DNA of 64,000 nt from Alphaproteobacteria bacterium (GTDB taxonomy: Bacteria > Pseudomonadota > Alphaproteobacteria > RF32 > CAG-239). The translations under genes and the position numbers were made by a program. This document shows positions 1 through 64,000 of this stretch, piece by piece; position 1 is the first letter of the stretch; every line of letters begins with the position of its first letter. The notes beneath the pieces were generated by a model, which was not told the DNA's origin, searched no databases, and saw nothing but the letters and a program-made list of their open reading frames with translations. The DNA lies in contig JAFUXF010000026.1 of the NCBI GenBank assembly GCA_017477185.1, positions 2,215 to 66,214 on the forward strand. Reading direction: 5' to 3'.

Positions 1-407
1 GATATACTCGGATACGGACTATCTTTTGCTGAAATTTTAATTTTTGCCTCAGACAATAATTTTTTAAATGCCATCTGCGCAGGCATCGATTTAAATGAAA
101 AACCATTAACCTCAAATTTAGGAAGAGGATCATTCCGCCCATTACGAACAAGACTGAAAGCCTTCACGTTATAAGGAATTGAGCTTATCATTTCCTGCGT
201 TTCCCAATTAACATAGCACCGCAAAGGCGTTTCTAAATCCAATTCGTTTGCACCTTTGGTTGTTTTTATCATGTTTTCAGGCTGGGGGGGAATTAATTCA
301 ACATTTGCAACAAGCGGTTCTTGTTGTTTGGGTTGTTCAAAATATGTGCAACCTGTATACAACATACAGCACATCAGTAATATTCCGTATTTTTGCCGCT
401 GTCTCAT
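1..407 (-). CDS. putative lipoprotein, N-terminal part only (gene runs off the left edge of the window)
   Basis: Hand translation of the minus strand from ATG at 405..407 is open down to position 1. It begins MRQRQKYGILLMCCMLYTGC-TYFEQ, a basic n-region plus hydrophobic core plus TGC lipobox-like cysteine. The ATG overlaps the stop of the upstream gene (ATGA), which suggests the operon continues beyond the window. Confidence 0.4.
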   Translation of the reverse strand, partial: MRQRQKYGILLMCCMLYTGCTYFEQPKQQEPLVANVELIPPQPENMIKTTKGANELDLETPLRCYVNWETQEMISSIPYNVKAFSLVRNGRNDPLPKFEVNGFSFKSMPAQMAFKKLLSEAKIKISAKDSPYPSI

Positions 408-1084
408 TTTTTTTCATCCCCACTAACAGGAGCATTTATTTGTGGCGTTATATCACTTGATTCGTGTGTTTCAAATTGGCTGGCATCTATATTATTTTGT
501 TTCATCAATTTATTCATCAAGTCATCCATATTCATACCGGCACCGGCTGTCGGATCGTCCTTAACCGTTACCGGACCAAGCGCGGCTTTCATCTTGGCTA
601 TTTCTGAAGTATCTTCTTTTATCATATCCGGTGATGAATTTTTTTGAAGTTCCAGCTCATACTCCTGAAGATTACGGCGTAAAGCCATAATACCTCCTTT
701 GATTTTTCTCTCAACATAAGGATACAGCTCTCGATGTTTGAGAATAAAGTTTCCCGTTTCGCTAATCTCTTCCAAAACATCTAAAATATACCCGTAGTGA
801 GGATATTCTTCAATAGCAATATTACCTTTTCTGACACATCTTGCCGCAATTCTGGAAATGGTACGATCGTAATAATCGCGCAACAAAATATAGTTATCTA
901 AATACCAAAGGGTCTTCTTGCTAACCAGAGCAACACGCGGTTGATTGGTTGCAGGATGTGGGCTGTTTCCGGATTTCGGGGCATTTACTCCGGAAGGAGT
1001 TTCCCCTTGCTTTTTATCAGAAACTTGTTTTTTGATATCATCCATGAATATTGCTCCCATTTCCTCGTTATGAAGTTTAATCAA
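404..1084 (-). CDS. hypothetical protein (226 aa), last visible gene of the minus-strand T4SS array
   Basis: Intact ORF with no recognisable motif. Co-oriented and tightly spaced with the neighbouring genes. Confidence 0.5.
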   Translation of the reverse strand: MIKLHNEEMGAIFMDDIKKQVSDKKQGETPSGVNAPKSGNSPHPATNQPRVALVSKKTLWYLDNYILLRDYYDRTISRIAARCVRKGNIAIEEYPHYGYILDVLEEISETGNFILKHRELYPYVERKIKGGIMALRRNLQEYELELQKNSSPDMIKEDTSEIAKMKAALGPVTVKDDPTAGAGMNMDDLMNKLMKQNNIDASQFETHESSDITPQINAPVSGDEKK

Positions 1085-1135
1085 AGGGCTGCCTTTTGTA
1101 AATTATTTTAGCAGCTTATACCCAACTTAGGTTAT

Positions 1136-2824
1136 TTAGTTATCGTCATTAGAAGATATCCCAAACCCCTCATCTAAAATGATATTATCATTTTGTTGCT
1201 CTTGAAGATTGTAGGCAACATTGTTTCCAAACAATGCATTTTTTCTATTGTTTGACTGAGAGGTCACATCCGGATTATATGGGTCAGCATCAAAATCATA
1301 TTCTTCTGTTTCTTCACTACCATCATCTTCAACATATTCCCATTCGTACTCTTCACCAGAATCGTCTGAATTTACGGCTTCGCCTTCTTCATCAACATAT
1401 TCCCACTCATATTCCTCATCATTTGAACTATCTTCATCAACAGATTCTAAAATATTATAAGCCGCCTGAACTTCTGTCGTTGCAGAATCCGGTGACTTAT
1501 TCTCTAGAGCAGATACCTCATCGGAAGTAGCAACATTTTCTGTTTCTCCTTCATCCTCATCAACATATTCCCACTCGTATTCTTCATCACCATTTTCAGC
1601 ATTTTCTTCAACGACTTCCGTATCCGATTGTATATTTTCTTGATTTTCCTTCGGTTCTTCTTGTTCTGCAGATACTTCTAAGTTTGCATCTTCCGGCTGA
1701 ATTTCTTCTTTTTCTGCTTTATCCTCTTTAGCTGTCTCTTCTTGATTTTCATTTTCTGTGGCAGGTGTTTCCGTTTTTTCTTCCGGATTTATATCTTTGT
1801 CCTCTGGAATCGGCTCTTCTTTAAGGCTTTTCCATTCTGTATCATTTTCAAATAAATCTTCCGGTGTACCGTCAAAATCCCCCAATAAACTTTCATCTAT
1901 TTCTTCTGTTGTTGTTTCTTCTTCAGCCTCTTCTGGTGCTTCGGCTTGGTGCTTGGACATTTCTTGATAATAGTCGTCTTCAGAAATATCATCAACCGCC
2001 GTTTCTTTTATTGGAGAAGGTGTTTCAACATATTCATCTAAGGACACTGCATCATCCGCAGCATTGTATTTATCGTTATATTCTTGCATTTTAGCATCAT
2101 AATGCGCGCTCATCGGCATTGGGCTGACTGTGCTGAATATTTGATTTTTAAAGAAATCCAAATTTTCGGAATGAACCTTTTGAATCGCCTCTATCAATGC
2201 ATCATTTGACATTTGGCGAATCTCTTTTAAGGCCTGACTGATAATTGCTGAAAATTCTTGTGTTTGCGTATGCGTTATTGTTTTGATTAGCTCAGATTGT
2301 GATTCTGTCGTATTTTTGTTTTGCTTTTCCAAAATTGTCTGCGTCAATTTACTCTGCAAAGCCATAAGGGTTTGAGCTAATTCTTTGGTGTCTTCTTTGC
2401 GATTTTTATCCGAAGTTACCAACGCTTCCTTAAATGCTTTAGCTATTTCATGTGCCATTTCAGGACTTGCCGCTGATTGAACAATTACTCGCGGTTGCTC
2501 CTGATTTTCGCCGGTAGCTGAAAACGTTTTAGCTTCGGCATTTGTTGATGTGCTTTGTTCAAAACTTTCATCTGTTATGCCGGCTTCTTTTTCTAAATCT
2601 GCCAGATACTGCTGAACAACGACGCCTCCCGGTAAAGTGCCTATCAGTCGCTTAATTTCTACCGGTTGCTCTAAGAGCATTTTATTGTAGGCTTCTTTTT
2701 TTTCGGGACTGAATATATGTAATTGGCGGTATAAATTTAAAAGACGTTGAGCAATGATGACAGGATCGCTTTCTGTTCCCATCAGCTTATAATTCTTTGC
2801 AATTTTTCCAGAACTATCCAACAT
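1136..2824 (-). CDS. highly acidic repeat protein (562 aa) with three EEYEWEYV(D/E) aromatic-acidic repeats
   Basis: The C-terminal half is >40% D/E. It has three near-identical DEEYEWEYVDE units and a DPYNPDV motif. No Walker A motif, so it is not VirD4. It sits immediately downstream of virB11. Confidence 0.55.
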   Translation of the reverse strand: MLDSSGKIAKNYKLMGTESDPVIIAQRLLNLYRQLHIFSPEKKEAYNKMLLEQPVEIKRLIGTLPGGVVVQQYLADLEKEAGITDESFEQSTSTNAEAKTFSATGENQEQPRVIVQSAASPEMAHEIAKAFKEALVTSDKNRKEDTKELAQTLMALQSKLTQTILEKQNKNTTESQSELIKTITHTQTQEFSAIISQALKEIRQMSNDALIEAIQKVHSENLDFFKNQIFSTVSPMPMSAHYDAKMQEYNDKYNAADDAVSLDEYVETPSPIKETAVDDISEDDYYQEMSKHQAEAPEEAEEETTTEEIDESLLGDFDGTPEDLFENDTEWKSLKEEPIPEDKDINPEEKTETPATENENQEETAKEDKAEKEEIQPEDANLEVSAEQEEPKENQENIQSDTEVVEENAENGDEEYEWEYVDEDEGETENVATSDEVSALENKSPDSATTEVQAAYNILESVDEDSSNDEEYEWEYVDEEGEAVNSDDSGEEYEWEYVEDDGSEETEEYDFDADPYNPDVTSQSNNRKNALFGNNVAYNLQEQQNDNIILDEGFGISSNDDN

Positions 2825-2930
2825 CTTTTACGAATCTCTAGTTATATCTTTTACCAGATTAGCGAAAGGATGTAAATTTCAGGTTAATATTTTACATTTT
2901 TCATAAATATTTCGCGCTTTTCACAAGATT

Positions 2931-3899
2931 TTATGTTACTTCGGTAACTGCGCGTAAGTTTCCATCTCGGTTTATTTGGACAACGCGTAATTTTTTATGC
3001 ATTTCTTCTATGGTTTTACCTCTGTCAATACTCGGATAGCTATGTAAAATACGATCAACAAAAGCCTCATATGCCGCTTCTGAACTCTCTGCGTGAATCG
3101 TTGCTAAACAGTTATCATGCCCTGATCCCATCAACTCCCATATTGCTCCGGCATTGTTGGTTGAAATCTCACCGCCGATAATCGCATCCGGCGTAAAACG
3201 AACAACCAAGTCAATAATTTTTGCATAGTTAAAATCATTTGTTTGCTCGGTACGAGACATCACAACGTGGACACGATTGGGGTGGGGAACGATTAGTTCT
3301 CGCGTATCCTCGATAGTTATAATTCGTTTATGAATATCTAATATTTTTAATAAATTATTTAAGAATGTTGTTTTACCTGTTGCGGTTGCACCACTAACCA
3401 AAATATGATCACCGCGTTTAATGCTTAACAACAGTCTTTCATAAGGATCTTCCGGATCTTTAATTGCACGGAGCGGATTGATTTTATGAAGTCCTTCGCC
3501 TTGCTTTAAACCATAATCTCCCAGACCAAACGCAACATCGTCGCTATGAACACGAATAGTCAGCGCAATGCCTCCGGTTAAGTCATCTTGATCATACATC
3601 ACATTTTTACCGCAAATCGCAGAAAAACGATGATCTCCCGGAATCGTTGCGTAAACAACCGGTGTTCCCTGTATCGGATCAAACGGAAGTTCATAAGTAT
3701 TAGCAATAATATATAACAAATCCGTTAGATATTCTTTGCTTAATTTTTCATCTTTATACAGCACCCACGGGTAAGCTCTTTTACCGCGTAAACGAAGCCA
3801 TATTTGCCCCGAACGATTGATGGCAACTTCTTCGATATTTTCCTGATTATACCAGTAAGCTAGAGGCCTTAAAACAGATTCTAATACTTTAAAACTCAT
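2931..3899 (-). CDS. virB11: VirB11-family T4SS ATPase
   Basis: Walker A motif SGATATGKTTFLNNLL. Asp-box/His-box context IITIEDTRELI ... GHDNCLATIHAESS. The 322-aa size and position next to VirB10 fit VirB11. Confidence 0.9.
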   Translation of the reverse strand: MSFKVLESVLRPLAYWYNQENIEEVAINRSGQIWLRLRGKRAYPWVLYKDEKLSKEYLTDLLYIIANTYELPFDPIQGTPVVYATIPGDHRFSAICGKNVMYDQDDLTGGIALTIRVHSDDVAFGLGDYGLKQGEGLHKINPLRAIKDPEDPYERLLLSIKRGDHILVSGATATGKTTFLNNLLKILDIHKRIITIEDTRELIVPHPNRVHVVMSRTEQTNDFNYAKIIDLVVRFTPDAIIGGEISTNNAGAIWELMGSGHDNCLATIHAESSEAAYEAFVDRILHSYPSIDRGKTIEEMHKKLRVVQINRDGNLRAVTEVT

Positions 3900-3912
3900 G
3901 CTTTGTTCCTTT

Positions 3913-6900
3913 TTAGAAAAGTTGCGGTATGCTACTGTTTGAAGAAGATGATGAACTTGTTGTCGGCGGCGGAGGCGGCGGCAATGTTCCCGTCGCGGAG
4001 GCTGGTGCCGGAGTTGTTTGTGTCGGCTTATCGTCGACTAACTTTGCCGTTGGTGCGCTTTCTGCGGCAGATGGCGTATCTCCACCGCTGCCACTATAAA
4101 CGACCTGACCACTTCCTTCTCGAACACGTTTATCCGTCACTGCTTTATCATCAATCAAAACCGGACTCCTTCTATCATCTCCTGTACCTGTACCTTCAGG
4201 ATTTCGATCTTCCGTTCTCATCCATAAATCCGTATTTGGATAAATAATGATTCTTGTTCCTGCAGGAACATAAGTCAGAGGCTTAATATTAGCCTTATCT
4301 TGTAAAATTTGCTCAAAAATCTGATTCATATCTTGCAAGAAATTTTCTCTGGCATCATTTGCTGCCTGCTGTTTTGGTGTTTCAACTTCTCCATTTGAAT
4401 TCTCATCATCTGCCATCATATAAGAAGCATAACTGGTTAAGGCCGTTGTCATAATTGGTAATGTATATTTCTTAAACAACTGTTGATCCAGATACCCTAA
4501 AGCTCCTCCTCGTCCTTGCGCATCTGCTGTCAAACCATTAAATTTGAACATTGAGCCATCCGGACGAATCAGACGCTCCCAAGAAATATCAACTTTGGCA
4601 GAAACAGATGTTGTTTCTGACGTTCCAGTCAGTCCGCCTAATGTTCCTATTAAATGGCTACCCGCCGGAATAATAATATTACGCCCTTCTTCGGCATAAA
4701 CATTGCGTTCGACATATGCTGTTACTGGGGTTGGATGATTACTGTCAATTGATCTGGCAATAACTGCAGGAATAGGCTTGTCTGCCAATATCATTTCACT
4801 CATATCAACACGCCATGAAGACATTGTCTTACTAATCCCCTGATCTGACCAATCTTCTTGCATTCCATCAAAAGACCGTCTATCGACATTTGAACTGATT
4901 TTGCCTACCGACATTCCGCTTCGACGAATTTGCTGAGCAGCTCCTAGTGCGGCCGCTCTTTGAGGATCATATCTTTCTCCCGGTCCGAATCCACCTCCAG
5001 GTCCTAAGTTTGTTCCGGGACCGGTTCCCGTCCCATAAGCACCACCATGACCAAAAGTTCCTTGAGGGACGAACATTTCCGCACCCTTTTGCGGACGCGT
5101 GCTTTCTTCTATACCAATTAGTCCACCCTCTTTATCTATAATCAAACCATCCGGCGTTCGTCGACCAATCTGATTTCCTTTTTTATCGACCACCGTTCCG
5201 TCTTCCATGATATCGCCAAGATACTCTCCATCAGGGGTTAAAGCGACACCAAGTGCTGTCCGATATTTTTCCGTACCTTCCGGAGACACACCAATTTTTG
5301 GAAGTTTCGTTGTCTTATCTTTTGGGCTTCGACTAAACCATACTTTTTTTCGTCCTATAGTGTCAAAAGGATCTAACAGTTTATTTCTCCCTCTATGACC
5401 TATAATATTACCATTTATATCAGTAACTGTTCCATCATCCAGTACTTTGCCGATAACCTTACCCTCTAAATCAATAACCGTTCCATCCGGTAAGACACGA
5501 CCGATAATATTGCCATTTTCATCAAAAACTAGATCATTGGCATTAACACGACCGATAACATTACCGTTTTCATCAACAATTTCACCGGAGGAGTTTACTT
5601 TTCCTATTACATTACCCTCAAAATCAACAACTGTTCCGTCAGGCAAAATTCTACCAATAACATTACCATCCTCATCAAAAGCTAAATGGCTGACATTGGC
5701 TCGTCCGATAACATTACCGTCAGCGTCGACAACTGTTCCATCAGGTAATACTCTTCCTATTTTTTTGCCATTTAAGTCAACGACTGTTCCGTCTTCTAAT
5801 ACCCTTCCAATAAGGTTACCATCTTTATCATAAACTAAATTTGCCCTATCGACTGTGCCAAGAACCTTTCCTTCATCATCAACAATTTCTCCTGCAGCAT
5901 TCAAATGCCCAAGCAATCCGCCACCTAAATTAACAACGGTTCCATCCGGAAGCAACCGGCCGATAATATTACCATCTTCATCATATGCAAATGAAGTTTT
6001 GTTAACTTTTCCTATAATTTTACCATTTGCATCGATAACAGAGCCATCTGCTTGAACTTTTCCTATAATTTTGCCATTCACATCGACAACAGAGCCATCT
6101 GATAAAACATGACCTATAACATTACCATTTTCATCAAAAGCCAACGTGCTAACATCTGCATATCCGATAACATTTCCATCTGCATCAACAACTGTTCCAT
6201 CCGGTTGTATTTTCCCGATGACATTCCCATCTAAATCCACTGCCGTTCCGTCAGCTAAAATTTTACCGATAATGTTGCCGTTTTCATCATATATATAAAC
6301 CGTTGTCCCATCTGATGTGTCTGGGGAGACTATCTTACAATTTTTATCAATAATCTCTCCTCTCAAATTAATTTTTCCTAATATATTACCTTTTTTATCA
6401 AAAGCAAATTTTGTTATATCCGTTTGCCCGATAACCTCACCTTTTCTATTAACGACATTTCCCTGTGCATTAATTTGTCCTATCATTTGGCGGTCTTTAT
6501 TGAAAGCCATGCCTTCGCGATTTATTCTACCGATAATTTGTTCGCTTTTATTAAAAATAAAATTACCGGCATCTGCTTGTCCGATGACTTTATTGCGCTT
6601 ATTAACCACATCTCCGTTTAATTTCAGTCGTCCAATGACATTATCATCTTTATCGACAGCAACACCATCCATTTTCACTTTACCGATAATATTGTCGCTT
6701 TTATCTAATATCAGAGTATGATTATGTGCTGTCCCTAAAAATTTATCTTTTTCATCAAACACACGTCCATCTGCGCTTAACATACCAATCATCTTGCCTG
6801 CTGAATTGACAACCGTGCCATCGATTTTTACTTGGCCGACAACGTTACAGAATAAATCATATACTAAATTATCATCATCAGCGCGACCAATAATGTTTCC

Positions 6901-9900
6901 ATCTTTATCAACAACCGTGCCATCAGGCATAATTCTGCCTATTACGTTTCCCGCTTCATCAAAAGCAAATTTACTGACATCAGCCTGACCGATAATGTTT
7001 CCATCTTTATCAACAACTGTTCCGTCTGCTCTAACCATGCCAATAACATTACCGGCAAGATCCACAACTGTTCCATCAGGCAAAACACGACCGATAACAT
7101 TACCATCTTTATCAAAGACTAAATCACTTATATCTGCGTGCCCGATGACTTTTCCATCTTTATCAACGACTGTCCCGTCTGATTTAACACGACCAATTAC
7201 ATTACCGTTCATATCGACAACTGTTCCATCTGTCAGAACTTTTCCGATAATATTGCCATTTTCATCATAAACATACCGATCGCTTGTCGTTTGCGCAATA
7301 ATATTACCATCCTTATCAATTACATCCCCATTATCTTGTAATTTTCCGATAATATTGCCATCTGCATCTACCACATTGCCTTCAGCATCAACGAATCCTA
7401 TAAACTTGCCATTTGCATCAAATAGTTTTGTCATATATGTTTGAGCGTGATAATATTGCAAAGGATGAGCTTTTGCGATAAATTTTCCGGTAGAAGAATT
7501 TATCTCACCTTTGGCATTCAATAAACCTAAAACTTCGCCATTAAAATCTGTTAGTTCACCTTTAAGCGTTAATTCTCCCAAAATCTGATAGCTGTTGTCT
7601 CGAATGATAAAATCTCGATTACCTCGTCCAATCAATTGATTGTCTTTATCAATCAAGAAACCTTGTTTCATTTCTCCTAAATGACTTCCTTGCGGGGATA
7701 GCACATTTCCTTCTTTGGTAATGTACCCCATTACTTTGTTGTCTAAATCATAAATATAAAAATCATATAGGGCATAACCAATATTTCTGCCTTTATTGGT
7801 TATATTACCATAAAAATCAACCTGTCCGAGATTTTCACCCTTAGAATTTGTAACTTGCCCATCTGTGCCAACATATCCAATATATTTATCCTGTAGATTG
7901 AAGGCGACACGATATTTAAATAAATTTCCAATCGGCATACCGTTTTCGGAATTAACATTACCATTAGGTTGCATATACCCTATTATTTTATTTTTACTAT
8001 CGGCTACTTTACCGGTTAAAAGCGTTCTTCCTAAAATTTGTCCTTTAAAATTCATAACCGGATAATATTCAATTTGATGTGCTAAAACTGCGCCATCTGC
8101 ATTTTTTAAATACCCTCTTCTGTCAACACAACCTAAAACTTCATTATTATAATTCAAAACCTGCCCGTTAGCAGAGACGACACCGATAATGTCTCCCGTA
8201 AAATTAATCATAGCATTAGGGAATGCGGCATAGCCTATATATTCTCCGATTTCACTGACAACCTGTCCGTTAGGAAGAATCCGTCCTTGAACAATATCTC
8301 GATAGTTACGAACATATCCTCGCGGTGTTACTACCCCCAAAAATTCGCATTTATCATCAATAATTGAGGCATACTTAACAAGTTGTCCTACCCATACCTG
8401 ATTATTATCAAAAACATCTCGACCGTTTATAATTTTACCCAAAGTGCTTCCCGTAAAATCACGGACAATTCCGTTTACTCCCGTATAACCGAGGATATTT
8501 CCGCTAAAATTCATAACCATTGCATTATTATAGGCATTACCGTTTTTAGGACTGATGATATTTCTGCTACCGGCTTTATCTTCTACTGTCGATAAATCAG
8601 GCAATATTTTCGCGACATAAGAATCGCCACGGCTCACCATATTGTTAACGCCGATTTGACCTAAAAGTTCCCCCTGATTATTAACGACATTTTCAATATC
8701 TAGCACTTTGCCGATAATTTCATTACGTTCGTTAATACTGATGCCTGCTTGCGTTAATTTGCCGACGGTTATCGCATTTTTATTTTGCAAATCTCCGCTC
8801 GGCATAACATAAGAATCAATACTCCCCTTTTCATCATATATGGCGGACAGTCTATAACATCTTCCGGAATTTTTACCATCTGCCGTAAACATATATCCGA
8901 ACGGAGATATAAATTTCTTTTCTCCGTTATCATAAACGATACCATTGATGCCGGCTATTCCTAAAATTTTGTTATTACTATTGACGGAAAGAATATTATC
9001 AAAACTTCCGCCAACTACTCGTCCGGTATTGTCATAAGCGATATTTCCCAACATATAACCGGTTGCCGTACCATCCATTTTAGCAACGATACCGTTTTTC
9101 AGGGCCTGATGCGTTAATGTCCCTTTATAATCGAAAACAGGACCGGAATTGACAACTTTACCAATCAATTCATCATCTTTACCATAAACAAATCCTCTGG
9201 CACCAATATATCCAATGATTTCCGTGGCTCTGGCAACTTTTCCTTCCGGCAGAACACGCCCTAAATAAGTTCCCGAAAAATCTGTTGCTGTGGCAGCAAT
9301 ATCAATTGTTGAACCAATGACTTCTCCGCTATCTTTTACAACCATTCCGTCTGAACGCATTTTGCCTACTAATGTTTCTTTATTGAAAACCTCACCATTA
9401 TAAGTTACAAACCCCAGATATTTCCCTCGATTATCTATAGCATATTTACTACGGACAATACTTCCGATAATGTTTTCACTATCATTGTATACATAACCAT
9501 TTGCTTTAATATGGCCGATATTTTTACCTTCAAAATCAATAACGCTTCCCCCCGGAGCAATACTTCCGATAAAATCTCCTTGATTAGAAACAACCATTTT
9601 TGATGAAATTAAACGCCCCTCTAAAGCGATATCACTACCGATACGACGAAAAGCATATCCGTCTGCAGAAACAAAACCGATTTCTTGTCCTTGCAGATTG
9701 CTGTATGTTCCGTTTCCGGTAAAACGCCCGATTGTTTGTCCATCATCAGAATAGATCAGCCCCGGGAATAAAACGGCACCGATAATATTAAAAAATTCAT
9801 CAATAACCAAGCCGTTTGGTAGAACTCTAGCAACAATTTTTCCTGAAGGGAGGCGAACTGTTCCATCGTTTCCTACTTTTCCCAAAGGTTTATTATCGTT

Positions 9901-10161
9901 GCCGACAGCCACACCTTGCGGAACCACGCCACCAATCACTTTGCCGTTAAAATCAACGATTAAACTGTCCGCGGTTACATTGCCCAGTAATTCATTTTTC
10001 AGCCCAACAACTTTACCATCAGGAATAACTTTACCGATAACTTCACCATTAAAATTTATTGCTGTAATTTCTTGCGCCGATGCTTCTGCGGCTGAAAAAA
10101 CGTTTATTCCGCCGATTAAACCAGCAATAACAATAAATTTTAACATCCATTTTTTTATCAT
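3913..10161 (-). CDS. virB10: giant VirB10/TrbI-domain protein (~2080 aa): signal peptide, ~1600 aa of degenerate 17-aa repeats, Gly-rich linker, VirB10 C-terminal barrel domain, Pro/Ser-rich tail (CagY-like architecture)
   Basis: The C-terminal segment IPAGSHLIGT, ISWERLIRPDGSMF, TADAQGRGGALGYLDQQLFKKY and YVPAGTRIIIYPNTDLW aligns motif-for-motif with the canonical VirB10 barrel (IPRGSLLVGEY / VVWNRLVRPDG / TDALGRAGLSGHVDNHWFERF / IPQGHEFQVY). The likely true start is the internal ATG at 10159..10161 (MIKKWMLKFIVIAGLIGGINVFSAAEASA-QE), which has an SD-like GGATGG upstream. The ORF track extends the frame to 10254. Confidence 0.85.
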   Translation of the reverse strand: MIKKWMLKFIVIAGLIGGINVFSAAEASAQEITAINFNGEVIGKVIPDGKVVGLKNELLGNVTADSLIVDFNGKVIGGVVPQGVAVGNDNKPLGKVGNDGTVRLPSGKIVARVLPNGLVIDEFFNIIGAVLFPGLIYSDDGQTIGRFTGNGTYSNLQGQEIGFVSADGYAFRRIGSDIALEGRLISSKMVVSNQGDFIGSIAPGGSVIDFEGKNIGHIKANGYVYNDSENIIGSIVRSKYAIDNRGKYLGFVTYNGEVFNKETLVGKMRSDGMVVKDSGEVIGSTIDIAATATDFSGTYLGRVLPEGKVARATEIIGYIGARGFVYGKDDELIGKVVNSGPVFDYKGTLTHQALKNGIVAKMDGTATGYMLGNIAYDNTGRVVGGSFDNILSVNSNNKILGIAGINGIVYDNGEKKFISPFGYMFTADGKNSGRCYRLSAIYDEKGSIDSYVMPSGDLQNKNAITVGKLTQAGISINERNEIIGKVLDIENVVNNQGELLGQIGVNNMVSRGDSYVAKILPDLSTVEDKAGSRNIISPKNGNAYNNAMVMNFSGNILGYTGVNGIVRDFTGSTLGKIINGRDVFDNNQVWVGQLVKYASIIDDKCEFLGVVTPRGYVRNYRDIVQGRILPNGQVVSEIGEYIGYAAFPNAMINFTGDIIGVVSANGQVLNYNNEVLGCVDRRGYLKNADGAVLAHQIEYYPVMNFKGQILGRTLLTGKVADSKNKIIGYMQPNGNVNSENGMPIGNLFKYRVAFNLQDKYIGYVGTDGQVTNSKGENLGQVDFYGNITNKGRNIGYALYDFYIYDLDNKVMGYITKEGNVLSPQGSHLGEMKQGFLIDKDNQLIGRGNRDFIIRDNSYQILGELTLKGELTDFNGEVLGLLNAKGEINSSTGKFIAKAHPLQYYHAQTYMTKLFDANGKFIGFVDAEGNVVDADGNIIGKLQDNGDVIDKDGNIIAQTTSDRYVYDENGNIIGKVLTDGTVVDMNGNVIGRVKSDGTVVDKDGKVIGHADISDLVFDKDGNVIGRVLPDGTVVDLAGNVIGMVRADGTVVDKDGNIIGQADVSKFAFDEAGNVIGRIMPDGTVVDKDGNIIGRADDDNLVYDLFCNVVGQVKIDGTVVNSAGKMIGMLSADGRVFDEKDKFLGTAHNHTLILDKSDNIIGKVKMDGVAVDKDDNVIGRLKLNGDVVNKRNKVIGQADAGNFIFNKSEQIIGRINREGMAFNKDRQMIGQINAQGNVVNRKGEVIGQTDITKFAFDKKGNILGKINLRGEIIDKNCKIVSPDTSDGTTVYIYDENGNIIGKILADGTAVDLDGNVIGKIQPDGTVVDADGNVIGYADVSTLAFDENGNVIGHVLSDGSVVDVNGKIIGKVQADGSVIDANGKIIGKVNKTSFAYDEDGNIIGRLLPDGTVVNLGGGLLGHLNAAGEIVDDEGKVLGTVDRANLVYDKDGNLIGRVLEDGTVVDLNGKKIGRVLPDGTVVDADGNVIGRANVSHLAFDEDGNVIGRILPDGTVVDFEGNVIGKVNSSGEIVDENGNVIGRVNANDLVFDENGNIIGRVLPDGTVIDLEGKVIGKVLDDGTVTDINGNIIGHRGRNKLLDPFDTIGRKKVWFSRSPKDKTTKLPKIGVSPEGTEKYRTALGVALTPDGEYLGDIMEDGTVVDKKGNQIGRRTPDGLIIDKEGGLIGIEESTRPQKGAEMFVPQGTFGHGGAYGTGTGPGTNLGPGGGFGPGERYDPQRAAALGAAQQIRRSGMSVGKISSNVDRRSFDGMQEDWSDQGISKTMSSWRVDMSEMILADKPIPAVIARSIDSNHPTPVTAYVERNVYAEEGRNIIIPAGSHLIGTLGGLTGTSETTSVSAKVDISWERLIRPDGSMFKFNGLTADAQGRGGALGYLDQQLFKKYTLPIMTTALTSYASYMMADDENSNGEVETPKQQAANDARENFLQDMNQIFEQILQDKANIKPLTYVPAGTRIIIYPNTDLWMRTEDRNPEGTGTGDDRRSPVLIDDKAVTDKRVREGSGQVVYSGSGGDTPSAAESAPTAKLVDDKPTQTTPAPASATGTLPPPPPPTTSSSSSSNSSIPQLF
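5300..9950 (-). repeat. in-frame degenerate tandem repeat array (~51-bp period; peptide unit ~DxxGNVIGRVLPDGTVV) inside the giant virB10 gene
   Basis: The protein track shows dozens of consecutive GN(V/I)IG(R/K)(V/I)xxDGTV(V/I)D units. The most regular copies are at ~5300..7260, and progressively degenerate copies run toward the N-terminus. The mirror-image plus-strand ORFs (PITLPSxSTTVPSG...) are the antisense reading of the same repeats. Confidence 0.65.
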
Positions 10162-10186
10162 ATTCCATCCAGCCTTTAATTTTTTA

Positions 10187-13100
10187 TCAGTTCCTACGGT
10201 TTTTAGCAACTTCCGGCAAAGCATACCCAGAAATCTGCTTATCCATATTAACAAATGAGCCGTTATTTTTTATGTATCCGCTTTCTTTTCCCATTTCGTC
10301 GACAACAATTCCTTTAGCATTCAATCTCCCGATATATTTGCCTTCATTATTCAATATTGTTGCTCCAATTTTATATATTTTCCCCAAAATATTTTCGTTA
10401 CTATCAACTGCTAAATCGTTAGAGACGACACGTCCGACAACGACACCGCTGTTGTTGGTAATTTTACCATCAAAATTAACATAGCCTACCATTTTATCTG
10501 AGTTATCAATAACAATATCGCCGTCCAAAATATCCCCATACAACTTTCCATTACTGCTGATAACTTGTCCATCAGATAACACTCTGCCGATAACGATATT
10601 TTCTTTGTCGGCAACGGCCCCATTGGGCAGTGTTACGCCAGCTAAATTACCACCGAAATCAATAATTGTACCTCGTTTAAGTAACGTCAAATTTTTATCC
10701 GATGAGCCACCAGGAAGAATTGCAGAAATAACCGTGTTATTCAAATCAAGAACGTCCCCTAATGTGTTTGTATATCCTTGATAATTTCCCCAAATATCTA
10801 CTAAAATATTTTCCGGTAATATTTCACCAATCAATTTTCCTTGTACATCAACAGCTTTACCATCGGAAGTCGTATGCCCGACAACTTTACCATTTACGCT
10901 CAAAATCTCACCATTTTTCAAGCTGTAGCCTAAATATTGACCATCATACCCTACCGCAGCCCCTGTTTTGACAAGACCTCCCAGATATTCTCCTTTGTCA
11001 TTAAAGAAATTACCTTTGCCATCTATTTTTCCAAGTATTGCCCCATACGGACTGACAACTTTTCCATCATAAGATACAAGCCCTAAGCCTTTACCATTGA
11101 AATCAACAACTTGTCCTTGCTCAACGGGAACACCTATTTGATGATTGAAAAATCCAAAACCATCACCTATAATTTTTCCTAAATTACCACCTCTCATATT
11201 ATAAACACTCCCATCAGGGAATAATCTTCCTAAAAATTCTCCTGAAGCATCTATAAAGGAGGTTTTTTCATTCATCAGCACGCCAATAACTTTATTTGAC
11301 GAATCAGCAACTAAATTATTTACAAAAATCTTTCCTGCTTCCTTACCGACTAATCCGATTTCTCCGTTAGAATCGACAATATTGAGGAAATTTCCATTTA
11401 AGTCATACGCATAATTTTTTTCAAGAACATGACCTATGTACTTTCCATCATCATCAAAAACATCGCCATTTATGCCAACGCATCCTATTATATCCGAATT
11501 TGAGGAAACAACGTGATTATCATCAGATATTCGTCCCAAAAACAAACCATCATATCCTATTGCAACACCTTGTTTTCTTATTGCTCCGACAATATCTCCC
11601 TGTTCGTTTAAAACTGTCCCGTCCGGATTTATACAACCGACATACGTTCCTTCCGGTGTTTTAACAATACCATCAGAACCAGCCTCTCCGAGATATACGC
11701 AATTATTATTATATACAGAACCGATTTTGCTTATCTCTCCCACATATTTTCCCGTACTGTCAACGACGACACCATCGAACATAATTTTCAGCTTGGTATC
11801 CGTTATCCCTTTCATAATTTTACCGTTTTTATCAAGGTATCCGATATTTTTACAGCCATACCCGACAGCCATGCCGCTTCGTACCAATTTACCAATAACT
11901 TCCGAACCTGCCGGATCTTTTACCAAACCATTTGCCAAAACCCTGCCTATAACTTGCCCTTCTTTTTCGACAGTTCCTTGATTAGAAATCGTTCCTAAAA
12001 CGCTACCATCAGGAGCTATCGGTAGCATTTGCATCTGCACCAAGGCACCAATACTCTTACTGAATCGGCTTATAATATTCCCTTGAGCATCAATGTAGCC
12101 GATTAATTGACCACTACCATCATAGATTTGACCATCTGATGTTGCATACCCGATAATTCGCCCATTTTTATCCAAAACAAGATTAACGAAATCCCCTGCT
12201 TTGCCGATAATATTACCATTGGCGTCAACCAATGTTCCATCATCAAGCATCTTCCCTAAAATATTTCCTTTAAAGTCCACAACATTTCCGTTTTCATCCA
12301 CATATCCTATGACGTTACCATCTTTATCATAGGCTAACCGCCGCAAATCATCAACACTCAACTCTGACGCATAACCGATGACATTACCATCTTTATCAAC
12401 AACTGTTCCATCAGAAAGAACTGTACCAATAATATTTCCATTGGCATCCACAACATTTCCGTTTTCATCAATATATCCTATCATATTGCCGTTTTTATCA
12501 TAAGCAATTTGCGGCCGATGTGCTGCTTTAGCTGTTCCGATAAGATTGCCTTTTGCATCGTAAATATTACCGTTTTTATCTATTTTACCAATAACGTTTC
12601 CGTTTAAATCCACCATGGTGCCATCCGGATTAACTTTTCCAACTAATTTTCCGTTGGCATCATACATATTACCGTCGGCATCAACATAGCCCATAATCTT
12701 ACCATTAGAATCATATAGAATCTGCTTGGCTGCCTGTTCAATATTTTTTGCTTTTCCGATTAGACGACCATTCGCATCATACATATTGCCGTCTTTATCT
12801 AATTTACCAATAATATTTCCTTTTAAATCAGTAATTGTTCCATCCGGATTAACCTTTCCTATCAGCCTACCGCTGGCATCATACATATTACCATCGGCAT
12901 CTATTCGACCAATAATATTGCCATTATTATCATACAAAATTTTTTCTTTATTTTTGGATGCTGCGGCTTTTCCAATAACGTTGCCATTATTATCCACCAC
13001 CGTGCCATCAGCCAACATCCGTCCTATAGCATTTCCATCCTTATCGACAACTGTTCCATCCGGATTAACATAACCAATGACTTTACCGTTAGCATCATAA

Positions 13101-14380
13101 ACTAATCGACGATTTTCGTCGGCATGCCCTTTTATATTTTTAGTAATAACATTGCCATCTTTGTCAATAAAGCCAACGACCTTCCCATCTTTATCAACGA
13201 CGCTGCCATCAGGCATCACAATACCTAAAACATGTCCGTCTTTATCTATTGCAACACGGCCTTGCTTACTGACGCGCCCGAGGATTTTTCCATCAAGTCC
13301 GATAACCTCACCATTCTTATTTAGGCGACCAATCACATTTCCTTCGCTATCAACCACACTACCATCTGATAAAACACGCCCGATAATATTACCATTTTCA
13401 TCATAAACAAAACCGGCATCAACAGCTTGTCCGATAACATTTCCATCGGCATCAACAACTGTCCCGTCAGGTAACGCTCTTCCTATTATTTTTCCGTTTG
13501 CATCAACAACCGTTCCATCTGCGAGAACTCTACCAATGACATTGCCATTTGCATCATAAACTAATCGCTGATTTTCTGCCACTCCAATAATATTGCCGTT
13601 TTCATCTACAATCATGCCATTGGCATTAACTCTTCCTATTACATTGCCATCGGCATCTCGAACATACCCGTCCTCATCTATTGTGCCAAGAATTTCACCA
13701 TTAGCTCCTATTGCATAACGAACATTTGTATTTGAAGCAGGTGTCCCCTTTGCTAACCCAAGACTTGTCGGATCACAAAAATTACAATCTTCTTTGAGAA
13801 TCGCTTTACCCTCAACAGGCACTTTTTGCGATTTATTGCTCCCTGAACTTAAATTAGCTTCACGCCATGTAATAATAAAATTATTTTGAACATTACCGGC
13901 AACGACAGGTACCCAGTTCATTGTTATATCACAAGTCTGATGACCTCTTAACACTTGGTTACTGCACTCTTCTTTGAACGAAAAGCCATCAAAAGGCGGC
14001 TCGGCTAGTTCAACCGAGACAATACGAACACTGACCCGTCCTGTTGTCCCTATCGTCAACACATTTTTAGCATCTGTTCCAATTACAACTTGCCCCATAG
14101 CGATAGGATTAGGTGTTGTTGTAATTGGTAATTCTCCATTATCAACCGTTTCAAATTCTATACTTTCCTGAATCGGGTCTTCACTCCGGATATCTAAGGC
14201 ATCATCACTTGCCGTAAATACCGGTGCCATATATTGCTCCTCTTCCTCCTCATCACGCATTAAAAGTAATAAACCAAGAATAAAAATGACTAAAGAAATA
14301 ACACCAACCATAATAATTATATGGTTAGTTTTTCTTACATAATTTTCTGATCTGGTTAAAATTTCTCTTTCATCTTTCAT
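10187..14380 (-). CDS. giant membrane-anchored repeat protein (1397 aa) with the same GNVIGRV..DGTVVD repeat family
   Basis: The N-terminus MKDEREILTRSENYVRKTNH plus TM IIIMVGVISLVIFILGLLLLM gives a type II anchor, like the VirB10 N-terminus. It is followed by an acidic stretch, a Cys-containing domain, then ~35 repeat units. The gene lies between virB9 and the giant virB10, separated from the latter by a 25-nt spacer. Confidence 0.7.
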   Translation of the reverse strand: MKDEREILTRSENYVRKTNHIIIMVGVISLVIFILGLLLLMRDEEEEEQYMAPVFTASDDALDIRSEDPIQESIEFETVDNGELPITTTPNPIAMGQVVIGTDAKNVLTIGTTGRVSVRIVSVELAEPPFDGFSFKEECSNQVLRGHQTCDITMNWVPVVAGNVQNNFIITWREANLSSGSNKSQKVPVEGKAILKEDCNFCDPTSLGLAKGTPASNTNVRYAIGANGEILGTIDEDGYVRDADGNVIGRVNANGMIVDENGNIIGVAENQRLVYDANGNVIGRVLADGTVVDANGKIIGRALPDGTVVDADGNVIGQAVDAGFVYDENGNIIGRVLSDGSVVDSEGNVIGRLNKNGEVIGLDGKILGRVSKQGRVAIDKDGHVLGIVMPDGSVVDKDGKVVGFIDKDGNVITKNIKGHADENRRLVYDANGKVIGYVNPDGTVVDKDGNAIGRMLADGTVVDNNGNVIGKAAASKNKEKILYDNNGNIIGRIDADGNMYDASGRLIGKVNPDGTITDLKGNIIGKLDKDGNMYDANGRLIGKAKNIEQAAKQILYDSNGKIMGYVDADGNMYDANGKLVGKVNPDGTMVDLNGNVIGKIDKNGNIYDAKGNLIGTAKAAHRPQIAYDKNGNMIGYIDENGNVVDANGNIIGTVLSDGTVVDKDGNVIGYASELSVDDLRRLAYDKDGNVIGYVDENGNVVDFKGNILGKMLDDGTLVDANGNIIGKAGDFVNLVLDKNGRIIGYATSDGQIYDGSGQLIGYIDAQGNIISRFSKSIGALVQMQMLPIAPDGSVLGTISNQGTVEKEGQVIGRVLANGLVKDPAGSEVIGKLVRSGMAVGYGCKNIGYLDKNGKIMKGITDTKLKIMFDGVVVDSTGKYVGEISKIGSVYNNNCVYLGEAGSDGIVKTPEGTYVGCINPDGTVLNEQGDIVGAIRKQGVAIGYDGLFLGRISDDNHVVSSNSDIIGCVGINGDVFDDDGKYIGHVLEKNYAYDLNGNFLNIVDSNGEIGLVGKEAGKIFVNNLVADSSNKVIGVLMNEKTSFIDASGEFLGRLFPDGSVYNMRGGNLGKIIGDGFGFFNHQIGVPVEQGQVVDFNGKGLGLVSYDGKVVSPYGAILGKIDGKGNFFNDKGEYLGGLVKTGAAVGYDGQYLGYSLKNGEILSVNGKVVGHTTSDGKAVDVQGKLIGEILPENILVDIWGNYQGYTNTLGDVLDLNNTVISAILPGGSSDKNLTLLKRGTIIDFGGNLAGVTLPNGAVADKENIVIGRVLSDGQVISSNGKLYGDILDGDIVIDNSDKMVGYVNFDGKITNNSGVVVGRVVSNDLAVDSNENILGKIYKIGATILNNEGKYIGRLNAKGIVVDEMGKESGYIKNNGSFVNMDKQISGYALPEVAKNRRN
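10300..13710 (-). repeat. in-frame degenerate tandem repeat array (same ~17-aa family) inside the 1397-aa gene
   Basis: Repeated DANGNVIGRVLADGTVVD / DENGNIIGRVLSDGSVVD-type units are visible in the translation. Degeneracy increases toward the C-terminus. Confidence 0.6.
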
Positions 14381-15960
14381 TGCGTTCTAACCACGCTGCA
14401 AAATACACCATTTCTTCCTAATCGACTGCAGACATCATCACCTTCCTGCAACGTCTCAATCGGACCAACTCTTAAATGAAACAGTTCTTTTCCTTGTCCG
14501 TCAGCAGCCGCATCAACCGAGAAAAATGGTTCATATTGTTTTAATGTATCAGAATATTTTTTAGATAACGAGCCCCATAAGCTCTCTAAATTACTGACAT
14601 TACTATCTGTCCCCAACTCTATAGATATATTGCTGTTGTCTGCAAACATCAGTCCTTGTCCTTTACCTCCTCTGTTAGCATAACTGCCTTCCGGTGCATA
14701 ATTTCCGTCGTTTGTAATACGTTGCATATTGGCATAATCAAAATCCCCCTGATTATTTCCATATCCAGGACGATAAGTAATATTCACGCCACCGTTTGGA
14801 TTTTGGCTGTAATTTGATAAAACAAAATTTCCACTGCCACTTGACATATTGTCTCCACCACTATTATCACCCAATCCGCCATTCTTGCCTGGGATTGGGG
14901 CCGGAACTTGCCATTGATGTTCATCTAAATCTTTAGTAGTCGGTGCAAATTCTAATCCGGCTTCATCAGAACGTCTCAATTTCAGACAAACCATTCTCTT
15001 ACCATTCCGCATAACCATATCGCCTATACCCTCAACGATGATTAAGCGATTATTGGGTCCTTTTGTTCTAAAGCCAACCGGCACTTCCAGACGTTCAACA
15101 ATCAGCGTTACGATAGGGCGTTGCGTCATTGTCAATGATTTTTCCCCTAAATCAATATAAGTAAAAATATCATCTCGCCATACTCGTTCCGGTGCAATGA
15201 CAACATCCTCAGGATTTGGAATATAGACTTCAACATCAAACCTAAATTTTGAAGCATCTAGAGGAATAGATTTTATCCAATCTTCTCTTTGAAAACTTTT
15301 AGTAAATAAAGAATCGACAGATTTATTCGGCCCACCTCTATAGGTTGAGGCATTTACTCCGCTGTGTCCACCAATACTTCCCGCAGAAACTCCTGCACCA
15401 CGAGATCCTGACGGACCGTCAATCACATCAACATCGATAATTGAGTTTGTCAGTCGTTCTGTGTTTACCCCTTCACTCTTCAGATAAAAGACATACTTAT
15501 TACCGCTTCTGCCAAAGATCACAATATTTGTATCCACTCCAACATTTGCTCCTTTTTTAGGATAAAGGAGCACTGTGTTCGGACCGGAAATTTGTCCGTC
15601 AAAGCTCGAGCTATCACCTAAATAAATATCCTCAACTAATTCCCAACTCGGAAAATTAAGTAAAGTAATCATTCCTTCTCTCACACGAATTGGCAATATT
15701 AAATCCGGAGACCAATAATATTTGGAATAAGCAGGCTTGCTTTGCCCTTCTCCCAAGTTTTGCAACGGATCAAGCCACGCACTTTGCGTCATTCCCAAAG
15801 CATTAAAGCCGGCATATCCCATATTCATAGGCATGTACATTCCCTGACTCTGATCAGCATTCTGATCCAAGCTCCCCATAGTTGCCTGAGAGCGTGCATT
15901 TTGAGTACCGCTCATTATGATGATAATTAAAAATAAAATTCGACCAAATGCCTTAATCAT
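14377..15960 (-). CDS. virB9: enlarged VirB9-like protein (527 aa): signal peptide, VirB9 N-domain, G/N-rich spacer, possible C-terminal SPOR-like domain
   Basis: The VirB9 N-domain pattern is present (GDSSSFDGQISGPNTVLLYPKKGANVGVDTNIVIFGRSGNKYVFYLKS, resembling 'gn.l.vKP...TNL.V.Td.r.Y.F.L'). The C-terminal ...GKELFHLRVGPIETLQEGDDVCSRLGRNGVFCSVV resembles the yRVrvGPf...A..lC..L...G..C.vv end of SPOR domains. The size is comparable to CagX-type VirB9 proteins. Confidence 0.7.
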   Translation of the reverse strand: MIKAFGRILFLIIIIMSGTQNARSQATMGSLDQNADQSQGMYMPMNMGYAGFNALGMTQSAWLDPLQNLGEGQSKPAYSKYYWSPDLILPIRVREGMITLLNFPSWELVEDIYLGDSSSFDGQISGPNTVLLYPKKGANVGVDTNIVIFGRSGNKYVFYLKSEGVNTERLTNSIIDVDVIDGPSGSRGAGVSAGSIGGHSGVNASTYRGGPNKSVDSLFTKSFQREDWIKSIPLDASKFRFDVEVYIPNPEDVVIAPERVWRDDIFTYIDLGEKSLTMTQRPIVTLIVERLEVPVGFRTKGPNNRLIIVEGIGDMVMRNGKRMVCLKLRRSDEAGLEFAPTTKDLDEHQWQVPAPIPGKNGGLGDNSGGDNMSSGSGNFVLSNYSQNPNGGVNITYRPGYGNNQGDFDYANMQRITNDGNYAPEGSYANRGGKGQGLMFADNSNISIELGTDSNVSNLESLWGSLSKKYSDTLKQYEPFFSVDAAADGQGKELFHLRVGPIETLQEGDDVCSRLGRNGVFCSVVRTQ

Positions 15961-15970
15961 TATTTTAACC

Positions 15971-16720
15971 TTATTTTGATTTATTACGCATTAAAGAATA
16001 TTGTACCACTGTAAATCCTACAGGATTATTCAAACGATCATTAAACTTGACAGATTTTCGGCGATAAACCACACGCAAAGATGCTGTCCAATAATTAATC
16101 TCCGGTGCAGATGATGACGGATACATATCTGTCGTTTCGTATTCTACTTGCCACAAACCGCGTCCCAGCTCATTAACTGTCAAAATATTAACTCTTCGCT
16201 GTAATCCTCTTTGTCGAACCAAATCTAAAGCTCGCCTAGCCGTTTTATTAATAAACTCATCATATACAGCAGATGATGACATTTCCTGAATTGGACCACC
16301 CGGAAGCCAGCGAACTTCCATTTCTGCCTCATCATTAACAATTGTGCTGCGTTGGAGAACATAACTTCGAACAAATGTTTCCGTAATGGATTTGTTTTCG
16401 ACTAAATCTCCACTGTAAGGTACAATATTATATATTTGTTCTTCTTTATTTTGAAATGTCAGCAAATACGGCTCAACTCTAAACAAAGGAATAACCTGAG
16501 CAATAGCAAGTAACAAAACAATATTACAGCATAAACTGACAACCATGATAACAGCAAAAGCACGCGCTGTCCACAAATAACGTTTTTCGTTATTATTTGC
16601 AACAAACACATTTTCTTGTTGAGGACGGCGCATTTGAGAACGCGAACTATTGTTCAGATTTGCTCTGCCTATCAGTTTCTGCTCGCTATTATTACCAAGC
16701 TGATTTGCCATCTGTCGCAT
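15971..16720 (-). CDS. virB8: VirB8-family protein (paralogue 2; bitopic, NTF2-like)
   Basis: Single TM (FAVIMVVSLCCNIVLLLAIAQVIPLF) after a cytoplasmic N-terminus. The C-terminal signature NNPVGFTVVQYS matches the VirB8 NPxGFxVxxY motif. Confidence 0.8.
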   Translation of the reverse strand: MRQMANQLGNNSEQKLIGRANLNNSSRSQMRRPQQENVFVANNNEKRYLWTARAFAVIMVVSLCCNIVLLLAIAQVIPLFRVEPYLLTFQNKEEQIYNIVPYSGDLVENKSITETFVRSYVLQRSTIVNDEAEMEVRWLPGGPIQEMSSSAVYDEFINKTARRALDLVRQRGLQRRVNILTVNELGRGLWQVEYETTDMYPSSSAPEINYWTASLRVVYRRKSVKFNDRLNNPVGFTVVQYSLMRNKSK

Positions 16721-16726
16721 TTCCTA

Positions 16727-16930
16727 TTAAATTGTTTCAATAAACCAATCCGGCAAATCTTTAGGTAATTCAATATGCATACATGCACAAGGTGATAATT
16801 TTAATTCATCCACACCTTTACCCACGCCTACGGGTTCAGCCTCATAATATGACCCAAAAATACCACAGGAGGGCAACATTATGACTGCAACTACCATTAT
16901 AATTTTTTTTATCATTCTGAGATACCTCAT
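16727..16930 (-). CDS. small lipoprotein (67 aa), VirB7-like by position between the two virB8 genes
   Basis: Signal peptide MIKKIIMVVAVIMLPSC-G with Cys at the cleavage position, and a short mature part. Its position corresponds to VirB7 in T4SS operons. Confidence 0.4.
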   Translation of the reverse strand: MRYLRMIKKIIMVVAVIMLPSCGIFGSYYEAEPVGVGKGVDELKLSPCACMHIELPKDLPDWFIETI

Positions 16931-17013
16931 AATTAGTATACTAAACCAGCTAGTTTGAGGTTATACTCTTTTAAATTAAATGTCTAACATCATCTGAGAA
17001 TATCAACAAAGAA

Positions 17014-17769
17014 TTATAAACCCTCTACTTGAGTTTGCGAATAACGAAGAACTGTAAAGCCTAACGGATTGATAAGACGCATACCGGAAAACATACGCTC
17101 TTTAATAAATACTGCCGTGATTGAAGCTGTCCAATACCGAACTGTCATTAACATATCTTGCGAAACATTATTTGTTTCTTTAGGGCTCAGCATATAAGTC
17201 TTAAAATCAACTTTCCAAACGGGACTATGTTGTCCACCGATACGGCGTACCGCAATAATTTCTGTTTCTTGTACAATGCCCTTACCGATAACATCATTCC
17301 ATAGTTTATCTCTGTAAACTGAAAATTCATCAAAAACATATGGGGAAGACAGAAAATTTACCATACCTCCCGGCAACCATCTGTTACGCATTTCTATTTC
17401 ATCGTTTATAATGGTATTGCGCAACTCTATATATTGGCGAATATACATATCGACCAATTTATCTCTTGAGGGCATATTTATCCCTATGCTTTCTGCACGC
17501 ACAATACCTTCACTGCTATCCTGAGATACTACTAAAAACGGCTTTACCGTTACTTGCGGGGCTAGTCGAAAAAGGGCTAGTGATGCGCTGGTAAATAAGG
17601 ACAAAGACAATATGGTTAAAAAAATGAAAAAACGCACTAACCACATATAATACTTGAGTTTAAAGTTTTTTTCATCTTGTTCATATTGTTCGATAAATTC
17701 CAGACGGTGTTCTCTATTTCCATCTGTAATTTCTAAAATTCGACTTCCTTCTAGTTTATTTACAGCCAT
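17014..17769 (-). CDS. virB8: VirB8-family protein (paralogue 1)
   Basis: TM FFIFLTILSLSLFTSASLALF. C-terminal INPLGFTVLRYS VirB8 signature. Clearly diverged from the second copy, so both are likely functional. Confidence 0.8.
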   Translation of the reverse strand: MAVNKLEGSRILEITDGNREHRLEFIEQYEQDEKNFKLKYYMWLVRFFIFLTILSLSLFTSASLALFRLAPQVTVKPFLVVSQDSSEGIVRAESIGINMPSRDKLVDMYIRQYIELRNTIINDEIEMRNRWLPGGMVNFLSSPYVFDEFSVYRDKLWNDVIGKGIVQETEIIAVRRIGGQHSPVWKVDFKTYMLSPKETNNVSQDMLMTVRYWTASITAVFIKERMFSGMRLINPLGFTVLRYSQTQVEGL

Positions 17770-17778
17770 TTTCCTTCC

Positions 17779-20700
17779 CTAAAAATTGCCTGCGAGTTGT
17801 GAACAATAGATATTACCGATCTGATGCAACATACGCTTGAATTCCTTATCTGCCTCTTGTTTTTGTTTCGCTAAAACTTGACGATTTGTCTTTTCCGATT
17901 TTATTTTTTCCTCTAAATCAGCATCTGCTTTTGAGTTATCTGATACAACAGTATATGCTCCGTCATCTTTTTGGAAGACTTTTATCAAATCATTTATTTT
18001 CTGTATTCTTTGTTCAATAATCTCATTGTTATTATTTTGAAATGTCTTGACTTGAGAGGCGGCTGTAGAGATTAATTGGTTACGATACCTCATCAAAGTT
18101 TCATATGCTAATTTGTAGTCATCTTCATTAGCTAAATCAAAATCTTGTGCCGGCGTAAAACCGATTTTAGTAAATAATTCATATAAAGGTTTTTTGGCTT
18201 TTTCAATTTCAAACTGCATTTCAGCTTTGTTTTGACGACTCTGTTGCTCGTAATCTGCTCGCTTTAAGAAATCTCCGATTTGATTTTGGTGTAAACTGGC
18301 AATATCAAATAAAATATCTTTTTGCTCTATTTCTGTATTCGAATCTTTGTGGACATCTGACAGGCGTTGGAAAACATCTTTTGCCAATGCGTTATATTTT
18401 AAGCCATTATCGTATGTTAATATGTGTCCCAGCTCACTCATATTTTGTGAGGGTTTAAACTCACTTAATGATTTTACTTCAGCTATACCTGAAACATCAT
18501 CTGCAAGATTTTTCACGGTATAGTACAATCCTTTTCCTGATACTTCAATATCATAGCATGGATTGCATCCTTCCGCTTCAAGTTTTTTCCAGATTTGAGT
18601 TTCTTTTTCTTTTTGCTCTGTATCAAACATTCTGGCTGTAGCCGTGTATAATCTGTATCTATCCCCTGTTGAAGTAACCAAAAAATTTTTGTATAAACAC
18701 GGAAACATTCCGCCACTGGCCAGTCTTTCAACAGAAGGACGAATGACCGTACTTAAATCTATTTCTTTTTCAACATACGCCGGTTTTCTTAAAATATATT
18801 TCCAAATTTCGGGAACAAACGCGAGGTTGTTCAGTACACCTTCTGATGTAACCAATCCTGATGCACTTCTTGGAATATTGTCATATGTTCCGTAATCGAA
18901 ATAAAGGGTTTCCCTTATCGTCGGCAACGGAACATCCGGAACGGACTTCGGGGCACGGAAATCGCGGTGTTTACCTTCATTACTAACAAAATATTCAACA
19001 TCCGGTTCTTGACAATAATTATGCAAGCAGGCTTCTTCTACAATATATTTTTGGTAAATTGCTCGCAATAAAGACATAATCTCCCCATATGAGCTGTATG
19101 CACCGATATTTGAACTGTATTCAGTCAGTTCTTTTGTCGGCAATTCTCTCAGCTTGTTCATCAATTGCTTATGAATATCAACAACTTGTCTATGATTGTT
19201 GGGATTGTATAAACTATCTCCCATTGCATAAAGCTGATCAATTGTATCTTTTACCAATTCCTCTGCCACACCTCTTGTATCTACAACCAACTGATTAGCA
19301 TTGTTAAGTATTTCCGGTAAGCTAAAAAGATAGGGCGTTTCATCATCAATCATTGTCGGAACGCTAAAATGACTTTGAAAATATGAACTTAAATCCAAAT
19401 TCTTTACTTGGTCAATGGTATCAGCATACCTTTTTTCTTCATCTTGAATTTTATTATCATTTGCAACTGTTATCGCATTAGCCTCATTGGCATATGCATC
19501 ATTAACTTTTTGAATAGATAAAGGTATCTCCGTTTCTAATTTTGTTTTAAGTATATTTAATTGAGCTGTTGTTTCTTCTATCTTTTGATTAACATCAGCT
19601 AACTTTTGTTTTAGGGCTAATACTTTTTCTCGGTTTTCGCTCAAAACATTTTCCGTTTCGGCAATTGCATCAGGTTCATCATACTCTGTTTCAGTTATTT
19701 GAGTCTCGCTTCTTATATAAGTTTTGACAGATGAATCTTCATCTGCTTTTGGTGCTGTTTGCGAAAGCTGAGCATTTACAAGTTGTTGTGTTTGGCGATA
19801 AATTCCTTGTTCTATAAAGTAGCTTTGCTTTTCATTATCTGCCGGCAATTCTTTTTGATAAGTTTCCGTTGAGTTTTCTATCGCCTTAATACCAAGCCCA
19901 TCTTTTTCTTTTTGCAGTAATGTTTTTATTTTAGTCTCTGCACCGGATATTATTGTTTCAGCTTGTAAAATTTCTTCTTCCAGATCTTGTCTTTGAATAT
20001 TTAATGCATCTAACTGAGCTTGACTTCGATTTATTTTATTTACGAGTGTTTCTTTTTCTCGCTCAATATTAGCTAATTGCTGCTCTTTCCTATTATATAA
20101 AGCGTTTAATTTTTCTTTTTCTTCCGCAACCAGAGCATCAACATTATTGGTTATATTATTATTTTCCCTTAAAACTTTATCTTGCAAAAGTGCTAAAGCA
20201 TCAGCATTGTGTTGTTTTTCATCATAGTCCTCAACTAAATTATTCAGTTGTTCGGCAACTTTTAATGTTACTTCCAGGACATTAATTGCATTTAAGCGTT
20301 GTATGATTTTATCGTATTTTCCTTCTATATACTGATTGTAATAAGATTGCGTATCTTTCCATACGGGATAGGCTTTTTTTATTCTTCCCCACTTGCCGTT
20401 TATACCATTTTCTGCCTGATCCTTTGCTAGCATTTTGGCTGCTTCTGAACCGATATTCCATGCTAATTTTTCGCTGGCTTTGAGTTCTTCATCAACCTTC
20501 TTCTCTTTTGCTGCATTTTTAAAACCACCGCTTTTTTTATTAATTTGTGATTTAAGGCGGTCAGCTTGACTTAAATCAGAGCTATCAACCCCCTCCGTAG
20601 AAACGTTTAATTCACTAAAATCATCTGCTTCAGCAACAACTCCTGTATCTATTGCTTTTGCCACATTATATGCCTTTAGTGCCCAACCGGAAATTCCTTT

Positions 20701-21984
20701 ACGTTTTTCACTATTCGCAATTTGTTCATCCGATAATCCGCCATTCCACATCTGGTGCGGATTTTCGTACATTCCGCCAAAATAAGTTATAGCGCACTGT
20801 TCTGAATTTTTGAGAGCCTCTAAGGCTTTTGCATGTATCTTTTTAGCTTTATCATAATTGTTATATAGTTCTTGAATTGTCGACAACCCTTTGGTTTGAT
20901 TGTGAATTTCAATCGCTTTATTAAGTAAGGCTTGAGCTTTATTGATTTGTTCTATACTTGCTAAATTTTCACGGTTTGCAGCATAAGGCGTTTCCAGTTT
21001 GCTTTGAGAAGGAACAAAATTGACAGCTCTTTTGTACTTAGGTTTGGTTTCCTTTTTATTATTTTCGGTATTCTTCATAGTTGAGGCGTTAAGTTCTAGC
21101 TCTTGATTTTGTACAAGCGCGGCTTCAGGATTTTTCATTATTTGAGCAAACGACAATTTTTGTATCTGTTTAGTATATGTCGCCATTTTAATGGTTGCCT
21201 GTTCATTATTCCATGCATTTTCATCACTATCTTCCTCCGGCAACATCGGTTGTACCATACCTGAGCCGATAGCTTGAACGGCAATATATTGCGTTCGCAT
21301 TGCTTCTATTTCTTGAATAATTTTCAATAATGAGTTCATCGTTTCATAAGTATTGTAGGCATTTTTCCAAACGGCATTTTCATCCTGCTCCTCTTGCATA
21401 CCGTTTTTGCCCTCTTTGACAGCTGTTTCAAGTTCTGTAATTGATGTCTCAATTTCATCAAACTTTTTTTCTAATTCTCTGGTAGAAGCATAAAGCTCAA
21501 TGATGCTGTCTTGATAAAACTCAGTCGCCAAATCACGATAAGCCTGACAAATCATTTTATACTCTTCACGATCAGTTTTAGTACAATCTACAGGATACTG
21601 AAAGAACAGTTCATAAACAGCTTCCATAATGGAGGCTTTGTCGTAAATATCATATTTTTTTGATTCTTTAAATTCTTTTGTCCCCGGTAAAGGTTGCTTT
21701 TCCTTTTTTTTGAAAATGCCCCCCATAAATCCGGTAAATTTCCCTGTATATTTGCTGATTGTTGCTTTTGCTTGCTGATTGATGGTCTGCATATAAGCAC
21801 CAGCTTGAGCTGTTACATTCTGTATATTGACTGTTACGGTATCCATAAAAAAGGTTACATCACTGACAACATCTACAGTCGGCGTTAGGGGTCCGGGGGG
21901 GAGAAGAAACGCTCTAACCCCATGACTAAAACTGACGCATAAAACGGCAACAATCAGAAATATTTTTGCTTTAGTCAATTTCAT
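17779..21984 (-). CDS. secreted 1401-aa coiled-coil protein (signal peptide plus long heptad-rich helical regions), unknown T4SS-associated function
   Basis: N-terminal signal peptide MKLTKAKIFLIVAVLCVSFSHGVRA. It is rich in E/K/Q/L heptads and has no TM segments or enzymatic motifs. It occupies the slot between virB8 and the virB4-proximal genes. Confidence 0.6.
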   Translation of the reverse strand: MKLTKAKIFLIVAVLCVSFSHGVRAFLLPPGPLTPTVDVVSDVTFFMDTVTVNIQNVTAQAGAYMQTINQQAKATISKYTGKFTGFMGGIFKKKEKQPLPGTKEFKESKKYDIYDKASIMEAVYELFFQYPVDCTKTDREEYKMICQAYRDLATEFYQDSIIELYASTRELEKKFDEIETSITELETAVKEGKNGMQEEQDENAVWKNAYNTYETMNSLLKIIQEIEAMRTQYIAVQAIGSGMVQPMLPEEDSDENAWNNEQATIKMATYTKQIQKLSFAQIMKNPEAALVQNQELELNASTMKNTENNKKETKPKYKRAVNFVPSQSKLETPYAANRENLASIEQINKAQALLNKAIEIHNQTKGLSTIQELYNNYDKAKKIHAKALEALKNSEQCAITYFGGMYENPHQMWNGGLSDEQIANSEKRKGISGWALKAYNVAKAIDTGVVAEADDFSELNVSTEGVDSSDLSQADRLKSQINKKSGGFKNAAKEKKVDEELKASEKLAWNIGSEAAKMLAKDQAENGINGKWGRIKKAYPVWKDTQSYYNQYIEGKYDKIIQRLNAINVLEVTLKVAEQLNNLVEDYDEKQHNADALALLQDKVLRENNNITNNVDALVAEEKEKLNALYNRKEQQLANIEREKETLVNKINRSQAQLDALNIQRQDLEEEILQAETIISGAETKIKTLLQKEKDGLGIKAIENSTETYQKELPADNEKQSYFIEQGIYRQTQQLVNAQLSQTAPKADEDSSVKTYIRSETQITETEYDEPDAIAETENVLSENREKVLALKQKLADVNQKIEETTAQLNILKTKLETEIPLSIQKVNDAYANEANAITVANDNKIQDEEKRYADTIDQVKNLDLSSYFQSHFSVPTMIDDETPYLFSLPEILNNANQLVVDTRGVAEELVKDTIDQLYAMGDSLYNPNNHRQVVDIHKQLMNKLRELPTKELTEYSSNIGAYSSYGEIMSLLRAIYQKYIVEEACLHNYCQEPDVEYFVSNEGKHRDFRAPKSVPDVPLPTIRETLYFDYGTYDNIPRSASGLVTSEGVLNNLAFVPEIWKYILRKPAYVEKEIDLSTVIRPSVERLASGGMFPCLYKNFLVTSTGDRYRLYTATARMFDTEQKEKETQIWKKLEAEGCNPCYDIEVSGKGLYYTVKNLADDVSGIAEVKSLSEFKPSQNMSELGHILTYDNGLKYNALAKDVFQRLSDVHKDSNTEIEQKDILFDIASLHQNQIGDFLKRADYEQQSRQNKAEMQFEIEKAKKPLYELFTKIGFTPAQDFDLANEDDYKLAYETLMRYRNQLISTAASQVKTFQNNNNEIIEQRIQKINDLIKVFQKDDGAYTVVSDNSKADADLEEKIKSEKTNRQVLAKQKQEADKEFKRMLHQIGNIYCSQLAGNF

Positions 21985-21995
21985 GTTCAGCCTCC

Positions 21996-23645
21996 TTAAT
22001 ATCCAACGGCATTTGTTGCCGTATCTCCAAAATATTCACCGACACTGTTATCGCCGGTTGCATATTCAATAAAGGCTCCGGCAGCAGCTAAAATCGCCAA
22101 TCCTGCTGCAAGTCCTGCAAACCATCCCCAACTGATTCTTCCGCGAATCGCCAAAAATGCAATTCCAACTAAGCCGAAACCACTAATGATATACAAAATC
22201 GTTTTCACACTCCTAAATATATCAGCAAATTTACTCTTTGTGGTGGAAACAATATTTGTTGCAGTTACGGTTGATGCTGTGGTGCTACCAACTTTTGCGG
22301 CTGCCTCATTGGCTTTTAATTCTGCCGCTTGTTGCTTTAGGGCTTCTAATTTTTTTAGCAATCCTTTTTTGCTGTCTGAATAGAGGTAATCATCAATATT
22401 GAAAGCCGTCACATCTTTATCATAATTATTCAATTTCTTCGGCATATTTATCATGTCTTTAGATGTTGCCATTTTCATTTCTGCCGTTAGCAACCGCGCA
22501 AATTTGAGTAACCTCTTCATATTTTCTATTTTAAGCGGAATATCTATCATGAGTGCTGCCGGTGTCGTTTCAACAATTTGCGCATTGCTTTGCAAACTAT
22601 TTGCGTATTCGATATTTTTATCATCTTCGCTCATCTGCTGAACGGCTTGATAATAAACCTCTGCCGCATCATCTAAAAACTTGCCGCGCCGATAAGCCAT
22701 CAGTTTTTTATTCCCTTCAACAGAATCTTCTTCATTCTTTTTATAAAAATTTTTGGCAATCACTTCATTCATGGCTGATGCCGCATTGCCTGAAAACAGA
22801 TTACCAACGGCTCCCGAGTTCATTAAACTAAAAGGATCATCAACGTTTCCGACCATATTAAGTGCTTTGTCTTTAAGTTCATTTATTTTTTTCATCACGC
22901 CATTCGGACCGTTGAGGTTTTGTTCATATTCTTCTGTCAGCGCTTCAATGTCGTCTTCATACGTTGCATCAATCTTTTTTATTTTTGCCTGATTATCCGC
23001 AATTATTCCTTTGCAATAAGAAACTGCACTATTATCCGAACCATCATTCTTTTCTGCATTACTTATTATTTCTTCGCATTTTTCGATATTATCATTATAT
23101 GGTTTAACTTCTCTATCTCGAGCATCTTGTAAATCTTGTACCGTTTGGTTAAAACTGGTTTTAAGTTGTGTCAATTCTGTTTGTAAATTAACCAATTCCT
23201 GTGCATTTGCCATGTTTGCGGCGGTTCCGGCGGCTCCTGCCACGGCACCGGTTGCTGAATTGGTAAGATCAGTAACATTACCGGCAGCATCTCCGACAAT
23301 ACCGGTTGCACTTCCGGCAGCATCTTTAAGCCCTTGCGCTGATTTTTTCGCATCATTGACCGAAGATTTTACATCATTAACTGCAGATTTCACCTGCTCT
23401 ACTTCAGACTTGATTTCATCTATCTTGGCCATACCTTCTTTGACACCATCGACCAATTTTTGATACGTTTTCAGGTGCTCTAATTGTTTTTGTGCTTTAT
23501 CTACCGTGTTTCCAACTTGCTCTGTAACGCTTTTTAAAATTTCCCCAACAGAGCGAGAAGCATCCATTTTTAATGTCGCTTGAGCTGAAGAAATCCAAGA
23601 AAAACCAACAAGAATATATAAGATATATTTTATTTGTTTAATCAT
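21996..23645 (-). CDS. 549-aa protein: signal peptide, coiled-coil region, C-terminal pair of hydrophobic helices
   Basis: MIKQIKYILYILVGFSWISSAQA signal. The C-terminal ILYIISGFGLVGIAFLAIRGRISWGWFAGLAAGLAILAAAGAFIEYATG is a hydrophobic hairpin with a short basic loop. Overlaps the next gene by 8 nt. Confidence 0.55.
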   Translation of the reverse strand: MIKQIKYILYILVGFSWISSAQATLKMDASRSVGEILKSVTEQVGNTVDKAQKQLEHLKTYQKLVDGVKEGMAKIDEIKSEVEQVKSAVNDVKSSVNDAKKSAQGLKDAAGSATGIVGDAAGNVTDLTNSATGAVAGAAGTAANMANAQELVNLQTELTQLKTSFNQTVQDLQDARDREVKPYNDNIEKCEEIISNAEKNDGSDNSAVSYCKGIIADNQAKIKKIDATYEDDIEALTEEYEQNLNGPNGVMKKINELKDKALNMVGNVDDPFSLMNSGAVGNLFSGNAASAMNEVIAKNFYKKNEEDSVEGNKKLMAYRRGKFLDDAAEVYYQAVQQMSEDDKNIEYANSLQSNAQIVETTPAALMIDIPLKIENMKRLLKFARLLTAEMKMATSKDMINMPKKLNNYDKDVTAFNIDDYLYSDSKKGLLKKLEALKQQAAELKANEAAAKVGSTTASTVTATNIVSTTKSKFADIFRSVKTILYIISGFGLVGIAFLAIRGRISWGWFAGLAAGLAILAAAGAFIEYATGDNSVGEYFGDTATNAVGY

Positions 23646-24318
23646 TATGCGCCTCCTCAGATTCCTCTTGTTTTGCAGTCATATCGACCGTCAGCGTCTT
23701 GAGACTTTGTGTATATTGATATTCTTGCATCAGGCTTTCCAGCATATAAATTTTAGCCAAGCGATTGACGATATCTATGGCTTTGGCATTGACTTCCGCC
23801 GCCATTTGATTAGTGTCGGTCATATCATCATCACGAATTGTTTCTTTGAGAAGTTGGGTTCTGGAAGTGAATGCAAATGCGTATAATCTCGCTATTGAAT
23901 CGCGCATAGCTGCCTGTATAATTTCTTGATGTTGTTTAAAGGCTTCAGAATCATTCCCTTCTCCACTTTTGGGCAGTAATTTTTCTTGTGCTGCTTTGGC
24001 AATCTCCTCATTTGGAGCGTCTGTTAACGATGGGATTCCCTCTATTTGTGTTGCACCCAGTTCTTTTATTTTATCAACATCTAACGTTTGTATTGTACTT
24101 AATCCGCTTTCTGCTTTGTCTTTAATCTCTTTTGCTTTTTCAGAAGCATCCTTAAATTGATCCTTATATTCCTGAATTTTTTCCTGATAAGTCGTTGCTT
24201 TCTCTTGAACTGTTTGCAATAAATTTTGAATTTTTTGAATAGCATCAATATCTGCCTTTGCCGAAAATGACGGTATCAACAGCATGGCAATAAATAGTAA
24301 TAGAAATTGTTTATTCAT
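23638..24318 (-). CDS. secreted 226-aa helical protein, possible VirB5-like minor pilus/tip component
   Basis: Signal peptide MNKQFLLLFIAMLLIPSFSAKA. The size, all-helical K/E/Q-rich composition and position downstream of virB4 resemble VirB5. No diagnostic motif was found. Confidence 0.45.
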   Translation of the reverse strand: MNKQFLLLFIAMLLIPSFSAKADIDAIQKIQNLLQTVQEKATTYQEKIQEYKDQFKDASEKAKEIKDKAESGLSTIQTLDVDKIKELGATQIEGIPSLTDAPNEEIAKAAQEKLLPKSGEGNDSEAFKQHQEIIQAAMRDSIARLYAFAFTSRTQLLKETIRDDDMTDTNQMAAEVNAKAIDIVNRLAKIYMLESLMQEYQYTQSLKTLTVDMTAKQEESEEAHND

Positions 24319-24322
24319 TTTC

Positions 24323-26653
24323 CTATCCTTCCTCTTTGCCTGTATCTTCAGCTTTAGGCGTTAATTGCCCAAGGTTTTCCAAACTTGATGTTGCTATTCT
24401 GGCTGCGTAAATTTGTACAATTTCATCAATTATTTTTTGCATTTCATTATCTGTCTTGAACAAAGCATTAAAATTGGTCCGTTCATCCTGACTATTAGTT
24501 ATATTTTCTTTAATGACATCTAATTCCTCATCATACTTGGCGGTTTTAACTTTTTGGTATAAGGATTTTCCTAAAATATTTAACATATCTTGATATTTAA
24601 TATTATCGATAAAATTCTTCCCGACTTCCGCTTTAGTAAAATCTTTATCATTGGCTTCCTTTACCGTTTGATAATAGCAATCTTTGACCATACGAATATT
24701 GTCGGCGTCTAATTTTATCAAACATTTTTTGGCAAAATTCTCCGGAAGAACAGGATACTCTATTGAGGCGTTTGCCTCCTCTGATTCTTTAACATTATCA
24801 TGGAGACCGCGAATCACTGAATAATCGTAATCACCTTTAATTTCACCTAAGCCAATTTCAGTTTCTTCATCAAGCGTTTCGGGTTTAACCGCTCCGATAT
24901 TGCCAATTGCGGTATTAACAAGAGATGAGGTAAATATTCGGCGAATCCTGTTAAGCAAATACAGACTCTCTTTATTTGTTATGGCAATGCTTGCAATAGC
25001 ATCATTGGTTGCTCCGTCTTTTCTGATTTTATCGCTATCTTCAATATATTTTGTCAGGACATTAGCAAAATAACTGCCGGAATCGGCTTTATCCTTCCAT
25101 GCTTCTGTCAAACCATAGACATTTTGTTCTGCGGTAATTACAGAATAGATACCTCTTGCTTCTTCTGCAATGGTGGCATCTTCATCATTCATTTTTTTTA
25201 GTAGTATATTAGCACAATCCTGAATAACTTTCATGTCTGTTAAATCTTCTGCTTTAAAACAGCATTCTTTAGCTAAGGTTTCTGAAGTAATAATAATTTC
25301 TCCATCTTTGCTGTTTTGTATGGCATTATTATAGTCACTGCATTGCGTTACATCGGCAAATTTCAAGGTCGCTTGATAATTTATTCTTGCGCTGCTTTGC
25401 CTAACATATTCTCCATCATCAAACAAAAGGCTTTCTTGTTGGGGAGTACCAAAAGCACGACGATTAATCTGAATACTCTCGGTAGCACCCTTTATTGTAT
25501 CAACATCATCTGCACTTACAGAACTTGATTTAGAAACATCTTTAAGCTTTTCTAGTGAACGTGTTGCGCCTGATACTGCTCTACTTTCATCTGTACTCTC
25601 AGAGCTTGCTTTCGTGGTATTTTCAAGATTTTCTAAAAGAGGGATTGTATCAGATAGGGTTGCCGGTTCAACTTCTTTGGCATTCGGAGCGACAAACGCT
25701 TTGCGTCCGGCTATCGGCTCTTCATAAACTTTACTATCTGAATTGATGATATCTGCTTCATCTAACGTACTGATATCCTTTAAGGTTTCAATATCACCTG
25801 TGGCAACAGCCTTTTTCAATGTTTTATCAAGAGAGGAAACTCCGGCACTACTACCTTGCGCAGAAGAATTAGAAACGACTTGCTCGACAGAAGATGATTT
25901 TAGTGTTGTCGGTTGAGAAGAAACATCACTATTTTGAGATGCTGAAACTGTATTTTGCGGCGTAAAGGCTACTCGCCCTATCGTAGATGCTTCTGTCTCA
26001 GACACAGGCATTTGTGTTTCCGGTTCCGGCATTACCGGAGACGCGGGTGTCACCTGTTCTGTCTTTGGAATATACTCCTCTGCCGCATTAACAGTGCTGT
26101 TAATGGTACTTTTGACATTATTTACTTTATCTTTTGCATCAGCAACAGCTTGCCCCGCCAAATTCACGGCGCCGGAAGCTGCACTTTTTGCATCCTCATA
26201 AGTGGATTTAGCATCGTTGTATGCGGATTTTGCTTCGTCTATTTTAGACGTTACCTCTTTTTTAGCGTCTTCAACCTTCTTTTTGTATTCATCAAATTTT
26301 GCTTTTTTCTTCTCGTATTCTTTTTTGGCGTCTTCAACCTTTTTCTTGATTTTATCAAGTTTTTCTTTGGCTTTTTTCAGTTTATCCGCTTTTTTCTTAA
26401 CTTCTTGTACTTTATCCAAATTAAATTTGCTCATACTGGCTTTGGCATCACCTATCGCAGAATTAATCGATGTGACTGTCTTACTTTCAAGAATCTGTGT
26501 TTTATATTGATCAATCTTTTGCATAATTGATTGTGCATTTTGAAAAATTGCGGAACAATCAAATGTCGGCCACAGTGCTTGTGCGGAGGACTGAAATAAC
26601 GCAGAGCAGATAATACCCATAAGCATAATTTTGACATATTTTTTTAAGTGCAT
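24323..26653 (-). CDS. secreted ~776-aa protein: signal peptide, K/E/D-rich coiled coil with internal duplication (KKKVEDAKKE x2), Ser/Thr-rich linker, C-terminal globular domain
   Basis: The likely start is the internal ATG at 26651..26653 (MHLKKYVKIMLMGIICSALFQSSAQA). The ORF track starts 21 codons upstream. No TM segments. It lies immediately downstream of virB4. Confidence 0.6.
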   Translation of the reverse strand: MHLKKYVKIMLMGIICSALFQSSAQALWPTFDCSAIFQNAQSIMQKIDQYKTQILESKTVTSINSAIGDAKASMSKFNLDKVQEVKKKADKLKKAKEKLDKIKKKVEDAKKEYEKKKAKFDEYKKKVEDAKKEVTSKIDEAKSAYNDAKSTYEDAKSAASGAVNLAGQAVADAKDKVNNVKSTINSTVNAAEEYIPKTEQVTPASPVMPEPETQMPVSETEASTIGRVAFTPQNTVSASQNSDVSSQPTTLKSSSVEQVVSNSSAQGSSAGVSSLDKTLKKAVATGDIETLKDISTLDEADIINSDSKVYEEPIAGRKAFVAPNAKEVEPATLSDTIPLLENLENTTKASSESTDESRAVSGATRSLEKLKDVSKSSSVSADDVDTIKGATESIQINRRAFGTPQQESLLFDDGEYVRQSSARINYQATLKFADVTQCSDYNNAIQNSKDGEIIITSETLAKECCFKAEDLTDMKVIQDCANILLKKMNDEDATIAEEARGIYSVITAEQNVYGLTEAWKDKADSGSYFANVLTKYIEDSDKIRKDGATNDAIASIAITNKESLYLLNRIRRIFTSSLVNTAIGNIGAVKPETLDEETEIGLGEIKGDYDYSVIRGLHDNVKESEEANASIEYPVLPENFAKKCLIKLDADNIRMVKDCYYQTVKEANDKDFTKAEVGKNFIDNIKYQDMLNILGKSLYQKVKTAKYDEELDVIKENITNSQDERTNFNALFKTDNEMQKIIDEIVQIYAARIATSSLENLGQLTPKAEDTGKEEG

Positions 26654-26728
26654 AGTACCCTCCTTTGAGAAGCCTTGATTATTTATTCTAACAAAAATTT
26701 GCATGAGGATAAACAATATTCTGCTTCA

Positions 26729-29218
26729 TTACGCAATATTTAAATATTTTGTAACAAAGTTTTCTTCTCCATACTCCTTTATTAAATCTTCAACCAACAA
26801 TACATTTTTACGGCTGGAGTTATATAGTTTCAAATACGGTCCGAGACCACTTAAATCAACATCCAAAATAACAGATTCACCTGTTGCCGGACGTGATAGT
26901 AGGATTGCATAAGGAAATTCGCGATACGATTTGCCGAAAATAAAGTCGATTTCTCGTTGCGTTAAATTCCAATTAGCATAATCTTCCGGCATAGCTTGCG
27001 GATTTCGGAAGAAAATAATCGTTTGGCATTGTCCGCGGATAACCTCACCAACACCTAATTTATCGATAATATTGGGTTGTTGAAAAGCACATAAATACGC
27101 CTGTCGTTTTTTACGACCTTCTTGCAAACCAATCATAAAATAATCTCGGAACATAGGGTGTTTGAGCATTGGCGCGGTTTCATCGATCATGATTAAAGAA
27201 GGAACACCTGTATCACCAACTTCTGACTGTATACGGTGCATAATATAACTGATAACAGCCGGTGCCAGTGTTTCATCTTCAAAAATATGGGTAAAATCAA
27301 AAGCAGTAAACCTTTTTGAACTTAAATCAAGACTATCGGTATCTGCATTAAAAATATTTCCATACTGCTCAGGATTAATCCACCGAAACAATTCTCTCCG
27401 CATATTACCGGTTGGCGAAAAACAGCTTTTGTAAAGGTTTTTCAATATACGTTCTTCCGGTTTAAGATAATCAAATGCCGTGGTTACCGCTCGACCGATT
27501 TCTCTTTCAGACAACGCGTCATCAACCATAGTAATGGCTTTTAACCAACGGCGTAAAAAGGCTCTGTTATTCGGATTATTTTCACAGTCAAACGGATTTA
27601 AGGAAACATTTTTTTCATCCCCGTCAAAACCGATATAAGCCCCTCGAACAGCGCGCGTAAAAATTTCAGCACCACGGTGACGATCAAAGAAAAACACCTT
27701 CAAATCCTTATGGCGCATAGCCTGCCCGGCTAAAAATGTCAGTAACGTCGTCTTACCTTGTCCGGTCGGACCAATAATACAACAGTGCGCAACAGCAGCG
27801 TCTTCGCTTGAAACGTGAAATTGGAATCGATAGGCTGAGCCTGACGTTGTTCGAAATACAGAAATAGCTCCTTCCCCCCAATCACTTTTACTAAAACCTT
27901 CTGCCGGTCGGTCAAAACACACAGCCATCGCTACTACTCTTGATAAATAGCGGTATGTCCTCGGATATGCATCATATGTCGGGAACTGATTAAAGAATGC
28001 TGCCTGCGCAACCCATCCCTCTCTGACCGGCGTAACACTAAACAAGCGGCATATACGTTGGACTTCGCTTTCAGCAAAATCTATCTCCTCCATGTTATCA
28101 CCGCGAATAATGATATCCATGGCATATTCAGTTAAAGCCTGATAATCTGCATCGCTATCTTCAATTGTTGATAAAACTTCACTGTATTGCGCCACCACAT
28201 CTGGAGAAAAGCTCGTTGAGGTTGCCATGCGTTGTTGTTGTATCAGCAAGGCTCGAGCCTTCGGCTTAAACATTGGCTTAATATTGTGCAACAGCGTTAG
28301 CTCACAATCAATTGACAGCAGACTGGCAATCATATTTTCATCCATATAATCCCCTGGAGCACGAATCCCCATGACAATGGCAAACTTTTCTTTATTTCCG
28401 GAGAAAAATTTAATAACACCTTCTTCCTCCGTAAAATGAATGTGGTCAGTTGTCAGCATTTCATTGAGTTGATATCCTTCTGCATTACCTACTTTCGGAT
28501 TTGGTTTACCTATCGGACTGCAAATACGGCTAAACACCGAAAAAGGACTATCTTCTGCCTTACTGTCTTCGGTTTCAAATAAAGGTTTTATTCCATAGTC
28601 ATTTAATGTTGCCATTAGAGATTGAGACGTGTAGTTCAGGTCTTTTAAGGCATCCGTTCTATCGGCAACGGAAAGAATTATGTAGTGCGTATTACTATAA
28701 ACTCTATCTAGAGTATTGTGCCATGTTTCTGATACTTGTTGTAAAATTGCGCTTCCAAAATCACCTTTATCGGTCTCCATTTCTATACGATCTCGCAACG
28801 TTAAAACACGACAAGTTACCTGAAGTTCGCCCATACTGTCTATCCACAGTTTACGCGCCTCCATCATAGACATAACCTTTTCTTCAGTCACGAAACTTAA
28901 ATCTATGCCATCTACCTTAAAAATTCGAGCAAAAGAACCATTATAGCAACGAATCGTTATCCCGTCCGCCATCAATTTTGTAAATGGCAAAAAATCCGCA
29001 ACGCGTGATTCTTGTGGTTGAGGCAAAATATATCGGCCAAATTTTGTTACCCAAACACCAGCAAATGCGGCTGCCGAAATAAATCCGATAACCGCTACAA
29101 TAACTTCCACATTGCTCAAGCCTTGAACAAAAATGGATACAAAATCAAATTCATCAGGGCGCAAATTTATTCCCCTTACTTTTATACAGATTGTTGCTGA
29201 TAACCCGACATTGACCAT
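26729..29218 (-). CDS. virB4: VirB4-family T4SS ATPase
   Basis: Walker A motif GPTGQGKTTLLTFLAGQA. Walker B context SLIMIDETAPML. The 829-aa ORF overlaps virB3 by 65 nt. Its first ~80 aa include a hydrophobic helix, so either the start is internal (e.g. MADGITIRC at ~28972) or the protein carries a VirB3-like N-terminal extension. Confidence 0.9.
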   Translation of the reverse strand: MVNVGLSATICIKVRGINLRPDEFDFVSIFVQGLSNVEVIVAVIGFISAAAFAGVWVTKFGRYILPQPQESRVADFLPFTKLMADGITIRCYNGSFARIFKVDGIDLSFVTEEKVMSMMEARKLWIDSMGELQVTCRVLTLRDRIEMETDKGDFGSAILQQVSETWHNTLDRVYSNTHYIILSVADRTDALKDLNYTSQSLMATLNDYGIKPLFETEDSKAEDSPFSVFSRICSPIGKPNPKVGNAEGYQLNEMLTTDHIHFTEEEGVIKFFSGNKEKFAIVMGIRAPGDYMDENMIASLLSIDCELTLLHNIKPMFKPKARALLIQQQRMATSTSFSPDVVAQYSEVLSTIEDSDADYQALTEYAMDIIIRGDNMEEIDFAESEVQRICRLFSVTPVREGWVAQAAFFNQFPTYDAYPRTYRYLSRVVAMAVCFDRPAEGFSKSDWGEGAISVFRTTSGSAYRFQFHVSSEDAAVAHCCIIGPTGQGKTTLLTFLAGQAMRHKDLKVFFFDRHRGAEIFTRAVRGAYIGFDGDEKNVSLNPFDCENNPNNRAFLRRWLKAITMVDDALSEREIGRAVTTAFDYLKPEERILKNLYKSCFSPTGNMRRELFRWINPEQYGNIFNADTDSLDLSSKRFTAFDFTHIFEDETLAPAVISYIMHRIQSEVGDTGVPSLIMIDETAPMLKHPMFRDYFMIGLQEGRKKRQAYLCAFQQPNIIDKLGVGEVIRGQCQTIIFFRNPQAMPEDYANWNLTQREIDFIFGKSYREFPYAILLSRPATGESVILDVDLSGLGPYLKLYNSSRKNVLLVEDLIKEYGEENFVTKYLNIA

Positions 29219-29447
29219 AGGCCTGTATCATGGTTGATATGTGCGGATCTTTAACACCCATCGCAATGACAATAATATGACCTATAGCTATAGTCGCTAT
29301 AAAAAATATTGGGTTTAAATTCCATATTCCCATACACATAAACATTATCGGGAACTGAATTCCTAAATTGAGTAACGTAGGCAAAAAGGGACCCCATAAT
29401 ATTTTTGGAGGATTTGCCACCGCTTTATAGATCATTTCCCTCATCAC
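29154..29447 (-). CDS. virB3: VirB3-family small inner-membrane protein
   Basis: 97 aa with two hydrophobic helices (LNLGIQFPIMFMCMGIW / IFFIATIAIGHIIVIAMGV). Sits immediately upstream of and overlapping virB4. Confidence 0.75.
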   Translation of the reverse strand: MMREMIYKAVANPPKILWGPFLPTLLNLGIQFPIMFMCMGIWNLNPIFFIATIAIGHIIVIAMGVKDPHISTMIQAYGQCRVISNNLYKSKGNKFAP

Positions 29448-29530
29448 ATTTATCCTTTTTATAAAGAATCCTTATTTTATAGTGTACCTTTTTTTTATGA
29501 ATAATACCTTAATTTTCATACTTATAAAAC

Positions 29531-30070
29531 CTATTCAAAAGACCACATTATATTGTTTTTCTCTTGGCAATATTGTTTGGCCTGCTTACGACTTAACGGT
29601 AATCCCTTATTTCCCCAACTAAAATCATATGTTCCCTTATCATTTTGAATACTCATTGAAATTAAGCCCAGTTTATCTTGCTCTTTTCCCTGAAAAATTG
29701 CTAATTCAATGCATTCTTTTTTATCTAATTCTCGATAAGTAATAACAAAACTTCTTGCCCCCGGCATCACTTGTGTCCCGTCACCATCAGCACCGATTAC
29801 GACTTCTTTGCCAAGAGTATTAAAGATTTTATTATCTTTCAGCTCTCCTTGATAAAACTTTTGCTCTATTGCAACTGTATTGTTCAGTCCCCAGTAATCC
29901 GGACGATTGCGGTAGTACATCCGAACTTTCTCGGTCATTTTTATCAATTCTTTGTCTGCAGCAATAATCTCTGAAGGAGGACGTTTAAAACTGAAGATTA
30001 CACCCAACAAAATGATAAAAAATAATGAAAACAGCCATATATACAAAATCAATTTTTCTTTATTTATCAT
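29531..30070 (-). CDS. small N-terminally anchored protein with two C-terminal Cys, non-canonical pilin-like candidate (position of R64 pilS)
   Basis: The ATG at 30068..30070 lies 1 nt after the stop of the GspF-like gene. It gives MINKEK + LILYIWLFSLFFIILLGVIFSF, a short polar leader plus ~22-aa hydrophobic helix, followed by a ~150-aa domain with Cys...Cys ~50 aa apart. It lacks the G/F/E5 prepilin peptidase site, so calling it a pilin is tentative. Confidence 0.35.
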   Translation of the reverse strand: MINKEKLILYIWLFSLFFIILLGVIFSFKRPPSEIIAADKELIKMTEKVRMYYRNRPDYWGLNNTVAIEQKFYQGELKDNKIFNTLGKEVVIGADGDGTQVMPGARSFVITYRELDKKECIELAIFQGKEQDKLGLISMSIQNDKGTYDFSWGNKGLPLSRKQAKQYCQEKNNIMWSFE

Positions 30071-30071
30071 G

Positions 30072-31187
30072 CTATTTTCCCATTGAATTGGTAATTTGAT
30101 CTTGCATATCAAATACGCCCATTACCGCCCAAGCAATAACGCCACCGATTGATAACAATGCCACCATATTTAAAACACTGGCTTTTTGCTCAATCATGTA
30201 TACAGATTCATCCAACCATTCGTTTGCTAAATTATCAATGGCTTCTTCAAAGTTATCCAACTCAGAATAAACTGACAAATCAGAAATGATTTCCTTATCT
30301 GGAAACTCCAGTTTTGTCTTATAGAGAGCCACACCTAAGTTGTCACCATTATTGATATATTTGAGGCTCTTATCAATTCTTTCTTTTAGATATTTGTTCG
30401 CATCACGACGCAATGCACTCATCGCACTGGAAACAGGAGTTCCTCCTTTAATTAAAGCAGCCATAGCTAAAAGCCAACTGATGCCGGCAAATATCTTATA
30501 CAAAGACCAAGGCGGGAATCGGTCAAAAACAACCCTTGTTTGTCCGACCCAGATACCTATGGTTAAATAAATTGTAATCATGGCTACAGGAAGAGCAGCA
30601 AATGCTACAAACCAGTATTTTTGAATCCACTCGGAAACACCAACCAAGTCAGCGGCTATCCCTGTCCACCGCGTATCCGGAGCTGCCTCCAACATAGGAG
30701 GAACCATGTAGACGCCTATTGCATACAAAATCAAAACAGACATCATGGTCAAAAATGCCGGATATGCAATTGCTCCGACAATCGGGCGAATCATTTTTGT
30801 AGATCCTTCCGTTACTTTAATTAAATTGTGTAATGCACTTTCCAAGTTAGAAACATCACCCGTCGATAGCATCAGCCTTTCTCTTGACGGAGCCCAACCA
30901 TTAAGTGCGTCAGCAAATGTCAAACCATTTTGCAGGGTTTTCATCCATGAAGTAATTGCAATTGCCATCGGTTCATATGGGTTTTTACCATTATCACTAA
31001 CCCCCTGATAAAGCATATCCAAGCCATCCATTAAAGAAAAGCGGTTAGCCATCAAAGATGCTAGTTTTCGATAAAGTTTCAGTCTTGTCTTATTAGAACA
31101 AAGACAAATTATCTGCGCATATTTAATCTCAACTTTACTGATTTTGCGCATATTTTTTTTCAGACTTCTATTTCTTTGTTCTACCAT
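30072..31187 (-). CDS. GspF/PilC/TadB-family polytopic inner-membrane platform protein (R64 PilR-like)
   Basis: 371 aa. It has two soluble helical repeats (FSLMDGLDMLYQGVS... and ISDLSVYSELDNFEEAIDNLANEW), each followed by hydrophobic helices, the T2SS-F family topology. Adjacent to a GspE-type ATPase. Confidence 0.6.
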   Translation of the reverse strand: MVEQRNRSLKKNMRKISKVEIKYAQIICLCSNKTRLKLYRKLASLMANRFSLMDGLDMLYQGVSDNGKNPYEPMAIAITSWMKTLQNGLTFADALNGWAPSRERLMLSTGDVSNLESALHNLIKVTEGSTKMIRPIVGAIAYPAFLTMMSVLILYAIGVYMVPPMLEAAPDTRWTGIAADLVGVSEWIQKYWFVAFAALPVAMITIYLTIGIWVGQTRVVFDRFPPWSLYKIFAGISWLLAMAALIKGGTPVSSAMSALRRDANKYLKERIDKSLKYINNGDNLGVALYKTKLEFPDKEIISDLSVYSELDNFEEAIDNLANEWLDESVYMIEQKASVLNMVALLSIGGVIAWAVMGVFDMQDQITNSMGK

Positions 31188-31198
31188 GTGTTTTTTCC

Positions 31199-32875
31199 TT
31201 AATAAGATGGTCTCTGATCAAGCAACCCGCACCAACGTTCGACTTCTTCTAAGTCAATCCAACCTTTTAACATACGCTCCATTGCCGCATCTTTTAAAGT
31301 TCTTCCGTTTAAATCACTCGTCCAATAATCAATCGCTTTACGCGTTTGGCTTTCAATCATTAGCTCTAAGAACGTGGCATCAGGCAAAATAATTTCAGGA
31401 ACGCAAATACGACCTTTTACACCTCGATTATCGCAATACTTGCACCCCGGACCACGCATATATGTATTTTCAATACCAAAATCACCTAAAGCCATCTTTA
31501 AACGTTTAACTGCCGGATTATCAAGCATTTCTTTAACACTTTTGCGACAATGCGGGCATAATCTTCGAAACAAACGTTGAGAAATCAATCCTTTCATGAG
31601 CTCAGGGTCCGCTAACATAAATTTCTGGATTCCCATATCACGCAAACGAGTAATAATTGCCGGTGCCGAGTTTGCGTGTAAGGTTGACCATACACCGTGT
31701 CCGGACAATGCGCCCTTAAAAGTTAACTCTGCAGCCGATAAAGAACGAATTTCGCCCACCATAATCACATCCGGGTCAGAACGCAAAGCGGCTGATAATG
31801 CTTTAGTAAACATTTCGTCCTTTTCTTCTTCGGTGGTTGCGTTGGTTACAGGCATTTGTCGCGCACCGGGAATCGGATACTCCGGCGGATCTTCAACGGT
31901 AATCAGGTTTAATTCATAATTTTTTTCTTGTAATAATTTAATCATGTTGCGTTGCAAAGTTGTACTTTTACCTGAACCTGTCGGTCCGGCGATAATACTT
32001 AACCCTGTTGGCACAGAACGTAAACGATAAAATAAATTTTCTTCATATTCACCAAAACCTAAAGAAGATAAATCACCACTCCCATCCGGATTATCATCTG
32101 CATACAACAGACGCATAACCAAATACTGCGATCCGAAAGCTATCGGATTAAATTGTAGGCGGATAGCTAACACATTGTGTGGCAACATTAATTTACCATT
32201 TGACCCTCGTAATGGCGTTGAACCAAGTTTTTGTGCGCCCTGAAATTCATTTTGAGTATAGTTCGAATCGGAAATATCGGCAGAAGCAAATGCTGCACGA
32301 ACAAAGGCTTCGCCCCATTCTCCGTCGTACTCCATGACTGTTTGCATCATGCCATTAACACGAAACATAATTTGCGTACTGTCTGCTACGACAACGTGAA
32401 TATCTGACACTTTGTTGGCCGCGGCACGCGCTACAACATTGACAAAGTCACGCTGCATTTGCAGTTGGTTTTCTTCAACTTCCTTCTCAGATAATTCAAC
32501 CGGGCGTGACCGTTCACCATATGCATAAATAGCATTTAGTTCATTTTGAGTCACAAATATCGGGTTACCAAATCGTAACCCTTTTCTTTTGGCAAGAGCC
32601 TGAAAGCTCATGACTCTTCCATCAAAACGGTGGGCCTCTACGACCAGAAAACGTCCATCTGAAAATAATGCCAGCAGACGACGCGTATCATCACCGACCG
32701 ATATCGTTTCCGAATTAGGTAATGTCAGTAACTTATTTCCAGCAACAAATAAAGACTGTATTAAGCCTGTTTTTTCGGTATCATCAGAAGATTTAACATC
32801 ATTTGTCTCTGAAGTTGTTTTTTCAACTGAATCTCCTGTATTTGGCGCAATATTTTGTTTTTCTTCATCGGCCAT
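31199..32875 (-). CDS. GspE/PilB-family secretion/pilus-assembly ATPase (R64 PilQ / TcpT / BfpD-like)
   Basis: Walker A motif IIAGPTGSGKSTTLQ. Asp box VEDPPEY. Walker B motif DPDVIMVGEIR. His box GHGVWSTLHANSA. Tetracysteine CPHC...CKYC zinc motif typical of this family. Confidence 0.9.
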   Translation of the reverse strand: MADEEKQNIAPNTGDSVEKTTSETNDVKSSDDTEKTGLIQSLFVAGNKLLTLPNSETISVGDDTRRLLALFSDGRFLVVEAHRFDGRVMSFQALAKRKGLRFGNPIFVTQNELNAIYAYGERSRPVELSEKEVEENQLQMQRDFVNVVARAAANKVSDIHVVVADSTQIMFRVNGMMQTVMEYDGEWGEAFVRAAFASADISDSNYTQNEFQGAQKLGSTPLRGSNGKLMLPHNVLAIRLQFNPIAFGSQYLVMRLLYADDNPDGSGDLSSLGFGEYEENLFYRLRSVPTGLSIIAGPTGSGKSTTLQRNMIKLLQEKNYELNLITVEDPPEYPIPGARQMPVTNATTEEEKDEMFTKALSAALRSDPDVIMVGEIRSLSAAELTFKGALSGHGVWSTLHANSAPAIITRLRDMGIQKFMLADPELMKGLISQRLFRRLCPHCRKSVKEMLDNPAVKRLKMALGDFGIENTYMRGPGCKYCDNRGVKGRICVPEIILPDATFLELMIESQTRKAIDYWTSDLNGRTLKDAAMERMLKGWIDLEEVERWCGLLDQRPSY

Positions 32876-32881
32876 TTGTCA

Positions 32882-34303
32882 CTACTCTAAAAACATGCCA
32901 TCTCTCAAACTCGGAAGTCTTTTTTCTGATGAAGGAGGTGCTAGAATCTCTTCTTCATCCTCAAAATCATCACTTACGGCATTAATCGGCTTCGTCGGCT
33001 CTTTATCTAATATACCACCGGCAGAGAAGTAGAGATAATCTTTAACACCATTTCTATCTGCAGTAATATATGTTTGTGTTATTTCTTCAATTACATGACC
33101 GGTATTCAGTATTGTTCCCGGTTTAACCATAAATGTTCCCCCGTTTTTATTAATTAGCTTAGCGACCAATACTTCACCTTTACCACTAATCTCCATAATG
33201 GCATATTCATCGGATATCTTCGCTTTCGGTGCTTCTTCATCCTCAGTAATATCAACTAATGCAAATGGGTTTGGTCCTGTTTGCTTACTTTCCTCAAAAG
33301 CCTTTTTCTCAGCTTCTAATTTTGACTTCAGAACGGCAACTTGTGTCTGTAACGTTGTAATCTCTTTTGTATACTTTTCTTTTGCCGCTTTTGCCGCCAT
33401 ATTAGCTCGCTCAATCGACGACGTAATGTTTTTCAAATATTCTTTTTGACGCGAAAGTAATTCTTTTTGAGCCTCTTCTTCTTTGACTAATTGGTTGTAA
33501 AGACGCGCATTATAATCAATCCATTCCTGATTGTTTTTAAGCATTGTCTCTTTATAGGCTTTCAAAACTCTTTCTTGTCTTAGTTTTTCGTACTTGATTG
33601 ATAATTCTTTGAGCTTTCTTTGTTCAATAAGCAATTTTCTTTCCTGCTCTTTTTCCCACTCTTCCTGCGCTCTTTTTCGTTGCAACTCCCTTTCTTTTTC
33701 CTCGTCTTTTGCTCTTTGTCTTTGAGCTTTCATGGCTGCAATTTCATTCTTAATTCTTTCTCTTTTTAATTCCAAAGAAAGCAAACCTGTTTGCTTTTCA
33801 ATATCCGCCATTTGTGAAAATAAATCTTCCTTAACTTGATTCATAATCTTATCACCAAATGAAGCCCCGCTATCAGCTTGCTGTTGAGATGCTTGCAGAG
33901 CTTGACGATCGGTTTCTTCCACAAAATTATTATATGCTTTTAAGATATTGTTATCTTGCGGATTTTCTGCTGGTATCGAGGAAGATAAAGTCGTATTAGT
34001 TTCCTCAGCAGAGGAACTTTCTGCCAAGGATTGTTGCTGATTATCTCCGCCTAGTACCGGTGCCGGTTGAAGCATCGGAGCATTTGGAGCAATATCAGGA
34101 CGACTATCATCACTGTTATTGTTTTCTGTAGACACATCCTGATTATTCACAGCGTCAGGGCTCTCTATCGTTACACCGCCATTTGAAGAGTCTTCATTAT
34201 TTATTGAAGGCAATTCTTGCGCTATAGCAGCTATGCTAATAGCACTTAGAATCCCTACAACAAATAAAAAATACCTTATAGTGCTTTTTATTTTATAAAA
34301 CAT
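32882..34303 (-). CDS. secreted/anchored 473-aa protein with Q-rich region, K/E/R coiled coil and a C-terminal PilP / GspC-HR-like beta domain
   Basis: N-terminal signal/anchor MFYKIKSTIRYFLFVVGILSAISIAAIA. The C-terminal AIMEISGKGEVLVAKLINKNGGTFMVKPGTILNTGHVIEEITQTYITADRNGVKDYLYF fits the HR-domain pattern (A.I..gg....v.~GdtL.gg.V..I....V.L..nG....L.f) of secretin-binding PilP/GspC proteins. Confidence 0.5.
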   Translation of the reverse strand: MFYKIKSTIRYFLFVVGILSAISIAAIAQELPSINNEDSSNGGVTIESPDAVNNQDVSTENNNSDDSRPDIAPNAPMLQPAPVLGGDNQQQSLAESSSAEETNTTLSSSIPAENPQDNNILKAYNNFVEETDRQALQASQQQADSGASFGDKIMNQVKEDLFSQMADIEKQTGLLSLELKRERIKNEIAAMKAQRQRAKDEEKERELQRKRAQEEWEKEQERKLLIEQRKLKELSIKYEKLRQERVLKAYKETMLKNNQEWIDYNARLYNQLVKEEEAQKELLSRQKEYLKNITSSIERANMAAKAAKEKYTKEITTLQTQVAVLKSKLEAEKKAFEESKQTGPNPFALVDITEDEEAPKAKISDEYAIMEISGKGEVLVAKLINKNGGTFMVKPGTILNTGHVIEEITQTYITADRNGVKDYLYFSAGGILDKEPTKPINAVSDDFEDEEEILAPPSSEKRLPSLRDGMFLE

Positions 34304-35603
34304 AGATTACCCCCTCGTAAGACCAAGAACCGCTATCCGTATCGTATTTTATACTATTAATAACAAGTCCTGAAAATTTTGTTAACACGTCCATCCATGT
34401 CATTGGATTTTGATTTACCGTAAATGAAAAACCAACCTGTTTATAAATAATTGTTTTTGGCGGATCATTCGGATTTGCAGCAGGAACCTGCACTGTTTCC
34501 TGTTGATCAGATAAAGAAATCGACAAATCTAAAGATTGAAATAAGTCATTGATAATATTTTTTAACTCAATGTCTGTATAAGCCGGTGGTGATTTAATAG
34601 TTTGCGGACTATAACTGGTGCTGGCAATAAGTGTTCCACCATCTGTAGAAATAGACCGAGCAGCAAACTTCATACCCGACTCATTTAACGCTTGATCGAC
34701 CCATGAAATTCGGCCAACTTGCCTGTTCCAAGAAACGGTTGCCCCACTATCCGAACAATTTATCCCCCCTATTTTCCATCCTGGCGGCATAATTTTAACC
34801 ATATTCATGGCATCTCGGTAGCAATAAAGCAAAATTTCTTCCGGATTTTTAAGTGTTTCCCATGGTTTGATAATAGGCTTTTCTTCAACAACAACCGGCT
34901 TAATTATTTTCGGACGAACAGGTGCAACTATTACCGGCTGTTTTTTCGGAGCAAACAATACATCCACAACAAAAGAGGACAGAACCCAAAAACCAATTAC
35001 GGCAGAAACGGCCACGATCGCATAAAGTTTTATACCCCTTAACGCCTTAACCTTTTGCAACTTAGCGCGTATACCATTTTCTAAAATGGCAGAGAGGTCC
35101 ATTGCCTTGGTATCTTCTATACCCCACTCGGCAGGAGCTATTCTATACCCCCAGTCAGGTACCGTCATCATTGACATAAACTGTTCTTTTGCATCCTCTT
35201 CTTTAAGGAACAGCATATCACCATCGGATAAGATAATATCATTTCTGACGCAGCAGTACCACCACCCGTTATCAACCTTAAAGACAGCCACAAATGATGA
35301 TTTATCAGCAAATGATGTTGCCACAGAGACAGCGAGAGAATTCATTCCCTTGCGATAGCCATCAGAGCTGGAACAAACACCAAATTGAACAACTTTTCCC
35401 GGTTTAAGAGCGAATAGATCCGCTCCTTCTAAAATACTCTCTGCAGTTTCATCAATTTCCGTATATGGATCATCTCTATTTTGTAATGGTTGCCAAAATA
35501 GACCCGCAACATAAGTTTTACCATCAATAACCGTTGTCGCAGCCCATGAACGATTGGCTGTTGCATCAAAATCTTTATCATATAATTTTGCGTTTTCTAA
35601 CAA
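34293..35603 (-). CDS. bitopic inner-membrane pilus-assembly protein (R64 PilO / BfpC-like by size and topology)
   Basis: 436 aa with a ~190-aa cytoplasmic N-domain, a single TM (LYAIVAVSAVIGFWVLSSFVV) and a ~220-aa periplasmic domain. Located between the secretin and the PilP-like gene. Confidence 0.45.
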   Translation of the reverse strand: MLENAKLYDKDFDATANRSWAATTVIDGKTYVAGLFWQPLQNRDDPYTEIDETAESILEGADLFALKPGKVVQFGVCSSSDGYRKGMNSLAVSVATSFADKSSFVAVFKVDNGWWYCCVRNDIILSDGDMLFLKEEDAKEQFMSMMTVPDWGYRIAPAEWGIEDTKAMDLSAILENGIRAKLQKVKALRGIKLYAIVAVSAVIGFWVLSSFVVDVLFAPKKQPVIVAPVRPKIIKPVVVEEKPIIKPWETLKNPEEILLYCYRDAMNMVKIMPPGWKIGGINCSDSGATVSWNRQVGRISWVDQALNESGMKFAARSISTDGGTLIASTSYSPQTIKSPPAYTDIELKNIINDLFQSLDLSISLSDQQETVQVPAANPNDPPKTIIYKQVGFSFTVNQNPMTWMDVLTKFSGLVINSIKYDTDSGSWSYEGVIYVL

Positions 35604-35622
35604 CGGTTTTCCTCTTTTATTC

Positions 35623-37290
35623 TTAGATATTATGCATTCTTGATTCCGGATTTAACGGAGATTCCAAAACAACCGGCGTTAAAACAATAACGAGTATACT
35701 TCTTGTTTTTTTAGCCGATGCCGAACCGCCTAACAAAGAGTTGGTCGCAGAGCCGACGCCCGATTTATCGGTTGTATTTTCAACACGCTCATACCCTGTC
35801 AACACCAAGGACTGGCCTGATGTCATGACAACTTCCTGAGAAAATCCTCGAGATTCAACAATCGGGTTTTGAATATATTGACCACTTCCCCCTTCTGCTG
35901 TTCCACCGTCTAAGCTAACCTTATCCAAAGCCAATAAATCAGAAAGAGTTAAATTAAACATCATCATAATACGACCATGTTCCAAAATACGCGGCAATAC
36001 ATTCATCGTGAAACCTGTTTCAATTTCCTGCGTTTCCGTGGAAATATCATAATAATTAGAATCACCGCCACTGTTTGTCTTTGTAATTTCTGAAATATAA
36101 TTTTGCTTTTTAACAACCTGAATTGGGGCCGGCTTGTTATTGAGCGTCGTTACCGTACCACTGGTAATCAGGCTTGTCGTCGCTTGAGTAGACAAAGCCT
36201 TCATTGCTGCCGAAACATCAAAATTACCAGGCAATAACGTTAAGGATAAATTATCAGCTATAGACGTATCACCAGCTCCAAGTCCGGCAATTCCGATTGA
36301 CTGAGGATTATAAGCATATGTTGCTATTTTTGAGCCATCCTCACCGACTGTAATACTTTTCAACCGTTTTACAAAAGCAGGATCCTGAAACATTGCCGAT
36401 AGATTGAGATTAAAGTAATCACTATCCCCGACATTTACCTGATATACTTTTACAGAAATAGCGACTTGTCGACTTAAGCGAACATTCTGCTCATTAATAA
36501 ACTTTGCAACTTTCTTAATATCATTCGGATTAGCTGTTACAACAACCGTTCCGTTTGACGAATCCATACTCAGTTGCGCAGACGCGTCGATCATTGACTT
36601 GATTGAGTTTTCAATATTGCCCCAAAACTCTAACTTTGCCGAGTTAGACATCGTTAAAGAGTTGGTTGCCCCACTACCGCTGGCAGAACCTCCTAAAGAA
36701 ACATTCATGCTCGGTTCACTAGGAAGACTATACAACACAAATGTTCTGGTAATATTTTTATAAAAATAAATTTCTTTTTTATCGTACTTCCACCAAACAC
36801 CAAAACGAGATCCAATCTCATCTAACAAACCACTTAAAGGCCCTTGATAAGAAACGAGCATTTTGTTTGGCTCCGTCCAATCGACATTGACATTCTTTGG
36901 ATTAGGTTTATTTTGCTGAGCCGTTTCTCTGGCTTCATCATTCATATCACCGGCAAAACTGACACGCACTCCCGTAATTTTGTTAATCATATCACCGATT
37001 TCATACAATGTTATCGGACGATTACTAATCAGTGTAACACCATCTTTTGTTTCAAAATTAGCAGGTAACGGCTGTCCGTCATATTCAATTTCACTAACAT
37101 CGCCGAGCCAAATATCATTTTTTACACGCACAACATCTTCAGCAATTGCTTTATCAGGCAACTTTGCTTTTTCACTCAGGACCGTTGCCTTTTCAACATC
37201 TCTTTCGACCGTTGCATCCATTTCTGTTGAAATAGAACAAGAAGACGTCATCCCCAATAAAAGAATCGCCCCAAATGCATTACGCGTCAT
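35623..37290 (-). CDS. secretin-family outer-membrane channel, lipoprotein type (R64 PilN / TcpC / BfpB-like)
   Basis: C-terminal secretin domain: IQNPIVESRGFSQEVVMTSGQSLVLTGYERVENTTDKSGVG...LLGG...RSILVIVLTPVVL. N-terminal lipoprotein signal MTRNAFGAILLLGMTSSC. The start at 37288..37290 lies 1 nt after the stop of the upstream lipoprotein gene. The ORF track extends to 37386. Confidence 0.85.
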   Translation of the reverse strand: MTRNAFGAILLLGMTSSCSISTEMDATVERDVEKATVLSEKAKLPDKAIAEDVVRVKNDIWLGDVSEIEYDGQPLPANFETKDGVTLISNRPITLYEIGDMINKITGVRVSFAGDMNDEARETAQQNKPNPKNVNVDWTEPNKMLVSYQGPLSGLLDEIGSRFGVWWKYDKKEIYFYKNITRTFVLYSLPSEPSMNVSLGGSASGSGATNSLTMSNSAKLEFWGNIENSIKSMIDASAQLSMDSSNGTVVVTANPNDIKKVAKFINEQNVRLSRQVAISVKVYQVNVGDSDYFNLNLSAMFQDPAFVKRLKSITVGEDGSKIATYAYNPQSIGIAGLGAGDTSIADNLSLTLLPGNFDVSAAMKALSTQATTSLITSGTVTTLNNKPAPIQVVKKQNYISEITKTNSGGDSNYYDISTETQEIETGFTMNVLPRILEHGRIMMMFNLTLSDLLALDKVSLDGGTAEGGSGQYIQNPIVESRGFSQEVVMTSGQSLVLTGYERVENTTDKSGVGSATNSLLGGSASAKKTRSILVIVLTPVVLESPLNPESRMHNI

Positions 37291-37291
37291 T

Positions 37292-38005
37292 TTATTCAAA
37301 AGCATTCTCGTCCTCCATCGTCTCAACAACCAATACACGATTTCCCTTATAAAACGTAGCAATCGGTGCAGGTTTTGCTCGAGCAAAAGTTCTTATCAAC
37401 GCTGCACTTGCATCCGCAAATCGACCACGGAACATCGCTCCTGCCGTTAAAGGATAATTACGATTTGTTTTCCAAACCAACCGCCATCCTGCGCGATCGC
37501 TCCATTCTGTCATCAATTCTTTCAGGTTTTGACCTTCTTCCGCTAGCCAATCTTCAACAGGATCTTCCGGATTTTGGGAATTTAGACCACCATCATCACT
37601 TTCTTCAGCAGCTACACTATCATCATATTCTTCGACCTCATCATCAACAGACGGAGGAATTGCCGCAGACATATTACTACCAGCACCCGTACTTACTACA
37701 TTTTGATCACGAGGTGTTCTCTCTCCATACTGACGATAATCAGCAGCGACGTCTGTGTAGCTGACAAATTCTGAGTTTTTATCACCATCCGGTCCTGCCG
37801 AAACGACTTCCACGCAATCAGGGTCATCCGGCAGATCCATCGGTTGCGTCAGAGTTCCCATGCAGCCGGCAATAAGAACCGAGAGCATTCCTAAACAAAA
37901 TCCATTTTTCATATCCATAAGTAATATTCCCAAATATTTAAATATTTTTTTCATCATACAAACATAAAAATAAATAATCAAGAACGGACAGCGACTTATT
38001 ACCAA
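37292..38005 (-). CDS. lipoprotein with C-terminal TcpQ/PilL-like domain (secretin pilot/partner)
   Basis: Lipobox MKNGFCLGMLSVLIAGC-MGT. The true start is probably the internal ATG at ~37912 or ~37957. The C-terminal WSDRAGWRLVWKTNRNYPLTAGAMFRGRFADASAALIRTFARAKPAPIATFYKGNRVLVV matches the TcpQ C-domain pattern of ICE/R64 PilL proteins. Confidence 0.55.
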   Translation of the reverse strand: MVISRCPFLIIYFYVCMMKKIFKYLGILLMDMKNGFCLGMLSVLIAGCMGTLTQPMDLPDDPDCVEVVSAGPDGDKNSEFVSYTDVAADYRQYGERTPRDQNVVSTGAGSNMSAAIPPSVDDEVEEYDDSVAAEESDDGGLNSQNPEDPVEDWLAEEGQNLKELMTEWSDRAGWRLVWKTNRNYPLTAGAMFRGRFADASAALIRTFARAKPAPIATFYKGNRVLVVETMEDENAFE

Positions 38006-38012
38006 TTACAGC

Positions 38013-39707
38013 TTACCATTTTTGATAATACTTTTTCCACTCCTCATCCTCTTTAGGCCCTTGCGCCGCATTCACTATCTTTACGGTTCTTACAACAAAT
38101 GAATTAGGCTCTCTATCAACAAATGCAGTATTTATCTTTTGATAATCGACGCCATTTGCCGTCAGAATATTATAGAGCATATTAAGGCGTTTTTGCTGCA
38201 AGGCAAACGACTTTGAGCCATCTATACGAATCTCCAACCCCACATCCTTATCATCGACAGCTTTTTTCGCAAATGCCTGTATCCAACGCAACGTCTGCCC
38301 CGAAATTTCTGCCCGATTGGGCTGAAAAGACAACCTGATTTCAGTTGGTAAAATGACTATTTTTTCTTCATCTTCGGTCTGTTTTTTACTTTTTAGGAGA
38401 TTATTTCCTTTTGCTTTCAGCTTCTTGATTGCTTTTTCTCTGTTTTCCTTCGAAAAGACAGAGGAAAGACTATCCAATATGGATTTTTCTTTTGTATTCT
38501 TAACAGTTTTCGTCTTTGTTTTCTTTTTCGGTATAGGAGTTATTTGTCCTTCATCATCACTGATATCTGGAACCAAATCATCTTCATCCAGCAAATCCTG
38601 CGGAATAGGAATCAGCAGATTATCCTGAACTGCAATTTTGGCTGTCTTTTTTTCTAAACTTACTTTATTTTTAGCAATAAGTCCTTCCGCTTTCTTTTTA
38701 GCCGCCTCTGACGAAAAACCTTCTTTTAGAATTTTTTTATTCTTAATAAACTTACTTCCCCGAGCAACAAGCCATGGATTATCGTCTTTATGCTTTTCAG
38801 CCATTGTTTGCCACTTTCTTTTTTGCGGCCGGTCATTACCAACAACTTCCTCCGATGCAGTTAACGACACATTTTCACCTAAACTGGCAACTTGTGACGG
38901 CTCAGGCATCTTCTTTTCTTCTGCCGTCTTAGTGTTTCCCTGCAACGGGATACTCTTCTCTTCTTCTTGCAAAACCTCCTTAACCTGTTCATCCACGGTG
39001 TTTTGATTTTCCGCGGCTTTCTTTTCCTTATATTTTTTGAGATTATCAATTTTGAAAATTTGCTTTGTTGCCTTTATCATAATCGGACCACTCTGCTCAC
39101 TCAAAACAATAGGTTTATGATTTTCGATTTTAGCAGCACTCTCTTCCTCTTTTGCAGGACTTTCCGATTTATCACCAGATAAAGCAATTTGACTCTCTTC
39201 TACCGTCGGTTTTTCCGAATCAAAATCTCCGGAATAAACCAATGGCATATCCGGAATATTATTTAACTCCTCCTGCTTATCTGCGTCTGGAATTTTTTCA
39301 ACAAACAGAGGGATTTCCTCTGCAGTTGCCTCATCTTTTTCCTCTTCTTTTTGAAGTTTAAGAGGCATATTATATGCTACCTTCACCTTTTCTGCCTGAA
39401 TGGGCGGAGATTCAAGGGTTTCCTGATAAACAGGTTCCGATTTTAAGGCGTGTGCGTATAGTTGCGGAGACCGGAAAAACAATGAAATATTTTTACGAGG
39501 GATTTGTACATCATTCTTCGGCGTTTGAGGGGTATAAAAAAACGCTCTGTCCACACCAATAACCACGGACAAAGTAATCACAAAACTATACACGAATGTT
39601 TTGAACCCTATTCTGGTCATAAAACAAACCCCTCGTATTTTAGATAAAATAAACTGCGACTCTTGGCAAGCACATATCATTTTATGCACAATCTTTTTCT
39701 TAATCAT
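38013..39707 (-). CDS. first gene of the array: N-terminally anchored 564-aa K/E-rich protein with a possible C-terminal OmpA/MotB-like domain
   Basis: TM FVYSFVITLSVVIGV near the N-terminus. The start may be internal (MTRIGFKTF at ~39620). The charged, low-complexity middle is followed by C-terminal GLEIRIDGSKSFALQQKRLNMLYNILTANGVDYQKI, which loosely fits peptidoglycan-binding OmpA-like domains. Confidence 0.45.
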   Translation of the reverse strand: MIKKKIVHKMICACQESQFILSKIRGVCFMTRIGFKTFVYSFVITLSVVIGVDRAFFYTPQTPKNDVQIPRKNISLFFRSPQLYAHALKSEPVYQETLESPPIQAEKVKVAYNMPLKLQKEEEKDEATAEEIPLFVEKIPDADKQEELNNIPDMPLVYSGDFDSEKPTVEESQIALSGDKSESPAKEEESAAKIENHKPIVLSEQSGPIMIKATKQIFKIDNLKKYKEKKAAENQNTVDEQVKEVLQEEEKSIPLQGNTKTAEEKKMPEPSQVASLGENVSLTASEEVVGNDRPQKRKWQTMAEKHKDDNPWLVARGSKFIKNKKILKEGFSSEAAKKKAEGLIAKNKVSLEKKTAKIAVQDNLLIPIPQDLLDEDDLVPDISDDEGQITPIPKKKTKTKTVKNTKEKSILDSLSSVFSKENREKAIKKLKAKGNNLLKSKKQTEDEEKIVILPTEIRLSFQPNRAEISGQTLRWIQAFAKKAVDDKDVGLEIRIDGSKSFALQQKRLNMLYNILTANGVDYQKINTAFVDREPNSFVVRTVKIVNAAQGPKEDEEWKKYYQKW

Positions 39708-39741
39708 TTTTTTTATTTTTTTGTTTTTTAGCTAAAAATCT

Positions 39742-39769
39742 CTTGATTTTTACCCTTTTAAATTATAAT
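39742..39769 (+). promoter_or_regulatory. sigma70-like promoter candidate for the tRNA-Arg gene (TTGATT, ~15-16 nt spacer, perfect TATAAT)
   Basis: cTTGATTtttacccttttaaatTATAATc ends 15 nt before the tRNA 5' end. The AT-rich palindromic -10 could also serve the divergent minus-strand operon. Confidence 0.3.
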
Positions 39770-39784
39770 CAAAAAAAACGAGGT

Positions 39785-39861
39785 GTCAGCGTAGCTCATC
39801 AGGATAGAGCACCAGTTTCCTAAACTGGGGGCAGTGGGTTCAAGTCCCGCCGCTGACGCCA
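39785..39861 (+). tRNA. tRNA-Arg (anticodon CCT)
   Basis: Hand-folded cloverleaf. Acceptor stem GTCAGCG/CGCTGAC. D arm GCTC-ATCAGGAT-AGAGC. Anticodon stem CCAGT/ACTGG with loop TTCCTAA (anticodon CCT). T arm GTGGG-TTCAAGT-CCCGC. Discriminator G, encoded CCA. Confidence 0.85.
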
Positions 39862-40273
39862 TTTTTTAACTATTTGCTTTTCCTATCATCTTATTGACGG
39901 TATCGTTTAGTTTATCTTGCGGATCATCAACTCCCAAATTAACATATATTTGTGTGCTTTGCAGAAATTTATGTGTGAAAGCTCGCTTTACCATAAAAGC
40001 ACCAGCACCATTTGGCGTAATTTGCAGAGAAAGTCCTTTTTCTTCTGTATCATAAAAAATATCCTTTTATTAGGGGTTGCTAAGTCTTTGATAGTAGCTT
40101 TTGTAACCTTAAATTTGTTTTTCTCTCTTGCGTTTCTGGTGCCTAAAATTTTAGTAAATTCAGTAAAATTCAATCCAATCAAAAAATTTTAAAAATACGA
40201 GTTTTTCTGTGTAAAACAGTATATTATAAGTAATTTAGGAAAGCAAGAAAAATCTAAATAAAACACTATGCCA

Positions 40274-40312
40274 CAGTTTAGGAAACTGGTGCTCTATCCT
40301 GATGAGCTACGC
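40274..40312 (-). repeat. 39-nt inverted partial copy of the tRNA-Arg 5' half (D arm to anticodon stem), a pseudo-tRNA fragment
   Basis: cagtttaggaaactggtgctctatcctgatgagctacgc is the exact reverse complement of tRNA positions 39791..39829. Identity stops abruptly on both sides. Confidence 0.7.
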
Positions 40313-40560
40313 CGGTGCATAAAGCCTTTATAATCTACCATAAAGATATTTGCAAGGCAGCTTTTTAATATATTTATCTGTGTCGGGTATTTGATATTAT
40401 TGATGGAATAAAGTTTATCGTATGTTTGATAATAGATTTTTCTATCTTCAAAAGAGCTAAGCTGATTTTTATAAAAAATATTTTCGAATTTTGTTGTATT
40501 TATTTTATTAGCATATATAATATCATCATTAGTTTATTACTATTTGATTAGGAGATTTAA

Positions 40561-42081
40561 ATGACAAGAAAATTAAAGGTCATGTTTTCTACGCATGGTT
40601 TGGTAGAAGGTGACTTTGCTTTTGATACTGATGATAAAGGATATACGATTACCCGAGTTGTTTCAAAAAAAGTTATTACTGGTCAAGATACTGGGGGACA
40701 AGTCTATTATGTTAAGGCTTTAGCGACGAGTTCTAATAGCTATGATGTTGATCTTGTAACACGCCGTGTTGACCCTCGAATTTGTCCTCAATTTGGAGGA
40801 ACTTACAGAGAATTAGGCAACAATATTAATTATACAATTGAAACACAATGGCACGAAAGCTCTAAAATTCGTAGTCGTGTTTTACGGGTACCTGCCGGAG
40901 GGAATTTTATGTTTATTCCTAAAGAGGAAATTGTTCCTTTGCTTCCGGAACTTGTTGATAATTTATTTGATTTTTATAAACGGGAAAAACGACTTGAAAA
41001 TATTGAAGTTGTTGAAGGACATTATCGCGATGGAATGCTGGCGGCAGATATGCTATGCACCAAAATCTCAGACGAAACGGGTCATCGTCCGGTCATGCTC
41101 GTTACGAGCCATTCTCTCGGGCACAAAAAATATGAGCGTAATCTTCCTCTTTATGAAAACGGAATGATTAATGAAACCGAATGGAAATGGCACAATTTTG
41201 AGGATCGAATTGCCCATGAAAAATATACTTTTGATAAGGCAGATATTATTATTGCAACTTCACCGGATGAACAAACAAGATTGCTGGCAGCTCCTTATTT
41301 GCAAGATATCAATAAAATTACAGTAATTCCCCCCGGTTATAATGACAAAGTTTTTAGTCCTTTGTCTTTACAAGAAAAAAATAAATTGAAGCATCAATTT
41401 GAATACAAAGATTTAGACGGAGCCGTTCGTCATATTGATTTGACAGGTAAAAAAATTGTTTCTTCTTTAGGGCGTGTTGTTCGAGATAAAGGCTTTAGCG
41501 AGTTATCCCGCTCTATGGTTGAAATTATGAAAGAAGATCCCTCTGTTTATTATATGCTCAGCGGAGAAAAGGATAACCCTGTTACGGAAGAATGTCGAGA
41601 TATTCTTAAAGGATTTGAAGAGCGCGTTATTTTCTTGCCATCTCTTAATCAGGCAGAAATGGCTCGTGTATATAGAGTATCTACAATTTTTATAATGTCT
41701 AGCTTAAACGAAGCTTTTGGAATGGTTCCCATTGAAGCGATGGGGTGCAAAACGGCTGTTATTGTTGGGCGTAGCGGGTTTAATGATTTTGCGCATTGTG
41801 CTGATATCCGTGACGATAGTTTAGATTTTTCCAAAACCATCGGGATTTATGCGCCTTCTCAAGAGTCTGATCGTTGGCGACAAGTTAAAGCATTAAAACT
41901 TCTTTTAAATGATCAGGATTTATGCACTCAGATTTCTGAAAACGGTTATAATTATGCCAAAAATAATTTAACGTGGGAGATGATTTCAACGCAAAAGGAT
42001 CAGCTTGTTCAAAAAAAGCTGACATCACGTTTGCAATCTTTTAATTTTAAAAATTTAGCAAATAATGATTTACAATATTAA
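40561..42081 (+). CDS. GT4 glycosyltransferase of the sucrose-phosphate-synthase / mannosylfructose-phosphate-synthase type
   Basis: LVTSHSLGHKKYERNL...DKADIIIATSPDEQ parallels the SPS motif TGHSLGRNKLEQ...ELVITSTRQE. GT-B C-terminal domain with the EAFGMVPIEAMGCKTAVIV nucleotide-sugar binding motif. Confidence 0.8.
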   Translation: MTRKLKVMFSTHGLVEGDFAFDTDDKGYTITRVVSKKVITGQDTGGQVYYVKALATSSNSYDVDLVTRRVDPRICPQFGGTYRELGNNINYTIETQWHESSKIRSRVLRVPAGGNFMFIPKEEIVPLLPELVDNLFDFYKREKRLENIEVVEGHYRDGMLAADMLCTKISDETGHRPVMLVTSHSLGHKKYERNLPLYENGMINETEWKWHNFEDRIAHEKYTFDKADIIIATSPDEQTRLLAAPYLQDINKITVIPPGYNDKVFSPLSLQEKNKLKHQFEYKDLDGAVRHIDLTGKKIVSSLGRVVRDKGFSELSRSMVEIMKEDPSVYYMLSGEKDNPVTEECRDILKGFEERVIFLPSLNQAEMARVYRVSTIFIMSSLNEAFGMVPIEAMGCKTAVIVGRSGFNDFAHCADIRDDSLDFSKTIGIYAPSQESDRWRQVKALKLLLNDQDLCTQISENGYNYAKNNLTWEMISTQKDQLVQKKLTSRLQSFNFKNLANNDLQY

Positions 42082-42097
42082 AAAGTACACTAAGAAA

Positions 42098-42126
42098 CCG
42101 CTGACATAAAGTCGGCGGTTTTTTTC
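42098..42126 (+). terminator. rho-independent terminator (ccgctgac-ataaa-gtcggcgg plus T8)
   Basis: 8-bp GC-rich stem with one G-U pair, 5-nt loop and a run of T residues directly after the GT4 stop. Confidence 0.7.
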
Positions 42127-42207
42127 TTTACTTTTTGTCAAAAAACTGCTAAATCAGGATTACAAAACAATTATTTTATTCATTATTTATTTTTAAAACT
42201 TATTATT

Positions 42208-43776
42208 ATGGCAACAAAAAAACATCTGAACAATGAGGTAATCTATCAGATTTACCCATTAACTTTTGCTTATGCCTCGGGAAGTCAAACAGATCCTTAC
42301 CCGAGTGGTGCTTATGGAAATCTCAAAGGAATTACATCGCGTGTTAAGTATGTTGAATCTCTTGGGGTGGACGCAATCTGGATTACGCCTTTTTATAAAT
42401 GGGGCGGTAACGGCTTTGGCTACGATATGGTTGATTATTGCTCCGTTGATCCGATGTATGGTAATTTGGATGACTTTAAGGAGCTTTGCGAAACCTATCA
42501 TCGACATGGTATCCGTGTTTTGATAGATCAAGTCTACAATCACTGTTCCATCTATCACCCGTGGTTTATTCAGAGTGAAGAGCGAAAATTAGGTTTTGAA
42601 GACTTCTTTGTCTGGGCAGATGCCAAAGGCTTTGATAAAAACGGACGACCTATTGTCCCGAATAACTGGACATCAATCTGGGATTCTTCGGGCAACAGCG
42701 CATGGATGTGGAGCGATACCAGAAAGCAATTCTACATGCACTCCTTTGACTACACAATGCCAAACTTAAACCTCAACAATCGCCGCGTACAGAACGAGAT
42801 ACTGAAAGTGGCTGAATTTTGGTTTGACTTAGGTGTTGACGGTTTCCGTCTTGACGCTGTAACACATTATGCTTGTGACCCTCAGCTCAGAGACAATCCG
42901 TTGGATGAAAAAGGTCATCAAATCCGCCGCTATGATATCAATTCATTGGGAGGTGCCGAGTTCATCAACCGATTGAAGGATCTGTGTAATACCTATGAAG
43001 TTCCGAAAACACTTCTGGCGGAGTACTGGTATGATAAGTCCCCTAAAGGCTTTGCAAAGGCAAAGAAGATTCTGGCAGAGAGTGGGTGTGATGCTTTCTT
43101 TACCGGTGCATTGAATCGCGGGTTAAAAGGTCTGGCAGATTCGTTGCGGGACGAAATGCGTGTTTCTCCGAATGGCGAAAAACTCAATTGGGCTTTTTCC
43201 AACCATGATTTGGAGCGAGCTCCGAGCCGCATTTTCGGGAATCAGCACTCTGTGCAAAGGAGTAAGTTGCTGATGAGCCTGCTGATGGTTCTCCCCGGAA
43301 GTATCTGTATTTTCCAAGGTGAGGAGCTGGGCTTACCCAATCCCCAAAGCATGGATGAGTGCAAGAATCCGAACAATGATCCCTTGGGCATCTGGACGGA
43401 TTTTAACAGTCCGTGGGATGCTGCTCGTGCCGGTTTTGCCATGAGTGACAGCCCCGATGATCCGAGCCGTCAGTTGGCTTTGCATCCCTCTGAGGAGCAG
43501 TATAAATATGCTGTTTCCCGACAGTGGACGACGGAATCCATGCTCGAACACACGAGAAAATGTATTTATTTTCGCAGAGGAAGCCGTTTCTTTAGTGGGT
43601 ATGGCACCATCATTCCGCTGAAGGTTAAAAAGGCAAATGTTATCGCCTTCGTACGCACGGATGAGGATGACAGATCTCGTTGTCTTTGTATTTTTAACTT
43701 CAATAAATATCCTGTTGAAGTGAAATATAAAGGGACGCGACACATTGTCCGTGGGGAAGATTATATCCTTGGTTAA
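42208..43776 (+). CDS. GH13 (alpha-amylase family) enzyme: alpha-glucosidase / sucrose-hydrolysing or phosphorylase-like
   Basis: VIYQIYPLTF...GNLKGITSRVKYVESLGVDAIWITPFY and DQVYNHCS, GFRLDAVTH, FSNHD are the conserved GH13 regions I-IV. Paired with the SPS-like GT, this suggests compatible-solute or disaccharide metabolism. Confidence 0.85.
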   Translation: MATKKHLNNEVIYQIYPLTFAYASGSQTDPYPSGAYGNLKGITSRVKYVESLGVDAIWITPFYKWGGNGFGYDMVDYCSVDPMYGNLDDFKELCETYHRHGIRVLIDQVYNHCSIYHPWFIQSEERKLGFEDFFVWADAKGFDKNGRPIVPNNWTSIWDSSGNSAWMWSDTRKQFYMHSFDYTMPNLNLNNRRVQNEILKVAEFWFDLGVDGFRLDAVTHYACDPQLRDNPLDEKGHQIRRYDINSLGGAEFINRLKDLCNTYEVPKTLLAEYWYDKSPKGFAKAKKILAESGCDAFFTGALNRGLKGLADSLRDEMRVSPNGEKLNWAFSNHDLERAPSRIFGNQHSVQRSKLLMSLLMVLPGSICIFQGEELGLPNPQSMDECKNPNNDPLGIWTDFNSPWDAARAGFAMSDSPDDPSRQLALHPSEEQYKYAVSRQWTTESMLEHTRKCIYFRRGSRFFSGYGTIIPLKVKKANVIAFVRTDEDDRSRCLCIFNFNKYPVEVKYKGTRHIVRGEDYILG

Positions 43777-43787
43777 CGATAAAAAAA

Positions 43788-43816
43788 CCGCTGACACAAA
43801 GTCAGCGGTTTTTTTA
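43788..43816. terminator. bidirectional rho-independent terminator (ccgctgac-acaaa-gtcagcgg, T-run / A-run) between convergent genes
   Basis: Perfect 8-bp stem flanked by A7 upstream and T8 downstream. It lies between the GH13 stop (43776) and the M20 peptidase stop (43819) and is a near-copy of the hairpin at 42098..42126. Confidence 0.75.
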
Positions 43817-43818
43817 TA

Positions 43819-44925
43819 TTATTTTCCAGCTAATTTATCTAAGAACTTAATCTGAATATCCGCTAATTTTTCAACGCTGTCAATAACCACATATTCTCCA
43901 CTGGCGTGCATTCCCTCGCCTGTTCCTGAGTGCATAATCACAATTGACCCTTTAACGGCAAATGAGCGCGAATCCGTTGCCCCTCCGATATGTTCAAACT
44001 CTATTTTCTGTCCTAAGATATTTTCAGCAAACTCTTTGTAATCCAAAATATACGGATTATTCTCATCCATGACAACCGGAGTGCTTTCAGAAACAATTTT
44101 ATAAGTCACGCCTTTTTCCATACACTGATCAAGATTTTTCCTTAAATCGGCAACGCTTGACGTTTCTGTTAATCTGAAATCACACAAGGCTTCTGCATGA
44201 TTAGAAATAATATTAGAAACGTCCCCCCCCTTAATTGAGGCAAAATGGACCGTATCTTGCCATTTGTTTTTCGGCTCAGGTAATTCTTTTGAATAATAAG
44301 GATAAAGTTTGCGAATATTGGCACAAGTCATCATCAATTTTTCATTGGCATCAATCCCTTCCCAAGGCGTAGAACCGTGAGCTTCAAGCCCTTCAGCAAT
44401 AATTTTAACAAAAACGGGATTTTTGCATTTGCTGACAATTTTTAGGATATCGCCGCCGACATCATTATCTAAGACTATTTTTGCTTGAATATTCGGATGA
44501 GCATTCATGAATGCGTGCGTACTGTTGCTTCCTTTTTCTTCATCGGTAGATAAAATAATACCGAATTTTAAGTTCAACTTGTTTTCTAAAACATGAAACA
44601 TAGAATTAAAAGCAACCGCGGCAAAAGATTTCATATCCAAAGTCCCGCGCCCGTACATTTTTCCATCTTTAATAAAAGGAGAAAACATCTCATCTGCAGC
44701 AGGAACAACGTCCAGGTGTCCTAAAACAATAACATCAAACTCCTCAACATCTTGATTGCGTATAAAAAGAACCGGAGAAGTATCCTTATAGCGGCAGACA
44801 TCAACAACAGCTCTGCTTCCTTTAAAAAGGTTTTGACAGTACGCCATACACTTATCAATTTCTGCTAAATTTCCGGTTTCTGTTCTGAATTGGATTAAGT
44901 CTTTAATGGTTTCTAATAAATTCAT
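43819..44925 (-). CDS. M20-family metallopeptidase (ArgE/DapE-type deacylase)
   Basis: Metal-binding motifs VLGHLDVVPA and GRGTLDMKS. Further His/Glu positions fit M20 dimetallic hydrolases. Confidence 0.8.
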   Translation of the reverse strand: MNLLETIKDLIQFRTETGNLAEIDKCMAYCQNLFKGSRAVVDVCRYKDTSPVLFIRNQDVEEFDVIVLGHLDVVPAADEMFSPFIKDGKMYGRGTLDMKSFAAVAFNSMFHVLENKLNLKFGIILSTDEEKGSNSTHAFMNAHPNIQAKIVLDNDVGGDILKIVSKCKNPVFVKIIAEGLEAHGSTPWEGIDANEKLMMTCANIRKLYPYYSKELPEPKNKWQDTVHFASIKGGDVSNIISNHAEALCDFRLTETSSVADLRKNLDQCMEKGVTYKIVSESTPVVMDENNPYILDYKEFAENILGQKIEFEHIGGATDSRSFAVKGSIVIMHSGTGEGMHASGEYVVIDSVEKLADIQIKFLDKLAGK

Positions 44926-45010
44926 GTTTTTTCCTCATGTTTTACGTTTTCTTCACAATCTTGGGATATATTAGGCTTAATATAATAAAAAATGATTAAA
45001 ATACGAGGAT

Positions 45011-45520
45011 GTGATGAAAAGGATTTTCTTTGCTTGTTTATTGGCCCTGTTTTCCTTTAATGCTAGCGCAGAGGGCTTACCTGATGAAGGAGAAAGCGGT
45101 TTAGCTTTGCCCAGAATGGTATCTTTGCGTTCTAACATGATAAACGCACGTTCCGGTCCGGGAGCAAGGTATCCGATTTCTTGGGTATATCGTCAAAAGG
45201 GGGCTCCGGTTGAAATTACTGCAGAATTTGAGTTGTGGCGGAAAATTAAAGACTGGAAAGGCTCAGAATCTTGGGTTCATAAATCTATGCTGACGGGGAA
45301 AAGGAGTATTAAACTTATTACTCCGGGAGAAAGCAATATTTATGAGTATCCGGATTATAATTCAAAGGTTATTGCTCGTGCTGAGGAGGAAGTTGTCGGA
45401 ATGATAAAAAAATGTCCTACAGGTAAAACTTTTTGTTTAGTCAATTTTGAAAATAAAATTGAAGGATGGGTTCCTAAAAGCAATGTTTTTGGGGTTTATC
45501 CCGATGAAGTCATTGATTAA
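45011..45520 (+). CDS. secreted SH3b-domain protein
   Basis: Signal peptide MMKRIFFACLLALFSFNASA. The INARSGPGARYPISWVYRQKGAPVEITAEF...WRKIKDWKGSESWVHKSML bacterial SH3 pattern is present twice. Confidence 0.6.
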   Translation: MMKRIFFACLLALFSFNASAEGLPDEGESGLALPRMVSLRSNMINARSGPGARYPISWVYRQKGAPVEITAEFELWRKIKDWKGSESWVHKSMLTGKRSIKLITPGESNIYEYPDYNSKVIARAEEEVVGMIKKCPTGKTFCLVNFENKIEGWVPKSNVFGVYPDEVID

Positions 45521-45680
45521 AAAAATGCTCTCCACGGAGAGCATTTTTTATACCTCACAAGATTTAGTGTGGAAAAGTTATTTTTTGTATTTTTTTATAC
45601 TTGTTTTAGTATATTTTGATTTTATCTAATCTATCATTGTTAATTTCCTATAGATAAAAACAAACTAAAAGAGGTTTCTG

Positions 45681-46796
45681 ATGACTCATGTTTCTGATAA
45701 CTTTGAGAAAAAAATTCTTAATGGTTTCAACACATTAGCACGACACACTTTTCGTACGATGAAATATATTGATAAAGAATTCGGTATCAGTCGTCTGACA
45801 AAAAAAATGGTCTTGGCTCTCGGATTAAAACTCATTACACTCGCCGCACCCCACGCTCAAATCAGTCTGCATGCGCAGAATGTACAAAAAAAATCTGTTC
45901 CACAACTTCTCGCAAAAACAGCTGAAATCAAGGAAAACCCTACTTATGAAGAGTTTTTTGAAAAACACCAAACTCAGGTTATTGAACGCCAAAAATCTTT
46001 TGCCATCGCTTTGTGGGAAAATCTGCAAACAAATATCCATATTGTTCAAGAAGCTGAAAAAAAAGGAAAACAAAGCAGAACAAAGGCTTTGCGAGAATTA
46101 TTTCAGGTCTATAAGAAAGATGGAATTATCATTGATAAAGAATATTTCTGTGCTTCTGCCGGTTTAGGCTCTTTTTTACAAACCATTGATGATGGGCAGT
46201 TCGAGGAATATCGTCTTATCTCAGAATGTCTTACCAATCCGAATAATTGCAGCAAAATAATTAAGGATTTTAAACTTAATTTTGGCACAAAAAAAGAAAG
46301 TTCTGATATCCAGAAAAGTTTGGCTGACATTTTTAAGAAAAATCCGTATGCCGTCTGCATCGTTTTTCCTCGTTCTAAAAGTAACAGCCGTAGTGGATAT
46401 CACTATGTGACCGTATTTTCCAATTCGCTGGCGGTAGATACTCTTTTAGCATACGAGGACAGCTTGCACGGCAAAACGGCCAGATTTAATCGCACGGCTA
46501 TCTCCAACACTGAAGATTATTTTATCGGAGAGAGAAAACGAGGATATGTCTTTGATGTTTCTGAAATGATAGGTAATTACCAAATTTTTGATATGTTCAT
46601 CAATTACCTTCACCGAAAAGAAAATCCTTTAATAAAGCCGGTTGAAATTCGGTCATTATGTCCTGTATCTTTTCAGCCGTTTTCTCAAACTAAACCCATT
46701 AAAAAAGATGAAAAAGAGTTTGCATGGGCTGCCGTCGGGCGAAAACCTGTTGATCCGCAAATCTTGTTGGCATCAAATAATCAACGGATGAATTGA
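45681..46796 (+). CDS. hypothetical protein (371 aa)
   Basis: Intact ORF with its own RBS (aaaagagg upstream). No recognisable motif. Sits in the AT-rich variable segment near the tRNA. Confidence 0.5.
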   Translation: MTHVSDNFEKKILNGFNTLARHTFRTMKYIDKEFGISRLTKKMVLALGLKLITLAAPHAQISLHAQNVQKKSVPQLLAKTAEIKENPTYEEFFEKHQTQVIERQKSFAIALWENLQTNIHIVQEAEKKGKQSRTKALRELFQVYKKDGIIIDKEYFCASAGLGSFLQTIDDGQFEEYRLISECLTNPNNCSKIIKDFKLNFGTKKESSDIQKSLADIFKKNPYAVCIVFPRSKSNSRSGYHYVTVFSNSLAVDTLLAYEDSLHGKTARFNRTAISNTEDYFIGERKRGYVFDVSEMIGNYQIFDMFINYLHRKENPLIKPVEIRSLCPVSFQPFSQTKPIKKDEKEFAWAAVGRKPVDPQILLASNNQRMN

Positions 46797-47289
46797 TTTT
46801 GCGATTCTGATGTCTTTTTTGGCGATTCTGTTTTTTGGACTATCAGAGTCGCTAATTTTTTTATAAGGGCTCAAAACGAATCTGAGTCTCGATTTGCCGC
46901 GAATCGTTGGAAAGACTCATTTTTTTATCAATCTTTTGTTAATAAATGGCAGCTAGAATCCGAAGCATGAATTCATAATCTTTTCGAAAAGATAAAAAAC
47001 CGGTCAAAAAAATTAAAACTTGGCAGAATGTCATTTGATAGCAACAGAAGTTGTGATGATAAAAGAATTTTAGTTAAAATGTTTATTTCCTTGCACGGTG
47101 ATGGATGATAAGCATTTTAAGAATAGAAATTAAGTATTTTTATGTCTTCTCTCTCAATCAAAAACACTTGTTGGTGTCGGAGCAAGCGTTTTTGATGAGA
47201 GGAGAAGAGTTATTGTGGAATTATTATAGGATACATTTTGTCTTAACAAAAAACTCCCAAGCCGATAAAGGTCTTAGGAGTTTTTGAGG

Positions 47290-47817
47290 TTACATGAAAA
47301 CCATCGGGCGTACCCGACAGCTTTCACTGCGTTTTAGCTCTATTACTTTTCCGGTTTGGAAGTCTATCGCTTTTGCTAAATAGGACTTCGAAGCCGGTGT
47401 TTCCAGCCAATAACGACTTTCTCGCAGAGGCTCTTTTCCGAAACTTTTCAACACCTGATTGATTTTGATCAAATGCTGGTAGATCTCAAGAGCTTGTTCT
47501 TCTGTCATTAGCCGTGTCCGGATTTGCCTGCAATTTTGCAAAGCTGCTAGGTAAGACATCGGAACAGATAATTCGGTTAACCCGATATCTGCCTCATCCA
47601 GATGAACAGCTTTTATCGACCGCATGGGCTTGAAACTTTTACTGACCTCCCCATTAGCATATCGCAACGCGATAGGGAGTTCTTCCTCTGCCTCATAAAG
47701 AGGCAAACACTCATAAAACTTGGCGTAGTTAACCATCTCAGCTAACTCAGAAATACTGATTTCATGCTCACGCAAAAAAACAGATAACGCCTCTAACTTT
47801 TTCTTACTCATAGGCAA
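47290..47817 (-). CDS. hypothetical protein (175 aa)
   Basis: Intact ORF with no motif recognised. Confidence 0.4.
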   Translation of the reverse strand: MPMSKKKLEALSVFLREHEISISELAEMVNYAKFYECLPLYEAEEELPIALRYANGEVSKSFKPMRSIKAVHLDEADIGLTELSVPMSYLAALQNCRQIRTRLMTEEQALEIYQHLIKINQVLKSFGKEPLRESRYWLETPASKSYLAKAIDFQTGKVIELKRSESCRVRPMVFM

Positions 47818-47916
47818 TTATATTCGTTAATAATATTCATTGGGAGAGTATTTATATCATAAAAATCTTCTTTTGTAAATAGACAAAATAAACGAAATTT
47901 TATTTTTTTGCAAATT

Positions 47917-48690
47917 CTAATAAACCATCTGGTCTTTACTTTTCTTGGTCACAATAACTCTTTGATACATTCCCCCCAAGAACTTGGTCTTTTGCCAGTT
48001 ATAATCTAAATCTCTTTCTGCAAAACTGGCAATTTCTCTGTCCCATAATTTTTCGGCAAAAGGTTGTTTCAGGCGGTTAAACATCCGCACAACGTAAGCT
48101 AAAGGATGTAGCATATTAGGACGCCCATAGTCCACAAATATCACCTTTCCTCCCTCTTTGAGGCTGTTTAAGGCATTATTGACGACCTTCATTTTACTGA
48201 CTATCGGTAATTCATGCAACAACATAAAACAAATGATTGTATCATATTTTTCAGGTAACTTTTCTTCAGCATTATAGTGATAAAACTTCACTTGCGGATA
48301 TCCGTCTCCCAAATGTTCTTGAGCAAATGAAATCTGTGCATTATTCACATCTATAACATCAAATCTCCCCTTATAGCCTATTTGATCGGCAATGTCTTTA
48401 ATCTCATCTCCAAAAGTGATACCCATTTGTAAGACTTTCGTCTGAGGATAAATATCTTCAATAAATGAATTTATTATTTTCTCTCGTGTGAATAAACTCA
48501 GAATATTATTGATAAATCTTGAACGAAAAAACCTAAACCACTTTTCATCCTGATAAAGACGAGGGTACACTGCCGTTTGGTACACCGGCAACGGAAATGT
48601 TTTAGACTGCATTAAAACACGACTTTCCAATTCTTCTTTTTTTGCGGCTTTTTCTTCAGCTTCTACTTCGCTAATTAATTTTATCATCAT
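47917..48690 (-). CDS. class I SAM-dependent methyltransferase
   Basis: VLQMGITFGDEI (motif I, G-x-G-like), FDVIDV (motif II), YDTIICFMLLHELP, GGKVIFVDY (post III). Rossmann-fold methyltransferase order. Confidence 0.65.
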   Translation of the reverse strand: MMIKLISEVEAEEKAAKKEELESRVLMQSKTFPLPVYQTAVYPRLYQDEKWFRFFRSRFINNILSLFTREKIINSFIEDIYPQTKVLQMGITFGDEIKDIADQIGYKGRFDVIDVNNAQISFAQEHLGDGYPQVKFYHYNAEEKLPEKYDTIICFMLLHELPIVSKMKVVNNALNSLKEGGKVIFVDYGRPNMLHPLAYVVRMFNRLKQPFAEKLWDREIASFAERDLDYNWQKTKFLGGMYQRVIVTKKSKDQMVY

Positions 48691-48702
48691 ATCCTCTCTT
48701 TA

Positions 48703-49380
48703 TCAGGAGCCTTTAATTAACCCTAGTTTTGTGGCTTCCATAACGGCGGCTGTTCGATTATAAACGCCCAATATTTTCAAAATAGCTGTCATATGAAGTT
48801 TAACTGTTCCTTCGGTCATACCCAATTCAAAAGCAATTACTTTATTCGATTTACCGGCGGCAACTTCTTCCAGAACATCTTTTTGACGTGGTGTCAAATG
48901 CGGTTTATTTGAAGAAAGACTCACATTTTCGACCATCATTTCTTGCAGTAGTTTATCAGCTTCTGTCACACTGTCAAGCTGTTGTGTTTGCAAAAATTCT
49001 TGCGGTAACCATGCTCCTCCGGATAACACCAGCTGCAGAGCATTGATTATTTCATCATGCGATGAGGTCTTAGAAAGATATCCTGAAACCCCCAATTCAA
49101 TTGTTTTTTGCACAATTTCACGGTCAAAAACAGCAGATAAAATAATAATCGGTGTCTCAGGAATTTTATCATGAATCTTTTTGATCGCATTGCTCCATAC
49201 ATCCCCCGGCATAGCTAAATCAGTTAAGATTAAATCGAATTTTTTTTGGCGTTCAAGGATTTCAAATATTTCTGTGTAATTATGCGTCAAAACAATTTCT
49301 GCCTCAGCATAATTTGTTTTGAGAAGCAGCTCTAACCCTTTCAAAAACAACTCATGATCATCTGCTACTAATATTTTCAT
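48703..49380 (-). CDS. NarL/FixJ (LuxR)-family two-component response regulator
   Basis: Receiver domain from MKILVADDHELF with the conserved Asp (ILTDLAMPGD) and Lys. C-terminal LuxR helix-turn-helix LTPRQKDVLEEVAAGKSNKVIAFELGMTEGTVKLHMTAILKIL. The ATG at 49378..49380 overlaps the rsmE stop by 4 nt. The ORF track extends 56 codons further. Confidence 0.8.
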   Translation of the reverse strand: MKILVADDHELFLKGLELLLKTNYAEAEIVLTHNYTEIFEILERQKKFDLILTDLAMPGDVWSNAIKKIHDKIPETPIIILSAVFDREIVQKTIELGVSGYLSKTSSHDEIINALQLVLSGGAWLPQEFLQTQQLDSVTEADKLLQEMMVENVSLSSNKPHLTPRQKDVLEEVAAGKSNKVIAFELGMTEGTVKLHMTAILKILGVYNRTAAVMEATKLGLIKGS

Positions 49381-50096
49381 TTCCAATCTCCTCTTAATGC
49401 TTGCCAACAAGCCAATGCGGCAACGGCTGCCGTTTCGGCACGAAGAATCCTGTTTCCTAAGGTAACACCAGTCGCAAAAGGTGCTTTCCTTAATTGTTCC
49501 AATTCTTGAAGCGAAAATCCGCCCTCCGGACCAACCAAAACGGCACATTTATCTTCATTGATAAATGCTTGTAAGGGCGGTTTGCTGTTGAGGGTTTCAT
49601 CTAAATAGTATAATTTGCGATCAGTCGGCCAGCATTTTAACAAATTTTCAAAATCTATTACCTCTGCAACCTCCGGCAAATCAACACGTCGACATTGCTC
49701 TGCCGCTTCAATTGTTTGAGCGATAAAGCGTTCTTTTTTAACACGTTCACTAATCGTATAACGCGTTAAAACCGGTATGATTTTTCGGACACCGAGTTCT
49801 GTCGCTTTCTGTACAATAAAATCTGTATTATCTTTTTTGACAGGCGCAAATATTAACCAAATATCCGGTGGCAAACAATACGACCTTTGCAATTTGAGAA
49901 TATGCAAAACACAATGTTTTTTGCTTGTTTCCGCAATTTCACATAGATATTCCCCACTTTGATTATCGAAACATAACAACGAATCTCCGACCTGACGCTT
50001 CATTACATGAGTCAAATAATGACTTTGTTTCTCATCAAGTTCTATTGCGTTGTTTACGGATAACGGCTGTGCAATGTATAATCTGATTTGTCCCAT
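49377..50096 (-). CDS. rsmE: 16S rRNA (uracil1498-N3)-methyltransferase RsmE
   Basis: MGQIRLYIAQPLS... N-terminal PUA-like region. C-terminal SPOUT-knot motifs LVGPEGGFSLQE and TLGNRILRAETAAVAALA. Confidence 0.8.
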   Translation of the reverse strand: MGQIRLYIAQPLSVNNAIELDEKQSHYLTHVMKRQVGDSLLCFDNQSGEYLCEIAETSKKHCVLHILKLQRSYCLPPDIWLIFAPVKKDNTDFIVQKATELGVRKIIPVLTRYTISERVKKERFIAQTIEAAEQCRRVDLPEVAEVIDFENLLKCWPTDRKLYYLDETLNSKPPLQAFINEDKCAVLVGPEGGFSLQELEQLRKAPFATGVTLGNRILRAETAAVAALACWQALRGDWK

Positions 50097-50184
50097 AAAT
50101 TTTCTGCATAACTTGTTTTTTGTTTTCTTATTTTAGAAGATATATGTTAAATTTTGTTAAATACTAACATTATTTGAGGCGGAT

Positions 50185-50850
50185 ATGATTGTTACGATTG
50201 ACGGTCCGGCAGCGGCAGGAAAAGGAACTTTAGCAAGCGTTTTAGCTCAGACATATCATCTGGTGTATTTTGATACAGGAATGGTTTATCGTGCTGTCGG
50301 GCTGGATATGTACTTGCATCATGATGACCCTCATGATGAAGAAAAGGCAACGCAATATGCCGACGCGCTGACTTTTACAAAAATGCACGACTTGGCAAAG
50401 AATCCGGATTTTCGTTCGGCAATCGGTGGAAATTATGCCTCTATTGTTTCGGCACATCCGAAAGTTCGCGCGGCACTCCTCAAAATGCAACAAGATTTTT
50501 CTAAGAATCCTACATTTGCCGACGGAACACTGGCTGAAGGGGCTATTTATGACGGACGAGATACCGGCACAGTGGTCTGTCCTCATGCAGACATTAAGTT
50601 TTTTATTACCGCCTCAACAGAAGTGCGTGCGATGCGGCGTTTTAAGGAATTTCAAGCAAAAGGGTTGACAACTGACTATGAGACCGTTTTGGCGGATATG
50701 AAAGCGCGTGATGAGCGCGATGCGACGCGTTCCACCGCACCGATGAAACCGGCCGAAGATGCCATCGTTTTTGACACTTCAGCAATGTCGATTGAAGAAG
50801 TTTTAGCTTACGCGCTGAAGATTATTGATGAGAGAATCAAGAATTCTTAA
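50185..50850 (+). CDS. cmk: cytidylate kinase
   Basis: P-loop IVTIDGPAAAGKGTLASVLA. CMP-binding DTGMVYRAV and DGRDTGTVV motifs. Confidence 0.9.
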   Translation: MIVTIDGPAAAGKGTLASVLAQTYHLVYFDTGMVYRAVGLDMYLHHDDPHDEEKATQYADALTFTKMHDLAKNPDFRSAIGGNYASIVSAHPKVRAALLKMQQDFSKNPTFADGTLAEGAIYDGRDTGTVVCPHADIKFFITASTEVRAMRRFKEFQAKGLTTDYETVLADMKARDERDATRSTAPMKPAEDAIVFDTSAMSIEEVLAYALKIIDERIKNS

Positions 50851-51014
50851 AGAAAATGCTTGAAAAATAAAAAGATAGTGGTATAAACAGCTGGTCTGAT
50901 GAGGATAGGGCACGCTATATCAGATATTAACCTCGTGCAAGTCCACCCGCAAAGGGCTTTTGGTTGTATTGATTCAATAAGCTCGGGTTGGCATTTTTTG
51001 AAATATATTTATTT

Positions 51015-52700
51015 ATGACAAACGCAGAATTTAAAATCCCTGAAACAACTGAAAACTTTGCTGAGCTCTTGAATGAGCAATTCGGTGAAGACTCCTTAAC
51101 AGGTTCTGTTGTTAAAGGTACTGTTATTCGTTTAACTCCTGATTTCGCTATGGTTGATGTCGGGTTAAAATCAGAAGGCCGTATTCCTCTCCGTGAATTC
51201 GGTCAAAATCCGGAACTCAAAGTCGGCGATAAAATCGAAGTTTACGTTGACAGATATGAAGATAAAGACGGACAAATTGTTTTGTCTCGTGAAAAAGCAC
51301 GCCGTGAAGAAGTATGGCAAGATTTGGAAAAATCTCTTAATGCCGGCGAACGTGTCAACGGTATCATTTTTGGTCGTGTTAAAGGCGGCTTTACGGTTGA
51401 CTTAAACGGCGCAATTGCTTTTCTCCCAGGTTCTCAAATTGACATTCGTCCGATCCGCGATATTACCCCATTGATGGGCATTTCTCAACCATTCCAAATT
51501 TTGAAAATGGATAAGGTCAGAGGCAATATCGTTGTTTCTCGCCGCGTTGTTTTGGAAGAAACACGCGCTGAAGCCCGTGCTGAATTAATCGGCGATATCA
51601 AAGAAGGTTCTGTTCTCGAGGGTGTTGTTAAAAACATTACCGATTACGGTGCATTCATTGATTTGGGCGGTGTTGATGGTTTATTACACGTTACGGATAT
51701 TTCTTGGAAACGTATTAACCACCCTGCAGAAGTTTTGTCTGTTGGTCAGACTGTTAAAGTTCAGGTTATCAAATTTAATGAAGATAATCAACGCATCAGC
51801 TTGGGCATGAAGCAGCTTGAAAATGACCCATGGCAAGATGTTGCTAACAAATTTAAGGTTGGCGATATTTGCAAAGGTAAAGTTACAAACATCACCGATT
51901 ACGGTGCATTTGTTGAATTAGAAGACGGTATTGAAGGTTTGGTTCATGTCTCTGAAATGAGCTGGACACGCAAAAATGTTCATCCGGGTAAGATTGTTTC
52001 TACTTCTCAAGAAGTTGAAGTTAAGGTCTTGGAAGTTGATCCGGAAAAACGTCGTATCTCTTTGGGCATCAAACAATGCACACCGAATCCTTGGGCTGCC
52101 TATATTGAAGAGCATCCGCTCGGATCAGTTATTGAAGGTAAAATCAAAAACATTACCGAATTTGGTTTGTTCATTGGCTTGAGCGATGAAATCGACGGTA
52201 TGATTCACTTGTCTGATATCTCTTGGGATAAAGCCGGTGAAGAAGCTGTTAAAGATTACACCAAAGGTCAAGACATCCAAGCTAAAATTATTGATGTTGA
52301 TGTTGAAAAAGAACGCATCAGTCTTGGTATTAAACAACTAAGCGAAGAAGCAGTTTCTTCTGCTTTAGAGGGTATCAAGAAAGGCGATATCGTTAAGGCA
52401 ACAATTACCGCTATTGAAGATAAAGGCGTTGTTGTTGACGTTAATGGTTTGACAGCAAACATCAAGAAAGCTGACTTGTCTAAAGATAAAGCTAATCAAA
52501 ATCTCGACAACTATCATGAAGGCGACGTTTTGGAAGCCAAAGTTACTTCCGTAGACAAGAAAAACGTTAAAATTGGCTTATCCGTTAAAGCTCGTGAAGT
52601 CGAGGAAGAAAAGAAAGCTTTAGAAGAATATTCTAATACCGACTCTTCTAACTCCGCTTTAGGTGATGCTTTAGGTAAAGCCTTAAAGAAGAAAGCTTAA
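51015..52700 (+). CDS. rpsA: 30S ribosomal protein S1 (six S1 domains)
   Basis: Six repeated S1 OB-fold units (G.V.G.V..I.d.GaF.dlG.~GL.H.Se~sw). The start is probably MTNAEFKIPETTENFAELL (51015); the ORF track starts at 50988. Confidence 0.9.
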   Translation: MTNAEFKIPETTENFAELLNEQFGEDSLTGSVVKGTVIRLTPDFAMVDVGLKSEGRIPLREFGQNPELKVGDKIEVYVDRYEDKDGQIVLSREKARREEVWQDLEKSLNAGERVNGIIFGRVKGGFTVDLNGAIAFLPGSQIDIRPIRDITPLMGISQPFQILKMDKVRGNIVVSRRVVLEETRAEARAELIGDIKEGSVLEGVVKNITDYGAFIDLGGVDGLLHVTDISWKRINHPAEVLSVGQTVKVQVIKFNEDNQRISLGMKQLENDPWQDVANKFKVGDICKGKVTNITDYGAFVELEDGIEGLVHVSEMSWTRKNVHPGKIVSTSQEVEVKVLEVDPEKRRISLGIKQCTPNPWAAYIEEHPLGSVIEGKIKNITEFGLFIGLSDEIDGMIHLSDISWDKAGEEAVKDYTKGQDIQAKIIDVDVEKERISLGIKQLSEEAVSSALEGIKKGDIVKATITAIEDKGVVVDVNGLTANIKKADLSKDKANQNLDNYHEGDVLEAKVTSVDKKNVKIGLSVKAREVEEEKKALEEYSNTDSSNSALGDALGKALKKKA

Positions 52701-52752
52701 TTTAAGCAATTGACTTTAAGAAAAGAGGGACGAAATCGCCCCTCTTTTTTTG
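52683..52752 (+). repeat. direct repeat copy 1: last ~6 codons of rpsA plus its terminator hairpin
   Basis: ttaaagaagaaagcttaatttaagcaattgactttaagaaaagagggacgaaatcgcccctcttttttt is repeated with ~90% identity at 53577..53648. Confidence 0.75.
52724..52751 (+). terminator. rpsA rho-independent terminator
   Basis: agaggg-acgaaatcgc-ccctct followed by T7. Confidence 0.7.
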
Positions 52753-52754
52753 TT

Positions 52755-53096
52755 CTAAGGTAAAAAACAAAAAAGCAAGAAAATTCCGAAATAAACGAGA
52801 ATATAAAAAATAATTTTTAAAAATTTCTTGCTGATTTTCTTATTTATCAAATGTATTGCGATAAAGTAGGTTGCAATAAATGCTAAAAGAGATATCTTGT
52901 AAATACTATTGTATAACTCATCTTCATTTTCTTGAATAAATGATAGTGTTTCTTTGCTACTATCCGCTGATAATAGAGTAAAAAACAGTGCCATATTAAG
53001 CCAAGGGACGATTAACGCTAAAAGACAAAAAAATGCTATTTTTTTTAATACGGAAATATTTTTTTGCATCTGCTTATTCCTTGTATTATTTGCCAT
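52755..53096 (-). CDS. small hydrophobic membrane protein (about 113 aa) inside the duplicated-terminator insertion
   Basis: The ORF track gives 52755..53201. The likely start is ATG 53094..53096 (MANNTRNKQMQKNISVLKKIAFFCLLALIVPW...), 10 nt after the stop of the upstream small gene. Three predicted TM helices. Confidence 0.35.
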   Translation of the reverse strand: MANNTRNKQMQKNISVLKKIAFFCLLALIVPWLNMALFFTLLSADSSKETLSFIQENEDELYNSIYKISLLAFIATYFIAIHLINKKISKKFLKIIFYILVYFGIFLLFCFLP

Positions 53097-53457
53097 AGCG
53101 GCGGGTTGAACGATGTTTAATATATTCTTTAGCCATATTTTGCAATTGTTTATCATATTTGTACAGAGGAGATTCCATTGCATTGAATAAATCATCTGCA
53201 TCCCAATTTTTTGGTTTTTTATCTATAGGCAATTTAGGATTGTAATATTCCTTAATTAATTTTTTATTTTTGTATAAGGGAGAAGATTTGTCATAATATT
53301 TTTTAACAGCATAGTCTTCTCTTTTGTTAAGTGTTTTTATTCCACCCGAATCTAAAAATTTTAATCCGGCTTTTTTTAAGGCGTTTTTACCAACATATCT
53401 GGCCGCAGAACTAATAATAGGAAGCAGTGGGAGAGGCATTTTATTTTTCCTTTTCAA
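53086..53457 (-). CDS. small Lys/Tyr-rich basic protein (123 aa) inside the insertion
   Basis: MKRKNKMPLPLLPIISSAARYVGKNALKKAG..., ~25% K/R. No recognisable motif. Confidence 0.35.
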   Translation of the reverse strand: MKRKNKMPLPLLPIISSAARYVGKNALKKAGLKFLDSGGIKTLNKREDYAVKKYYDKSSPLYKNKKLIKEYYNPKLPIDKKPKNWDADDLFNAMESPLYKYDKQLQNMAKEYIKHRSTRRYGK

Positions 53458-53576
53458 TCTGTAAATTAACCATATATATTTTCATTAACCATATTTATAA
53501 CAAAATGCAATATATTATAACAAAATATTAACAAAAAATTGCAGCTTTTAGAATGATTATTTATAGTACTAATCTT

Positions 53577-53648
53577 TTTTAAGGAAGAAAGCTTAATTAA
53601 GCAATTGACTTTAAGAAAAGAGGGACGGAAACGTCCCTCTTTTTTTGC
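53577..53648 (+). repeat. direct repeat copy 2 (rpsA 3' end plus terminator), perfect 8-bp stem with GAAA loop
   Basis: ttaaggaagaaagcttaattaagcaattgactttaagaaaagagggacggaaacgtccctcttttttt. Compared with copy 1 it has one 1-nt indel and a compensated change in the stem. Confidence 0.75.
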
Positions 53649-53756
53649 TTGCATTTTTCTTAAAGTGTTTTATAGTAACCTTTGTAGGCAGAGATGCTTA
53701 CAGGGGCCTCAAAATCTCCTCGTAGATAAAAATAACTCCTTCTGATAAAGAGGGAG

Positions 53757-53835
53757 ATGATGAAATATATTGAATACATCATGCTGTTCTACGACAGTTT
53801 TGAGCTCCCTCACCTTTTAAAAAGGTGAGTTTTTT
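53757..53835 (+). other. candidate 23-codon small ORF with strong SD (aagagggag-ATGATG...) whose stop lies inside a rho-independent terminator (ctcacc-ttttaaaa-ggtgag plus T6); possible small protein or leader or sRNA
   Basis: MMKYIEYIMLFYDSFELPHLLKR. The SD AGAGGGAG lies 0-3 nt upstream of tandem ATG codons, and a hairpin plus T-run follows immediately. No long ORF lies upstream on this strand. Confidence 0.25.
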
Positions 53836-53987
53836 GTTAGGAACTATTCTCTTGAATGGTCATCACCGAGCTTGATTCGGTGATCTAATATTAAAGGAAT
53901 CTGCTTTTATCAATATTGGATTGTCGGATCAAGTCCGACAATGACTAAATAGGGTAAAAAAACAAAAATTAGGAGCTAAGAAAAAAC

Positions 53988-54203
53988 ATGAAATACGCAA
54001 ACATCCTCAAAAAAGAACTCGGGCTGCAGCTTGGCATTTTGCGCCTCAAACAAGGCAAAAAGCTAAGCCGTGTCGCGACGGATTTAGGTTGGAAAGACCA
54101 AGTCATCGACCAAATCGAAAACGGCTACCACCACACATGGAAACGCTATTACGAACTCCTCAAATATTATCATGGCACAATTGGGATTATTATTGACAAG
54201 TAA
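53988..54203 (+). CDS. small XRE/Cro-type HTH transcriptional regulator (71 aa)
   Basis: LGLQLGILRLKQGKKLSRVATDLGWKDQVIDQIENG fits the helix-turn-helix_3 pattern (lg..lr.lR...glsq..lA...g.s...is..E.G). Good SD (aggag) 8 nt upstream. Confidence 0.5.
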   Translation: MKYANILKKELGLQLGILRLKQGKKLSRVATDLGWKDQVIDQIENGYHHTWKRYYELLKYYHGTIGIIIDK

Positions 54204-54296
54204 TCCCCTTTTCTGAGCACGGCTTTGTATCCCTTAACATCGCCCTCAGGTGCTCATCGGGGCTGGCTTGTTACAACAGCCCCACCATCAAAAAAC

Positions 54297-54328
54297 GGAG
54301 CCGTGCCGAAAACGCGGCTCCTTTTATT
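54297..54328. terminator. bidirectional rho-independent terminator between the convergent XRE gene and yejB
   Basis: ggagccg-tgccgaaaacg-cggctcc followed by ttttattt, with A-run upstream. Confidence 0.6.
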
Positions 54329-55425
54329 TACACCTTATCAAAATTAATTCTCGGATCAACCAGAGAATATGTTATATCACTTATCAACTTTAGAATTAAG
54401 CCTAAAAGAGCAAAAATATACAATGTTCCGAAAATAACCGGATAATCGCGCGTCATAATCGCTTCGTAACCCAGAAGCCCCATACCATTAAGAGAAAAAA
54501 TAACCTCTATTAACAAAGAGCCGGTAAATAACATTTTAATCAGTAACGCAGGAAATCCGGCAATCACAATTAACATAGCGTTTCGAAAAACATGACCGTA
54601 TAAAACCTGACTTTCGGTTAATCCCTTGGCTTTGGCTGTTAATACATAGGGCTTGTTTATTTCATCCAAAAATGAATTTTTTGTCAGCATGGTCAGGCTG
54701 GCAAATCCACCGATCACCATCGCCAATACAGGCAAAGTAATGTGCCAGAAATAATCGCCAATTTTACCTAAAAGAGATAGATTTTCCCAGTTATCTGAGG
54801 TTAGGCCTCGTAGAGGAAACCACTGAAAATATATGCCGCCGGCAAAAACAACAATCAAAAATACGGCGAATAAAAATACCGGTATTGCCGCACCGATAAT
54901 AATTGCACATGAAGTCCATACATCAAAGGGGCTACCATCTTTAACGGCTTTTTTTATTCCCAACGGAATGGCAATCAGGTATATTAATAGGGTTGACCAT
55001 AAACCCAAAGATATAGATACCGGCATGCGTTCTTTGATAAGTTCCCAAACCGTTTTATTATGATAAAAACTGGTACCAAAGTCAAAAGTTGCATAGTCTT
55101 TTATCATCTTTACAAAACGTTCCGGTGCCGGCTTATCAAAACCAAATTGCTTTTCCAGTGCTTTAACCAAATCTTCCGGCACTCCTTGCGCTCCTTGATA
55201 CTGGCTTTGTTGTGCCGTATTCATATTGACTTGAGTGGTTGAACTGAGCGATGATTTTGAATCTGTATTCATACCTTGATACTTGGCAAGCATATATTCA
55301 ACAGGTCCTCCGGGGGCAAGCTGAATAATTGCAAAATTTAAAAACAAAATTCCAAATAAAGTTACTGGAATCAGCAAAAGGCGTTTTATAATGTAATTTC
55401 TCATTTTGCCTCCTTCATCCACCAT
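54328..55425 (-). CDS. yejB: ABC transporter permease, YejB/OppB family (peptide/microcin-C type importer)
   Basis: Binding-protein-dependent permease with the N-terminal RLLLIPVTLFGILFLNFAIIQL helix. The long periplasmic loop is typical of YejB. The EAA-like motif lies in the last cytoplasmic loop. Confidence 0.75.
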   Translation of the reverse strand: MVDEGGKMRNYIIKRLLLIPVTLFGILFLNFAIIQLAPGGPVEYMLAKYQGMNTDSKSSLSSTTQVNMNTAQQSQYQGAQGVPEDLVKALEKQFGFDKPAPERFVKMIKDYATFDFGTSFYHNKTVWELIKERMPVSISLGLWSTLLIYLIAIPLGIKKAVKDGSPFDVWTSCAIIIGAAIPVFLFAVFLIVVFAGGIYFQWFPLRGLTSDNWENLSLLGKIGDYFWHITLPVLAMVIGGFASLTMLTKNSFLDEINKPYVLTAKAKGLTESQVLYGHVFRNAMLIVIAGFPALLIKMLFTGSLLIEVIFSLNGMGLLGYEAIMTRDYPVIFGTLYIFALLGLILKLISDITYSLVDPRINFDKV

Positions 55426-57212
55426 GTTTGAGGAAGAAAACCTGTTTTAACAGTTGTTTGAGGTTGTTCAAACTTATTCCAATAAGCCACACGTTGGGTT
55501 GGTGAATACCAATGCGGAATTAAGTACCAGCCGTGAAGCAACACTCTGTCTAATGCGCGGACATATGCTTCATAATCTTCTTGCCTTTGGGCACTGATTA
55601 TGCCTTTGATTAACTCGTCAACAACCGGATTTTTCAATCCTAAGATATTATAGCTTCCGCGCACGTCAGCAGAAGCACTGCCCCACATTTCAGTCTGCTC
55701 ATTCCCCGGCATACGGCTGACATTAAAACCGGCAATTGCCATCTCAAAATCAAAATTATCAAGTCTGTTTTTAAAAACACTCGGTTCAATATTGCGGAAC
55801 TTCATCTTTATTCCTATTTTTTTCAGATTAGCAATGAAGGGAAGCATAACTCGTGTAAAAGCGGCTCCGTTTGCTGAATTACCGAGAACTTCTATTGTCA
55901 ATGGTTCTTGTGTCGCAAGATTTGTCATTTTTCCATTTACAAAGTCGTATCCGGCCGCTTGTAGCAATTTAACCGCTTTTTTGAGATTTTTACGCGTTTC
56001 TTCAGGCGTACGATGTGAGGGTAATCTTGGTGCTTCGGTAAATATACTTTCTTCTAATTTGTCTTTATATTTTTCTAGAATTTCGCGCTCTTTTCCTTGC
56101 GGCAAACCAGTAGCTTCCATGCCGGTATTTGGAAAAAAGCTGGCAATACGCGTATATTGTTTGTAAAAAAGATTTTCATTTGCCCATTCAAAGTTAAAGG
56201 CAAGAGCTATAGCTTGGCGAACACGTTTATCCTTAAACTTATCTTTGCGTAGGTTAAAAGCAAAATTTTGTAAAGGGGCGGCATTATTATGTTTAATATC
56301 TTTTTTTAAGACCTTCCCGCTTTTGATAATATCATTGTCGTAGCCGACAGCCCAGATTTTGGCGATATATTCTTCTCGTGCATCTATGTTACCGGCAAAT
56401 AAAGCCTGTAAGGTTACCGTTGTATCTTGATAATAGTCATAACGCAGCTCATCAAAATTGAACATTCCTTTGCGCGTTGGTAAATCTTTTGCCCAATAAT
56501 CAGGATTACGCTTAAATTGAATAAACTTATTGACTTCAAACTTATCTAAAACATAAGGGCCACTCCCAAGTGGCGGGACTAAACTTGGCTCAGAAAAATC
56601 TTTTCCTACCCAGTCATCTTCCGAATAAATGCTCATTTGCGCCAAAATTAAAGGAAGTTCCCTATTTTGTGACCCTTTCTTAAAATAAAAACGAACATGG
56701 CGGTCGTTTACCTCTTCTACGCGATCAACATCAGCATAGTAAACTTTATAAAAAGGCTGACCTTTTTCAACCAGTGCCTTATAAGAAAAAATAACATCTT
56801 TCGCTAAAACAGGCTTTCCATTGTGAAATTTTGCCCGTTCATCCAAAATGAATCCGACATAACTTTTGTCTTCAGGATATTCAAACTCCTTTGCCAGCAA
56901 AGGATAAACTGTTGCAATATCATTTACAGCTCCGACTCCTAAGGTATCAAGCGTGAGTGACACCGTATAGCCGCCATCTGATATCCCCTTAAAGATAAAC
57001 GGATTAAAATTATCAAAAGTCCCATAGGTCGGCATAACCATACGACCACCTTTAGGGGCATCCGGATTTACATAAGAAAAATTAGTAAAATCTGCCGGAT
57101 ACTGCGCTTTTCCATACAAAGCCAAATAAGGCAATGTTTCCGCAACAGCTGAAAAGCTCCATCCGGCAAACAAAAGTGTCCAAAAGAATCTATTTATGGT
57201 AGTTCTCAGCAT
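55401..57212 (-). CDS. yejA: ABC transporter periplasmic substrate-binding protein, YejA/OppA cluster (family 5 SBP)
   Basis: Signal peptide MLRTTINRFFWTLLFAGWSFSAVA. 603-aa family-5 SBP with the N-terminal PKGGRMVMPTYGTFDNFNPF region. Overlaps yejB by 25 nt. Confidence 0.75.
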   Translation of the reverse strand: MLRTTINRFFWTLLFAGWSFSAVAETLPYLALYGKAQYPADFTNFSYVNPDAPKGGRMVMPTYGTFDNFNPFIFKGISDGGYTVSLTLDTLGVGAVNDIATVYPLLAKEFEYPEDKSYVGFILDERAKFHNGKPVLAKDVIFSYKALVEKGQPFYKVYYADVDRVEEVNDRHVRFYFKKGSQNRELPLILAQMSIYSEDDWVGKDFSEPSLVPPLGSGPYVLDKFEVNKFIQFKRNPDYWAKDLPTRKGMFNFDELRYDYYQDTTVTLQALFAGNIDAREEYIAKIWAVGYDNDIIKSGKVLKKDIKHNNAAPLQNFAFNLRKDKFKDKRVRQAIALAFNFEWANENLFYKQYTRIASFFPNTGMEATGLPQGKEREILEKYKDKLEESIFTEAPRLPSHRTPEETRKNLKKAVKLLQAAGYDFVNGKMTNLATQEPLTIEVLGNSANGAAFTRVMLPFIANLKKIGIKMKFRNIEPSVFKNRLDNFDFEMAIAGFNVSRMPGNEQTEMWGSASADVRGSYNILGLKNPVVDELIKGIISAQRQEDYEAYVRALDRVLLHGWYLIPHWYSPTQRVAYWNKFEQPQTTVKTGFLPQTWWMKEAK

Positions 57213-58536
57213 TCATCCACTCGCCGAACGGATAAGAAAAATCCTCATCATTACTAATTTTGGGTTCAGGCATTCCCTCTTCTTTTTGAAAAACAGGTTC
57301 TTGTTGTGCCGATAGGTCTCTTTGTTTGGCTTCTTCCCACTCTTTTTTCAAATCAGCTAATTGATTTTGAGTCTGTTGGAATCCGCTTTCAAGCTCAGAA
57401 GTCACAACGGAGGGAGTGGGTGCAAATATATCTTGCAGAGGTTTTTCTTCAGGTATTATGCTAACCTCTTCTTCCTCATTTTCTTTCGGTTCATTTTCTG
57501 TTTCTACGTGCTCAGATGGTTCTTCAATATCTTCGCTAAAATGCGGTTCTCTCGGCATTGATATATCTTCAGAAGGATTACCAAAACTTTTGGCAAAGGC
57601 CATTGACAGAGGATCTGCATTTTCTTGTACATCTTCTTTCACATTTTCTGTTTTTTTGCGGGTAAAGGTGTTTAAGAACATTTGACGGGCATTCTCGGAC
57701 AGCGGTTTTTTTTCAGGTTCTTTCTGAGGAATAAATACAATATTTGATTTTTCTGTATCAACTTCTTTTTCAGCTTCATCAACATCAGAAAATCCTTCGT
57801 TTTCTTGCGGGGTATCCTCAGCCATTTGTTTGTGAGCCAAGCTCAAATCTCTATTTTGACGAATAGAATCCGCAGGGCCGGCAAGTAAACTAAAAACTTT
57901 ACCAAAAACGCCTGTTTCGATAACGTTTAGAAAAATTCTTTCCTGATCATGTTTTTCAAGCATATTTATCAAATTTTGATAGCGAGAACAAAACTCAAGA
58001 ATTGTCCCTCCGAGAATGACATCTTTTAGCGATTTTTCAAGCAGAATTTTCGGCAAATTCGGCTGATTTTGGTAAACATCTATCAATACTTTTCCTAATG
58101 CCCACTTTCCGCCATTTTTAACTTTAACCCACAAAGAGTCTATTTGCTCGGACGTTGACAGGTTGCCTCTTTCTATAATTTCTGACAGCAATTCATTCAT
58201 ATCTGCAATAAACATATCAAATTTATTTAGAATAATACCATTTTTATAGCTATCATGAGATTCCAATAACACCTTTATCATAGCATCTGCATATTCTTGA
58301 TTTTTACGCATTTGCTTAAACAACGAATACATATTTTTATTGAGAACAGACGTGCTGAAATACTGATATATATACCCGAAAACGACCCAAAGAATTAAAA
58401 TCGGCAAGGCCACGACGGCAACGCTTAGAGAAAAACTCTCCATATTCTCGCCGGACATATTTGAAATAGAATAAAAAAGCCAAATAATACTTGAAAAAAC
58501 CGAAACGAAAAAAGCTGCTGACAACACGTTTATCAT
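57190..58536 (-). CDS. membrane protein (two N-terminal TM helices) with a long acidic C-terminal tail
   Basis: MINVLSAAFFVSVFSSIIWLFY and VAVVALPILILWVVFGYIY helices are followed by a ~230-aa soluble domain and an E/D/P-rich tail. Overlaps the yejA start by 23 nt. Confidence 0.5.
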   Translation of the reverse strand: MINVLSAAFFVSVFSSIIWLFYSISNMSGENMESFSLSVAVVALPILILWVVFGYIYQYFSTSVLNKNMYSLFKQMRKNQEYADAMIKVLLESHDSYKNGIILNKFDMFIADMNELLSEIIERGNLSTSEQIDSLWVKVKNGGKWALGKVLIDVYQNQPNLPKILLEKSLKDVILGGTILEFCSRYQNLINMLEKHDQERIFLNVIETGVFGKVFSLLAGPADSIRQNRDLSLAHKQMAEDTPQENEGFSDVDEAEKEVDTEKSNIVFIPQKEPEKKPLSENARQMFLNTFTRKKTENVKEDVQENADPLSMAFAKSFGNPSEDISMPREPHFSEDIEEPSEHVETENEPKENEEEEVSIIPEEKPLQDIFAPTPSVVTSELESGFQQTQNQLADLKKEWEEAKQRDLSAQQEPVFQKEEGMPEPKISNDEDFSYPFGEWMNAENYHK

Positions 58537-58707
58537 CCTTATTATTTTTTAATGAATTGTATTTTAGCCGTTTTCACCGTAAAAGCAATTATTTTTCTAA
58601 TATTACGGCTACCTTTCCACAACAAAATCAACAGTATTTTAAAATAATAGTCGAAATTTGTTTTTTTTGTGCTATAAGAAGAGACAGATTTAATATTGAA
58701 GAGATAA

Positions 58708-59682
58708 GTGATGAATCAGACAAATACTTTGATTTTGGATTTTGAAAAAAATATTGTCGAAATTGAGGCCAAACTCGAAAGTCTAAAACTTTTAGCAGAA
58801 GATGAATCTGTTGATATCTCGCAGGAAACAACGAGATTAAAACAAAAACTTGAACGGCAGATGAAATTGACTTACGCTAATCTAACGCCTTGGCAAAAAT
58901 TGCAAGTATCGAGACACCCGCAACGTCCGCATTGTTTGGACTATGTTAACGGCTTAATTGAGGATTTTACGCCTCTTTGCGGTGATCGTTTTTTTGGCGA
59001 CGATGAAGCAATGGTTTGCGGTATAGGTCGTTTCAGAGAAACCTCCGTTGTTGTTATCGGACAAGAAAAAGGACACGACTTACAATCTCGCATGAAATAT
59101 AATTTCGGCATGGCGAAGCCTGAAGGATATCGAAAGGCACAACGCTTAATGGATATGGCTGATAAGTTTAATATGCCGATTATTGCTTTTGTGGATACAG
59201 ATGGAGCTTTTCCGGGGATTGATGCTGAAGCCAGAGGACAAGCTGAAGCTATTGCCTCATCCATCCAAAAATGCTTACAAGTTAAAACACCTATTATTTC
59301 TATCGTTATCGGTATGGGCGGTTCTGGCGGAGCTATTGCAATTGCAACGGCCAATCGTATTCTTATGCTTGAAAACTCCATTTATTCGGTTATTTCACCG
59401 GAAGGTTGTGCTTCTATTTTATGGCGTTCCGCTGACAAAGTTCAAGAAGCGACGGCAGCACTTTGTTTAACGGCTCAAGATTTGAGAAAATTCGGCGTCA
59501 TTGATGAAATTATCAAAGAACCTCTTGGTGGTGCACATCGCCATCCGGATCAAATAATCCAAAAAGTAGGAGATGCCATTGCCAAGCATCTGAAAGAATT
59601 GTCAGCTTCTACAGGCGAAGAGTTAAAAAAGCAGAGATCCGCAAAATTTTTAGCGATGGGACGTAATCTTCCTGAAAATTAG
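58708..59682 (+). CDS. accA: acetyl-CoA carboxylase carboxyltransferase subunit alpha
   Basis: Crotonase-fold motifs PIIAFVDTDGAFPG and SIVIGMGGSGGAIAIATANRILML. Confidence 0.9.
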   Translation: MMNQTNTLILDFEKNIVEIEAKLESLKLLAEDESVDISQETTRLKQKLERQMKLTYANLTPWQKLQVSRHPQRPHCLDYVNGLIEDFTPLCGDRFFGDDEAMVCGIGRFRETSVVVIGQEKGHDLQSRMKYNFGMAKPEGYRKAQRLMDMADKFNMPIIAFVDTDGAFPGIDAEARGQAEAIASSIQKCLQVKTPIISIVIGMGGSGGAIAIATANRILMLENSIYSVISPEGCASILWRSADKVQEATAALCLTAQDLRKFGVIDEIIKEPLGGAHRHPDQIIQKVGDAIAKHLKELSASTGEELKKQRSAKFLAMGRNLPEN

Positions 59683-59693
59683 AGGTCTTGTGA

Positions 59694-60821
59694 ATGTCTG
59701 AACATGATATTTGGTTGTTATCTTTTGGTATCGGCATAACCTTTTTACTACTGTGTAATCTGTTGTATGCTCTTTTGAAAAAAGACCCTGTTCGAGAGTT
59801 GCATTCTCTGACAGATGCTCTGTTTCGCGGGCAAGCGGAGCTGGCAGGAAGAATGTCTCAACTTTCCGAATCATCTAACCAACAACAAGGAAAGCTTTCG
59901 GAGGCGATTAACGAGCAAAAACTTTCCGTTTTGAAACTTATGGATGAGAAATTATTGGCTGTTACCAAAAGCGTCGGAGAAGGTTTGCAACAATCCACAG
60001 CAAAAACAACGGAGACAATTCAGGACTTGCGTGAAAGATTAGTTAAGATTGATGTTGCCCAACAAAAAATATCTCACTTGTCGGAACAAGTTGTCTCTTT
60101 GCAGGAAGTGTTGTCGAACAAGCAAGCTCGCGGTGCATTCGGTGAGATTCAGCTTAACGATTTGGTCAAATCAATTTTGCCTCCTTCTGCTTACGAATTT
60201 CAATGTGTTTTAAGTAATCAAAAACGTGCAGATTGTGTTCTCAGACTACCGAATCCGCCGGGAATGATTGTTATTGATTCAAAATTTCCGCTGGAGAGTT
60301 ATCAGGCATTACGCAATGCATCTTCTGACCGAGAAAGGGTTGAAGCGGAGCGTTTTTTTCGTGCTTCTGTCCTCAAACATATTAAAGATATCGCCGAAAA
60401 ATATATTATTAACGGAGAAACAGCCGAATCGGCTTTAATGTTTTTACCGGCAGAATCGATTTATGCTGAACTTTATACAAACTTTACAGACGTCGTTGAG
60501 TATTCTTACCGCTCAAAAGTATGGATTGTATCTCCGACAACACTGATGGCAACACTTAATACCGTCAGAGCTGTACTAAAAGATGTTACTATGCGAGAGC
60601 AAGCCGGTGTTATTCAAAAAGAAGTCTGTACTTTAATTGAAGACATCGCTCGCCTTGATGATCGTATAGAAAGTTTAGCTCGCCACTTTGAGCAGGCCTC
60701 AAAAGATATCGGTGATGTTCGGATTTCTTCAGGAAAAATTTCACGACGAATCGAAAAAATAGAGGACTTACAATTGGGCGAATATGCTCCTCCACAAGCC
60801 AATAAATATATTGCCGAGTAA
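59694..60821 (+). CDS. rmuC: DNA recombination protein RmuC
   Basis: N-terminal TM, long coiled coil, C-terminal RmuC nuclease-like domain (ARGAFGEIQLNDLVKSILP ... VIDSKFPLESY ... MFLPAESIYAEL). Confidence 0.8.
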   Translation: MSEHDIWLLSFGIGITFLLLCNLLYALLKKDPVRELHSLTDALFRGQAELAGRMSQLSESSNQQQGKLSEAINEQKLSVLKLMDEKLLAVTKSVGEGLQQSTAKTTETIQDLRERLVKIDVAQQKISHLSEQVVSLQEVLSNKQARGAFGEIQLNDLVKSILPPSAYEFQCVLSNQKRADCVLRLPNPPGMIVIDSKFPLESYQALRNASSDRERVEAERFFRASVLKHIKDIAEKYIINGETAESALMFLPAESIYAELYTNFTDVVEYSYRSKVWIVSPTTLMATLNTVRAVLKDVTMREQAGVIQKEVCTLIEDIARLDDRIESLARHFEQASKDIGDVRISSGKISRRIEKIEDLQLGEYAPPQANKYIAE

Positions 60822-60934
60822 TAACTTTGGGATAACTTGTAACAATTTTTATTTTTTTATAAATTTGCGATATTGATTTATGAATTAAAATAAGATATTT
60901 TATGGTTAACTTAACAAAACAAAAGAGGTATATT

Positions 60935-61216
60935 GTGACAAAATCTGAGTTGATTGAAAAAATTTTAGCAAAAAATCCGCATTTAACATTGAAAGATGTT
61001 GATCGTATTGTAACAACCGTTTTGGAAAAAATTATCAGTTCTTTGGCTGCTGGCGATCGTGTCGAGTTTCGCGGGTTTGGCGCATTTTCTGTCAGAACGA
61101 GAACACCGCGTATTGCTAAAAACCCTCGGACAGGAGCAAAAGTTGAGGTAGACGAGAGAAAAATTCCTCACTTTAAGACCGGAAAGCAATTGCATGAGTT
61201 ATTGAACAAAAGATAA
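60935..61216 (+). CDS. ihfB: integration host factor subunit beta
   Basis: [26 protein letters not shown]...[28 protein letters not shown]. The GTG start at 60935 has an AAGAGG SD 6 nt upstream. The ORF track's ATG at 60902 adds 11 atypical residues. Confidence 0.85.
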
Positions 61217-61238
61217 TTTTATATGACGGAGTAGCACG

Positions 61239-61646
61239 ATGGGATTTATTAAGACATTAATCGGCTTGCCGATTGTCGCGGTTATTTTGATCTTTGCCTT
61301 TGTTAATAACAACCTGGCAGAGTTCAGTTTGTGGCCGTTTGAACTGGAAATAACCGTATCCCAAAGCGTTGCCGTTTTATTTTTTGTTATTTTAGGCTTC
61401 TTACTCGGTAATTTGTTTTCTTGGCTATCATATGCTCCATTGCGAAAAGATTTAAAAAAACAAAAAAAAGCAAATAAAAAACTTAGTAAACAGCAACAGG
61501 TTCTTACGGAAACTGTTTCCGGTCTGCAAGGTGATTTGGAGCAAATTAGAGCAGAAAAAGAGGCTTTAATGCCTGAAAAACCAAGTTGGCTGAGTTTCTT
61601 AAAAAAACAGTCTACCGAAAATAACACTGATGATGGGGAAAAGTAA
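61239..61646 (+). CDS. lapA: LapA-family (DUF1049) inner-membrane protein
   Basis: Two N-terminal TM helices (LIGLPIVAVILIFAFV / SVAVLFFVILGFLLGNLFSWL) followed by a coiled-coil tail. Typical position after ihfB. Confidence 0.6.
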   Translation: MGFIKTLIGLPIVAVILIFAFVNNNLAEFSLWPFELEITVSQSVAVLFFVILGFLLGNLFSWLSYAPLRKDLKKQKKANKKLSKQQQVLTETVSGLQGDLEQIRAEKEALMPEKPSWLSFLKKQSTENNTDDGEK

Positions 61647-62536
61647 TGAACTGGCTTACCGATTTCGTTCGTCCGAAAGTTACTAAAGTTACCATAAAAG
61701 AGGATATTGCCGATAATTTATGGATTAAATGTCCGGTATGCGGAAAAATGCTTTTTTCTAAAGAGCTGAAGAAAAGTATGTATGTTTGCACGGAATGCGG
61801 ACATCATTTGCGCCTGTTTGTTGATAAAAGACTGAAATTATTGTTTGATGGGAAATATACCGAGATTGCTTTACCTCAACCTAAAGAAGATCCCTTAAAA
61901 TTTAAGGATTCTAAGCGTTATACCGATCGTTTGAAATCTTATCGCAAGGCGACCGGTCATAATGATGCTATTCGTGTGGCTCATGGCGAGATAGGGGGCA
62001 TTCCTTGTGTTGTCGCCGCGATGGATTTTGCTTTTATGGGTGGCTCTATGGGAATGGCTGTAGGCGAAGGAATCGTCAAGGCGGCAGAACTTTCTGCAAA
62101 GAATCACTACCCCTTAATTATCGTTACGGCGTCCGGTGGTGCTCGTATGCAAGAAGGAATTTTATCTTTAATGCAAATGGCTCGAACAACCGCGGCCATC
62201 AATCAAGTTAAAGAAAAAGGTATTCCCTATATTTCTATTTTGACAGACCCGACTACAGGGGGTGTCTCTGCTTCTTTTGCCATGTTGGGAGATGTTCATA
62301 TTGCAGAAAAGGGGTGCATTATCGGTTTTGCAGGTGCTCGAGTTATTGAACAGACTATTCGAGAAAAATTACCGGAAGGATTTCAGCGTGCCGAATATCT
62401 TTTGGAACATGGAATGGTTGATATTGTCGTTACTCGTTCGGAAATGAAAGAAACTCTGGTTAAAGTCATCAGTATTTTAACCCATAAAAAACCGGCCATC
62501 AGCCGTCCTCTTTTAGAAAGCAAAACAAGTTCATAA
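61646..62536 (+). CDS. accD: acetyl-CoA carboxylase carboxyltransferase subunit beta
   Basis: N-terminal zinc ribbon CPVCGKML...CTECGHH. Carboxyltransferase motifs IVTASGGARMQEG and GGVSASFAMLGDV. Confidence 0.9.
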   Translation: MNWLTDFVRPKVTKVTIKEDIADNLWIKCPVCGKMLFSKELKKSMYVCTECGHHLRLFVDKRLKLLFDGKYTEIALPQPKEDPLKFKDSKRYTDRLKSYRKATGHNDAIRVAHGEIGGIPCVVAAMDFAFMGGSMGMAVGEGIVKAAELSAKNHYPLIIVTASGGARMQEGILSLMQMARTTAAINQVKEKGIPYISILTDPTTGGVSASFAMLGDVHIAEKGCIIGFAGARVIEQTIREKLPEGFQRAEYLLEHGMVDIVVTRSEMKETLVKVISILTHKKPAISRPLLESKTSS

Positions 62537-62557
62537 CTTTTTTAGCAGGAGACAAAT

Positions 62558-64000
62558 ATGCTGTCGTTAAAACATCTCAACATCAAGTCTTTTAATGAGA
62601 ATTTGGCGTATTTGAATAAAAATTGTCTTGATTATTCGATTGACGATATTTCTGCACTTTCACAAGTTGAAATTCAAACAGAAAACAGTAAAATTTATGC
62701 TTTTTTGCAGATTGTTGATGACGACTCTTTGGTTTCACCGACACAGCTCGCCTTAAATGATGAAGCCTTTGCAAATTTAGGAGAATCGGAAGGGACTGAA
62801 GTTATCGTCAGTTTAGCGGCGACAGCACCCAGTCGTACTGCCCTTAAGCGCAAAATTGCGGGTAATATTTTATCTCCGCAAGATTATAAATTTATCATTA
62901 AAGATATTGTCAACAGGCGTTATTCTGATATTGATATTGCCTCATTTATTGTTGCCGGCGGTACGTTTATCAGTGCTAATGAGGTTTTGGGATTAACCGA
63001 TGCGTTAGTTGATAATACTAAAATTGATTGGCCTTATGAAAAACTAGTCGTAGATCATCATTGTTTAGGCGGTATCCCTGGCAATAAAACAGATATTATT
63101 ATCGCAGCGATTGTCGGAGCGTATGGTATTGCCATTCCCAAAACCGTTGCAAAGGCAACAACTTCTTGCGCCAGCGTCGCTGATACTATGGGCATTTTGT
63201 GTAACATCAACTTATCTCAGGACAAATTTAAGGAACTGGTTACCACCAATCGAGCCGTTGTTGCTAATTATGAGCCGCTTGAAGTGGTTGATGCCATTAA
63301 ATCCATTTCTAATGTAGAACGGCATTTAGGATTGACTCAACAAGAGTTTTTATTAACTGAAGTTCTTGCGCTTAAAATTTCTGCCGGCGTTACTCATTTA
63401 TTGATAGATATTCCGGTTGGTGAAAAATCTCGCATTAAAACGATTTATGAGGCTATCAGACTCCGAAAATTGGCAGAATTTGTCGGCGATCGGTTAGGAA
63501 TTGATATCGAAGTTGTTATTACAGACGGAAGCGAACCGATTGGAAACGGAATTGGAGCTATTTTAGAGGCTCGGGATATTATCCAGATTTTAAAAAATAA
63601 GCCTAATGCGCCGCAAGATTTGCTTGAAAAATCATTATTTCTTGCCGGTCGTTTATTAGAATTTGATCCTAAATTGCATGGCGGGAAAGGCTATGATACG
63701 GCAGCGGAAATTTTGCGCTCCGGTCAAGCCTTGGAAAAATTAAATGAAATTATCCGCGCACAAGGCAAAAAAGAACAACCGGTATTAGGAGGCTATACTC
63801 GTGATGTTTTAGCTCCGGAGAGCGGTGAAGTTATTGCCATTGATAATCAGCAAATTAACCGTATCGGAATTTGGTCAGGTGTTCGTCAATATCTCGGAGC
63901 GGGAATTGATTTGTTTAAGAAAGTCGGTGATATTGTTACCGCCGGAGAACCTCTGTATCGTATCTATGCTTGTTCTCCGGAAGATTTGGAGTTAGCTGAA
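62558..64000 (+). CDS. thymidine phosphorylase family protein (glycosyl transferase family 3), C-terminally truncated by the window edge
   Basis: DHHCLGGIPGNKTDIIIAAIVGAYGIAIPKTVAKATTSCASVADTMG fits the KHSTGGVGD.TSL.L.PIVAA.G..VPKMSGRGLGHTGGT core of pyrimidine-nucleoside phosphorylases. The ORF starts at ATG 62558 and is still open at 64000. Confidence 0.7.
   Translation, partial: MLSLKHLNIKSFNENLAYLNKNCLDYSIDDISALSQVEIQTENSKIYAFLQIVDDDSLVSPTQLALNDEAFANLGESEGTEVIVSLAATAPSRTALKRKIAGNILSPQDYKFIIKDIVNRRYSDIDIASFIVAGGTFISANEVLGLTDALVDNTKIDWPYEKLVVDHHCLGGIPGNKTDIIIAAIVGAYGIAIPKTVAKATTSCASVADTMGILCNINLSQDKFKELVTTNRAVVANYEPLEVVDAIKSISNVERHLGLTQQEFLLTEVLALKISAGVTHLLIDIPVGEKSRIKTIYEAIRLRKLAEFVGDRLGIDIEVVITDGSEPIGNGIGAILEARDIIQILKNKPNAPQDLLEKSLFLAGRLLEFDPKLHGGKGYDTAAEILRSGQALEKLNEIIRAQGKKEQPVLGGYTRDVLAPESGEVIAIDNQQINRIGIWSGVRQYLGAGIDLFKKVGDIVTAGEPLYRIYACSPEDLELAE

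Follow-up and report, generated by a model that had tools for sequence, protein, structure and literature searches.

A probable scar of a small dead integrative element at an inverted tRNA-Arg gene beside a conserved pilus operon in a gut alphaproteobacterium

The window, by which we mean the whole 64-kb stretch of DNA analysed here, contains a single tRNA gene, a tRNA-Arg(CCT) at 39785-39861 on the plus strand (ARAGORN; Rfam RF00005, 61.7 bits). It lies between the first gene of a type IVb pilus operon, on the minus strand, and two plus-strand genes encoding a glycosyltransferase and an alpha-amylase-family protein. The features of the region, with the methods that define them, are as follows.

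38013..39707, minus strand: first gene of the type IVb pilus operon, a 564-aa open reading frame (ORF) as listed; context, outside the scar (ORF list).
39560..39701, no strand assigned: 5′ end of the pilus operon with its leader, conserved and bounding the rearranged interval on the left (blastn).
39733..39867, plus strand: native tRNA block, inverted relative to syntenic relatives, with about 50 nt of upstream promoter sequence, the tRNA-Arg(CCT) gene and a T-run (blastn).
39785..39861, plus strand: intact tRNA-Arg(CCT), with the anticodon stem-loop CCAGT-TTCCTAA-ACTGG at tRNA nt 28-44 (ARAGORN, Rfam).
39866..40131, minus strand: dead P4-type tyrosine integrase (translations; homologues P0053 and P0054; HMMER; alignment).
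40132..40272, minus strand: integrase promoter/leader and int-proximal att arm (P arm) (nhmmer, shuffles, promoter scan, layout comparison).
40136-40142, minus strand: GCACCAG leader motif, within the promoter/leader and P-arm interval.
40215 to 40186, minus strand: promoter-like TTTACA-18-TAAAAT (promoter scan).
40255-40264, minus strand: GTTTTATTTA, identical at 10/10 positions to L023-L025.
40265-40272, minus strand: 8-nt linker between GTTTTATTTA and the stem.
40271..40312, minus strand: inverted tRNA-Arg fragment, tRNA nt 5-46, exact over nt 5-43 and with G changed to T at nt 44 (repeat search, blastn, alignment).
40313..40560, no strand assigned: spacer of 248 nt, adjoining the fragment at its outer junction (tRNA nt 4/5) (alignments against shuffles, blastn).
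40561..42081, plus strand: GT4 (SPS-like) glycosyltransferase (Pfam Glycos_transf_1).
42208..43776, plus strand: GH13 alpha-amylase-family gene, the right edge of the rearranged interval (Pfam Alpha-amylase, 8e-77).

Part of the tRNA gene is repeated in inverted orientation, with arms of 42 nt (39789-39830 and 40271-40312) that lie 440 nt apart and are 98% identical, with one mismatch. An earlier note on this DNA described an exact inverted copy of tRNA nt 7-45; the exact match of 39 nt at 40274-40312 is confirmed, but in ARAGORN numbering it corresponds to nt 5-43. The fragment comes from inside the tRNA 5′ half, with nt 1-4 and nt 47-77 both absent, and the sole mismatch, at nt 44, sits in the stem abutting the P arm. 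A chance origin is ruled out by an expectation of 0.01 for the 17-nt core of the repeat, and an assembly artefact by four independent metagenome assemblies of the same species that are 100% identical across 39700-40560; two Logan contigs terminate exactly at the repeat. Neither a direct 3′ tRNA repeat nor any other 3′ fragment occurs anywhere in the 64-kb window, and an Rfam search of 39600-40700 at a relaxed threshold revealed nothing beyond the tRNA itself. The exact 39-mer has 0 matches in 185,579 species genomes, and a 26-mer search of JGI metagenomes recovered 52 loci, nearly all from unrelated lineages, the only relative among them (L059) having it in a different context.

The segment between the tRNA and its fragment had been described as AT-rich and as encoding only a spurious small ORF. 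Neither description holds: its AT content is not unusual for the window, and its minus strand contains a frameshifted, internally deleted integrase gene together with the att arm upstream of it. About 45 N-terminal residues (from the arm-binding domain) are fused to the last 50 or so residues (the catalytic-Tyr region), and the stop codon (TAA, 39866-39868) is 4 nt from the 3′ (CCA) end of the tRNA. The remnant was identified solely through its homologues and a full HMMER search, the frameshift-corrected translation matching no Pfam family significantly. P0053 matches 380-400-aa proteins in two stretches, one N-terminal and one C-terminal, including P0055 at 2e-31, and P0055, a full-length homologue, matches both Phage_integrase and Arm-DNA-bind_3. 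The internal deletion is of about 295 aa, with its junction at approximately 40005-40015 at a PNGA/ANGA microhomology, and the corresponding AAYGGRGCT sequence is found at both deletion sites in full-length integrase genes. The missing part corresponds approximately to residues 49-336 of P0055, including the TGxR and HDLRH motifs, such that the catalytic Arg and His-X-X-Arg motifs are gone while the Tyr-containing tail (STQIYVNLG) is kept, and only about the first 45 of roughly 85 Arm-DNA-bind_3 residues are left. A 1-nt deletion at 40054/40055, seen as a gap in alignment with L018, further divides the remnant into two frames. With its arm domain, catalytic domain and reading frame all broken, the integrase is, judged from its sequence, non-functional. 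At the nucleotide level, 39884-40012 is 76-78% identical to L019-L025; a tblastn search of phage records with the mini-integrase returned noise only, and viral contigs scanned with an integrase profile yielded only relatives of ≤35% identity with trimmed flanks, which are uninformative on att geometry.

The geometry of the att arm is best appreciated by comparison with nine full-length relatives of the integrase (L019-L028). Some 180-205 nt upstream of int, each carries a tRNA 3′ portion in reverse complement, running from the anticodon stem to the CCA, with the loop antisense to int (9/9); the target is a tRNA-Met in eight and a tRNA-Lys in one, and none of the nine has an intact tRNA within 10 kb. 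The order loop, 5-nt stem, 8 nt, GTTT(T/C) is common to the window and 9/9 of these relatives, and the spacing in the window (loop, 5-nt stem, 8 nt, GTTTTATTTA) is identical to theirs. The stem beside the P arm is element-specific in the relatives (e.g. TCTTG in L023-L028). An nhmmer profile of the relatives' upstream regions, compared to the whole window, gives a weak promoter/leader match at 40186-40136 (E=0.18) and none in the window for its core-proximal part; the P-arm homology is based on short motifs, and the promoter/leader statistics from pairwise scores against shuffles are likewise weak. We also note that 40255-40270 is weakly similar to a tRNA variable loop and T stem (TAGTG), which permits an alternative reading of the inner junction. 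The window shares with the L019-L029 clade its homology at both integrase termini and the arm layout, but differs in the outer flank of the arm, which is a sense tRNA 5′ portion in the window and an antisense 3′ portion in the clade. We found no intact member of the integrase clade specific for tRNA-Arg.

Comparison with related species, for which the first pilus gene proved to be the synteny anchor that worked, shows how the locus is arranged elsewhere. In L082 and L083 the order is pilus operon, tRNA-Arg, GH13, with no integrase, tRNA fragment or GT4. Both edges of the interval are colinear with these relatives: 39560..39701 is 92% identical to L082 and L083 (and 81% to L084) and colinear with the pilus gene, and 42229-42299 is colinear with L082 and L083 (blastn). 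The tRNA block between them is 88% identical to L082 7819-7951 and L083 4005-4139, but is in the opposite orientation relative to both flanks. The 60 nt upstream of the window tRNA are homologous to the tRNA-Arg promoters of L082, L083, L059 and L165. The polarity of the inversion comes from three relatives, L082, L083 and the outgroup L165, in all of which GH13 adjoins a tRNA-Arg(CCT) that is divergent from it; it is the fragment in the window that has this orientation. The window tRNA differs from those of L082, L083 and L165 only at nt 48, 3′ of the anticodon loop. This position falls in the part that an element would supply, although a single difference is thin evidence. The tRNA-GH13/pilus locus has been rearranged repeatedly in this lineage.

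On the outer side of the fragment, the GT4 gene is present at the tRNA-GH13 locus only in the window species, being absent there from L082, L083 and L165; together with the scar it accounts for the approximately 2.3 kb missing from L082 and L083. Its orthologues in L007, L008 and L010 are in unrelated contexts, neither syntenic with the window nor near a tRNA-Arg, and do not serve as synteny anchors. An SPS-like/GH13 module had been proposed as a mosaic accessory region; of its two genes only the GT4 (SPS-like) gene is extra here, GH13 being a conserved neighbour of the tRNA. The GT4 gene was considered as element cargo and rejected, lying outside the tRNA-to-fragment interval under every model. 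Neither tRNA-Arg promoters (alignments against shuffles) nor any of the loci fetched (0 blastn matches) are homologous to the 248-nt spacer, and a decayed ancestral tRNA promoter was rejected as the origin of this outer flank (no homology, p=0.26-0.95 against shuffles). Considered as a second copy of the integrase promoter/leader, the flank gives nothing by nhmmer and marginal shuffle p-values. The outer junction itself, GCACCG/GCGTAGC, weakly resembles the int-leader repeat of the relatives. The 13-mer GCACCGGCGTAGC is the sole resemblance of the outer flank to that repeat, and is a lead only. Separately, the plus strand has a promoter-like site at 40088-40115 from which transcription towards GT4 could pass through the fragment.

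We consider it probable that a small integrative element, driven by a P4-type integrase and now dead, left 39733-40312 as its scar, through non-canonical integration and rearrangement. To this extent the earlier note, which proposed a scar of integration with secondary rearrangement at the tRNA, is borne out by the integrase remnant between the tRNA and the fragment and by the inversion of the tRNA block relative to syntenic relatives. Several patterns underlie this interpretation. First, the intact tRNA abuts the 3′ end of the integrase gene, which is the place of the regenerated tRNA in the geometry of the clade. Secondly, the P arm, at the clade-typical spacing from the anticodon loop, is joined to tRNA nt 5-46 in the opposite sense. 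Thirdly, the functional tRNA and its promoter are flipped, and the fragment retains the orientation of the tRNA in the relatives.

A history that would generate this arrangement begins with a P4-type integrase (Arm-DNA-bind_3 plus Phage_integrase) acting at a tRNA anticodon stem-loop, the target here being tRNA-Arg(CCT). We infer that recombination took place at the quasi-palindromic anticodon stem (CCAGT/ACTGG) in inverted alignment, which could have been catalysed by the integrase, through integration or inversion in the wrong orientation, or could have come about by a stem-primed template switch. Such an inverted event would leave the P arm attached to the tRNA 5′ half and, on the other side, produce an unstable 3′-3′ palindrome; repair that copied the promoter and 5′ half would then yield a functional, flipped tRNA, with loss of the chromosomal 3′ fragment. 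All of the element's cargo would subsequently have been lost, with the integrase gene suffering its microhomology-mediated internal deletion and its frameshift, and in a separate, later event the 248 nt and GT4 would have been placed at the outer end of the fragment. The exact mechanism of rearrangement is an interpretation; it needs several steps, from inverted recombination and repair through loss of the cargo and the deletion within int to insertion of GT4, and it leaves the outer junction at nt 4/5 unaccounted for. We speculate, with considerable reserve, that both alignments of the anticodon stem-loop are open to recombination by integrases of this clade, the reversed event splitting the tRNA and palindrome repair regenerating it in flipped orientation. 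If true, this would provide a specific route for the inversion of tRNA genes by elements that target them, and for the seeding of rearrangement hot spots nearby; there would then be real events among the ‘wrong-orientation’ tDNA fragments now dismissed by island finders as false positives.

An alternative that we regard as unlikely, though well worth weighing, is that a canonical 3′-class integration was followed by a purely replicative rearrangement without the integrase, with the element, tRNA 5′ part and promoter being inverted and nt 27-5 being added by a snap-back insertion primed on the palindromic stem. The inverted partial duplication at the inversion junction and the lost chromosomal 3′ fragment fit such a process, as does the location of the junction exactly at the 5-bp palindromic stem, and the repeated rearrangement of the locus in the lineage is in keeping with it. 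However, the inner junction coincides with the site-specific crossover point of the clade, which favours involvement of the integrase, and no independent signature of template switching is seen; the explanation also overlaps with the integrase-associated history preferred here, differing only in the catalyst.

It is rather improbable that the element instead integrated canonically in the 5′-fragment class, its attP carrying a tRNA 5′ part and promoter, and that the 133-bp promoter-tRNA block was flipped later and independently. The fragment does lie in sense orientation upstream of int and retains both the ancestral orientation and the GH13-proximal position, and a displaced 5′ fragment is seen in approximately 4% of mapped tDNA islands (159/3919; PMC4383910). 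Against this, in all nine full-length integrase relatives the displaced fragment is a 3′ one whose loop is antisense to int, the window tRNA departs from those of the relatives only in its 3′ part, and its promoter is homologous to their chromosomal promoters. Moreover, an exact inversion of the tRNA block and the break at nt 4/5 would still require explanation.

The earlier note had identified the roughly 40-kb T4SS/pilus array as a genomic island or ICE inserted at the tRNA-Arg, with the fragment as a rearranged att site at its boundary. This is very improbable, in spite of the array ending beside a tRNA gene with both a fragment of that tRNA and an integrase remnant nearby. The tRNA lies between the array, on its 5′ side, and the integrase remnant and att arm, on its 3′ side. 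The reported gap of 77 nt between array and tRNA applies to the listed ORF start at 39707; orthologues in relatives start at an ATG equivalent to ~39623, which is probably the true start, and the gap would then be about 160 nt. The first gene is followed by genes for TcpQ, a secretin, PilO, T2SSE and T2SSF (Pfam), and has more than 690 homologues in the lineage. The same operon, headed by P0162, P0163, P0167, P0173 and P0164, is present on five contigs of related species (L082, L083, L084, L165 and L166), none of which has the integrase or the tRNA fragment, and it lies beside the same housekeeping genes in all four with enough flank (L082, L083, L084 and L165); this comparison covered the pilus part of the array, the VirB part being beyond the fetched flanks. 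The absence of the fragment from pilus-bearing relatives uncouples it from the gain of the array. A Pfam search of the ORFs in 1-39707, where several large ORFs are without matches and the array extends past the left edge of the window, revealed neither a relaxase nor a coupling protein, and the direct tRNA repeat expected of an island is absent from the 64 kb. Nor is there the departure in GC or k-mer content that might mark an island: composition is continuous across the tRNA, with GC of 0.35-0.42 throughout and tetranucleotide frequencies correlated at r=0.96 left versus right. The T4SS/pilus array is most probably an ancestral chromosomal neighbour and not the integrated element. The main value of the analysis is corrective: judged by its pilus part, the T4SS/type IVb pilus array is conserved in the chromosome of this ruminant-gut alphaproteobacterial lineage rather than newly gained as an island bound to a tRNA, and belongs with the core biology of the lineage in further analyses.

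It is scarcely credible that the 42-nt arms are functional, whether by flanking a fim-like or shufflon-like segment that inverts ahead of the pilus/T4SS operon or, for the plus-strand copy, as anti-tRNA sequence within a long GT4 leader: inverted repeats do flank a 440-bp segment near a recombinase-derived gene and the start of the pilus operon, and the plus-strand promoter-like site is suitably placed for read-through, but the recombinase is dead, inversion of the segment would break the tRNA acceptor stem, four assemblies from different samples agree on a single orientation, the region has no Rfam match, and the fragment is absent from relatives.

Several known systems provide useful comparisons. 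The array resembles the R64-type thin pilus (type IVb, PilL-V) and VirB-type T4SS loci, with TcpQ/PilM-like, PilN secretin, PilO, PilQ ATPase, PilR and PilS genes followed by VirB4, B8, B9, B10 and B11 homologues. It differs from such loci in its chromosomal location, which is syntenic between species, in showing no relaxase, coupling protein, shufflon or Rci, and in having the promoter end of the operon at the tRNA. The P4-type tyrosine integrases (Arm-DNA-bind_3/DUF4102 plus Phage_integrase) include P4 Int and CP4-57 IntA, and the full-length relatives P0055 and P0061 share their domain architecture and target tRNA genes, whereas the window copy is reduced to its frameshifted termini. In the E. 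coli examples int follows the intact tRNA; in the gut-alphaproteobacterial clade, by contrast, int diverges from the displaced 3′ fragment. Inversions are also known that carry inverted duplications at their breakpoints, and SbcCD provokes the repair of long palindromes. The window likewise has a flipped 133-bp block bordered by a 42-nt inverted duplication, and its predicted intermediate, a 3′-3′ tRNA palindrome, is of the kind subject to such repair, but one of its junctions coincides with a site-specific recombination core.

The closest comparison is with the tDNA islands mapped by Islander (Hudson, Lau and Williams 2015), in which the fragment is an end fragment of the tDNA, usually from the 3′ end, in the same orientation and on the correct side (3′ downstream, 5′ upstream), and the island is 2-200 kb in length and carries cargo (PMC4383910). 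As in those islands, an integrase gene lies between an intact tRNA and its fragment, albeit as a pseudogene, and the crossover is centred on the anticodon, as in the Islander ‘A’ class. The window fragment, however, is internal (nt 5-46), inverted, and a 5′ piece located downstream of the tRNA; the interval spans 0.5 kb and is devoid of cargo, and the locus would fail the internal-fragment, configuration, orientation and length filters (PMC4383910). The scar thus documents a tRNA fragment that breaks the end-fragment, side and orientation rules and yet is linked to an integrase remnant and att arm. If recombination in inverted alignment is indeed responsible, it would explain how tRNA-targeting elements flip tRNA genes and destabilise their neighbourhoods, and would argue for retaining such configurations in island-mapping pipelines.

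The window contains only one tRNA gene, tRNA-Arg(CCT) (ARAGORN; Rfam tRNA, 61.7 bits), and a repeat search pairs most of its 5′ part with an inverted copy (arms 39789-39830 and 40271-40312; 42 nt, 98%, 440 nt apart). The features of the region are as follows.

38013-39707, minus strand: first gene of the pilus part of the T4SS/pilus array
39785-39861, plus strand: tRNA-Arg(CCT)
39866-40131, minus strand: predicted integrase remnant
40271-40312, minus strand: inverted tRNA-Arg fragment
40561-42081, plus strand: SPS-like glycosyltransferase gene (GT4)
42208-43776, plus strand: alpha-amylase-family gene (GH13)

The earlier note had observed the inverted copy, and its 39 exact nucleotides (40274-40312) stand, although they correspond to tRNA nt 5-43 rather than 7-45; the sole mismatch between the arms is at nt 44. 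Because 39700-40560 is 100% identical in four same-species metagenome assemblies (L001-L004) and the chance expectation for the 17-nt repeat core is 0.01 occurrences in the window, the repeat is real and not an assembly artefact; two short-read Logan contigs end exactly at it. Other than the gene itself, there is no copy of the tRNA-Arg 3′ part anywhere in the 64-kb window.

The spacer between tRNA and fragment had been thought to hold only a spurious small ORF, but its minus strand is a frameshifted, internally deleted integrase, with 39866-40182 readable in two frames (..NKFKVTKATIKDLATPNKRIF and YDTEEKGLSLQITPNGAGAFMVKRAFTHKFLQSTQIYVNLGVDDPQDKLNDTVNKMIGKANS*) and a stop codon (39866-39868) 4 nt from the tRNA CCA end. 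A word-indexed search found just two short homologues of the spacer ORF, P0053 (86 aa) and P0054 (62 aa); in a full HMMER search P0053 matched 107 proteins, most of 380–450 aa, in two stretches, with query residues 1-50 corresponding to the N-terminus and 30-86 to the last ~55 residues. The top match, P0055 (387 aa, 2e-31), and P0061 both contain Arm-DNA-bind_3 (PF13356) and Phage_integrase (PF00589) domains, the P4-type architecture. Alignment shows that P0055 residues about 49-336, including the TGxR and HDLRH catalytic boxes, are absent from both the window remnant and P0053, and the full-length genes have the microhomology AAYGGRGCT (encoding ..PNGA.. / ..ANGA..) at both deletion endpoints. 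Comparison with the P0053 locus, L018, reveals a further loss of 1 nt from the remnant, at 40054/55. As judged from its sequence, the spacer is a dead integrase gene, homologous to the P4-type clade but not a functional member of it.

The same N/C-terminal fusion junction (..ITPNGA|DAF..) is present in the remnant (~40005-40015) and in P0053 (L018 559-819), the latter an intact 86-aa ORF in a different context, beside an HTH/HipA-like pair; either a single ancient deletion has since spread, or the AAYGGRGCT microhomology has given rise to deletions repeatedly. Truncated N- or C-terminal pieces of this clade are common in gut-alphaproteobacterial contigs (L012-L017, P0054; also P0058, P0059, P0060, P0062, P0066 and P0067), which suggests that its elements decay frequently.

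The array to the left of the tRNA comprises, by Pfam, a VirB-type T4SS and a type IVb pilus. The T4SS part encodes VirB4, two VirB8 paralogues (15971-16720 and 17014-17769), a VirB9/CagX-like protein, giant TrbI/VirB10-like proteins with beta-flower repeats, and VirB11; Pfam reveals neither relaxase nor coupling protein in the array. One TrbI/VirB10-type protein (3913-10254, minus strand; 2113 aa) and its 1397-aa paralogue (10187-14380, minus strand) are packed with beta-flower (PF21785/PF21784), DUF3659 and RHS repeats and are unusually large T4SS components. The earlier note proposed that the array is an island bounded by the tRNA, with composition and synteny as checks, and both speak against it. 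Composition is continuous with the right-hand housekeeping region (GC 0.35–0.42, tetranucleotide r=0.96), with no break across the tRNA; the array is syntenic in integrase-free relatives, whose contigs show the pilus part only; and it lies 5′ of the tRNA, where an element integrated into that gene would not be expected. The array is not an island bounded by this tRNA.

The array's first gene has more than 690 homologues in the lineage, and contigs with its orthologues show a pilus operon (TcpQ-like protein, secretin, PilO, ATPase and platform protein). This operon occupies the same locus, with no integrase, beside the window's housekeeping genes in L082 (68% identity), L083 (71%), L084 (55%) and L165, the common neighbours being GH13, an M20 peptidase, an SH3 protein, a methyltransferase, a response regulator, RsmE and cmk; in L166 the M20 and SH3 genes alone are visible beside it. 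L082 and L083 have tRNA-Arg(CCT) within a 300–350-nt gap between pilus operon and GH13 that is without integrase remnant, tRNA fragment or GT4. By blastn, the tRNA with its T-run and 50 nt of preceding sequence (window 39733-39867) matches L082 and L083 at 88%, yet runs opposite to both flanks (39560-39701, 92%; 42229-42299, 79–82%). In the more distant L165 the tRNA-GH13-M20-SH3 block is flipped whole relative to the pilus operon and the tRNA is again divergent from GH13, so the divergent orientation is the older state. By these alignments it is the functional tRNA that is flipped in the window; the fragment still points the old way and still lies on the GH13-proximal side. Compared with the tRNAs of L082, L083 and L165, that of the window has a single difference, at nt 48, which would lie within the part supplied by an element. 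A metagenomic relative, L059, has a 76/77 identical tRNA that lies in unrelated surroundings and has no fragment beside it.

Both tRNA and GH13 are missing at this position in L084 and L166, and rearrangements upstream of the pilus operon have thus been recurrent. Species groups differ in the orientation of the whole tRNA-Arg/GH13/M20 peptidase/SH3 block with respect to the pilus operon (L165 2274-7611, L084 6157-9623 and L166 175-3596 against L082, L083 and window 39560-45520). GT4 has a different neighbourhood in every relative examined (L007, L008, L010/L011), lying ~150 nt from tRNA-Ser(CGA) in L010 and L011 and adjoining GH13 only in the window's species.

A related-locus search placed P0055 relatives at 11 loci, all in gut or rumen Alphaproteobacteria/Rhodospirillales MAGs and none with an intact tRNA within 10 kb of the integrase. 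Nine of them extend to the integrase start, and in each the 3′ portion of a tRNA, from anticodon stem to CCA, lies in reverse complement 180–205 nt upstream of the gene. It derives from tRNA-Met(CAT) in eight and from tRNA-Lys(TTT) in the ninth, and is the piece that integration centred on the anticodon would be expected to displace. Since an integrating element generally restores the tRNA that it splits (PMC4383910), the cargo end must be where this family has its regenerated intact tRNA, oriented convergently with the integrase. At every one of the nine the core-adjacent arm has the layout 7-nt loop, 5-nt stem, 8 nt, GTTT(T/C); its stem is TCTTG in L023-L028 regardless of target tRNA, so that this arm-side stem belongs to the element and exchange takes place within the loop or next to it. 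In L019-L028 tandem 10-nt-spaced repeats (GTAGCACC(A/G)GCGTAGCACC or GCGGCACC, two or three copies) lie 35–45 nt upstream of the integrase ATG, between promoter and start codon, and may serve as operators or as arm-type sites.

On the integrase strand the window reads CACCAGT-TTCCTAA-ACTGT-GGCATAGT-GTTTTATTTA..., with the loop-to-GTTT spacing of full-length relatives and an arm decamer matching L023-L025 at 10/10 positions; the nt 44 'mismatch' falls within the arm-side stem. Further in are a promoter-like TTTACA-18-TAAAAT and one GCACCAG leader motif (40136-40142), with weak statistics (nhmmer E=0.18). Provided that all cargo has been lost, the intact tRNA next to the integrase stop codon occupies the family's regenerated-tRNA position. 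The anomaly is limited to the outer side of the integrase-proximal core, where the loop is antisense and joined to the 3′ half in relatives, but in the window is sense and joined to nt 27-5 from the 5′ half. The flank beyond the fragment's outer junction (nt 4/5) has no homology to tRNA-Arg promoters and only marginally resembles the integrase-leader repeat; the GCGTAGC of that repeat coincides with tRNA-Arg nt 5-11, the junction being GCACCG|GCGTAGC.

That the inverted copy is a scar of integration or rearrangement at the tRNA, as first suggested, is borne out by the integrase remnant between tRNA and fragment and by the flipped tRNA block. With its perfectly palindromic 5-bp anticodon stem, CCAGT/ACTGG, the core differs between the two senses only in the three bases at the centre of the loop. 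Recombination in inverted alignment, either integrase-catalysed or by a stem-primed template switch, would join the integrase-proximal arm to the tRNA 5′ half, the junction seen in the window, and leave a palindrome of two tRNA 3′ halves on the other side. Were this palindrome broken and then repaired by copying promoter and 5′ half from the other core, a functional tRNA would be regenerated in flipped orientation and the chromosomal 3′ fragment lost. Cargo loss, internal deletion, frameshift and the arrival of 248 nt plus GT4 would have come later. We infer this course of events as one that accounts for the flipped tRNA block, the orientation and position of the fragment, and the missing 3′ fragment. 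The fragment's 5′ origin could also reflect canonical integration of the 5′-fragment class, which makes up 4% of mapped islands (PMC4383910), with the tRNA block inverted in a separate, later event; against this stand the nt-48 difference and the uniformly 3′-class geometry seen in this integrase family. A marine metagenome contig (L045 118-371; Ga0098035_1089547) has a tRNA-Arg(CCT) 5′ fragment (about nt 1-44) ~130 nt upstream of, and in the same orientation as, an intact tRNA-Arg(CCT) of different sequence, and looks like a 5′-fragment-class replacement of the tRNA 5′ part.

The window locus belongs to a known phenomenon, that of tyrosine-integrase islands in tRNA genes, but departs from the canonical Islander signature (PMC4383910) in four features: the fragment does not come from an end of the tRNA gene, it lies on the other side and in the other orientation, and the interval falls short in length. 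The most fitting description is a decayed, non-canonical variant of a tRNA-integrated island.
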